Shown: in pieces, positions 1 through 59,578 of the stretch | Numbering within the stretch: the stretch's first letter is position 1 | Layout of the letters: every line of letters starts with the position of its first letter | NCBI RefSeq assembly: GCF_003334255.1 | Contig: NZ_QOWU01000030.1 | Direction: 5' to 3' (one strand) | DNA: 59,578 bases | Source: Escherichia coli | GTDB lineage: Bacteria; Pseudomonadota; Gammaproteobacteria; Enterobacterales; Enterobacteriaceae | Notes under the pieces: generated by a model | Databases searched by the model: none | What the model was told of the DNA's origin: nothing | The model's input: the letters and a program-made list of their open reading frames with translations, nothing else | Made by a program: the position numbers and the translations under genes

Positions 1-106
1 AGCTGATAGAAACAGAAGCCACTGGAGCACCTCAAAAACACCATCATACACTAAATCAGTAAGTTGGCAGCATCACCCTTCAGCCCATTCACCGTTAATT
101 CAATTT

Positions 107-616
107 TCACGGCGTTAATTCCTTTAAGGTGGTCGTTACTGCCAGCGTCAGCGCCGTTTTGACCATTCCGCTAAAACGCGCCTCTGACCAGACGGAGAAA
201 TCAGCGAACTTCATCGCTTTTAACGCGTCATAGAGCATCGCATTGCGGGTTATGCTATTGACGTTGCTGATAAAATCCCAGGTCATGTCATCGGCAAATC
301 CGGGCGTTTCATCCTGTTCGTTCAGGTAATGCCAGAACTGGGAAAAATGCGTGATATCGGCGTACAACCATTTATCCATTTTCCCCAACGCATAAATCAA
401 ACGCAGTGCAACATCAATATCGTCAAGCGGGCCGCTTTGGGCGAGTAACGGCTTCACTGCATATTCCACGATCTCTTCATCGTTATCGACAAACAGCGAC
501 GGCAGAAACTGGCGTATCCCCTGGAGCAAAATGGTATGCGCAGTTTTCATAAATGAAAATAAATTGTCCTGTGCATCCAGTTGCTCAAGCACATCATCTT
601 CTGTCAGCGTCGCCAT
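107..616 (-). CDS. yggD: MtlR-like regulator YggD, 169 aa
   Basis: ORF length and sequence match my memory of K-12 YggD; sits upstream of yggF in conserved order. Confidence 0.8.
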   Translation of the reverse strand: MATLTEDDVLEQLDAQDNLFSFMKTAHTILLQGIRQFLPSLFVDNDEEIVEYAVKPLLAQSGPLDDIDVALRLIYALGKMDKWLYADITHFSQFWHYLNEQDETPGFADDMTWDFISNVNSITRNAMLYDALKAMKFADFSVWSEARFSGMVKTALTLAVTTTLKELTP

Positions 617-637
617 TGGTCTTCCGATAGATCACCA

Positions 638-1603
638 TCAATGCAGGGAGTCTATTATATTACACGTTTGGTCCGCGCCGCCGATCAGTAATGTCTGCGT
701 CCGCACCCCATTCGCCGTCTGTTGGATACCGTTCACCAGCTCACCGCCCGTCACGCCCGTAGCGCTAAAGAGGATATCGTTCCCCCTCACCAGTTCATCG
801 AGCGAGTACACACGGTTAACGTCAACGCCCATTGCCTTGCAACGCTTGCGCTCCTGCTCTGCAATCTGCCGATTTTCCGTGTAATCCCCTTTAGCCTGGC
901 AAAAGTCAATCAGCTCGGCCTGCATATCCCCGCCTAATGCTTTAACGGCACAGGCAGAAATCACGCCTTCTGGCGCACCGCCGATGGTGTACATCACATC
1001 GTAAGGATTATCCTGCCAGCAGGTCAGCACGCTGGCGGCGACATCGCCATCCGGCAGGGCAAAAACCTTCACGCCCAGCTGTGTTGCTTCCTCAATCGCG
1101 GCACTCAGGCGCGGTTTATCCAGCGTAACCATGCGCAGCTTATCCAGCGGTTTGCCTAACGCTTTCGCCACGTTGCGCAGGTTGTCCGTCAGAGGCAAAG
1201 ACAGATCAATCGCGCCCGCCGCCAGCCGATTAACAACCAGCTTTTTCATATACATATCGGGCGCATGTAACAGGCTATCTCGAGGGGCGAAAGCCATGAC
1301 CGCCAGCGCATTGCTCTGCCCCATCGCCACCATCCGCGTGCCTTCAATGGGATCAACCGCGATATCGACTTCTGGCCCATCGCCTTTGCCCACCTCTTCG
1401 CCAATCCACAGCATCGGCGCATGGTCAATTTCTCCTTCGCCGATAACCACTCGTCCACGAAAAGCGACGTCGTTTAATGCCTGGCGCATCGCGGTGACCG
1501 CCAGGCCATCAATTTTATTTTTGTCGCCACATCCGGTTTGCGGCCAGGCAGCCAACGCTGCCTGTTCCGTAACGCGAAATAATGGCCACGCCAGGGACAT
1601 CAT
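638..1603 (-). CDS. yggF: Fructose-1,6-bisphosphatase class II (GlpX paralog), 321 aa
   Basis: GlpX-family sequence (…GEGEIDHAPML…, …IGGAPEGV…); synteny yggD-yggF-yggP. Confidence 0.85.
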   Translation of the reverse strand: MMSLAWPLFRVTEQAALAAWPQTGCGDKNKIDGLAVTAMRQALNDVAFRGRVVIGEGEIDHAPMLWIGEEVGKGDGPEVDIAVDPIEGTRMVAMGQSNALAVMAFAPRDSLLHAPDMYMKKLVVNRLAAGAIDLSLPLTDNLRNVAKALGKPLDKLRMVTLDKPRLSAAIEEATQLGVKVFALPDGDVAASVLTCWQDNPYDVMYTIGGAPEGVISACAVKALGGDMQAELIDFCQAKGDYTENRQIAEQERKRCKAMGVDVNRVYSLDELVRGNDILFSATGVTGGELVNGIQQTANGVRTQTLLIGGADQTCNIIDSLH

Positions 1604-2877
1604 TGCGCGGCCTCCCCGATATCAACGCCAAATTGTGCCAGCAGATATTTCTCGGCCTGTTCATTCCAGATGCCGTGCGTTTCCTCAACCAGCCGCGCCA
1701 ACTCTTTAAACAGCGGATCGGTTTTGCCTTTTTCGGCAAAATCGGCAATGGCAGTGAGCGGCATGGTCACGCCGTTATAAATGAGTTTTTTACCGCCAGG
1801 GATATCCGGCAGATTGAGCACGGTTTCTGGCACCGCATCCAGGCCACCGATATGGGTCACCATAAACGACGGCTGTAACTGCCCAGTGGCGCTAAGGGCA
1901 ATCGCCTCTTTCATGTCGTCCGTTGAACCGCCAGATGTACCGACGACGTGCGTGCTGTTGTAATGGACGTTGTAGAAATTAAACGGCACTTTGAAGTTTT
2001 TATCCGTCGGCCCGGCAAAGAAGTTCAGACAGCCATCTTCCGCCAGTAATTCATCAGCCATCTCAACGACAGCAGGCACCGCCGCATAAACAAAAATGTC
2101 ATCGAACCCGGCATCTCCTGTCAGCGCCCGCAGCATCTGGACAGGATCGCTCATCCCTTTGGTATTCACATACACCAGCTCAATGCCTTTACTGGCCGCC
2201 AGTTCCACCGGCAGCAGCTTCTGTACCTGCGCCAGACGTTTGTCGTCGATATCGACCACCACCACCCGCGACGGTTGTATGCCGCCGTTAATGGCGTAAT
2301 CGATAGCGCCAATGCCCATCGGACCTGCACACGCCAGCAGTGCAATATTGCCGCCAGGTTTGACGCCCATGCGATGCTCATAAACATATTGCGTGGTGTG
2401 ATAATTGGCATGATAAGCACCAATAATGCAGCACATAGGCTCTGCCAGCGACGCCGCAGCAAAATAAGAGCCGTGATACGGTAATACGCAGCCCAAATTA
2501 ATGGCGATTTCGGGAATAATCATATAAGTGGCATTGCCGCCAAAATATTCGTAGCTGTAGCCCGCTGAATATCCGCTTGGTAACCCCATCGCCGGTTGCA
2601 ATACAAAACGCTGGCCTTTTTTATATTTGCCAGTGAGATTTTTACCCACTTCGACAATAACCCCGGCACATTCATGCCCGGTAATGACCGGATGATTTTC
2701 TAAATCGTCGGGTACGCGTTTATGTTCACTACCGAGTAACGCCGCTTTCCAGGTCGATAAACAGACGCTGTCAGAAATTACACTCACCAGTAATTCATTA
2801 TCGGTAATTTCTGGCAGTTCAAATACGCGCAGACGGACATCCCGCTTGCCATAAATAGCAGCAACTTTGGTTTTCAT
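1600..2877 (-). CDS. yggP: Putative Zn-dependent polyol dehydrogenase, 425 aa
   Basis: MDR-family features (GHECAG, Rossmann GxGxxG); 4-nt overlap with yggF start. Confidence 0.8.
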   Translation of the reverse strand: MKTKVAAIYGKRDVRLRVFELPEITDNELLVSVISDSVCLSTWKAALLGSEHKRVPDDLENHPVITGHECAGVIVEVGKNLTGKYKKGQRFVLQPAMGLPSGYSAGYSYEYFGGNATYMIIPEIAINLGCVLPYHGSYFAAASLAEPMCCIIGAYHANYHTTQYVYEHRMGVKPGGNIALLACAGPMGIGAIDYAINGGIQPSRVVVVDIDDKRLAQVQKLLPVELAASKGIELVYVNTKGMSDPVQMLRALTGDAGFDDIFVYAAVPAVVEMADELLAEDGCLNFFAGPTDKNFKVPFNFYNVHYNSTHVVGTSGGSTDDMKEAIALSATGQLQPSFMVTHIGGLDAVPETVLNLPDIPGGKKLIYNGVTMPLTAIADFAEKGKTDPLFKELARLVEETHGIWNEQAEKYLLAQFGVDIGEAAQ

Positions 2878-2891
2878 TTTTACCTCTGTAA

Positions 2892-4280
2892 TCAGTGTTT
2901 ATGTTCGGCGGTTAATTGATTAAATAAAGTGTCGAGTTTTGGATCGCCAATATAGTTATTAATCAATATCAGTGGTTTATCCGTCACACGTTTCACGCGC
3001 CCTTCCAGACTGGCATGAGTAACGACGATATCCGCATCCGCAGGCACGTTTTCTATGGCGTAATGTTTTACTTCAATTGCCAGCCCCGCTTTTTCCAGGC
3101 GTTTACGGAAGGTGGTCGCGCCCATCGCACTGGAGCCCATCCCCGCATCGCAAACAAAGGCGATACGCTTAACCCTGCTTAACGAGAATGCACCCTCTTG
3201 TTTCATCGCCTTAACCGCATTGGCTGACTGAGCAAACTCATCTTCGCTCTCCGTTTCCACCGTTTTTTCCATCTTCAGTATCAGCGAAGTAATAGCAAAG
3301 GACACCAGGGTACCTACCGTAACACCGGCAATTGTCGCCAGGAACGAGCCTTTCGGCGTCAGTGCCAGGTAAGCAAAGATAGACCCCGGACTTGGGCCAG
3401 CCACCAGACCACCGTCCAGTAAGTTAAACATCCAGGTGCCAGACATACCGCCCGCAATCATGGCAATAATGGTCAGCGGCTTCATCAGCACATACGGGAA
3501 ATACAGTTCGTGGATCCCACCGAGGAAGTGAATAATCATCGCCCCGGGCGCAGAACGTTTACTCATCCCTTTACCAAACAAGGTAAACGCCAGCAGCAGC
3601 CCCAGGCCCGGACCTGGGTTAGAGGCCACCATAAAGAAGATGGATTTACCGTTAACCGAAGCCTGTTGCATTCCCAGCGGATAATAGACGCCCTGATCGA
3701 TCGCATTATTGAGGAAAAGCACTTTCGCCGGTTCATTGATGACTGACAACAATGGCAGATAACCCGCATGTACCAGCGCCTCAATACACTCTTTGACGAA
3801 AGTATTGGCAATTAACACCGCCGGGCCGATAACTTCAAAACCCAGCAGACAAAGGAGCATCCCCGCGATACCTAATGAGAAGTTATTGATAACCATCTCA
3901 AAACCGGCAGGTATGCGTTTTTCCAGTGCCTTATCGACATATTTTATGACCAACCCACCGAGCGGCCCCATGATCATTGAGCCAAGGAACATCGGGATCT
4001 CTGCGCCAACGATCACACCAATAGTACCTATTCCGCCCATGACCGCCCCGCGTTTACCGCCGACCAGATGACCACCTGTAGAACCAATCATCACGGGCAA
4101 TAAATAGGTAATCATCGGGCCGACAATTTTGGCGAAATGTTCGTTAGGCAGCCAACCGGTGGGAATAAATAACGCAGTAATAAAACCCCAGGCAATAAAA
4201 GCACCAATATTGGGGATGACCATTGCAGTCAAAAAGCCCCCAAAAGCCTGGACCTTTGCACGAGCAGACTTGTTTTCCAT
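2892..4280 (-). CDS. cmtA: PTS mannitol-type EIICB component (cryptic), 462 aa
   Basis: Polytopic membrane domain plus C-terminal EIIB region; position between yggP and cmtB. Confidence 0.85.
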   Translation of the reverse strand: MENKSARAKVQAFGGFLTAMVIPNIGAFIAWGFITALFIPTGWLPNEHFAKIVGPMITYLLPVMIGSTGGHLVGGKRGAVMGGIGTIGVIVGAEIPMFLGSMIMGPLGGLVIKYVDKALEKRIPAGFEMVINNFSLGIAGMLLCLLGFEVIGPAVLIANTFVKECIEALVHAGYLPLLSVINEPAKVLFLNNAIDQGVYYPLGMQQASVNGKSIFFMVASNPGPGLGLLLAFTLFGKGMSKRSAPGAMIIHFLGGIHELYFPYVLMKPLTIIAMIAGGMSGTWMFNLLDGGLVAGPSPGSIFAYLALTPKGSFLATIAGVTVGTLVSFAITSLILKMEKTVETESEDEFAQSANAVKAMKQEGAFSLSRVKRIAFVCDAGMGSSAMGATTFRKRLEKAGLAIEVKHYAIENVPADADIVVTHASLEGRVKRVTDKPLILINNYIGDPKLDTLFNQLTAEHKH

Positions 4281-4307
4281 AATATTATCCTGTAGAGGAG
4301 AGAGTAA

Positions 4308-4751
4308 TTATCCGCGGCTGATAATGTCCGCTAATTGTTTTTCTGATGATGCTGTTAAGAGTTGTTCGAGTATTTCTTCTTCGCACAGTAATTCACTTAA
4401 CGCCTGAATAGCGCCAATGTGCGAATCGGCATCGGCAGCAGAGAGTCCGATGAGTAATTTAATTGGTTCGTCATTCCCCGGAAAATAAACACCTTGTTCA
4501 AGTAATGTCAAAGACATCCCGGTTTTAAGCGCCCCACATTCCGGTCGCGCATGAGGCATTGCCACGCCTGGTGCGAGAATATAATAAGGGCCATTGTTAA
4601 TGGTGGAATCTTTAATTGCCTGAATGTAATTCTCGCTGATATAGTTTTTATCCAGCAATGATACCATCGAGAAATCGATAGCTTCCTGCCAATCTTTTGC
4701 TGAATGTATAACTGAGATTGATGATTCTGGAAAATAATCACTAAGCCGCAT
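4308..4751 (-). CDS. cmtB: PTS mannitol-type EIIA component, 147 aa
   Basis: EIIA(Mtl)-like sequence; immediately upstream of cmtA on same strand. Confidence 0.85.
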   Translation of the reverse strand: MRLSDYFPESSISVIHSAKDWQEAIDFSMVSLLDKNYISENYIQAIKDSTINNGPYYILAPGVAMPHARPECGALKTGMSLTLLEQGVYFPGNDEPIKLLIGLSAADADSHIGAIQALSELLCEEEILEQLLTASSEKQLADIISRG

Positions 4752-5033
4752 AAATTATCCTTATTTTATTTTTAGGGTACCGTCCGGCGGTAAAAATAAA
4801 ATACTCGTGCGGTTTAATGAAAGCAATTGAGCAGGGAAACCGGTGTTTTGAAAACAGTGAATTATTAATTTCTTATATAACATTGAGTTATAGATATAAC
4901 AACAAATGTCAATACGCATATCGTGATGCATATTACATAATTGATATTTATTGCATATAAATATTTGTGATCTACAACACGCCTTATCTATTGCTTGTCC
5001 GCAAACGGACATATCAAGGTAATAAAAAAGGTC

Positions 5034-5060
5034 GCCGAAGCGACCTTTTTACCCGAAATG
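5034..5060 (-). terminator. Intrinsic terminator downstream of tktA (hairpin ggtcgc/gcgacc flanked by A-run and T-run, bidirectional)
   Basis: aaaaaaggtcgccgaagcgaccttttt read directly; 5 nt beyond tktA stop. Confidence 0.7.
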
Positions 5061-5064
5061 CTAA

Positions 5065-7056
5065 TTACAGCAGTTCTTTTGCTTTCGCAACAACGTTATC
5101 AACAGTGAAGCCGAACTCTTCAAACAGCAGCTCTGCCGGAGCAGATTCACCGAAGGTGGTCATACCGACGATAGCACCGTTCAGGCCAACATACTTGTAC
5201 CAGTAGTCAGCAATACCCGCTTCTACAGCAACGCGTGCAGTAACCGCTTTCGGCAGTACGGATTCACGGTAAGCAGCATCCTGCTTGTCAAATGCGTCGG
5301 TAGACGGCATGGACACCACGCGCGCTTTCACGCCTTCGGCAGTCAGTTTTTCGTAGGCAGCAACAGCCAGTTCAACTTCTGAACCGGTAGCGATGAAAAT
5401 CAGTTCCGGCTGACCGGCGCAGTCTTTCAGCACATAACCACCGCGCGCGATGTTTGCCAGTTGCTCTTCAGTTCGTTCCTGCTGCGCCAGGTTCTGACGG
5501 GAGAGGATCAGTGCGGTCGGGCCGTCCTGACGCTCAACACCGTATTTCCACGCGACCGCGGATTCAACCTGGTCACACGGACGCCATGTAGACATGTTCG
5601 GGGTTACGCGCAGAGAAGCGACCTGCTCAACCGGCTGGTGAGTCGGGCCGTCTTCGCCCAGACCGATGGAGTCGTGGGTGTAAACCATCACCTGACGCTG
5701 TTTCATCAGCGCAGCCATACGTACGGCGTTACGTGCGTATTCCACGAACATCAGGAAGGTGGAGGTGTACGGCAGGAAGCCACCGTGCAGGGAGATACCG
5801 TTAGCAATCGCGGTCATACCGAACTCGCGAACACCGTAGTGGATGTAGTTACCCGCAGCATCTTCGTTGATTGCTTTAGAACCAGACCACAGGGTCAGGT
5901 TAGACGGCGCCAGGTCAGCAGAACCGCCGAGGAATTCCGGCAACAGCGGACCGAACGCTTCGATAGCATTCTGAGACGCTTTACGGCTGGCGATTTTCGC
6001 CGGATTAGCCTGCAGTTTAGCGATGAACTCTTTCGCTTTAGCGTCGAAGTCAGACGGCATTTCGCCTTTCATACGGCGGGTAAATTCAGCGGCTTCCTGC
6101 GGATAAGCTTTCGCGTAAGCAGCGAATTTCTCGTTCCATGCGGATTCTTTCGCCTGGCCTGCTTCTTTCGCATCCCACTGAGCATAGATTTCAGACGGGA
6201 TTTCGAACGGCGCATATTTCCAGCCCAGTTGTTCGCGGGTCAGGGCAATTTCAGCGTCGCCCAGCGGCGCACCGTGGGAGTCGTGGGTACCGGCTTTGTT
6301 CGGGGAACCGAAACCGATGATGGTTTTGCACATCAGCAGGGAAGGTTTGTCAGTCACTGCGCGCGCTTCTTCTACTGCGCGTTTGATAGATGCCGCGTCA
6401 TGACCGTCGATGTCGCGAATAACGTGCCAGCCGTAAGCTTCGAAACGCATTGCGGTGTCGTCGGTGAACCAGCCTTCAACGTGACCATCGATAGAAATAC
6501 CGTTGTCATCGTAGAATGCAATCAGTTTACCCAGCTTCAGCGTACCCGCCAGAGAGCAAACTTCGTGGGAGATGCCTTCCATCATGCAGCCGTCGCCCAT
6601 GAAGGCGTAGGTGTAGTGGTCGACAATGTCGTGGCCCGGACGGTTAAACTGCGCCGCCAGCGTTTTTTCTGCAATCGCCATACCGACTGCGTTGGCAATA
6701 CCCTGACCCAGCGGACCGGTGGTGGTTTCCACACCAGCGGTGTAACCCACTTCCGGGTGACCCGGAGTTTTAGAGTGCAGCTGACGGAAGTTTTTCAGTT
6801 CTTCCATCGGCAGATCGTAACCGGTGAGGTGCAGCAGGCTGTAGATCAGCATGGAGCCGTGGCCGTTGGACAGCACGAAGCGGTCACGGTCAGCCCAGGA
6901 CGGATTCTGCGGGTTGTGTTTCAGGAAATCACGCCACAGGACTTCGGCAATGTCAGCCATACCCATAGGGGCACCCGGGTGACCGGATTTGGCTTTCTGT
7001 ACTGCGTCCATGCTCAGCGCACGAATAGCATTGGCAAGCTCTTTACGTGAGGACAT
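5065..7056 (-). CDS. tktA: Transketolase 1, 663 aa
   Basis: Full-length transketolase; track ORF (673 aa) over-extended, true start [12 protein letters not shown] at 7056. Confidence 0.95.
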
Positions 7057-7333
7057 TTTGACTCCAGATCGGATGATGAAGGGCACGCCCTTAACGACTT
7101 GACGACAGCGCGTTTTGGGCTACGCCGGAAAATTTGCCAACAATTTACCGCAAGCCGCGCGTCATGTACATGGAACATCCTTTTGCCGCTTCAGAAATCT
7201 CTGGATCATGCTCGCATGTTGCGCAATCTACTCGCCCGTCCGCTGCGCTTTTCCTTATACTGAGACTGAGCGTCGATTCACCTGCAAACGGCGCATTTTT
7301 AGAATAATCCTGACCTTGTGCGGAAGAGAAAAC

Positions 7334-8092
7334 ATGAAAATTCGCGCCTTATTGGTAGCAATGAGCGTGGCAACGGTACTGACTGGTTGCCAGAATATGG
7401 ACTCCAACGGACTGCTCTCATCAGGAGCGGAAGCTTTTCAGGCTTACAGTTTGAGTGATGCGCAGGTGAAAACCCTGAGCGATCAGGCATGTCAGGAGAT
7501 GGACAGCAAGGCGACGATTGCGCCAGCCAATAGCGAATACGCTAAACGTCTGACAACTATTGCCAATGCGCTAGGCAACAATATCAACGGTCAGCCGGTA
7601 AATTACAAAGTGTATATGGCGAAGGATGTGAACGCCTTTGCAATGGCTAACGGCTGTATCCGCGTCTATAGCGGGCTGATGGATATGATGACGGATAATG
7701 AAGTCGAAGCGGTGATCGGTCACGAAATGGGGCACGTGGCGTTAGGCCATGTGAAAAAAGGAATGCAGGTGGCACTTGGTACAAATGCCGTGCGAGTAGC
7801 TGCGGCCTCTGCGGGCGGGATTGTCGGAAGTTTATCTCAATCACAACTTGGTAATCTGGGCGAGAAATTAGTCAATTCGCAATTCTCCCAGCGCCAGGAA
7901 GCAGAAGCCGATGATTATTCTTACGATCTTCTGCGCCAACGCGGCATCAGCCCGGCAGGTCTTGCCACCAGCTTTGAAAAACTGGCAAAACTGGAAGAAG
8001 GTCGCCAAAGCTCAATGTTTGACGACCATCCTGCATCCGCCGAACGCGCCCAGCATATTCGCGATCGCATGAGCGCGGATGGGATTAAGTAA
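7334..8092 (+). CDS. loiP: Metalloprotease LoiP (YggG), M48 family, 252 aa
   Basis: HEMGH zinc motif, lipoprotein signal (LTGCQ); track ORF over-extended, start MKIRALLVAM at 7334. Confidence 0.9.
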   Translation: MKIRALLVAMSVATVLTGCQNMDSNGLLSSGAEAFQAYSLSDAQVKTLSDQACQEMDSKATIAPANSEYAKRLTTIANALGNNINGQPVNYKVYMAKDVNAFAMANGCIRVYSGLMDMMTDNEVEAVIGHEMGHVALGHVKKGMQVALGTNAVRVAAASAGGIVGSLSQSQLGNLGEKLVNSQFSQRQEAEADDYSYDLLRQRGISPAGLATSFEKLAKLEEGRQSSMFDDHPASAERAQHIRDRMSADGIK

Positions 8093-8099
8093 AGCCTGG

Positions 8100-8290
<191 letters not shown>

Positions 8291-8297
8291 CTGGTGC

Positions 8298-9218
8298 TTA
8301 CTCGCCCTTTTTCGCCGCCTGAATATACAGCATTTCCAGCGCCAGCGTTGCCGCTGCCAGAGCAGTGATTTCCGACTGATCGTATGCCGGAGCCACTTCC
8401 ACTACGTCCATCCCAACAATGTTGAGATCTTTCAGGCCGCGTACCAGTTTAATAGCGCGATCGGAGGTCAGGCCGCCAATCACTGGCGTACCGGTGCCTG
8501 GTGCAAAAGCAGGATCCAGGCAGTCGATATCAAAAGTCAGGTAAACCGGCATATCACCCACAATCTGTTTCACTTGGGCGATAACGTCATCCACGCTGCG
8601 ATCGTTCACCTGGCAGGCGTCCAGCACGGTAAAGCCGTTGTCTTTATCAAACTCGGTACGAATACCAATCTGCACGGAATGATTCGGGTCGATCAGACCT
8701 TCTTTCGGCGCGGTATAGAACATAGTGCCGTGGTCAAATTCACAACCGTTCGCATAGGTATCGGTGTGGGCGTCAAAGTGTACCAGCGCCATTTTGCCGA
8801 AATGCTTCGCATGAGCACGCAGCAGCGGCAGCGTAACAAAGTGGTCACCACCGAAAGAGAGCATACGCTTACCGGCAGCCAGCAGCTTCTCGGCGTGCGC
8901 CTGCAGCTTTTCGCTCATCTCACGGGCATCGCCAAAGGCATATACCAGATCGCCGCAGTCCACGACGTTCAGACGCTCACGCATGTCGAAATTCCACGGG
9001 AAGCGGTTGTGTTCCCAGGCCAGATTCGTCGAAACCTGACGGATCGCTGCCGGACCGTGGCGACCACCCGCACGACCAGAAGTGGCCATATCGAACGGCA
9101 CGCCAGTAATCACCCAGTCTGCATCGCTGTCATACGGCTGGAAGTTCATCGGCAGGCGTAAAAAACCAAAGGCATTGGAAACCAGTGAGTTATCGTATTG
9201 ATGACCTAAGGTGCTCAT
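8298..9218 (-). CDS. speB: Agmatinase, 306 aa
   Basis: Arginase-family sequence; downstream of speA on same strand. Confidence 0.95.
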
Positions 9219-9246
9219 GGATGGACTCCTATTACAAAGTCGATAT

Positions 9247-9286
9247 AAAAAAACCCTTCCGCGTCGTTAGGCCCGACGAGGAAGGG
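9247..9286 (-). terminator. Intrinsic terminator/attenuator between speA and speB
   Basis: Stem cccttcc…ggaaggg followed on the minus strand by a U-run (plus-strand aaaaaaa 9247-9253). Confidence 0.6.
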
Positions 9287-9355
9287 TTGGATTTGTCACA
9301 ATAAATTGTGGCGGATTATCACCGCTAAATTAAGCGGATTCAAGTAACACAGGAC

Positions 9356-11332
9356 TTACTCATCTTCAAGATAAGTATAACCGTACAAACCTGCCTCGAA
9401 CTCTTCAAGGAACTGTTGTTGCAGTTCAGCATCAAGATCGGTTTTCTTCACTTGATCGCGGAACTGGGTTAACAGCGTTTTCGGATCGAGCTGTACATAT
9501 TGCAGCATGTCCGCCACGGTATCGCCTTCGTCAGACAGTTCTACTTCTACGCTACCGTCAGGGAAGACGAACACGTCAACCGCTTCGGTATCACCGAACA
9601 GGTTGTGCATGTTGCCGAGGATCTCCTGATATGCGCCGACCATAAAGAAACCGAGCATCGGCGGATTCTCTGGATCGTACTCCGGCATTGGCATTGTCGT
9701 GGCAATACCGTCACCATCAATATAGTGGTCGATAGCACCGTCAGAGTCACAGGTAATATCCAGCAGCACAGCGCGACGTTCCGGCACTTGATCCAGCCCT
9801 TCCAGCGGCAGAACCGGGAACAACTGGTCGATCCCCCATGCGTCCGGCATCGACTGGAACAGCGAGAAGTTGACGTACATTTTGTCCGCCATACGTTCCT
9901 GCAGCTCGTCGATAATCGGACGATGAGCACGGTTTTGCGGATCCAGCTGCTTTTGCACTTCATGGCACATGCTCAAATAAAGCTGCTCAGCCCATGCACG
10001 TTCTTGCAGGCTAAAGATGCCGGAAGAGTAGCCGATATGAATGTCGTGCAGATCCATCTGACTGTCGTGTAACCATTCACGCAGAGAACGGCGAGTTCCC
10101 GGTTCGTGCATCTCCTGCCAGGTTTCCCACATGCTTTGCAGCGCGCGCGGCGCATCTTCTGCAGGCGCGGTCGGCACCGTGTATTCGTTACGTTCCACGC
10201 CGATGATATTAGACACCAGCACGGTGTGATGCGCAGTCACCGCACGACCCGATTCGGTGATTACCGTCGGATGCGGCAGACCGTTTTCTTCACACGCATC
10301 GCCAATCGCCCAGATAATGTTGTTGGCGTATTCATTGAGGCCGTAGTTCACCGAACAGTCGGACTGCGAACGAGTACCTTCATAATCCACGCCCAGACCG
10401 CCGCCGACGTCGAAGCACTGAATATTGACGCCCAGCTTGTGCAGTTCCACATAGAAACGCGCGGATTCACGAACGCCTGTCGCGATATCGCGAATATTCG
10501 CCATCTGCGAACCGAGGTGGAAGTGCAGTAGTTGCAGGCTGTCGAGACGCCCGGCTTCACGCAGGGTTTCAACCAGTTGCAGTACCTGAGTCGCAGCCAG
10601 GCCGAACTTCGATTTTTCCCCGCCGGAGGACTGCCATTTACCCGAACCCTGCGAAGCCAGACGTGCACGCACGCCCAGACGAGGAACGACATTCAGACGT
10701 TCTGCTTCATCCAGCACAATGGCGATTTCTGACATCTTCTCAATGACCAGATAGACCTTGTGCCCCATCTTCTCGCCAATTAATGCCAGGCGGATATATT
10801 CGCGGTCTTTATAACCGTTGCAGACGATGACGCTACGGGTCATGCCAGCATGTGCCAGTACTGCCATCAACTCGGCTTTGGAACCGGCTTCCAGACCCAG
10901 CGGTTCGCCCGAATGAATCAGGGACTCAATCACGCGGCGGTGCTGGTTAACTTTGATCGGATAAACAAGGAAGTAATCGCCGTTATAGCCGTAGGATTCC
11001 CTCGCACGTTTGAACGCGGCGTTAATGGAACGCAAACGGTGCTGCAGGATCTGTGGGAAACAGAACAGTGCAGGCAGACGCTGGCCCTGTGCTTCACGAG
11101 TTTTCACTAACTGCGCGAGATCGACGCGAGCTTCCGGGACGTCCGGGTCCGGGCACACGCTAATGTGGCCCAGCTCGTTAACGTCATAGTAGTTATTGCC
11201 CCACCAGGCAATATTGTAAGTACGCAGCATCTTGCTGGCTTCCTGGGAGCTCATTGCAACCTCCTGCATGGAGCGTAGTACACCGTGTTCGCCCGCTGAC
11301 GAAGGCAAACCCATAGACATGTCGTCAGACAT
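9356..11332 (-). CDS. speA: Biosynthetic arginine decarboxylase, 658 aa
   Basis: Full-length PLP decarboxylase; track ORF over-extended by 4 codons, start [12 protein letters not shown] at 11332. Confidence 0.95.
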
Positions 11333-11340
11333 AGCGAACC

Positions 11341-11472
11341 TCAAATTATTTTATTAAGTGTAAAACAGTTAACGACTATCGCAGCCTGGAACTGCGATAA
11401 CAACCCATAAGCACATGGATTTTCCAGCAGTGAATGCTGACGCTCCAACTGCGCAACCGGTTTCTTTTTCAT
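11341..11472 (-). CDS. yqgB: Small protein YqgB, 43 aa
   Basis: Translated by hand: [43 protein letters not shown]; below the track's size cutoff; ends 9 nt before speA start. Confidence 0.75.
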
Positions 11473-11607
11473 AACATTATTAAGCACATAACCGAACGTA
11501 AGTGTGAAAGTTCGGCGAAACCACGAGAAAACTCTTGTTTTTACAAGAGCGCCCTTGTTCAGTCCTCAGTAACTGTAACCAGCTCTTGAATCCTGAGAAG
11601 CGCCGAG

Positions 11608-11823
11608 ATGGGTATAACATCGGCAGGTATGCAAAGCAGAGATGCAGAGTGCGGGGAACGAATCTTCACCAGAACGGTGAGACAGGTTAAGCAGCAGACA
11701 ACGGTTCATTATTTCGTATCACCTCCACGGCCGCCTGTTAAGACGAACCCACAAGCCAAAACTCTGATTTCAACCCGGCTGGAAGTGGCAACACGAAAGA
11801 AACGTCGTGTGCTTTTTATTTAA
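11608..11823 (+). CDS. yqgC: Small protein YqgC, 71 aa
   Basis: 71-aa ORF at the position K-12 annotates yqgC, between speA and metK. Confidence 0.55.
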
Positions 11824-12126
11824 GCCGCGCGCCGCGTTTTATACCCCACAATGGCAGAAAATTGCAAAAGATAAATACGCAGAATGCCGGCATTGTCAGG
11901 AAAAATTTCCAGCCACGTTTTTAACAGAATGAGACACGATTCAAAAAAAAGTGGAAATAGGGTGAAGAATTGACCTAAAATAGCCATCCAGATGTTAATC
12001 CATCCATACCGATTAACACTCAGACTGCCAGTGTTTTTAACCTGCAGAGTCGTGGTAGGATCCGCTACCACAGAAAATCCACACAACAGTTTGAGCTAAC
12101 CAAATTCTCTTTAGGTGATATTAAAT

Positions 12127-23978: not shown

Positions 23979-24986
23979 TTACTTAATCACCCCATTGCGC
24001 CGCAGTTGTTCGGTATCTTTTTTCCAGCGTTCATTAGCTTGGTTGATATCGTCAATTTTCATCAAAATCGCGACTTTTTTACTGTTTATTTCTGAAACTT
24101 TCATCGTTAACGGATATTGCCCTTTTTCGAGCGTTACCCAGTCATCCTGCAATTTACGGCTAAGTTTTTGTGATTGCAGAAAAGTCTGTCGCCGTTGTTC
24201 GTTGATATCGAAATCTCGTTTCTGCTGAATCGGCACTTCATAACACTCTTCACTCTGTTTATGACATGCCGCAATCGCCGGTTGATAAACCTCTTTGTCA
24301 TATTTAACCGCGAACGCCTCGCTATCGTTCTGTTTATTAAACTCATCACGCTGTTGGTGAATTTTTTTAAAGGCGTCTTCGCGGGTCATTTGCTTACCGT
24401 TTGCATCTTTTCCCCAATATGCATCCGCTGCTTTCTGCGCCGCCACCATTTGCTTATCAAGCGCTTTCACTTCCTTTTCCAGCGCAGGAATCGAGTTCTT
24501 CTGGGTATTCAACGCAGATTCAAGCTGACTAAAGCGATAATTGAAATCTTCGCTATTCACGATCAGATATTTATTATTCGTTTTGATATCGTCGACCACC
24601 CGCCCACGATCGCTGGCTGCCGCCTGAAAAGAGTAAAAGTTCACCGACCAGCCAGACGCGGGCGTTCCTTTACTGGTTAACATCGCCGAGAATTTTACCG
24701 GTTTATCTTTCGTCCAGGTCTGTTCGAGCAGTTCGTAATCTGCCAACTGACCGACCCAGGTATAGAGATCGTCACTGGAAGAGACATCGCCTTCCGCTGA
24801 CCAGGTGGCCTGATTACCCTTAGCATCAAGATTTTTTAAGGTGATAGCATCAAGCTTGAGAATGCCGTGATACTGCTTTTTGAATTGATCTTTTAAGATA
24901 TTTTCAGTTGGCGGTTCGCCATCTGCCCAGGCATTACCAGTCATCAACATAAGCAGTGCCGTGCCAACAATCCATTGCTTTTTCAC
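23979..24986 (-). CDS. yggM: DUF1202-type periplasmic protein YggM, 335 aa
   Basis: Signal peptide, conserved position. Confidence 0.8.
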   Translation of the reverse strand: MKKQWIVGTALLMLMTGNAWADGEPPTENILKDQFKKQYHGILKLDAITLKNLDAKGNQATWSAEGDVSSSDDLYTWVGQLADYELLEQTWTKDKPVKFSAMLTSKGTPASGWSVNFYSFQAAASDRGRVVDDIKTNNKYLIVNSEDFNYRFSQLESALNTQKNSIPALEKEVKALDKQMVAAQKAADAYWGKDANGKQMTREDAFKKIHQQRDEFNKQNDSEAFAVKYDKEVYQPAIAACHKQSEECYEVPIQQKRDFDINEQRRQTFLQSQKLSRKLQDDWVTLEKGQYPLTMKVSEINSKKVAILMKIDDINQANERWKKDTEQLRRNGVIK

Positions 24987-25060
24987 CCGAAAAACCTCAC
25001 GCGGAATAATTTATTCCGGTGATTATCATTAGGGTAATTAAAATTGGCAATGGACGTGAG

Positions 25061-25086
25061 TCTGAAGTGAAAAAGCCCCGGCACGA
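25061..25086 (-). terminator. ansB intrinsic terminator
   Basis: gccccgg…ccggggc hairpin with U-run on minus strand, 17 nt past ansB stop. Confidence 0.7.
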
Positions 25087-25102
25087 TACCGGGGCGAGGC
25101 GA

Positions 25103-26149
25103 TTAGTACTGATTGAAGATCTGCTGGATCTGCTGCGGATCTTTGGTTTGCGTCAGAGCCAGTTGCAGCAGAACGCGCGCTTTTTGCGGGTTCAGCGTGC
25201 CAGAGGCGACGAAGCCGTATTTCGCATCATCCACTTCGGCATCCTGAGTGGTAGCGCCCGTCGGTACGCGGGAAGAACGCACGACTGCAGTACCGGTTTT
25301 CGCGGCGGTCGCCAGCGTGTCGAACACAGATTTATACAGGTTGCCGTTACCCACACCAGCGCTAACGATGCCATCATAGCCCGCATCTACCAGTGCTTTA
25401 GCCGGAAGATCGGATGCGTTAGCGTAGTTATAAACAATGCCGACTTTCGGCAGTTCATTCAGCTTAGAGACATCGAATGGCGTGTCGCTGGTATGCTTAC
25501 GTGCCGGGGTACGCTGGTAGTCAATCTTACCGTTGTGAATGTAACCCAGAGGACCGTAGTTAACAGACTTGAAGGTCGCTACGTCGGTGGTGTTGGTTTT
25601 GGTGACGTCACGGCCATCAAGCACGGTGTCATTCATCACTACCAGCACGCCACGGTTGGCGGAGGCTTTATCAGCTGCGGTCACTACCGCGTTATACAGG
25701 TTGAATGGACCGTCTGCGCTCATAGACGTGGACGGACGCATTGCGCCGACCATCACCACCGGTTTGTCGCATTTCACCGTCAGGTCGAGGAAGTAAGCAG
25801 TTTCTTCCATCGTGTCGGTACCGTGGGTAATGACGAAGCCGTCGGTCTTATCGCAGTCGGTGTTAATTTTTTTCGCCAGTGTCAGCCAGACATTATCGTT
25901 CATGTCCTGGGAGCCGATATTCACTACCTGCTCGCCTTTAACGTTCGCAATGTCTTTTAGTTGCGGCACCGCATTAACCAGATTTTCTACGCCAACTTTA
26001 CCCGCTGTGTAGTTAGATTTGGTTGCGGAGTCACCACCACCGGCAATGGTCCCGCCGGTTGCTAAAATGGTGATATTGGGTAATGCCAATGCTGCACCAC
26101 TAAAACCCATAACCAGTGCGGCAAGTGCCGTCTTTTTGAAAAACTCCAT
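25103..26149 (-). CDS. ansB: L-asparaginase II (periplasmic), 348 aa
   Basis: Signal peptide plus TGGTIAG active-site motif. Confidence 0.95.
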   Translation of the reverse strand: MEFFKKTALAALVMGFSGAALALPNITILATGGTIAGGGDSATKSNYTAGKVGVENLVNAVPQLKDIANVKGEQVVNIGSQDMNDNVWLTLAKKINTDCDKTDGFVITHGTDTMEETAYFLDLTVKCDKPVVMVGAMRPSTSMSADGPFNLYNAVVTAADKASANRGVLVVMNDTVLDGRDVTKTNTTDVATFKSVNYGPLGYIHNGKIDYQRTPARKHTSDTPFDVSKLNELPKVGIVYNYANASDLPAKALVDAGYDGIVSAGVGNGNLYKSVFDTLATAAKTGTAVVRSSRVPTGATTQDAEVDDAKYGFVASGTLNPQKARVLLQLALTQTKDPQQIQQIFNQY

Positions 26150-26324
26150 TTCATTCCTCCAGTTACGTGAACGCTACGCATTATCCCTTAGCTCTGTATG
26201 GGAAATTTGACGTTAAACAATTTACAACGTGAATATATTTTGGAGATCTACAAAGTTAGAGGCAGGTAACAAAACGAAGAATTAAACGGCATAAAAAAGT
26301 ATTATGCCGTCTTAAAATAGAGGA

Positions 26325-27044
26325 TTATTTTAAATTCCCGACCAGGGCTTTGCGGCTATCTTCCAGAGTCACAACGCGGCTACAAACATCTTTGCCAAAC
26401 TGCTGGAAATCTTTTTCCTGCTTTTTCCACTCGGTTTGGATTGAGGATTGCAGCCCCCCCAGGCTTCCCAGCACATTCTGTAATGGGTTACCGCCGCTTT
26501 TCAGCACCGCTTTCGCGCCCATTTCATTAATGCTGTCCTGTAAAATTCCACCCATTGCCTGATTCACTAATTGCTGGCCTTCGGCGCGAACCTGATCAAT
26601 GGCTTTATAGTGAAACGTCAGGCCATCGCTGCGCGTTTCAATAATGCGGTTCATCTGCTCTTTCAGCTGCGCATCAAGTTTGGTCAGACGGCTGCGCATT
26701 TTGCTGCTTTCGCCCATCTCCTGAACGATAATTTTATCCAGAGCAATACGGGCTTTCTCGACGCGGCTTTTCGCGCCTTCATCAATCCACGGCAGCGTGC
26801 TGCGTAGTTCAGCCTGATAATCCTTCGCCTGCTCGCGCTGGGCGGCATTCAGGGAATATTGCTTACCGTTATACATCACGTTGCCGTCTGGCGTGATCAC
26901 CAGATTGCCGTTTTCGCCCTTCACCTGCACGGTTTGCGGGCTGACAATCACATCGTCACGCGGCGTGACGCTGCACTGGTAGTCGGCGTGAGCGGTCATT
27001 GCCGTCACTGAAAGTGCTGCCGCCAGCAGCATTTTGCGCATCAT
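26325..27044 (-). CDS. yggN: DUF2884 periplasmic protein YggN, 239 aa
   Basis: Signal peptide, conserved position. Confidence 0.8.
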   Translation of the reverse strand: MMRKMLLAAALSVTAMTAHADYQCSVTPRDDVIVSPQTVQVKGENGNLVITPDGNVMYNGKQYSLNAAQREQAKDYQAELRSTLPWIDEGAKSRVEKARIALDKIIVQEMGESSKMRSRLTKLDAQLKEQMNRIIETRSDGLTFHYKAIDQVRAEGQQLVNQAMGGILQDSINEMGAKAVLKSGGNPLQNVLGSLGGLQSSIQTEWKKQEKDFQQFGKDVCSRVVTLEDSRKALVGNLK

Positions 27045-27104
27045 AGTCTTCCCTCAAGAAAAAATCAGGCCAGCATTTGCTGGCCCCAGATTGATAACAA
27101 AGTA

Positions 27105-27200
27105 CGCGTTTTCCATGCCGGATGCGGCGTAAACACCTTATCCCGCCTACTCGATCGTGCATCTTTCCAGGCCTGATAAGCGTAGCGCATCAGGCAGTTT
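27105..27200. repeat. REP/BIME elements
   Basis: gccggatgcggcgtaaacaccttatcc … ggcctgataagcgtagcgcatcaggc. Confidence 0.75.
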
Positions 27201-27227
27201 TGCATTTGTCATCGCCCGTATGCTTTC

Positions 27228-27554
27228 TTAGTCCCACCAAACGTCGAAAAGTTCGCTGGTGCGTACCTCATCCAGTTTGCGCTCTTCCAGCCACTTACGC
27301 ACAATCGCCTGATGTTCTTCGGTGCATTTGCCGATTTCCTGCATGCAGATCAGACCTTCCCAGGCCAGATAACCGCTGCCGTCAAAGGCCAGTTTGTTCG
27401 GTTCGATAACCTCGTTAATAAAATCATCAACGGTTTTATCAATCTGTTCTTCCGATGTACCTTCCGGGAATCGCCATGCCACCGAAAATCCTAATTCCTG
27501 GAATTCGTCGATGTGCATTTTTTTACGCAGACGACGGCTACGGTTCTTTGCCAT
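27228..27554 (-). CDS. yggL: DUF469 protein YggL, 108 aa
   Basis: Start [12 protein letters not shown] at 27554 (track ORF over-extended); 1-nt overlap with trmB stop. Confidence 0.85.
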   Translation of the reverse strand: MAKNRSRRLRKKMHIDEFQELGFSVAWRFPEGTSEEQIDKTVDDFINEVIEPNKLAFDGSGYLAWEGLICMQEIGKCTEEHQAIVRKWLEERKLDEVRTSELFDVWWD

Positions 27555-28273
27555 TATTTCACCCTCTCGAACATTAAGTCCCATACTCCGTGACCAAGAC
27601 GATGACCACGTTGTTCAAATTTCGTCACCGGACGTGATGCCGGACGCGGTACGTAATCATTGCTCTCTGACAGGTTTTTATAACCGTCAATAGAAGACAT
27701 CACTTCAAGCATATGTTCCGCATAAGGTTCCCAGTCGGTCGCCATATGGAATACGCCCCCCAGCTGCAGTTTGCTTTTTACCAGTTCGGCAAACGGCACC
27801 TGAACGATACGGCGTTTATTATGGCGCGCTTTGTGCCACGGGTCAGGGAAAAAGAGCTGCACCATGCGCAATGAATTGTCAGGAATCATTTTATGCAGCA
27901 CTTCAACCGCATCGTGACACATCACGCGCAGGTTGCTTAAACCTTCTTCATGCGCAGAAGCCAGGCACGCACCAACGCCCGGTGAATGCACTTCAATGCC
28001 GAGGAAGTCCTGCTCAGGGCGATCTTTAGCCATTGCCACCAGCGACGCCCCCATGCCAAAACCAATCTCAAGCGTCACCGGCGCTTCACGGCCAAAAAGC
28101 GCGGGGAAATCCAGCATATCTTCGCTGAACTCAACGCCCATCACCGGCCAGTAGTTTTCCAGCGCATGTTCCTGGCCTTTGGTCAGTCGCCCCTGGCGGC
28201 GCACAAAACTACGGATACGGCGCAGTGGGCGGCCGTTTTCATCAAATTCCGGTGAAATGACGTCGTTTTTCAT
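27554..28273 (-). CDS. trmB: tRNA (guanine46-N7)-methyltransferase, 239 aa
   Basis: SAM-MTase motifs, conserved position. Confidence 0.92.
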
Positions 28274-28433
28274 AAAGGTTTAGTCGCTTGTGAAAGTGTT
28301 CTGAAAACGGGCATTATCCAAAGTTAGTTGCCGGATGCAAGCATGATAAGGCCGTGGCTGCGGAAAGTTCCGGTTTACACCCTGCCGTCGCTGTGCTGCA
28401 ATCTTGCCCCCAACAACAGTGAATTCGGTGACC

Positions 28434-29486
28434 ATGCAAGCGTCGCAATTTTCAGCCCAGGTTCTGGACTGGTACGATAAATACGGGCGAAAAACTCTGC
28501 CCTGGCAAATTGACAAGACGCCCTACAAAGTATGGCTCTCAGAAGTGATGTTGCAACAAACTCAGGTTGCGACCGTTATCCCCTATTTTGAACGCTTTAT
28601 GGCGCGCTTCCCGACGGTGACCGATCTCGCCAATGCGCCGCTCGACGAAGTTCTCCACTTGTGGACCGGGCTTGGCTATTACGCCCGCGCGCGCAATCTG
28701 CATAAAGCGGCACAACAAGTGGCGACCTTACACGGCGGTAAATTCCCGGAAACCTTTGAGGAAGTTGCAGCACTGCCGGGCGTCGGGCGTTCCACCGCAG
28801 GCGCGATTCTCTCGCTTTCTCTGGGTAAGCACTTTCCGATTCTCGACGGTAACGTCAAACGCGTGCTGGCGCGCTGCTATGCTGTAAGCGGCTGGCCTGG
28901 GAAAAAAGAGGTCGAGAATAAATTATGGAGTTTGAGCGAGCAGGTGACGCCCGCGGTTGGCGTGGAACGGTTTAATCAGGCGATGATGGATTTGGGTGCG
29001 ATGATTTGTACGCGCTCGAAACCGAAATGTTCGCTCTGTCCGCTACAAAACGGATGTATTGCCGCCGCCAACAATAGCTGGGCGCTTTATCCGGGCAAAA
29101 AACCGAAACAGACGCTGCCGGAGCGCACCGGCTACTTTTTGCTATTACAGCACGAAGATGAAGTATTGCTGGCGCAGCGTCCGCCGAGCGGATTGTGGGG
29201 CGGTTTATACTGTTTCCCGCAGTTTGCCGACGAAGAAAGTTTGCGGCAGTGGCTGGCGCAACGGCAGATTGCTGCCGATAACCTGACGCAACTGACCGCG
29301 TTTCGGCATACCTTCAGCCATTTCCACTTAGATATTGTGCCTATGTGGCTTCCCGTGTCGTCATTCACCGGCTGCATGGATGAAGGCAATGCGCTCTGGT
29401 ATAACTTAGCGCAACCGCCGTCAGTTGGCCTGGCGGCTCCCGTGGAGCGTTTGTTACAGCAGTTACGCACTGGCGCGCCGGTTTAG
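28434..29486 (+). CDS. mutY: Adenine DNA glycosylase, 350 aa
   Basis: HhH-GPD domain and [4Fe-4S] Cys cluster (C-x6-C-x2-C-x5-C); start [14 protein letters not shown] at 28434. Confidence 0.95.
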
Positions 29487-29510
29487 CGCGTGAGTCGATA
29501 AAGAGGATGA

Positions 29511-29789
<279 letters not shown>

Positions 29790-29826
29790 AAACAGTGCCG
29801 GAGCACGCCTCCGGCAACTTGCATAA

Positions 29827-30933
<1,107 letters not shown>

Positions 30934-31134
30934 TTCCATTAACCGCCCCTGACGATGCTCAGGGGCAAAAATGTTATCCACATCACAATTTCGTTTTGCA
31001 AATTGGGAATGTTTGCAATTATTTGCCACAGGTAACAAAAAACCAGTCCGCGAAGTTGATAGAATCCCATCATCTCGCACGGTCAAATGTGCTTTTTCAA
31101 ACACTCATCCGCATCACGATGTGAGGAAATTAAC

Positions 31135-32391
31135 ATGAATCTTAAGCTGCAGCTGAAAATCCTCTCTTTTCTGCAGTTCTGTCTGTGGGGAAGTTGGCTG
31201 ACGACCCTCGGCTCCTATATGTTTGTTACCCTGAAGTTTGACGGTGCTTCTATTGGCGCAGTTTATAGCTCACTGGGTATCGCAGCGGTCTTTATGCCTG
31301 CGCTGCTGGGGATTGTGGCCGACAAATGGTTAAGTGCGAAATGGGTATATGCCATTTGCCACACCATTGGCGCTATCACGCTGTTCATGGCGGCACAGGT
31401 CACGACACCGGAAGCGATGTTCCTTGTGATATTGATTAACTCGTTTGCTTATATGCCAACGCTTGGGTTAATCAACACCATCTCTTACTATCGCCTGCAA
31501 AATGCCGGGATGGATATCGTTACTGACTTCCCGCCAATCCGTATCTGGGGCACCATCGGCTTTATCATGGCAATGTGGGTGGTGAGCCTGTCTGGCTTCG
31601 AATTAAGCCACATGCAGCTGTATATTGGCGCAGCACTTTCCGCCATTCTGGTTCTGTTTACCCTGACTCTGCCGCATATTCCGGTTGCTAAACAGCAAGC
31701 GAATCAGAGCTGGACAACCCTGCTGGGCCTCGATGCATTCGCGCTGTTTAAAAACAAGCGTATGGCAATCTTCTTTATCTTCTCAATGCTGCTGGGCGCG
31801 GAACTGCAGATTACCAACATGTTCGGTAATACCTTCCTGCACAGCTTCGACAAAGATCCGATGTTTGCCAGCAGCTTTATTGTGCAGCATGCGTCAATCA
31901 TCATGTCGATTTCGCAGATCTCTGAAACCCTGTTCATTCTGACCATCCCGTTCTTCTTAAGCCGCTACGGTATTAAGAACGTAATGATGATCAGTATTGT
32001 GGCGTGGATCCTGCGTTTTGCGCTGTTTGCTTACGGCGACCCGACTCCGTTCGGTACTGTACTGCTGGTACTGTCGATGATCGTTTACGGTTGCGCATTC
32101 GACTTCTTCAACATCTCTGGTTCGGTGTTTGTCGAAAAAGAAGTTAGCCCGGCAATTCGCGCCAGTGCACAAGGGATGTTCCTGATGATGACTAACGGCT
32201 TCGGCTGTATCCTCGGCGGCATCGTGAGCGGTAAAGTTGTTGAGATGTACACCCAAAACGGCATTACCGACTGGCAGACCGTATGGTTGATTTTCGCTGG
32301 TTACTCCGTGGTTCTGGCCTTCGCGTTCATGGCGATGTTCAAATATAAACACGTTCGTGTCCCGACAGGCACACAGACGGTTAGCCACTAA
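31135..32391 (+). CDS. nupG: Nucleoside:H+ symporter, 418 aa
   Basis: Start MNLKLQLKILSF at 31135 (track ORF over-extended). Confidence 0.93.
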   Translation: MNLKLQLKILSFLQFCLWGSWLTTLGSYMFVTLKFDGASIGAVYSSLGIAAVFMPALLGIVADKWLSAKWVYAICHTIGAITLFMAAQVTTPEAMFLVILINSFAYMPTLGLINTISYYRLQNAGMDIVTDFPPIRIWGTIGFIMAMWVVSLSGFELSHMQLYIGAALSAILVLFTLTLPHIPVAKQQANQSWTTLLGLDAFALFKNKRMAIFFIFSMLLGAELQITNMFGNTFLHSFDKDPMFASSFIVQHASIIMSISQISETLFILTIPFFLSRYGIKNVMMISIVAWILRFALFAYGDPTPFGTVLLVLSMIVYGCAFDFFNISGSVFVEKEVSPAIRASAQGMFLMMTNGFGCILGGIVSGKVVEMYTQNGITDWQTVWLIFAGYSVVLAFAFMAMFKYKHVRVPTGTQTVSH

Positions 32392-32400
32392 TTACGCAAA

Positions 32401-32437
32401 GAAAAACGGGTCGCCAGAAGGTGACCCGTTTTTTTTA
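32401..32437. terminator. Bidirectional intrinsic terminator shared by nupG and speC
   Basis: aaaaacgggtcgccagaaggtgacccgtttttttt; A-run and T-run on both sides of one hairpin. Confidence 0.8.
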
Positions 32438-32440
32438 TTC

Positions 32441-34576
32441 TTACTTCAACACATAACCGTACAACCGTTTCACGCCATCCGCATCGGTTTCGCTATAAAC
32501 ACCTTGCAGCTCCGGCGAAAATCCCGGCAACAAATTCACCCCTTCTTCCAGTGCAAGGAAATAACGTTGAACCGCCCCACCCCAGACTTCCCCGGGTACC
32601 ACGCAAAGCACGCCAGGTGGATAAGGCAACGCCCCTTCTGCCGCAATTCGCCCTTCGGCATCACGAATCCGCACCAACTCCACGTCACCGCGAATATAAG
32701 CGCTATGCGCATCCTGGGGGTTCATCACCACTGACGGGAAACTCTGCTGGCGGAACATCGCTTTTTGTAGGTCTTTGACGTCGAAACTGACATACAGATC
32801 GTGCATCTCCTGACACAACTGGCGCAGGGTGTAGTCGCGATAGCGCACCGGATACTTGTTATAAACGCTCGGCAACACCTCAACCAGCGGCGAGTCATCC
32901 TCAATATGCTGTTCAAATTGCGCCAGCATCGCCACCAGTTGTGCCAGCTTCTCGTGGCTTTCCGCCGGAGTTAATAAAAACAGAATGGAGTTGAGATCGC
33001 ACTTCTCCGGCACAATGCCGTTCTCACGCAGATAGTGCGCCAGAATCGTCGCCGGAACGCCAAAGTCGCTATATTCGCCGGTTTCGGCATCGATACCTGG
33101 TGTAGTGAGTAACAGCTTGCACGGATCAACAAAATACTGATCCGCGGCATATCCTTCAAAGCCGTGCCACTTCGCCCCCGGCTCAAAACTGAAAAAACGG
33201 CGGTCGCTGGCTAACACTGATGTCGGATAATCCTGCCACAATTTGCCATCAACAACGGGCGGGATAAACGGGCGGAACAGCTTACAGCGCGCAAGAATAG
33301 CCTTGCGCGCTTCAATCCCTATCTCAACACACTCAGCCCACAGCCGACGCCCACTCTCCCCTTCATGAATTTTGGCGTTAACATCCAGTGCAGCAAACAG
33401 CGGATAGAAAGGGCTGGTAGAAGCATGGAGCATAAAGGCGTTATTCAACCGCTTATGCGGGCAAAAACGCGCCTGTCCGCGGATATGGTTATCTTTTTTA
33501 TGGATCTGCGACGTCTGTGAGAATCCCGCCTGCTGTTTGTGCACCGACTGAGTCACAAAGATCCCCGGATCGTTTTCGTTAAGTTCTAACAGCAGCGGCG
33601 AGCTATCCGCCATCATCGGGATAAATTGTTCATAACCGACCCACGCGGAATCAAACAGAATGTAATCACACAGATGCCCAACGGTATCGATCACCTGACG
33701 GGCGTTATAGACAGTGCCGTCATAGGTTCCCAGCTGAATAATCGCCAGGCGATACGGGCGCGGCAGGTCGGCTTTTTCTGGCGCAACGTCGCGAATTTGC
33801 TGGCGCAGATACTCTTCATTAAAACAGTGCGCATCAATACCGCCAATGAAACCAAACGGGTTGCGTGAAGCTTCCAGATAGACCGGCGTCGCCCCCGCCT
33901 GAATCAGCGCGCCGTGATGATTCGACTTATGGTTGTTACGGTCGAAGAGCACCAGATCGCCACGCGTTAACAGCGCATTCGTCACCACTTTATTCGCTGC
34001 CGATGTGCCGTTCAGCACAAAATAGGTTTTATCGGCATGAAAGACTTTGGCTGCGAATTTCTGCGCATCTTTCGCCGATCCTTCATGAATAAGCAGATCG
34101 CCCAATTTTACGTCAGCGTTACACATATCGGCGCGAAAGACGTTCTCACCAAAGAAATCGTAAAAATGGCGTCCGGCAGGATGCTTTTTAAAAAACGCAC
34201 CATGTTGATGTCCAGGGCAAGCAAAGGTGCTGTTGCCCATCTCAACGTACTGCGTCAGCGTGTCATAAAACGGTGGCAGCAAATTCTCTTCATACTGACA
34301 GGCTGCGGATTCCAGCTCCAGCCACTGCTGCTCGTTGCCGTTGATTACCGCCGTAACGCCCGCAGGTAATTCAACAGCATGTTCGGAATACAAAAACACC
34401 GGTAGATGAAAACCGGTGCGCTTAAGCAACGCAAGAATGCCACTGCGACTATCCGCAGCGGTAATGACGACTGCCGCGACGTCCGTAAAATCAGTATCTC
34501 CCAACGCCACCACGCGACGATGAGAAGAAAGTCGGGATACCAGTTCACTACTGGCGGCAATATTCATTGATTTCAT
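32441..34576 (-). CDS. speC: Ornithine decarboxylase (constitutive), 711 aa
   Basis: Start MKSMNIAASSEL at 34576 (track ORF over-extended by 20 codons). Confidence 0.95.
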   Translation of the reverse strand: MKSMNIAASSELVSRLSSHRRVVALGDTDFTDVAAVVITAADSRSGILALLKRTGFHLPVFLYSEHAVELPAGVTAVINGNEQQWLELESAACQYEENLLPPFYDTLTQYVEMGNSTFACPGHQHGAFFKKHPAGRHFYDFFGENVFRADMCNADVKLGDLLIHEGSAKDAQKFAAKVFHADKTYFVLNGTSAANKVVTNALLTRGDLVLFDRNNHKSNHHGALIQAGATPVYLEASRNPFGFIGGIDAHCFNEEYLRQQIRDVAPEKADLPRPYRLAIIQLGTYDGTVYNARQVIDTVGHLCDYILFDSAWVGYEQFIPMMADSSPLLLELNENDPGIFVTQSVHKQQAGFSQTSQIHKKDNHIRGQARFCPHKRLNNAFMLHASTSPFYPLFAALDVNAKIHEGESGRRLWAECVEIGIEARKAILARCKLFRPFIPPVVDGKLWQDYPTSVLASDRRFFSFEPGAKWHGFEGYAADQYFVDPCKLLLTTPGIDAETGEYSDFGVPATILAHYLRENGIVPEKCDLNSILFLLTPAESHEKLAQLVAMLAQFEQHIEDDSPLVEVLPSVYNKYPVRYRDYTLRQLCQEMHDLYVSFDVKDLQKAMFRQQSFPSVVMNPQDAHSAYIRGDVELVRIRDAEGRIAAEGALPYPPGVLCVVPGEVWGGAVQRYFLALEEGVNLLPGFSPELQGVYSETDADGVKRLYGYVLK

Positions 34577-34973
34577 AAGCGCAAACCCGTTTCGGGGAAG
34601 TAAGAATACCGGACAAGGTGGAAAACCCTGCCCCATGAGATATGGGTCAAACTGGTCACCAGCTCCGACCGCCAGACATCAGTAAAAGCAGAAACGCTCT
34701 GATTTTACTGTTGTCCTGCAGTGAGCGTGCGTTAACTTCACCGCATGAGCAGTAACATAGAAAGGGAAACGTTTCGCGCGAAACGGCGATAAGCGAGAGA
34801 ATGTAAGGAGATGGCGTGCATCGGGCAAACTCCGTACAGAGAGGAGAAAATTCGCGCAATCATGGCACCTTTCGCTAAAGCGTGCAAGCCAGGACTTTGC
34901 GAACAAACAAGCCATCGACGGCACCAAACGGTCATAATAAGAAAATCAAACAATACAGCTAACAGGAACTCTT

Positions 34974-35681
34974 GTGGTCATCGGCCCTTTTATCAACGCT
35001 AGTGCAGTCTTACTGGGTGGCGTTCTCGGCGCACTGCTCAGCCAACGCTTACCGGAACGTATCCGCGTCTCCATGACATCAATTTTTGGTCTGGCATCGC
35101 TGGGGATTGGTATTTTACTGGTGGTGAAATGTGCCAACCTTCCAGCGATGGTTTTAGCTACGCTACTTGGCGCTCTAATTGGCGAAATTTGTTTGCTGGA
35201 GAAAGGTGTCAATACAGCAGTCGCCAAAGCACAAAATCTGTTTCGTCACTCACGTAAGAAGCCAGCGCATGAATCTTTTATTCAGAATTATGTCGCGATT
35301 ATTGTCCTGTTTTGCGCCAGCGGCACCGGGATCTTCGGGGCGATGAACGAAGGGATGACCGGCGATCCGAGTATTTTAATCGCCAAGTCATTTCTTGATT
35401 TCTTTACGGCGATGATCTTCGCCTGCTCGCTGGGTATTGCGGTATCGGTGATTAGTATCCCATTACTGATCATCCAGTTAACGCTGGCGTGGGCTGCCGC
35501 GCTGATTTTACCGCTGACCACACCGTCGATGATGGCAGACTTCAGCGCCGTAGGCGGTTTATTGCTGCTGGCAACCGGATTACGCATCTGTGGCATTAAA
35601 ATGTTCCCGGTGGTCAACATGCTTCCAGCACTCCTTCTGGCAATGCCGCTTTCCGCCGCCTGGACCGCCTGGTTTGCCTGA
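34974..35681 (+). CDS. yqgA: DUF554 inner-membrane protein YqgA, 235 aa
   Basis: Hydrophobic ORF with GTG start, immediately upstream of pheV. Confidence 0.8.
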
Positions 35682-35786
35682 CAATGCGTGCAATATCGGC
35701 AAAGTGATGATAGATTGTGCAGTCTGCAGTAAATTGAAGAAATTTGATTGACGAGACGAGGCGAATCAGGTTTAATGCGCCCCGTT

Positions 35787-35862
35787 GCCCGGATAGCTCA
35801 GTCGGTAGAGCAGGGGATTGAAAATCCCCGTGTCCTTGGTTCGATTCCGAGTCCGGGCACCA
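35787..35862 (+). tRNA. pheV: tRNA-Phe (GAA anticodon)
   Basis: 76-nt sequence gcccggatagctcagtcggtagagcaggggattgaaaatccccgtgtccttggttcgattccgagtccgggcacca with CCA end. Confidence 0.97.
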
Positions 35863-35968
35863 CCTTACATCAAAGCCACTGGTCAGGAGTGAGAACCCTG
35901 ACGGGTGTCATCGGGAAGGTGTAAGATGTCGTGAATGTCTCTCATGCCATCTCATTTTCTCGATTTAA

Positions 35969-35997
35969 GGAGCATGTTGGACGCATGCTCCTTTTCT
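35969..35997 (+). terminator. Hairpin terminator downstream of pheV
   Basis: ggagcatg…catgctcc stem followed by ttttctc. Confidence 0.5.
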
Positions 35998-36061
35998 CGA
36001 TCATTTATTATGCTTGCAAAGCTTTTTCAGGTTGTCAACAACGGCAAAACAAAGTCATGAT

Positions 36062-37057
36062 CTAAAATACATCAGTAAGTTCTGCCAGTTCTTTTTCAAG
36101 CACTCTTGCCGTCCCCTTCAAATCGATTTCCACATACTCCAGAGTGGTGGAAACATTCCTGTGCCCGAGCATGGTTTTCACCATATAAAGATTACGTTCC
36201 GGTGCACTCATCAGCGTACTGGCCAGCGTATGCCGAAAGCGATGAGGTGATACAGGGAAACCGCACTCTTTCGTCAGACGTCTGAAAAATCCTTTTACCG
36301 GTTGCAGTTCCGGAAGTCCGGTAACGAACGGTGCTTCTGACATCAATGCCACATAACGATGATAATGGAAAAGATAATCCTCAGGTCTTGCCCCCCGTTT
36401 CATCGCCTCATCAATCAAGTGCCTCATTCCCGGGACAAGATGACTGACCATAGGGATACGCCACTCATGGTGTGTCTTACTTCCCTCCGAACACAGATCA
36501 ATCCATCTTTCATCCGGATTAACATCCCGCAGACGCAGGTGAAGTAACTGATTTAGCCTCATCCCGGTAAAACGCAGCGTATTTACCACAATCATCCAGT
36601 ACCATGCCGGACGAATCGCACAACTACGCCAGTGCACACCACCAGAACGCTTCTCCTCTTCATGAAACTGTTCAAGAATCAGCAGAATTCGTTTTACCTG
36701 TTTCTTCGTCAGTGTTTTCTTACGTTTCTTTTCCTGTCTGACATTCATACCATCAAACGGATTCTCACTTAAATTAAGAAGTGTTGAGGAACATGCAAAA
36801 TTGAAAATGGCACGCATATGGCGAACCTTGTTATTCCATGTGTGCGTGGAGCGATTCTGTTTTTTCAGAACCTCTCGTTTCCATTCCCTCACATGCTGTT
36901 GCCGGATATCCTCCGGTAAAAGGGTCTCGCCAACAAACTTCCGGAATCCATTCAGAACCTTTAGGTAACTCCACTCCGTAGCCACTCTCACTGAACGGCA
37001 GAAAAAATATTCATCCATAAGCTCGTTCCAGCGCATGTCAGCATGACTTAATTTCAT
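36062..37057 (-). CDS. Tyrosine site-specific recombinase / island integrase, up to 331 aa
   Basis: Catalytic-domain motifs HRFRHTLAS and LGHRNVSTTLEYVEID (R…HxxR…Y); about 200 bp from tRNA-Phe 3' end; exact start among M1/M8/M14 unresolved. Confidence 0.85.
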   Translation of the reverse strand: MKLSHADMRWNELMDEYFFCRSVRVATEWSYLKVLNGFRKFVGETLLPEDIRQQHVREWKREVLKKQNRSTHTWNNKVRHMRAIFNFACSSTLLNLSENPFDGMNVRQEKKRKKTLTKKQVKRILLILEQFHEEEKRSGGVHWRSCAIRPAWYWMIVVNTLRFTGMRLNQLLHLRLRDVNPDERWIDLCSEGSKTHHEWRIPMVSHLVPGMRHLIDEAMKRGARPEDYLFHYHRYVALMSEAPFVTGLPELQPVKGFFRRLTKECGFPVSPHRFRHTLASTLMSAPERNLYMVKTMLGHRNVSTTLEYVEIDLKGTARVLEKELAELTDVF

Positions 37058-37099
37058 AATTAAACCCTTTACAAATAGGTTACATTTTTACCAAAATAC

Positions 37100-38698
37100 T
37101 TACCTCCTGCGCTCACTGAAAAAAAAGTTCGGACTGTCATTGAGAGCCCCTGTATCCATCAGACCACGTCCTTTTATCAGATAACCTTTGAGTATTTTAT
37201 AATCGTGTGTTTTCCCTGGTGCCTCAGCAATTCGCGCATGATAAAAACGCTGATTATCTTTTCGCTTATGGATATTCAGTCGTTCAAATGCAGCCTGTAG
37301 CACCTCTCTCTTCTCCCCGGGGAGTTGCCGGGCTTTCAGGTAATCATAAAAAACCCCCGGCACAGGAATGAAGACAAAGCCGGCAACCACATGAATTTTA
37401 TCGCCTTTATTGTTAAACGACAGTGAACCATTCTTCAATCCGTCTTTCAGCCATTCAAGAAACCGCTCTCCTGTTAAATCAGGATTAACAGCATCAGATT
37501 CTGCTTCACAGTATTCCTGTTGCTCAGCGTCTTGATACGACTGACAGATTTCCCCATGGCCCGCTGCTGATATATCTCCTGTTGATGAAACAGGAGCAAC
37601 CACCTCGCCAGATGGCAAGTCATCCTCCCCCTTTTCCGGCGCCCTCGCCTCCTCCGCAAACATGCTTACCAGCATAGCTGTATCTTCATCTGTCGATATA
37701 CTCTCCGTTTCACATGCGGCATCGTCCTCTGAACCTTCACTGCTGTCTGGTGTCGTCGGTTTCTCAGCCTGTTGTTGCTGCATCTCTGATTGTTCCTGAA
37801 CAGACTCTGCAGCATTGCCGAACACGGTATTCCCTTCAGCCGCAGCCCCTTCCCCGGACACAGCCGATGCCACGGTGCTCTCCGTTTTACCGGATGCAAC
37901 CACCTCCCCCGTAACGACCTCTGCTGAAGCAATATGACTGGCTGTGGCAACAATTCCACCGTTTAACAACGGACTTTCAGCCTGACGGGCAGCCTCCTGC
38001 AGAACATCACGGATGAGTGCCATTTCCGGATGCTGATGCCAGAACGCACCGGCCAGATTCTGAAGCGCTCCCGGCACCGTCGCAAGCCAGGCTGCAGCCC
38101 CCTCAGGTAACAGACCACCGGCAATCACTGCCGCCAGTTGCTGAGCTTCCGTACCCTGTGGCGGGATCAGTCTGAACCGGAAACGATACGCCTCATCAGG
38201 AACGGATATACCCGGCTGCCATCCCCGGCAGCTGAACAATTCGCCTTCCAGATGCGCAAGCAGAGGCAGGTGATAAAACAGGGCTGACCAGAAAATCACT
38301 GCATGCCAGGCCGCCCCCTGTGCGGCCTGCTCTTCCGCAGAGGCGCCCGGCAGAAACATATGTGCACGGGCCAGACGGACCGCGTAACTGGTATGCAACA
38401 ACGTCAGGTCCCCGAATCCCCCTGCATGTGACCAGCGCCCCTCCCGGGCCGCCGGGACATTCTGCGTGGAGAGAAGCAGACTGTATATGGGCGCACAACA
38501 CATCGCCTCACACAATGACTTTGACATCATATTGTTATCCCGTATCTGCTTCAGACACTGCGTCCTGTTCTTCGGCATCAGCAGTGAATCTGTCGTCAGC
38601 GGAGCATAAAACCCTTCCGGCGTCCCCGGCAGTGACCGCCCGTCATCGGGTATCTCCACAGCAGAACCAGAGGTAAAAAACTTCCGTAACTTAAACAT
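37100..38698 (-). CDS. Uncharacterised acidic Ala/Glu/Ser-rich protein, 533 aa
   Basis: Start MFKLRKFFTSGS with GGAGGG SD, 4 nt after helicase stop; track ORF runs on into the helicase gene; no canonical Walker A. Confidence 0.6.
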   Translation of the reverse strand: MFKLRKFFTSGSAVEIPDDGRSLPGTPEGFYAPLTTDSLLMPKNRTQCLKQIRDNNMMSKSLCEAMCCAPIYSLLLSTQNVPAAREGRWSHAGGFGDLTLLHTSYAVRLARAHMFLPGASAEEQAAQGAAWHAVIFWSALFYHLPLLAHLEGELFSCRGWQPGISVPDEAYRFRFRLIPPQGTEAQQLAAVIAGGLLPEGAAAWLATVPGALQNLAGAFWHQHPEMALIRDVLQEAARQAESPLLNGGIVATASHIASAEVVTGEVVASGKTESTVASAVSGEGAAAEGNTVFGNAAESVQEQSEMQQQQAEKPTTPDSSEGSEDDAACETESISTDEDTAMLVSMFAEEARAPEKGEDDLPSGEVVAPVSSTGDISAAGHGEICQSYQDAEQQEYCEAESDAVNPDLTGERFLEWLKDGLKNGSLSFNNKGDKIHVVAGFVFIPVPGVFYDYLKARQLPGEKREVLQAAFERLNIHKRKDNQRFYHARIAEAPGKTHDYKILKGYLIKGRGLMDTGALNDSPNFFFSERRR

Positions 38699-40199
38699 CC
38701 TTTCCCTCCACCACCTTCTCTGTGCCACTCTCATGCGGGGACGGCGTCTTCTCCGTCGTCCTGCTCTTTTCCTCAGCCAGTTGCTGCATGAGCTCATTGA
38801 GTACCAGCGTCCTGCGTGCCCGGGTAACCGCCACATACAACAGGTTAGTTTCATCCCGGCGCGCCTGTTCTGACATCAGCGGATCAGCGATATCCTGAAA
38901 ATCATCCCCCAGTACAACCCGCACCCATTCCAGTCCCTTACTGCGGTGCGCCGTTGAAACCGTGATATCAGCCTCCCGCTCGTTCGTGACTGTGTGCTCC
39001 CTGAGTAGCTCCAGTTTTTTTGGTAACGGAAAACACAGCTCCAGCAGTCGTATGGACTGATTCATCTCCACATCCTTCGTCACCTTCGCAATATGACGGT
39101 ATTCATCAAAATTCCGGTAATCCCTGCGCAACCGGTCAGAGTGCATCCGGGCCGGCATATCCATCTGGAACCAGTAAAGATCTTCAAGCGCCTCCGTTCG
39201 GTATCCCTCAATGCCCCCGACCCAGTAAACCTTCCTGCCCGCCATTGCTGCCATCAGCGCCGTGCCAATCACTCCGGCGACGGTCCGGTTCAGTACCGCC
39301 CGGTGTCCCCCAAATTTTCCACGCTTCATGCGCTCACGCATTTCCTGCATGGTAAGCACCTCATCATCACCGCCGCAGCCGCTCACCTCTCGACTTTCCC
39401 CTGCGCGTTTCAGCAGCAGATTAGCCATCGCGGCCACTGCGGGGCCAAAACGAAAACTCTGTGTCAGCCAAAGACGGTCGGCACCGGACAGAGACGGATG
39501 AGACAGGGCATCATCCGCGCCACGAAAACGGTAGATCTGCTGATACCGGTCACCGACCAGCACAATCCTGCACCGCTGTCCCAGCACAAGTGCGGAAGTC
39601 ACCGGATTCGCATCCTGCGCTTCATCAAACAGAATGGTGTCCCATCTGCGCGAGAGATCAGGTCCGGAGAGCTGAAACAATTTGAGATAGGTGTCATGGG
39701 TGACCGGAAACGTTCCATCCGGATCGCTCATTGCCTGCCAGAGCGTCCTCACAGCACGAAGTGCCTCATCCGGAGCAACTCCTTTCATTTCGTCCTTGTC
39801 CGGCAGATGCTGCCTGCCGGGGGTTGCATCCGCTGAGCAGATAAACTGATTCAGCCCTGTCATGGCCACCCGGGCCAGTGCCCAGTATCGGGTATTCAGT
39901 TTTCTTGCCACATCGGTGACGAACAAGCCCGGAACAAGCCGCTTCTGGTAATGCCTTCCGAAGCGGGCAAACGCCAGCTGATGCGACGTTTTGCATTCAA
40001 CGTTAAAAGGAAACCTGCGCTCAGCTTCATCACGAATCGCACGATTATAGGCGAGATAGAGCATCCTGCTCTCCGGGCAGGCCATGGCATAGCTGACCAG
40101 TGTGCTGGTTTTCCCTGTACCGGCAAAAGCATTAACAACAAGCTTCCTCCCCTGCCAGTGAATAATTGCCGTCTGTTCTTCTGTCGGTTTATGGGGCAT
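38691..40199 (-). CDS. Compact UvrD/Rep-like superfamily-1 DNA helicase, 502 aa
   Basis: Walker A AFAGTGKTS, motif II ILFDEAQD, motif III VGDRYQQIY, motif V TAHRSKGLEW, motif VI YVAVTRARR; GGAGG SD. Confidence 0.8.
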   Translation of the reverse strand: MPHKPTEEQTAIIHWQGRKLVVNAFAGTGKTSTLVSYAMACPESRMLYLAYNRAIRDEAERRFPFNVECKTSHQLAFARFGRHYQKRLVPGLFVTDVARKLNTRYWALARVAMTGLNQFICSADATPGRQHLPDKDEMKGVAPDEALRAVRTLWQAMSDPDGTFPVTHDTYLKLFQLSGPDLSRRWDTILFDEAQDANPVTSALVLGQRCRIVLVGDRYQQIYRFRGADDALSHPSLSGADRLWLTQSFRFGPAVAAMANLLLKRAGESREVSGCGGDDEVLTMQEMRERMKRGKFGGHRAVLNRTVAGVIGTALMAAMAGRKVYWVGGIEGYRTEALEDLYWFQMDMPARMHSDRLRRDYRNFDEYRHIAKVTKDVEMNQSIRLLELCFPLPKKLELLREHTVTNEREADITVSTAHRSKGLEWVRVVLGDDFQDIADPLMSEQARRDETNLLYVAVTRARRTLVLNELMQQLAEEKSRTTEKTPSPHESGTEKVVEGKDV

Positions 40200-40663
40200 G
40201 GCTTTCCTCCGTAAAGACGAAATTTCCGGTCACTCTGCCTTCAGCCAGGCGACCGTGACCAGCATTAATTTACCCTGGTGACCATAAAATTTTACCTCCC
40301 GTAAATTTTTAGCGACCTGAAAAGAATTAATTATCGCCACCCGGGTATCAGCTGTTCATTATCCCCTCAGACACAGCCCACAACGGGTCTGCTGTATCAC
40401 CGTTCTTCGTAACGGTCATGCTCTTTAACAATCCGGGAGCGGCCACGCCCTGAAGCCGGGCTGAGGAGGAAAACAGATATGCTACGTAGAGAGTGACGTG
40501 CCGCGCCTGCAGCCACAGGTAACACTCCCCAACATCGGACACCGCAAATAATGGCTACACAACCCGAAAACGCACTGAGCGCCAGAACAGTGCGTTTCCG
40601 GTTGTGCCGGAGCCTGCACCCTGCAGAGTCCTGAACAACATCCAGTAAAACCAGGCACTTTCG

Positions 40664-40699
40664 GCGACATCATTTTCCCCATGGTGATGTCGCTTTTTT
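40664..40699 (+). terminator. Strong intrinsic terminator in non-coding region
   Basis: 9-bp stem gcgacatca/tgatgtcgc, 12-nt loop, then tttttt; no ORF of 60 aa or more upstream on this strand. Confidence 0.65.
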
Positions 40700-40736
40700 C
40701 AGCACAGAATAATAATGCACAGCAGGAGTACAGATA

Positions 40737-40967
40737 ATGGCATCAGCACTGGCCACCCCAGCCCCGTATAAATACTGTATTCAGGCCACCATCGAAAAAC
40801 CCGGCGGTACACCGGTTTCATGGATTCGCTTCCAGAATACGCCCATGACGAAACAGGAGTGTGAAAAACTCTTCTCCACTGAAAAAGAAGCCGGTAAATC
40901 TTTCACCGTTAAAGTCGGGGTTACTCAATTTTCATGTAAGGAAAATCCACCTGCACCTGGAGAGTGA
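40737..40967 (+). CDS. Hypothetical small protein, 76 aa
   Basis: AGGAG SD 8 nt upstream of ATG; no recognisable family. Confidence 0.4.
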   Translation: MASALATPAPYKYCIQATIEKPGGTPVSWIRFQNTPMTKQECEKLFSTEKEAGKSFTVKVGVTQFSCKENPPAPGE

Positions 40968-40975
40968 TTTTTATT

Positions 40976-41170
40976 ATGCCTCATCCCATCACATATACAA
41001 ATTTTCTTCCGGTGGTTCTGTTTTTCGTTATCGTTATTTTTATTATCACTTTTATAATAGCCATCACCACGACCATCCCCGCAGATATGACTGTAAGAGG
41101 CTTTTACAATAGATACAGAAAGGATTTTCTGTCTCTTTTTTCGGCATATTTCCTTTCATCAATATTCTGA
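40976..41170 (+). CDS. Hypothetical small hydrophobic protein, about 64 aa
   Basis: Very hydrophobic N-terminal half; ATG at 40976 downstream of GGAGAG. Confidence 0.3.
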   Translation: MPHPITYTNFLPVVLFFVIVIFIITFIIAITTTIPADMTVRGFYNRYRKDFLSLFSAYFLSSIF

Positions 41171-41466
41171 GCATTCTTGGTGACAGGCACCAGTATTTCA
41201 GACAGCACGCCGGTTTTCGGTAGTACACCGGACAATGCGATTACAAACTCGCTGATTTCACTGGCGTTCTGTAATTCGTTATTAACTCACGCATGGATTT
41301 GTGATCTCTGCGACATACACAGAAACAAAAACATCTTTATTTATATAACACTGGCTTTTCTTCATCTTATTTTAATCAATTCATGCACCCATTTTATCTA
41401 CGCCACTTTTTATTAATTCAGTTAACTCCGTCTTAACAGACAGAAATAGTGAAAAAGGTGATACTG

Positions 41467-42138
41467 ATGAATATATTAAGATACTTAAGTATTTCGCTCT
41501 TCGCGTTCTCATTTTCATATACCGCCACAGCCTCCACTCAGATATCATCATCGCACAACCACGCCGAAAAACGTGCAATCGGTACGCTGAAATTTATACG
41601 GGCCGACGGACAACGACCGTTTGGTCAGGCTATGAAACAATTATTACCCACCGGCTGGCGTACTGAGATTGCCCGTGACGTCCGGCTCCCCGCCAGAATA
41701 TCATGGTCCGGAAATGACCAGTGGAACCATGTTATCGAAAAAACGCTGCCCCGCTACAGCCTGAAAGCCACATTTGATACCTCAGGGAAACGCGTACTGA
41801 TCCAGCAGGCGGAAAAAACGGTAAAATCTGGCCTGTTTTCTGCCCCCGTAACCGGTGTCAAAAAAACAGAAACACGTCATATTGAGCAGGGAATGACCCT
41901 GCGTACAGGGCTGGAAAAATGGGCAGCCGCCGAACCTTGCGCTACCGGGAAATGGAAAGTGGCATGGAAAACGCCGGTAAATTACAGTATCGATGCCCGG
42001 TTAGTTTTTTCAGGTAATTTTATGGATGCACTGAACAGTACATTCGCACTTTATCAGCAGGCTGAAAAACCCTTATATGCCTCGGTGAATAAAAACCAGT
42101 GCGTGCTGATAATTACTGACATCCCGGGGGACAGCTAA
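41467..42138 (+). CDS. Pilus-assembly accessory protein (PilL/TcpQ-like, tentative)
   Basis: Signal peptide; first gene of a block co-linear with the R64 thin-pilus operon; ATG 41467 with AGGTG SD (track starts at GTG 41449). Confidence 0.45.
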   Translation: MNILRYLSISLFAFSFSYTATASTQISSSHNHAEKRAIGTLKFIRADGQRPFGQAMKQLLPTGWRTEIARDVRLPARISWSGNDQWNHVIEKTLPRYSLKATFDTSGKRVLIQQAEKTVKSGLFSAPVTGVKKTETRHIEQGMTLRTGLEKWAAAEPCATGKWKVAWKTPVNYSIDARLVFSGNFMDALNSTFALYQQAEKPLYASVNKNQCVLIITDIPGDS

Positions 42139-42573
42139 ATGGGATGGCTCATGCCCCTCATAATGGCACTGTTTATCATCGGGAACTGGTTTCATGCCGG
42201 CAATACGGAGCGGGCAATAAAAAATACTGATGAGCAGCAAAGACAACAACAGGCATATGAAATATTACGCCTGACAAATGCCATTAATGACTGGAAATAT
42301 CATCATCCCGGTGATATCCGTGAAGGAAAGATGCTTACGGTTAACGAAACCGGATTCGCTCCGGTATACGGAACAAAACATATTATTTCAGGGCAAAGAA
42401 CTTTTGTCTGGCTTCCTTTTCAGCCAGGGCTGATATCAGCCCTGAATGAAGTGAGCCGAAACTCAGCATTAATTGCGCAGGTCAGGGACAGAAAGTTACT
42501 GGATAACCAAGGAAATAATATTGGTGTTCCGCCTTCCGTTATACCGGAAAATGCGATCGTCCTGATCAATTAA
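42139..42573 (+). CDS. PilM-like small membrane-associated protein (tentative), 144 aa
   Basis: N-terminal hydrophobic segment; size and position match R64 pilM. Confidence 0.4.
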   Translation: MGWLMPLIMALFIIGNWFHAGNTERAIKNTDEQQRQQQAYEILRLTNAINDWKYHHPGDIREGKMLTVNETGFAPVYGTKHIISGQRTFVWLPFQPGLISALNEVSRNSALIAQVRDRKLLDNQGNNIGVPPSVIPENAIVLIN

Positions 42574-42781
42574 GCATCCCCAAAAGGGGATTCTGCACTG
42601 AGGTCTGCATATCATGTCTTCTCTCAGCAACATGATATATCGCTACGGCGCAGACTTCAGTCCGGAAAATCTTTCTCAGTGTTCATTAACACATGAAATA
42701 CCCGTCGCTCTGTCTCACTGAATTGTTATTTCGTCCCTCCACAGACAGAGAATAAATATTCAACAAGCAGGTATACAGAAT

Positions 42782-44383
42782 ATGAAAAAATTTTTCTGCG
42801 CTGTCACCGCCTTATCCGTTGTTTTATCAGGCTGCAGCAGTTTTGAACGAATCAGTGCCACAGAAAAAAAAGCATCCGATGAGATAACACGGGCTGAACG
42901 TATAGCCGGTGAACTTCGCAAACAACGCGCCGTTGTGCGCGAAACAAACCAGCAGTGGATCAATACCACGCCCCTTCCGGAAAAAACCGTTACCCGGGCA
43001 ATACCGGATTGCCCGGTCGTCATAAACACCCGGGAAGCCATCACACTTCACCAGATTGCACAGCGGATTTCTGAAACCTGTCATATTCCGGTTCAAATCA
43101 TGTCTGATGTCTGGACACTGCTGGGTACCGGAGAAAATCGCACACAGAGGATCAGCGGCGACATTCCCCCGCCTGATACCAGTGGCATGCAGCCACTGAG
43201 CACCGTGGGGCTGTCATCAGCCGCCCCCTCCACGGCCTCACTGCCGGAACTCAATGTTCAGGGGCTGCCCGCTTTGCTTGACACCGTATCTTCACGCTTT
43301 GGGATCACCTGGCGCTATGTGAAGGGAAAAATTGAATTCCACTGGCTTGACACCCGTACATTCCCGGTCACCTACATGGACAGCCAGGTCGCCTACAATG
43401 CCAGAGTCGTCAGTGGCACCATGTCATCCACGGGCAGTTCCGGTGGTTCATCCGGCAGTTCCCTGAGTGGTGATGCCAGCAATACGCAGACAACCGCGGT
43501 TGATATGAAATCCACACTCTATGAAGACACAAAAAATGCCGTGAATTCCATGCTGACGCCCGGTATCGGAAGGATGGTGTTGTCCACCGGCTTTCTGACC
43601 GTAACCGACACACCACAGGTTCTGGATACTGTTAAGAATTTTATGGAAGAACGTAACCGGGAAATGCGCCGTCAGGTTGTGCTGAATATTGAAATCCTGA
43701 GCATCAAAAAAACCAGCAAAGAGCAGGCCGGAATCGACTGGAACGCCGTTTTCAGTGACGGACATCTCGGTATAGACCTGACCAGTGCATTTACTAATGC
43801 CGCCGATGAAGTCGTGACCAGTGGGGTATCGATTATTGACGGTAAGCTCACCGGTTCAAAAGCGTTTCTGAAAGCGCTTTCATCACAGGGTAAAGTCAGT
43901 GTGGTCACCCAAAACTCGGCTGTCACCAAAAACCTGACGCCGGTTCCTATGCAGGTCGCCAACCAGCAGGGGTACATAGAAAGTGTCACCACGGATACGA
44001 CGGCCAATGTGGGCTCCTCCACCTCACTGAATGCGGCAACAATCACCACCGGCTTCAACATGACACTGTTACCGTTTATCCAGCCCGGCTCACACCGGTT
44101 GCAGTTACTGTTCAGCATGAGCCTGTCCGACAAACCTGTTTTTGAAGTGTTTGAAAGCGGTGGCAGTCGGGCCCAGACACCGAGTGTTGAGCTGAAAACC
44201 ATCAACCAGACCATCGACCTGAAATCAGATCAGACTGTGATCCTGAGCGGATTCCAACAGTTCAGCCGGAAATCGCTCAGACAGGGCGTGGGCACCCCGT
44301 CATTCTTCGGACTCGGTGGTGGCGTGGACAGTGCAGATGACGACACCATTCTGGTTGTGCTGATCACACCGCACGTAATCTGA
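42782..44383 (+). CDS. pilN: Secretin-type outer-membrane lipoprotein (PilN-like), 533 aa
   Basis: Lipobox VLSGCSS; Ser/Gly-rich linker; secretin-like C-terminus (…DDDTILVVLITPHVI). Confidence 0.7.
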   Translation: MKKFFCAVTALSVVLSGCSSFERISATEKKASDEITRAERIAGELRKQRAVVRETNQQWINTTPLPEKTVTRAIPDCPVVINTREAITLHQIAQRISETCHIPVQIMSDVWTLLGTGENRTQRISGDIPPPDTSGMQPLSTVGLSSAAPSTASLPELNVQGLPALLDTVSSRFGITWRYVKGKIEFHWLDTRTFPVTYMDSQVAYNARVVSGTMSSTGSSGGSSGSSLSGDASNTQTTAVDMKSTLYEDTKNAVNSMLTPGIGRMVLSTGFLTVTDTPQVLDTVKNFMEERNREMRRQVVLNIEILSIKKTSKEQAGIDWNAVFSDGHLGIDLTSAFTNAADEVVTSGVSIIDGKLTGSKAFLKALSSQGKVSVVTQNSAVTKNLTPVPMQVANQQGYIESVTTDTTANVGSSTSLNAATITTGFNMTLLPFIQPGSHRLQLLFSMSLSDKPVFEVFESGGSRAQTPSVELKTINQTIDLKSDQTVILSGFQQFSRKSLRQGVGTPSFFGLGGGVDSADDDTILVVLITPHVI

Positions 44384-44394
44384 CGGAGGTTCCC

Positions 44395-45693
44395 TTGAAC
44401 GGGTCAATGCAGAAAAAAATTCGTCCAGTGTCACTGATATCGGGTAAACAGGCATTCCTTGCGGGCCTTGACTGGAAAAACATGCCTCCCGGTTACCGGA
44501 ATGCCCGGCGGTTTGCACAGTCACAGGGCGCAGAACTGTATCTTTCCTGCCACAACCACGACGGTGAAAACGGTGATGAAATGATGATTGCCCTGCTCAG
44601 TCGTCAGGATGCAGATATCCCCCGTAACATTCGCCAGTGCCTGTCACTGGCGATGTTAATACGCCCGCTCCTCAAATCAGGTGGGTATGCCATTTTCATC
44701 ATCGAGAACGACGACGCTGAACTCACCTGTGCGTTTGTATCGGTGATTAATGGCATTCTGGTTAACGACGTTACCGGTACCCCGACTGAAATCACGGAAG
44801 CCCGCAACACGTTCCTGATGCTCAATGCGGAACCGGAAAACGGCTGGGTACGCTACGAACCTGACGGTTTTTCACCAGACAGTCGGTGTATCCCGCTACC
44901 GCTGTCAAACCTGATCAGCACCAGAAAGCATCCGGCAGAAGCGCGTCTGCTCCCCGTGTCCAGAGGCCCACAGTTAATGACAGCCTTACTCATCATCACG
45001 CTGCTTGGCGCATCGTGGTACGGCTGGCAACGTTATGAAATCTGGCAGGCGGAAAAAGCGGAACGTGAAGAAAGCGCCCGGAAATCAGCTGAAGCACGTA
45101 TAACGCCACCATGGACGGGGCAGCCTGAGACCGGAGAATTTATCCGGCAATGCAGCACAACATGGAACCAGACGCCACTGTCTGCTGCCGGATGGCGTTA
45201 TACCCTGGCTGAATGTTCTTCTGACGGTAACAGCGGTAATCTGCGGTCTTCATACACCAATACAGCAGGCACGACAGTGACAGCCTTCATCCGGCGCATC
45301 ACTGAACTCACAGACACCCGGCCGTTTATTGTTATGCCTGAAGGGAACTCTGGCGGCGTTGCACTGCCGGTCACATTCCGGCTCCCAGATAATCCTGTCC
45401 CGGTTGATTCCCTTCCGGAAACCCGAGACCTGCAGGAACGACTGACCACGCTCGCACAGTCAGTTCAACTGCAGATTGACTGGCAGGAAGTCAATAACAG
45501 CTTCACTGATGAAAACGGAAACATCATCCAGCCACCGTGGAAAGAGTATGACCTGCAGATACAGACGCTACTCCCAGCTAACCAGCTGGCAGAGCGCTTC
45601 AGCGAGCCATCTGTCCGTTTTCTCTCCGTCACTAGACAACTGGAAAATGGTCGTTTCCGTTATCAGTTCACAGGTAAATATTATGCACGATAA
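44395..45693 (+). CDS. pilO: PilO-like pilus assembly protein, 432 aa
   Basis: Position and size match R64 pilO; TTG start 5 nt after GGAGG (or ATG at 44407); single TM segment. Confidence 0.55.
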   Translation: MNGSMQKKIRPVSLISGKQAFLAGLDWKNMPPGYRNARRFAQSQGAELYLSCHNHDGENGDEMMIALLSRQDADIPRNIRQCLSLAMLIRPLLKSGGYAIFIIENDDAELTCAFVSVINGILVNDVTGTPTEITEARNTFLMLNAEPENGWVRYEPDGFSPDSRCIPLPLSNLISTRKHPAEARLLPVSRGPQLMTALLIITLLGASWYGWQRYEIWQAEKAEREESARKSAEARITPPWTGQPETGEFIRQCSTTWNQTPLSAAGWRYTLAECSSDGNSGNLRSSYTNTAGTTVTAFIRRITELTDTRPFIVMPEGNSGGVALPVTFRLPDNPVPVDSLPETRDLQERLTTLAQSVQLQIDWQEVNNSFTDENGNIIQPPWKEYDLQIQTLLPANQLAERFSEPSVRFLSVTRQLENGRFRYQFTGKYYAR

Positions 45694-46144
45694 AACAAAA
45701 GCGCTGCTGATTGCAGCCCTGCTGTTACCGGCAATGGCGGTGGCCGGCAACGAAAATGACGCGCCGCAGAACAAACAACTGCAGATTGAGCAGATTCAGG
45801 AAGAAACCGCCCTGTATGAAGCGATGCTGGCAAGAGAAAAAATTCGTCATGAATTGCGGACACTGGAACAGGGTATCTCCCCGGTTTCCGGTTCTGTCAC
45901 GGGACATCAGCCGGAAAATGCGGCTGGCACCTCCTCCGGTTCACAGGCATTATCATCCCCCCGTCTGAAAGAAATCTTTGGTATTCAGCCACAGCTTTCA
46001 GCACGCGTCATACTCCCCGGAGGAACTGAAACTGATGTCAGGGCCGGACAGGCATTACCCGGCACGCTGTTCATGGTGGAACAAATCACACCGGAAAGTG
46101 TGATTCTGGAATACAACGGCAACAAGCAGACGCTACGCCCGTGA
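45683..46144 (+). CDS. pilP: PilP-like periplasmic protein, 153 aa
   Basis: Start MHDKTKALLIAALLLPAMAVA overlapping pilO stop by 11 nt; track ORF over-extended. Confidence 0.55.
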   Translation: MHDKTKALLIAALLLPAMAVAGNENDAPQNKQLQIEQIQEETALYEAMLAREKIRHELRTLEQGISPVSGSVTGHQPENAAGTSSGSQALSSPRLKEIFGIQPQLSARVILPGGTETDVRAGQALPGTLFMVEQITPESVILEYNGNKQTLRP

Positions 46145-46153
46145 GGTGCCATC

Positions 46154-47674
46154 ATGCCAGAGACTATCGTACTGCCTCCTGAAGATATTCGTGATTTCGT
46201 CGCAATTCAGCATGACGCTGACGGAAAAATCAGGGTGAAAGTCGTCGAAGCGAAGAAGCACATCACCTCTGTACAACGTTACCTGACGCTCTTACGCTCC
46301 CGCTATCCGGAAAAAATCAGCAAATTCGATTTTACCACTCTTGACGTTATCGCAGCCCTGAACAGCAATAATACGGAACGTGCACCGGGCGTTTTATCCG
46401 ACGGAGGGATCAACACAGTACAAAGAAAAGTTCTTGATTACATCAGAAAAGCCGCTCAACTGAATGCCTCAGATCTGCATATCACACCAGGACGCGACAA
46501 CACGGACTTCACCTATGTGGAAGCCCGGGTTCACGGCGAACTGGAAGTGCTCGATATCCTCCGGAAAGAAGAAGGCCTCGAATTACTGGGGGCCACCTAT
46601 TCCGGCATGACCGACGTCATCAAGGGCACACAGTTTGATCCCGGGGTGCCTCAGGATGCGCGTCTTTCAGAACAGTACCTGAAACTGGCAGGTCTGTTTG
46701 GTGCACGCTACTCCCACTACCCCTGTGTGGGCGGTCTCTATGCCGTGCTCCGGCTGATCAAGGATGACAGCCAGCAAATCCCGACCTTCAGTATGCTGGG
46801 CTACCACCCTGAGCAGGAGCGCACCCTGCGACGTATTCTGCAACGTCCTGAAGGCATTATCACACTCTCAGGCCCCACCGGCTCAGGAAAATCCACCACG
46901 CTGAGAACCGCCTCTGCGGCATACCTTGAACAGTACGGCTTCAACAACACCGGCGGTATTCTTCTTCCCCGTCGCAGGCTGTTCACCATTGAATCCCCAC
47001 CGGAAGGGCGTATTCCCGGTGCCATTCAGACCGCCGTCATGGATACCGCGCAGGGCTGGGTGGACTCCATCAAATCAGCGTTGCGTCTTGATCCTGACGG
47101 GATCCTGAACGGTGAAATCCGCGACCACGATTCCGCTATTACGGCGATAAAAGCCGCCATGACCGGGCATCTGATGCTGACCACCATCCATGCGAACGAC
47201 CCGATTAATATCCTCGAACGCCTTGAGATGGAAGGCGTTCAGACTAGGATGATCGCCGACCCACAGTTGTTCATCGGCCTGCTGAGCCAGCGTCTGGTTC
47301 AGCTGATATGTCCGCACTGCCGTCGCCCCTGGCATGAGGTGGCCACCGGACGCACGGATGATGAACGGCACCTAGTGGAAGGCTTCTGTAACCCGGACCA
47401 GGTGTATCTGAGAAATCATGAAGGCTGCCCACACTGCTGGCGTGGCGTGACGGGGCGAACGGTTATCGCAGAAGTCATCTCCCCGGATGCCCGTTTTTTC
47501 CAGTTGTACCGGGAAAAGGGCCGTATTGAGGCTAAAACCTACTGGCACAGAGAACTGGGCGGAATGACCCGAAATCAGCATCTCCAGGGAAAAATCAACA
47601 GCGGACAGGTTGATCCGCTAGCGGCCCATTACATCTCTCCCATCGACGAGGACAGCTATACGCTGTTGCACTGA
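46154..47674 (+). CDS. pilQ: Type IV pilus assembly ATPase (GspE/PilB family), 506 aa
   Basis: Walker A LSGPTGSGKSTTL, Asp box, His box (TIHANDP), tetracysteine motif (CPHC…CPHC). Confidence 0.85.
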   Translation: MPETIVLPPEDIRDFVAIQHDADGKIRVKVVEAKKHITSVQRYLTLLRSRYPEKISKFDFTTLDVIAALNSNNTERAPGVLSDGGINTVQRKVLDYIRKAAQLNASDLHITPGRDNTDFTYVEARVHGELEVLDILRKEEGLELLGATYSGMTDVIKGTQFDPGVPQDARLSEQYLKLAGLFGARYSHYPCVGGLYAVLRLIKDDSQQIPTFSMLGYHPEQERTLRRILQRPEGIITLSGPTGSGKSTTLRTASAAYLEQYGFNNTGGILLPRRRLFTIESPPEGRIPGAIQTAVMDTAQGWVDSIKSALRLDPDGILNGEIRDHDSAITAIKAAMTGHLMLTTIHANDPINILERLEMEGVQTRMIADPQLFIGLLSQRLVQLICPHCRRPWHEVATGRTDDERHLVEGFCNPDQVYLRNHEGCPHCWRGVTGRTVIAEVISPDARFFQLYREKGRIEAKTYWHRELGGMTRNQHLQGKINSGQVDPLAAHYISPIDEDSYTLLH

Positions 47675-47675
47675 C

Positions 47676-48776
47676 ATGAGATTTCTGGAAAAACTCAACA
47701 ACACCGACATTGAGCTGACAGCACTGACCGTCTGGATAGCCAGAAAAATCTTTGCCCTGAACCGGGTGGAGTTCTACGAATCCCTGGGCGGCATGATACG
47801 TGACGGGACCCCGTCACTGCGTGCACTCGAATTTCTCTGCAATGTCGAAACTGACTTCGGAACCCGGAAAGGGACATCAGGCATGTATTTTCTGGCGAAG
47901 GAATGCATCGCGTCCATTAAATCCAGCGGCATGTTATCCGGTGCTCTGCCCACCTGGGTGCCGCCGGAAGAAGCCACGCTCATTCGGAACGGGGAAGAGC
48001 GCGGGAATATTGCCGACGCGCTTTTCCAGGTGGCCAGAACCGTTAAGGCACGGCGGGAAATGACATCCAGCCTCATTGCCGTCTGCCTCTACCCCCTTCT
48101 GCTGCTTTCGCTCTGTGTGGTGAATATGTACAACGCCCATACCCGTATTGTCCCCATCGTCAGTGCGTTTGCTGCAGAAGATAAATGGTCATTCCAGATG
48201 AAAGTGCTGGCTGGCATGTCGGAGTTTTTCATCGGGTACGGATTCTGGCTCTGCGGGGCCAGTTTCACCCTGACTGTTCTGATCCGTTTTTCATTCAGCC
48301 GGTATACCGGCCCCGGCAGGAGGATGCTGGACAGGATTCCCCCCTGGTCACTGTATCAGACCTTACACGGGGTGAATTATCTGTTCAGTATTTCATCCAT
48401 GTTGCAGATCAATATTCCTCTTTCGCAGGCGCTGCTCCGAATGGAAAAAGGGGCAGAAAATAATAAATGGTTAAAGGAGAGAATTCAGGCAATAAGAAAA
48501 CATGTATTATCCGGTCAGAATCTGGCCACGGCAATGCGAAATTCCGGTTACGATTTCCCGTCCAGAATATGTATCAATAAACTGCTCCTGAATTCCGAAA
48601 GGGAGGACAGTGTGGCAGCCATGGCGCTCTATGCCGATCAGTGGCTGGAGGAAGCAAAAAAACGGGTAAAACGAATTGGATTAATTATTACCGGTATATC
48701 AGGAGGTTTTGTCTTCTTTTTTATTCTTAACATGATATCTGCCATCTACAGTATCAGCGACATGCTGAAGCAATAA
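47676..48776 (+). CDS. pilR: Type IV pilus inner-membrane platform protein (GspF/PilC family), 366 aa
   Basis: Polytopic membrane protein directly after the ATPase, 1-nt gap. Confidence 0.75.
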   Translation: MRFLEKLNNTDIELTALTVWIARKIFALNRVEFYESLGGMIRDGTPSLRALEFLCNVETDFGTRKGTSGMYFLAKECIASIKSSGMLSGALPTWVPPEEATLIRNGEERGNIADALFQVARTVKARREMTSSLIAVCLYPLLLLSLCVVNMYNAHTRIVPIVSAFAAEDKWSFQMKVLAGMSEFFIGYGFWLCGASFTLTVLIRFSFSRYTGPGRRMLDRIPPWSLYQTLHGVNYLFSISSMLQINIPLSQALLRMEKGAENNKWLKERIQAIRKHVLSGQNLATAMRNSGYDFPSRICINKLLLNSEREDSVAAMALYADQWLEEAKKRVKRIGLIITGISGGFVFFFILNMISAIYSISDMLKQ

Positions 48777-48827
48777 TCCCCGCCATACAGAATATTTCTT
48801 AAATATCCCATACACCAGGAGTGACAT

Positions 48828-49364
48828 ATGAACTTCAGAGCACGTATTTTTTATTACTTTTCTTTAAAAAAAGAGAAAGAGGAGGATAAAGGTTTAACAT
48901 TACTGGAAATTGCCGGCGCACTAATTATCATCGGTATTGTGGTTGCTCTCGCAATGAGTCAGATGTCCAGCACAATGGCATCCAGTGACAACCAGCGAGA
49001 ACTGAAAAACCTGCAGACCATTGCAACCAAAATGAAGCAGTACAAGTTCCAGGGCAGATATACCGGCACGGATTATATCAAAACCCTGACGGAAAGCGGA
49101 TCCCTGCCGGCTGATATGATTGCCGGAGGCAACAAAGCCAAAAACGCATGGGGAGGCGATGTCACCATTGCAACAACAAGTAATAAATACGGTTATATTA
49201 TAACCAGCAAAGCCGTGCCAAAAGAAAACTGTGTTGAACTGATTAACAGCCTGCGCAGTTCATCCATGTTCACAAAAATCAAAGGCCAGACACCTGCCAG
49301 TGTGGATCCGGTAACTGTATGTTCTGCCGCCACAAACGATATAACGCTCGAAACCAGCAGTTAA
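48828..49364 (+). CDS. pilS: Type IVb major prepilin, 178 aa
   Basis: Long leader then …KGLTLLEIAGALIIIGIVVALA (pilin processing motif, Glu+5); AGGAG SD. Confidence 0.75.
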   Translation: MNFRARIFYYFSLKKEKEEDKGLTLLEIAGALIIIGIVVALAMSQMSSTMASSDNQRELKNLQTIATKMKQYKFQGRYTGTDYIKTLTESGSLPADMIAGGNKAKNAWGGDVTIATTSNKYGYIITSKAVPKENCVELINSLRSSSMFTKIKGQTPASVDPVTVCSAATNDITLETSS

Positions 49365-49376
49365 TATCCTGACACA

Positions 49377-49399
49377 GCGCCCCCCCCGGGGCGCTTTTT
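49377..49399 (+). terminator. Intra-operon intrinsic terminator after major pilin gene
   Basis: gcgcccc/ggggcgc stem, cccc loop, ttttt tail, 13 nt after pilS stop. Confidence 0.6.
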
Positions 49400-49414
49400 C
49401 CGGAGCACATCCGC

Positions 49415-49897
49415 ATGAAATGGTTATTTCTTTCTGTCGTGATTTTTCCGTTATCTTTCACCCTTCCGGCTGAAGCTACCGCCACAAACACATTACTGGA
49501 CAGTTGCTTTATTCAGGCCGGGAAACGCTATCTGATTGCCCCTGAGCTTCTTAAAACCATTGCACAGCAGGAAAGCAGCCTGGTCGCCACCGCGATAAAT
49601 CACAATAAAAACAAATCCGGAAAAATCATCAGTACGGATTACGGGATTATGCAGATTAATTCAGTACATATTCCTGAGCTGAAAAAACTGGGGGTCATTA
49701 AAGATAAAAATGAACTGCTTAATAATCCCTGCCTGAATATTCAGACCGGTGCCTGGATACTGGCCCGCCATTTTCAACGCTGCGGCGTTAACTGGGAATG
49801 CCTTGGCAGCTATAACGCCGGATTCAGCAAAAATAACACAGCCCGGCGCATGATATATGCCCGAAAAATCCACAACCGGTATTTCAGAAAAGATTAA
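49415..49897 (+). CDS. pilT: Soluble lytic transglycosylase-domain protein, 160 aa
   Basis: Signal peptide; SLT motifs (…IAQQESSL…, …YGIMQINSVH…). Confidence 0.8.
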   Translation: MKWLFLSVVIFPLSFTLPAEATATNTLLDSCFIQAGKRYLIAPELLKTIAQQESSLVATAINHNKNKSGKIISTDYGIMQINSVHIPELKKLGVIKDKNELLNNPCLNIQTGAWILARHFQRCGVNWECLGSYNAGFSKNNTARRMIYARKIHNRYFRKD

Positions 49898-49907
49898 TTA
49901 ATACGAG

Positions 49908-50564
49908 GTGACGGTGAGCGCATTACTGAGCATGGCAATAATAATCATCATCCTGGCGGTTATTCTTTATCTTGCATACAGCACCGCCGCCATCTATCTG
50001 TCAGCAGTACACGACACCCGGCCACCAAAGCCGGTGGTGTACATATGTTGTCTTCTGGCCATAGTGAGTGTCAGTCTCAACGGCGCATATGGTGTTGAGG
50101 CCACGGGGCTGTTATTCCTTTCCATTCTGACGGGATTATTAACTGTAATGACGCTGACGGATATTGCTGTCTGTCGGCTTCCCCGGATATTCACGCTTTC
50201 TCTTATTATTCTGGGCGCAGCGTTCAGATACAGCCAGGACTCACTGACTCATGCCCTGCTCAACGCGTCACTGTGGTTCGGCATGATATACCTGTTACGA
50301 CGCATTTTTCTGGCAGCGAAAGGGACGGAAGCGCTCGGCCTTGGTGATGTGTTCCTGATTGCGGGGATCGCAATGTGGACGCAACCGCAACACACTCCAC
50401 TGATAATCACCGCCGCAGCCTCCGGAGCATTTCTGTTTATCCTCATTTTCTGCCGTCGCAGATGCCAGTTAGCGCTGCCGTTTGCCCCGTTTCTCTGCGC
50501 GTCCCTGTATGTGCTGACCCTCTTCCCTGATTCCGTTATCCACACATCGGAGATATTCACGTGA
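49908..50564 (+). CDS. pilU: Prepilin peptidase (A24 family), 218 aa
   Basis: Polytopic membrane protein with LGLGDVFLIAG motif; start codon uncertain (GTG 49908 / GTG 49914 / ATG 49932). Confidence 0.7.
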   Translation: MTVSALLSMAIIIIILAVILYLAYSTAAIYLSAVHDTRPPKPVVYICCLLAIVSVSLNGAYGVEATGLLFLSILTGLLTVMTLTDIAVCRLPRIFTLSLIILGAAFRYSQDSLTHALLNASLWFGMIYLLRRIFLAAKGTEALGLGDVFLIAGIAMWTQPQHTPLIITAAASGAFLFILIFCRRRCQLALPFAPFLCASLYVLTLFPDSVIHTSEIFT

Positions 50565-51850
50565 AAAAATTCAGACACGATGACGATAAAGGTTTTATTC
50601 TGCTTGAGGTTCTGGCGGGACTGATAGTGATTGGTATTGCCACACCAATGATTTATTCAGAAATTGAAGACTGGCTGAATGAACAACTTTATCAAAGTGC
50701 GGCTTTACATGCTGATGAATATAATAATGCAATAAAAAATTATGTGGCTGATAAAACCAGCTCACTCTCCAGTAAAACTATCACGGTAAATGAATTAATT
50801 CAGCAGGGATATCTGAACAACGGTTTTTCCCGCTCCCCCTTTGGACAAAGCTATATTACCGGTATCAGAAAAAATAATTTATCCGGTCGTCTGGAAGCAC
50901 TTACCTGCACAACCGGAGGACAGGATATTAAAGAAGATGGGTTACGTCGCATAGCGGGCCAGATTAATGGACTCGGTGGTTTTATGCTCCAGAATAATTC
51001 CGTTACAGGTTCCTTTGGCGGCTGGACCGATCTGGGAAGTAATTATCAGATTACCTGCAACAAGGGGCATATCGCCATGCGAATGGCAGGAAAAGATCTG
51101 GAGGAAAGCGATCGGCTGTACCGCTACAGCGTTCCGGGAAGACCCGATTTAAACAGAATGCATACTGGCATTGATATGAATAATAACAGCATCACCAATA
51201 TCAATGAAGCCAGTGGTAAAAACGCCAGATTTTCAGGCGATGTCACATCAAATCGTTGGTTACATCCAAATGGTGGCGGCTTCACCATGACGGACAGCCA
51301 GTGGATACGTGCTGTTAACAACAAAGGGATCACAACCGAAGGAGAGCTCAAAGGAGGAAAAGTCAGTGGTGGAACTGTCCGGTCTGAGGGGCGTCTTTCC
51401 ACGGGTGAGTATTTACAGCTGGATAAAACAGCTACTGCAGACACTTTCTGCTCACCAGACGGACTTGTAGGCCGCGACAGCAAAGGAGCAATACTTTCGT
51501 GCCAATCCGGTGCCTGGCGAACGATTGGTGCGCCTGACGGAAGTTACAGCAATTTGGGTTCTCACAGGGGAACATTTAACGGGAGAAATAACGGCAGAGG
51601 AACTTTGTTTGTGTACGCTTCCGGTGGAAATAGTGCCGGTGGCGGTGATTGCGCCAACACATCAAATCTTCAGGGCTATGTGAACGGCGCTTTCATTGGT
51701 ATGAATGCCAGCAATAACCCCTCCTACGGAAAGACGGCATTTATTTCATTTGCCGTGCCAGTGGGAGCGTCATATCAAATCATCTCCAGACCAACACAAA
51801 ATTACGCCTGTGGTAACGGTGTTTTCTCTTTGTATGCCTATCAGATGTGA
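50561..51850 (+). CDS. pilV: Minor pilin/adhesin PilV with shufflon-encoded C-terminus (current isoform), 429 aa
   Basis: Prepilin N-terminus …KGFILLEVLAGLIVIG; GTG start overlapping pilU stop; sfx repeat in frame as S-C-Q-S-G-A-W at 51499-51517. Confidence 0.75.
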   Translation: MKKFRHDDDKGFILLEVLAGLIVIGIATPMIYSEIEDWLNEQLYQSAALHADEYNNAIKNYVADKTSSLSSKTITVNELIQQGYLNNGFSRSPFGQSYITGIRKNNLSGRLEALTCTTGGQDIKEDGLRRIAGQINGLGGFMLQNNSVTGSFGGWTDLGSNYQITCNKGHIAMRMAGKDLEESDRLYRYSVPGRPDLNRMHTGIDMNNNSITNINEASGKNARFSGDVTSNRWLHPNGGGFTMTDSQWIRAVNNKGITTEGELKGGKVSGGTVRSEGRLSTGEYLQLDKTATADTFCSPDGLVGRDSKGAILSCQSGAWRTIGAPDGSYSNLGSHRGTFNGRNNGRGTLFVYASGGNSAGGGDCANTSNLQGYVNGAFIGMNASNNPSYGKTAFISFAVPVGASYQIISRPTQNYACGNGVFSLYAYQM

Positions 51851-52822
51851 GTCCCTAGCTGGCTTTAACAATGTAGTTAAATGCAATGTTTTTGGGACGC
51901 ATTTCTGTGGTACTCCCCTGTGCCCAGTATGGCATACCACTATGATGCCCTTTCAGCCATCCGCCACGTTCGTGATAGACGCCTGATTGATCGGCCTGAT
52001 AACTCAGGAGCTGTCTGTTCTGATCACCATCAAGTCCCTTCCCGTTATCCCAGCCACGGATAAAAACACCGCGCAGATCGGGCAATTTACAGCCAGGATA
52101 AGCACGGGCAAGCTGAGGATACCGGGAACAGGAAAACGACTGGCCGTCCATCAACAGATAGCCTTGTGGAGGAGTGGCAGATGGCCACGGGATAGGGCTT
52201 CCCACAGGGTAGGATTCAAAGCCACCCCACACACCGGATTGGCACTGGCCTCCGTGCCAATCCGGTTCGTGGAAAAATGCAGGAAAAGGCGATATTGAAA
52301 TCGTCAAAGTAACAGCATCAAAACTCCGCTGGCCTGGTGCTACTGCCACCTGCCCAATGGGTAAGAAGGTGATCGGGGGTGGTGCAGAATGCAGCTCTGG
52401 AATTGGCTTTATCTGGCTTGTCCGTTCAATACCTGTAAACAATAATGCCTGGTATGGCTATTGCGATACGACAGAACACATCATTGGAAAAATAACTGTA
52501 CATGCCATTTGCCAATGACAAAGTGATTTACTGGCAAACCACAATGTAACTACATTTCCCCGTCAGGTCGTTCCTGTTTGTACCGCCGTGAAAATTGTAT
52601 TCATCGTAGTAACCACACTTCACAATCCTGTTCGAATCATATGTCGCAACAGAACCTGCGAAGTAATTTGGCTTCCAGCCATGCGGGTTCTCAGCATTGC
52701 TGACGCTCCAGGTACACTGGCTGGCAGAAAAACCAGACGGCAAAGGTAGTCGTTCTCCATTCGCGATTTTTCCTGTCAGAACAGTGCTACCTGATACCCT
52801 AATCCACGAACCGGATTGGCAC
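51499..52822. other. Shufflon: two invertible segments bounded by four 19-bp sfx repeats, four alternative pilV 3' exons
   Basis: sfx1 51499-51517 gtgccaatccggtgcctgg (+); sfx2 52227-52245 (-, rc gtgccaatccggtgtgtgg); sfx3 52254-52272 gtgccaatccggttcgtgg (+); sfx4 52804-52822 (-); open frames continue in-frame from each repeat: A 51518-51850 (+), A' 51855-52226 (-), B 52273-52518 (+), B' 52528-52803 (-). Confidence 0.8.
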
Positions 52823-52884
52823 GGCGATATTGCATTTCCGTTTCACTATTCCTACCTTCCCCGTTTTTATCGTGGAAGGCCGAT

Positions 52885-54054
52885 ATGTTTCGAAAAATCA
52901 AAATTCGCAAAATGACTCTCAACCGGGCGCTGGACAAATACCTGAAAACCGTTTCCGTCCATAAAAAAGGTCATCTGCAGGAGTTTTATCGCGTCAATGT
53001 GATTAAACGTCACCCTATGGCCGATCGCTATATGGATGAAATCACGACCGTTGATATCGCCGGTTACCGGGATCAGCGTTTGGCTCAAATTAACCCACGA
53101 ACAGGGCGTCAAATCACCGGAAATACCGTCCGTCTTGAACTTGCCCTTTTATCATCATTATTCAATATCGCCCGTGTGGAATGGGGAACATGCCGTATGA
53201 ATCCTGTTGAACTGGTCCGAAAACCGAAAATCAGTAATGGCCGCGACCGCCGACTGACTTCTGGTGAAGAACGCCGCCTTTCCCGCTATTTCAGGGACAA
53301 AAATCCGCAGCTCTACGTTATCTTCCATCTGGCTCTGGAAACAGCAATGCGCCAGGGAGAAATTCTCTCATTACGCTGGGAACACCTCGATTTGCAGCAC
53401 GGCGTGGCGCATCTTCCTGAAACGAAAAATGGCTCACCACGCGACGTACCACTCTCCCGGAAAGCACGTAACTACCTGCAAATTCTGCCACAACAGATAA
53501 ACGGCAATGTGTTCAGTTACACCTCGTCCGGTTTCAAAAGCGCCTGGCGTACCGCTCTTCTGGATCTGAAAATAGAAAATCTGCATTTTCACGATCTCCG
53601 CCATGAGGCCATCAGCCGTCTGTTCGAGCTCGGCACACTGAACGTTATGGAGATTGCAGCCATTTCCGGTCACCGCTCCCTGAACATGTTGAAACGGTAC
53701 ACACATCTCCGGGCATATCACCTGGTCAGTAAACTCGATGCAAGGCGTAAACAGACCAGCAAAATTTCCCCTTATTTTGTTCCCTACCCAGCAACTGTCA
53801 GAAACAGAAACGGAGTGTTCATTGTGACACTGCACGATTTCGACCTTGAAAGCCGTGCTGACACCCGGGAACTGGCAATATCTCACGCCAGCGTATTGTT
53901 GCTGCGCGCACTGGCCCAGGCTGCTCAGCGGGGTGAACGCGTCCCCACACCAGGCGAGCTACCCGCAAACATTGATGAACGGGTCATGATTTGTCCGTTA
54001 ACAAACAGCCAGTTCATGACAAAAGCGAACAGTATTTTCATATCCTCCTCCTGA
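52885..54054 (+). CDS. rci: Shufflon-specific tyrosine recombinase (Rci-like), 389 aa
   Basis: Motifs [10 protein letters not shown] and [13 protein letters not shown]; GGAAGG SD; immediately downstream of sfx4. Confidence 0.8.
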
Positions 54055-54083
54055 ACAAATAATTTTTGTTCAAAATTAACGCT

Positions 54084-54386
54084 ATGAGACCCTTTATGAA
54101 ACACTTATCCTCCCGTGCAGCCACTGCGGATAATAATCGTATCGTTACAATTGAAGACGTTTACACAATCGCATTCTCGCAACCAATTCACACCGAATCA
54201 GCGTTGGGGCAAAGGTGGATGTTGATCCATACTGGTGAATATGAAAGTGCCAGCGATGCAAAACGCTTCCTTGATACGCTCGTCACCGGGCACTGTGCTT
54301 GCATGGTAACACCATCACCTGTTCTGGATCATGACACCTGGCTGCGTATCCGCCTGCTGATGGGCGAGATAAGGGATGCCAAATAA
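54084..54386 (+). CDS. Hypothetical protein, about 100 aa
   Basis: ORF only; start uncertain (TTG 54066 or ATG 54084). Confidence 0.35.
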   Translation: MRPFMKHLSSRAATADNNRIVTIEDVYTIAFSQPIHTESALGQRWMLIHTGEYESASDAKRFLDTLVTGHCACMVTPSPVLDHDTWLRIRLLMGEIRDAK

Positions 54387-54477
54387 ACATTCATGGCCCC
54401 AACGCATAAAAATAACGACGGGGACTCTGGCAGTGGTACCATTCTTTTTACATAGAGCCAATATATAAACAACTTTT

Positions 54478-54798
54478 CTATGATAATATCTTTATCATGT
54501 TATAAATAATTGTCCCCTCAGCAGAAAGGGCCCAAATAGAAAAAGCAAAAATCCTTATAAAAATATTCTTTACAAGCGTTCCTATATACAAACAAACTAT
54601 ATAAACCAGCCAGAACAGAATGACTGCAAAAGAAACACACACGGCCCCCATAAAAATAAATGTCATCGAATCCCATGGTTTCACCAGTACAACCGGAACC
54701 ATGGCTGCCAGAACAATAAGAGCAGCATTACCCAACAGCGTCTCTCGAATAATATCCCTTATAATCTCCAGTTTTTCTTTATGCTGTTTAATTTTCAT
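54478..54798 (-). CDS. Hypothetical small membrane protein, 106 aa
   Basis: Two predicted TM helices; in an AT-rich stretch. Confidence 0.4.
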   Translation of the reverse strand: MKIKQHKEKLEIIRDIIRETLLGNAALIVLAAMVPVVLVKPWDSMTFIFMGAVCVSFAVILFWLVYIVCLYIGTLVKNIFIRIFAFSIWALSAEGTIIYNMIKILS

Positions 54799-55057
54799 AT
54801 GAACCTCATTGATTTCATCCCGAAAAGGAAAAGATTATATAACGAAATACTTTCAATCTCCTGACTCCGTCTGCTCTGCAGCATAATGCCAGACCAGCGG
54901 CATGCTAAATCACGTCCTGTCCGAATCCTTTTCATTCACGCTTAAAACAGAGTTAAAAGCACTCTTGAAACACACTCGATCATAACGATCGAAATAACTC
55001 GTTTCCGTTCAGTAAACACGCTCTTTAGACTTAACATATGAACCGCACGGAGGTGAA

Positions 55058-55879
55058 ATGAAACCCAACAGCACAGGCATTGCTGCCCGCATGATGCTCT
55101 CCATTGACAGGGTCCGGATTTGCGAAGCTCTGCTCAATAACCGCCAGTTGCAGTCCACTCCTCTGCAGATCCGTTATCCGCAGGGTGTCAGAGAAGCACT
55201 CGGAATAATGAGCGAGCAACTCTCCCTTTCTGTATCCGACCTGACGCGTATCCTGGTCGAAGATGCATTAACTGAAATGTTTCTCCCGGCTGAAAACATC
55301 GTTCACCGTCTTATCTGCCGGACAGAACACATCATGCAGGCACATGATGTCTGCGTAACAACGATGACAACGTTACTGGCTCCCTGGAATATCCGTCCTG
55401 CCGTTTTCCGTGACCCGGACAAACTCGCAGATTATCTGACAGGAGAGATTCTGACTGCTCTGGCTGACTGGTTTTATCTCAACCCGGAATGGCTGAACGG
55501 CAGGGTACGTTATCCTTTAAGCCGTGCCGGTGAGTGGCCAGCAACACAGGATGCGTTCTGCCAGCTTATTTCAGCCAGCGATAATGTGGATATTATTATC
55601 TGGCACAGTTTTCCTTTTGCCGGTGTTCATTCACAGGAATATTGCGGTGTACTGTTCCGCAAGAAAAAAGAAATTAATAAAGCCATCATTTATCCTGTAC
55701 TTTCTTTATCACCTGTAAGAATGAATAAGGAAAAAGAAAACTGGTTTCACACTGCCCGCAATTTATATGCAAAGACATCCGTCCGGACCGTAACGCTTCG
55801 TCCGGCACAGGCAGAATATCTGATGATAGGAAAAATATTACCTGCTGAGTTATTCAGTATACCGTTATTACCCTGGTAA
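55058..55879 (+). CDS. Hypothetical protein, 273 aa
   Basis: GGAGG SD 7 nt upstream; no recognisable catalytic motif. Confidence 0.5.
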   Translation: MKPNSTGIAARMMLSIDRVRICEALLNNRQLQSTPLQIRYPQGVREALGIMSEQLSLSVSDLTRILVEDALTEMFLPAENIVHRLICRTEHIMQAHDVCVTTMTTLLAPWNIRPAVFRDPDKLADYLTGEILTALADWFYLNPEWLNGRVRYPLSRAGEWPATQDAFCQLISASDNVDIIIWHSFPFAGVHSQEYCGVLFRKKKEINKAIIYPVLSLSPVRMNKEKENWFHTARNLYAKTSVRTVTLRPAQAEYLMIGKILPAELFSIPLLPW

Positions 55880-55968
55880 TAACGCAGAGAAAAAACCAGT
55901 AAATTTTTAATGGCACAGTCGTGTCATACCGTTGCTGTACCCAAAACACCTCAAACCAGGAAACTGAA

Positions 55969-59578: not shown

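Follow-up and report, generated by a model that had tools for sequence, protein, structure and literature searches.

The 3' end of pilV in the window (the whole stretch of 59,578 nucleotides of Escherichia coli DNA analysed here) very probably carries a canonical, naturally active Rci/sfx shufflon, which would vary the tip adhesin of the thin pilus of an ICE of the ICEEc8 family inserted at pheV. We infer the activity of this shufflon from differences between the assemblies of related strains; for the rest, the locus is an ordinary representative of a system that is already well known. It was already on record: PGAP names the genes, and the supplement of the ICEEc8 paper lists the recombinase.

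Layout of the shufflon, its tips and its recombinase

A pattern search of the window returned four exact matches to GTGCCAATCCGGTNNNTGG, at 51499, 52227, 52254 and 52804, whose orientation alternates, as the preliminary description of this DNA had stated. The features of the locus are the following:

50561..51498, plus strand: pilV constant region, 313 aa; Pfam Shufflon_N PF04917, E = 1.8e-51 and 1.7e-31
51499..51517, plus strand: sfx1 (GTGCCAATCCGGTGCCTGG), by pattern search; junction of the constant region and the shufflon
51500..51850, plus strand: tip exon A, 116 aa, beginning CQSGAW; expressed in the present arrangement; 68% aa identity to the R64 A tip
51855..52244, minus strand: Tail Collar tip exon, 129 aa, beginning CQSGVW; silent at present
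52227..52245, minus strand: sfx2 (GTGCCAATCCGGTGTGTGG), by pattern search
52246..52253: spacer of 8 bp between segment 1 and segment 2 (sfx2 to sfx3)
52254..52272, plus strand: sfx3 (GTGCCAATCCGGTTCGTGG), by pattern search
52255..52518, plus strand: B-type tip exon, 87 aa, beginning CQSGSWKNAG; silent at present
52528..52821, minus strand: D'-type tip exon, 97 aa; silent at present
52804..52822, minus strand: sfx4 (GTGCCAATCCGGTTCGTGG), by pattern search
52885..54054, plus strand: rci, shufflon-specific tyrosine recombinase, 389 aa, intact, directly downstream of the shufflon

The rest of the layout is likewise as first described. The constant region, with its Shufflon_N domain, terminates in frame at sfx1; each repeat is in frame with a C-terminal exon, and the four exons read open over 116, 129, 87 and 97 aa; the codons C-Q-S-G-x-W, read from the TGC of the repeats, are common to the isoforms (CQSGAW, CQSGVW, CQSGSW). 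Within each segment the two exons converge and fill it almost fully, with stop-to-stop gaps of 4 bp and 9 bp, and the 8 bp that separate sfx2 from sfx3 are also found between adjacent sfx sites of R64. In the present arrangement PilV, with tip A, is a protein of 429 aa.

When up to three mismatches were allowed, two further matches, weak and unrelated, appeared elsewhere in the window; 0.73 matches are expected by chance, and a total of six was reached in 0 of 100 shuffles. The same scan recovered all seven known sfx sites of R64 (NC_005014), taken as a control, and within the window it revealed neither degenerate extra sfx sites nor remnants of a third segment. Promoter and terminator scans over the shufflon and rci gave nothing above the shuffled expectation.

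The constant region shares 42% identity with PilV-A of R64. The tips had been named A, A', B and B', which does not hold as a statement of homology once they are compared with the R64 tips: they correspond to A, to a Tail Collar tip, to B and to D'. The 129-aa tip carries a phage Tail Collar domain (Pfam Collar PF07484, E = 3.7e-13) and corresponds to none of the seven tips of R64. The B-type tip is 54% identical in aa to the R64 tip at 28715(-), and its ORF is named "shufflon protein B" by PGAP in a related locus; the D'-type tip is 80% identical to the tip of the single-ORF segment of R64 at 29243(+). Compared with their R64 homologues the tips display a Ka of 0.13–0.38, for a Ks that is saturated (A, D') or reaches 1.26 (B). 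With Ka well below Ks and all frames open, this comparison of sequences establishes that the silent tips are under purifying selection.

Aligned with R64 Rci over 373 aa (residues 6–372), Rci shows 75% identity; its C-terminal extension is retained, and the motifs AMRQGE, HDLRHE, GHRS and RYTHL, the last of which holds the active-site tyrosine, are conserved. It gives matches to the tyrosine-recombinase family, and Pfam Phage_integrase is found on identical loci. With NCBIfam, Rci gave only sub-threshold Xer/integrase matches, and no family was obtained for PilV or for the separate tips; the assignment of both proteins thus rests on Pfam and on the direct comparison with R64.

Inversion isomers in public assemblies

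By analogy with R64, IncI2 and PAPI-1, Rci would be the responsible enzyme, able to recombine any two inverted sfx sites. The crossover would take place in the conserved 5' part of the 19-mer, presumably its GTGCCAA core. Inversion of segment 1, of segment 2 or of both together would generate 2! x 2^2 = 8 arrangements. In each of them the C-terminus of PilV would be translated from the tip adjoining the constant region, to which the shared C-Q-S-G-x-W codons join it in frame.

Among 25 loci with the same 313-aa PilV constant region we found 8 of the 8 possible arrangements of two segments, the counts of which are not frequencies, as short-read assemblies may pick one arrangement from a mixed population; even an arbitrary choice of this kind by the assembler would still imply inversion. 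Both orientations of a one-segment derivative also occur among these 25 loci. Moreover, the constant region is annotated in public E. coli assemblies as exact fusion proteins with each of the tips (Collar in 278 contigs, D' in 154, A in 147+4 and B in 75), so that the proposal that it could be fused to any of the four is borne out. Throughout the 25 loci the variable triplet of each sfx travels with its exon, which places the crossover 5' of the triplet; this agrees with the anatomy reported for sfx, a 7-bp core and a 12-bp right arm (PMC11852207).

Could these isomers be assembly artefacts of the 19-bp repeats? Shufflons are notoriously hard to assemble (PMC5430464), and many public PilV entries are "partial" (305–312 aa), their contigs ending at an sfx junction. 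However, a repeat of 19 bp lies far below the read length and should not by itself confuse the assembly, while breaks at the junctions are precisely the expected product of a mixed isomer population. Besides, every arrangement seen is predicted by the inversion model, sfx triplets staying with their exons, and the complete long-read chromosomes of STEC2018-553, 2015C-3121, 2013C-3033 and SCU-171 also differ in arrangement. We therefore regard an artefact as hardly credible. STEC2018-553, 99.8–99.97% identical to the window outside the shufflon, has both segments inverted; 2015C-3121 misses exactly 755 bp, i.e. the distance from sfx1 to sfx3.

The same data bear on another reading, in which the architecture is intact but frozen, no longer inverting in the source strain, so that the differences between genomes would reflect old events or recombination with plasmids. 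There is a precedent, a chromosomal shufflon in S. Paratyphi C described as inactive (Tam 2004, in the passage quoted in bioRxiv 10.1101/2025.10.13.681940), and relatives of the present locus do decay: in one, IS66 has inserted into pilV and IS26 truncates rci, and another has a decayed tip with an 11-bp deletion. Against this, the four sfx are perfect, rci is full length with its catalytic motifs, and the eight arrangements are all met behind an identical 313-aa constant region; above all, two complete chromosomes 99.8–100% identical outside the shufflon differ in arrangement, which is hard to explain without frequent and recent inversion. A frozen relic is thus very unlikely, and we retain a shufflon that is probably still inverting.

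The gene pilR is frameshifted in two related loci. Together with the disrupted pilV and rci and the decayed tip mentioned above, this suggests that the system is dispensable and decays in some lineages.

Relation to R64 and to three-segment shufflons

The shufflon of the IncI1 plasmid R64 shares with this one the 19-bp sfx consensus, the 8-bp spacing, the order and orientation of pilV, shufflon and rci, the Rci protein at 75% identity, a homologous PilV constant region and the tips A, B and D' (68%, 54% and 80% aa). It differs by its size, four segments, seven sfx and seven PilV tips as against two segments and four sfx; by its content, as tip A is partnered in the ICE by the Tail Collar tip absent from R64, whose A' is unrelated, and D' shares a segment with B whereas in R64 it stands alone in its own; and by its location, a plasmid instead of a chromosomal ICE. 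The locus had been viewed as the R64 architecture in reduced form: the Rci/sfx design is indeed the same, but the immediate ancestor is a three-segment shufflon and not the four-segment one of R64.

Such three-segment shufflons are carried by the plasmid pGF60-A, by K. pneumoniae KPWX136 pC and by the ICEs of 2013C-3033 and SCU-171. They have the same A/Collar and B/D' segments as the window (97–99% nt to pGF60-A), the same rci and the same traE/traF downstream; the window differs by lacking the 487-bp C74/C87 middle segment. The difference in sfx-to-sfx length is 495 bp, which fits a deletion between two direct sfx sites. Judged from these sequences, the two-segment shufflon is a deletion derivative of the three-segment form (A/Collar, C/C', B/D') by loss of the middle segment between direct sfx sites, and a further loss of segment 1 would have led to the one-segment forms of sister strains. 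The number of sfx indeed varies in related islands, with three-, two- and one-segment forms, and in the three-segment relatives (IncK2/Z-type plasmids and sister ICEs) the order of the segments is permuted.

The likeness to pGF60-A is not uniform. The nucleotide identity is 97–99% over a stretch that starts in the 3' part of pilV, takes in the shufflon and rci and extends to traF, but only ~85% over the N-terminal two thirds of pilV and the pil genes that precede it. The breakpoint lies at ~51272, i.e. ~230 bp upstream of sfx1. We rejected a swap of the plasmid-like patch via an sfx site on account of this position, which points rather to homologous recombination.

It is tempting to go further and to propose one recombination network that would unite the ICE with the IncI-complex plasmids of the same cell, a tentative idea that we hold rather improbable. 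The sfx sites are identical and the Rci proteins closely related, and several strains, among them GF60 and 2013C-3033, carry a chromosomal as well as a plasmid shufflon. If such a network existed, the Rci of either element could act in trans on the shufflon of the other as well as on its own, chromosome and plasmids would exchange tips, and the chromosomal shufflon would decide the recipients of the ICE. The stepwise loss from three to two to one segment would then be the work of Rci on direct sfx sites, a type of deletion reportedly disfavoured by the R64 enzyme.

The ICE setting and the role of the tips

The surroundings of the shufflon in the window comprise:

35787..35862, plus strand: tRNA-Phe (pheV), by ARAGORN; ICE integration site and left boundary
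36062..37057, minus strand: ICE integrase (tyrosine recombinase) ORF; its homologue in a relative is WP_000777206.1, i.e. ICEEc8 ORF1
41449..50564, plus strand: type IVb thin-pilus operon (pilL-like, pilM, N, O, P, Q, R, S, T, U), all ORFs intact
55058..57171, plus strand: traE-like and traF genes, downstream of rci; 99% identity to pGF60-A; ICEEc8 ORFs 21-22

Integrase and relaxase-like ORFs together span 36062–38854. The shufflon sits at the end of the type IVb pilL–V operon, in which the ORFs are intact from 41449 to 51850; their lengths are near those annotated by PGAP in a relative, and the Pfam domains T2SSE, T2SSF, PilS, SLT and Peptidase_A24 are found on identical loci. The traE-like and traF genes are syntenic with IncI-complex plasmids and with ICEEc8. 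On the annotated, near-identical chromosome of STEC2018-553 the island adjoins yqgA and tRNA-Phe, with mltC, nupG and speC farther out, and contains TIGR037xx ICE proteins, TraD, TraG, a conjugative ATPase, topB, ssb, ParB and STY4528/STY4534-family proteins; these conjugation genes are read from that chromosome only, as the window ends at 59578, before the region concerned.

Thus the locus is chromosomal, as had been claimed: tRNA-Phe is in the window, core genes flank the island on STEC2018-553 and the backbone is that of an ICE. These features support its location inside an SPI-7/PAPI-1-type ICE of the ICEEc8 family, at pheV of an STEC-like E. coli chromosome. An IncI-complex conjugative plasmid was considered as the carrier and rejected on the chromosomal flanks and the ICE backbone, only the pil-shufflon-rci-traE/traF module being plasmid-like.

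ICEEc8 (Montero et al. 2019, PMC6455142), whose attachment site is pheV, has the same integrase accession (WP_000777206.1), a PFGI-1-class relaxase, a pil operon, a "Shufflon-specific DNA recombinase", traE/traF and iha. In the island of a near-identical relative an autotransporter remnant takes the place of the sigA of ICEEc8. The published FHI72 copy differs in that its shufflon has a single segment, where a C-type tip ORF of 74 aa faces pilV, and in that its recombinase is 374 aa long. SPI-7 of S. Typhi, here taken by description, is likewise a chromosomal ICE-type island at tRNA-Phe; it carries rci, backbone genes of the STY4528/STY4534 family and a type IVb pil operon whose pilV bears 19-bp inverted repeats at its 3' end, but it has one invertible segment and two PilV forms, against two segments, four tips and eight arrangements here, and the present pil/rci module is far nearer IncI-complex plasmids (85–99% nt). 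The main text of PMC6455142 holds no occurrence of the word shufflon, and in the open-access literature we found no description of a multi-segment chromosomal shufflon in E. coli; on pheV together with pilV in E. coli islands we found nothing but the paper on E. coli W, whose subject is a plasmid without rci and shufflon.

What the tips do can be approached by analogy. The PilV adhesins of R64 bind the LPS of recipients and set mating specificity (Ishiwa & Komano 2004; Komano 1994), and transfer of PAPI-1, a related ICE, requires its type IVb pilus, which recognises the LPS of the recipient (PMC5297154). From these systems and that of IncI2, each tip may bind a different cell-surface structure such as LPS, and the choice of tip would set the recipients of the ICE in liquid mating, or the cells and surfaces adhered to. 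A change of recipient or receptor specificity, suggested from the outset, is thus inferred from R64 and IncI2.

An active shufflon might instead serve host adhesion or the control of self-aggregation rather than the choice of conjugation recipients. In SPI-7, switching by Rci influences both the synthesis of PilV and the self-association of the bacteria (Tam 2004, quoted in bioRxiv 10.1101/2025.10.13.681940); the host belongs to a lineage of intestinal pathogens, and its ICE has adhesin genes or remnants, iha and the autotransporter remnant at the place of sigA. On the other hand, the tips are 54–80% identical to the R64 tips A, B and D', whose adhesins set mating specificity, the pilus of PAPI-1 is needed for transfer (PMC5297154), and the pil-rci-traE-traF module is 97–99% identical to that of a conjugative plasmid. 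An adhesive role in place of recipient choice thus seems unlikely, though possible, and the two roles are not mutually exclusive.

The locus leaves the current understanding of shufflon working unchanged. It has practical consequences: it will break or scramble short-read assemblies, it yields spurious PilV "variants" in databases, and it could bias the typing of this ICE. Related islands occur in ~1% of complete E. coli genomes, and roughly 56 complete chromosomes carry this ICE family. As a natural system of four tips and eight states, entirely in public data, it could be used to probe whether the range of recipients open to an ICE depends on tip switching. The locus is further a record of module exchange between ICEs and plasmids, and it indicates that multi-segment shufflons, usually associated with IncI plasmids, operate on a chromosomal ICE as well, in E. 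coli strains that produce Shiga toxin and in others.

Repeats, tips and recombinase

Four copies of the 19-bp shufflon repeat sfx, each mismatch-free to GTGCCAATCCGGTNNNTGG, were located in the window by pattern search, in alternating orientation and exactly where the preliminary description had placed them. Allowing three mismatches or fewer added just two further matches in the 59.6-kb window, weak and unrelated, while shuffled sequences gave a mean of 0.73 matches and never attained six; the identical scan recovered all seven known sfx sites of the IncI1 plasmid R64. The 8 bp foreseen between sfx2 and sfx3 are found, and sfx spacing in R64 is likewise of 8 bp. Translated starting at the TGC within each repeat, the four alternative C-termini (tips) of PilV are all open and in frame, as expected, and in each segment the exon pair is convergent and nearly fills it, again as described.

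Features of the shufflon locus in the window
35787-35862, tRNA-Phe
51499-51517, + strand, sfx1, exact match
tip A, CQSGAW..., 116 aa, now joined to pilV (full protein 429 aa)
51855-52244, - strand, tip Collar, CQSGVW..., 129 aa
52227-52245, - strand, sfx2, exact match
52254-52272, + strand, sfx3, exact match
tip B, CQSGSWKNAG..., 87 aa
tip D', 97 aa
52804-52822, - strand, sfx4, exact match
52885-54054, rci recombinase, 75% identity to R64 Rci over 373 residues

In PilV, the constant region falls in the Pfam family Shufflon_N (E = 1.8e-51) and shares 42% identity with R64 PilV-A. The alignment of Rci to its R64 counterpart takes in the C-terminal extension that characterises shufflon invertases, with the motifs AMRQGE, HDLRHE, GHRS and RYTHL all conserved. 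At sequence level the locus thus has everything that defines an R64-type shufflon; the sole R64-type feature absent is plasmid location which, the SPI-7 shufflon being chromosomal, is not defining for shufflons. Rci would invert the DNA between any inverted sfx pair; the tip adjoining the constant region would be translated, the C-Q-S-G-x-W common to the isoforms being encoded within the repeat, a point on which the earlier reading was right, and the remaining three tips, deprived of an N-terminal part, would be silent.

A chromosomal ICE and its natural isomers

The chromosomal location initially proposed is borne out by the chromosome of strain STEC2018-553, 99.8-99.97% identical to the window outside the shufflon, in which flanking core genes are annotated: tRNA-Phe comes after mltC, nupG, speC and yqgA, an order that identifies it as pheV. 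To its right follow an integrase, a relaxase-like gene, a UvrD-type helicase, a type IVb thin-pilus operon (intact in the window), pilV-shufflon-rci, a traE-like gene and traF. The corresponding window sequence stops at 59578; in STEC2018-553 the island runs on for more than 90 kb, with TIGR037xx "integrating conjugative element" genes, TraD, TraG, a conjugative ATPase, topoisomerase III, ssb, STY4528/STY4534-family genes and ParB. The island is an ICE of the SPI-7/PAPI-1 type, its conjugation genes being observed in this relative. It corresponds to ICEEc8, reported at pheV in STEC O117:H7 and O91:H14 (PMC6455142), the supplementary ORF table of which lists pil genes, a 74-aa PilV-tip ORF, a "Shufflon-specific DNA recombinase" and integrase WP_000777206.1, the accession also borne by the integrase of the STEC2018-553 island; the main text of that paper does not mention a shufflon. 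Islands of this family occur on the chromosome of about 56 of 5,426 complete E. coli genomes. On the 3' side of traF (57300-59578; 26778-29905 in the STEC2018-553 record) the ICE is degraded, with a 3' fragment of an autotransporter gene at the ICEEc8 sigA position, frameshifted higA/relE-type toxin-antitoxin genes, an IS3 fragment and IS1A; in strain 2015C-3121, an IS1 lies between traF and the gene downstream of rci.

This ICE family is already in the literature, a supplement includes its recombinase, and PGAP names its genes ("shufflon system ... PilV", "shufflon protein A/B"). In the open-access literature we found no account of a multi-segment shufflon on a chromosomal E. coli ICE, nor any description of the full set of natural isomers, of the reduction series from three to two to one segment, or of the mosaic with IncK2/Z-type plasmids.

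That the constant region can be fused to any of the four tips, as had been predicted, is documented by public assemblies of related strains. The four full-length isoforms (the 313-aa constant region plus each tip) were looked up by exact sequence, and all are on record as annotated E. coli proteins, on 278 contigs for Collar, 154 for D', 147 for A (plus 4 with the window's own allele) and 75 for B, numbers that are not frequencies; numerous additional PilV entries are "partial" (305-312 aa), their contigs being broken at the junction. Contigs were then fetched per isoform, and sfx sites and tips mapped at 25 loci. Two segments can take eight arrangements, and every one of them occurs (their counts, likewise, are not frequencies): [A,Col][B,D'], that of the window, [A,Col][D',B], [Col,A][B,D'], [Col,A][D',B], [B,D'][Col,A], [B,D'][A,Col], [D',B][A,Col] and [D',B][Col,A]. 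Compared with the window, STEC2018-553 carries both segments in inverted form. Swapped segment order requires inversions spanning both segments, the hallmark of shufflons. In 25 of 25 loci the variable sfx triplet keeps to its exon (GCC with A, GTG with Collar, TCG with B and D'), which places the crossover 5' of the triplet and agrees with the published structure of sfx, in which a 7-bp core separates a variable left arm from a 12-bp right arm (PMC11852207).

Some relatives have decayed. On the MDR_56 chromosome pilV is split by the IS66-family element ISCro1 (L008:6317-9013) and rci is truncated beside IS26 (L008:10490-10697); the switch no longer works in this copy. The T2SS-F-family gene pilR, intact in the window (47676-48776), is frameshifted in 2015C-3121 (L002:118-1217) and split into two ORFs in an assembly with identical PilV (L019:619-1718), so that, from sequence, the thin pilus may be non-functional in some strains still displaying shufflon variation. 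The related ICE of NCTC9112 has only three sfx sites (L013:6503-7745); none was located for the tip facing Collar, so this segment can no longer invert alone.

Segment loss and probable exchange with plasmids

Counting sfx repeats in related islands and plasmids gives a series of three, two and one segments. Six sites and three segments, [A|Collar], [C74|C87] and [B|D'], are present in two IncK2/Z-type plasmids (pGF60-A and K. pneumoniae pC) and two sister ICEs (2013C-3033 and SCU-171), with segment order permuted from one to another; other ICEs of the family have two segments, three that carry another set of tips, or degraded ones. The layout of pGF60-A minus its middle segment is that of the window, and the layout of STEC2018-553 minus segment 1 is that of 2015C-3121, which lacks exactly 755 bp, the sfx1-to-sfx3 distance, and retains only [D'|B]. 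This one-segment derivative is seen in both orientations (2015C-3121 and loci L029, L033, L035 and L017, each without exactly 755 bp). The R64 architecture "in reduced form" of the preliminary description is refined by this series: the immediate ancestor is a three-segment shufflon, here deprived of its middle segment, rather than the four-segment one of R64. Each loss is the product expected of one recombination between two direct sfx sites. Such recombination is reportedly disfavoured by Rci, owing to sfx asymmetry and the Rci C-terminal domain (PMC11852207); we infer that Rci made these deletions.

The window is 96.8% identical to pGF60-A over 51272-52272, spanning the [A|Collar] part, and 99.0% over 52227-57054 ([B|D'], rci, the traE-like gene and traF), against about 85% for the remaining pilV and upstream pil genes. 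The pattern is opposite with the 2013C-3033 ICE, to which identity is 99% as far as 51511 and about 90% beyond. The breakpoint at 51272 lies within the pilV constant region, off any sfx site, and the plasmid-like patch reaches at least 57054; the exchange was therefore probably homologous, and these identities point to a recent event between an ICE and an IncI-complex plasmid. Strain GF60 carries chromosomal (L011) and plasmid (L006) shufflons with identical sfx core and right-arm sequences, and 2013C-3033 has a plasmid with pil genes (H127) besides its chromosomal shufflon; in such strains, trans-shuffling or sfx-mediated cointegration is conceivable.

Tip identity and predicted function

The exon names A/A'/B/B' first given remain good as positional labels but not as homology. 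Tip A is 68% identical to R64 type A and the fourth tip 80% to type D'; the third, of the type named B by PGAP, is 54% identical to one R64 tip. The Collar tip matches the phage Tail Collar family (PF07484, E = 3.7e-13) and has no counterpart among the seven tips of R64. This phage domain may hint that receptor-binding modules of phages and the tips of pili have a common ancestry. PGAP labels the silent Collar exon, on numerous chromosomes and plasmids, as an incomplete "phage tail protein" pseudogene, an annotation artefact caused by the shufflon. Compared with R64, Ks is saturated for tips A and D' and 1.26 for B, with Ka of 0.13-0.38; together with the open frames, these values indicate purifying selection on exons that would be silent in any one arrangement. 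In a single assembly (GCA_047963305.1, L020:5733) an 11-bp deletion cuts the silent B tip to 59 aa, showing that single tips can decay.

For the SPI-7 switch of S. Typhi, which has one segment, a part in adhesion or self-association has been proposed; this may by analogy apply to the two segments here, and may coexist with a role in recipient range. The PilV tips of R64 reportedly bind LPS of the recipient and determine specificity for recipients when mating takes place in liquid (Komano 1994; Ishiwa & Komano 2004); in the related ICE PAPI-1, transfer requires the type IVb pilus, which recognises LPS on the recipient (PMC5297154). By analogy with both, the shufflon most likely serves to diversify the recipients open to the ICE.
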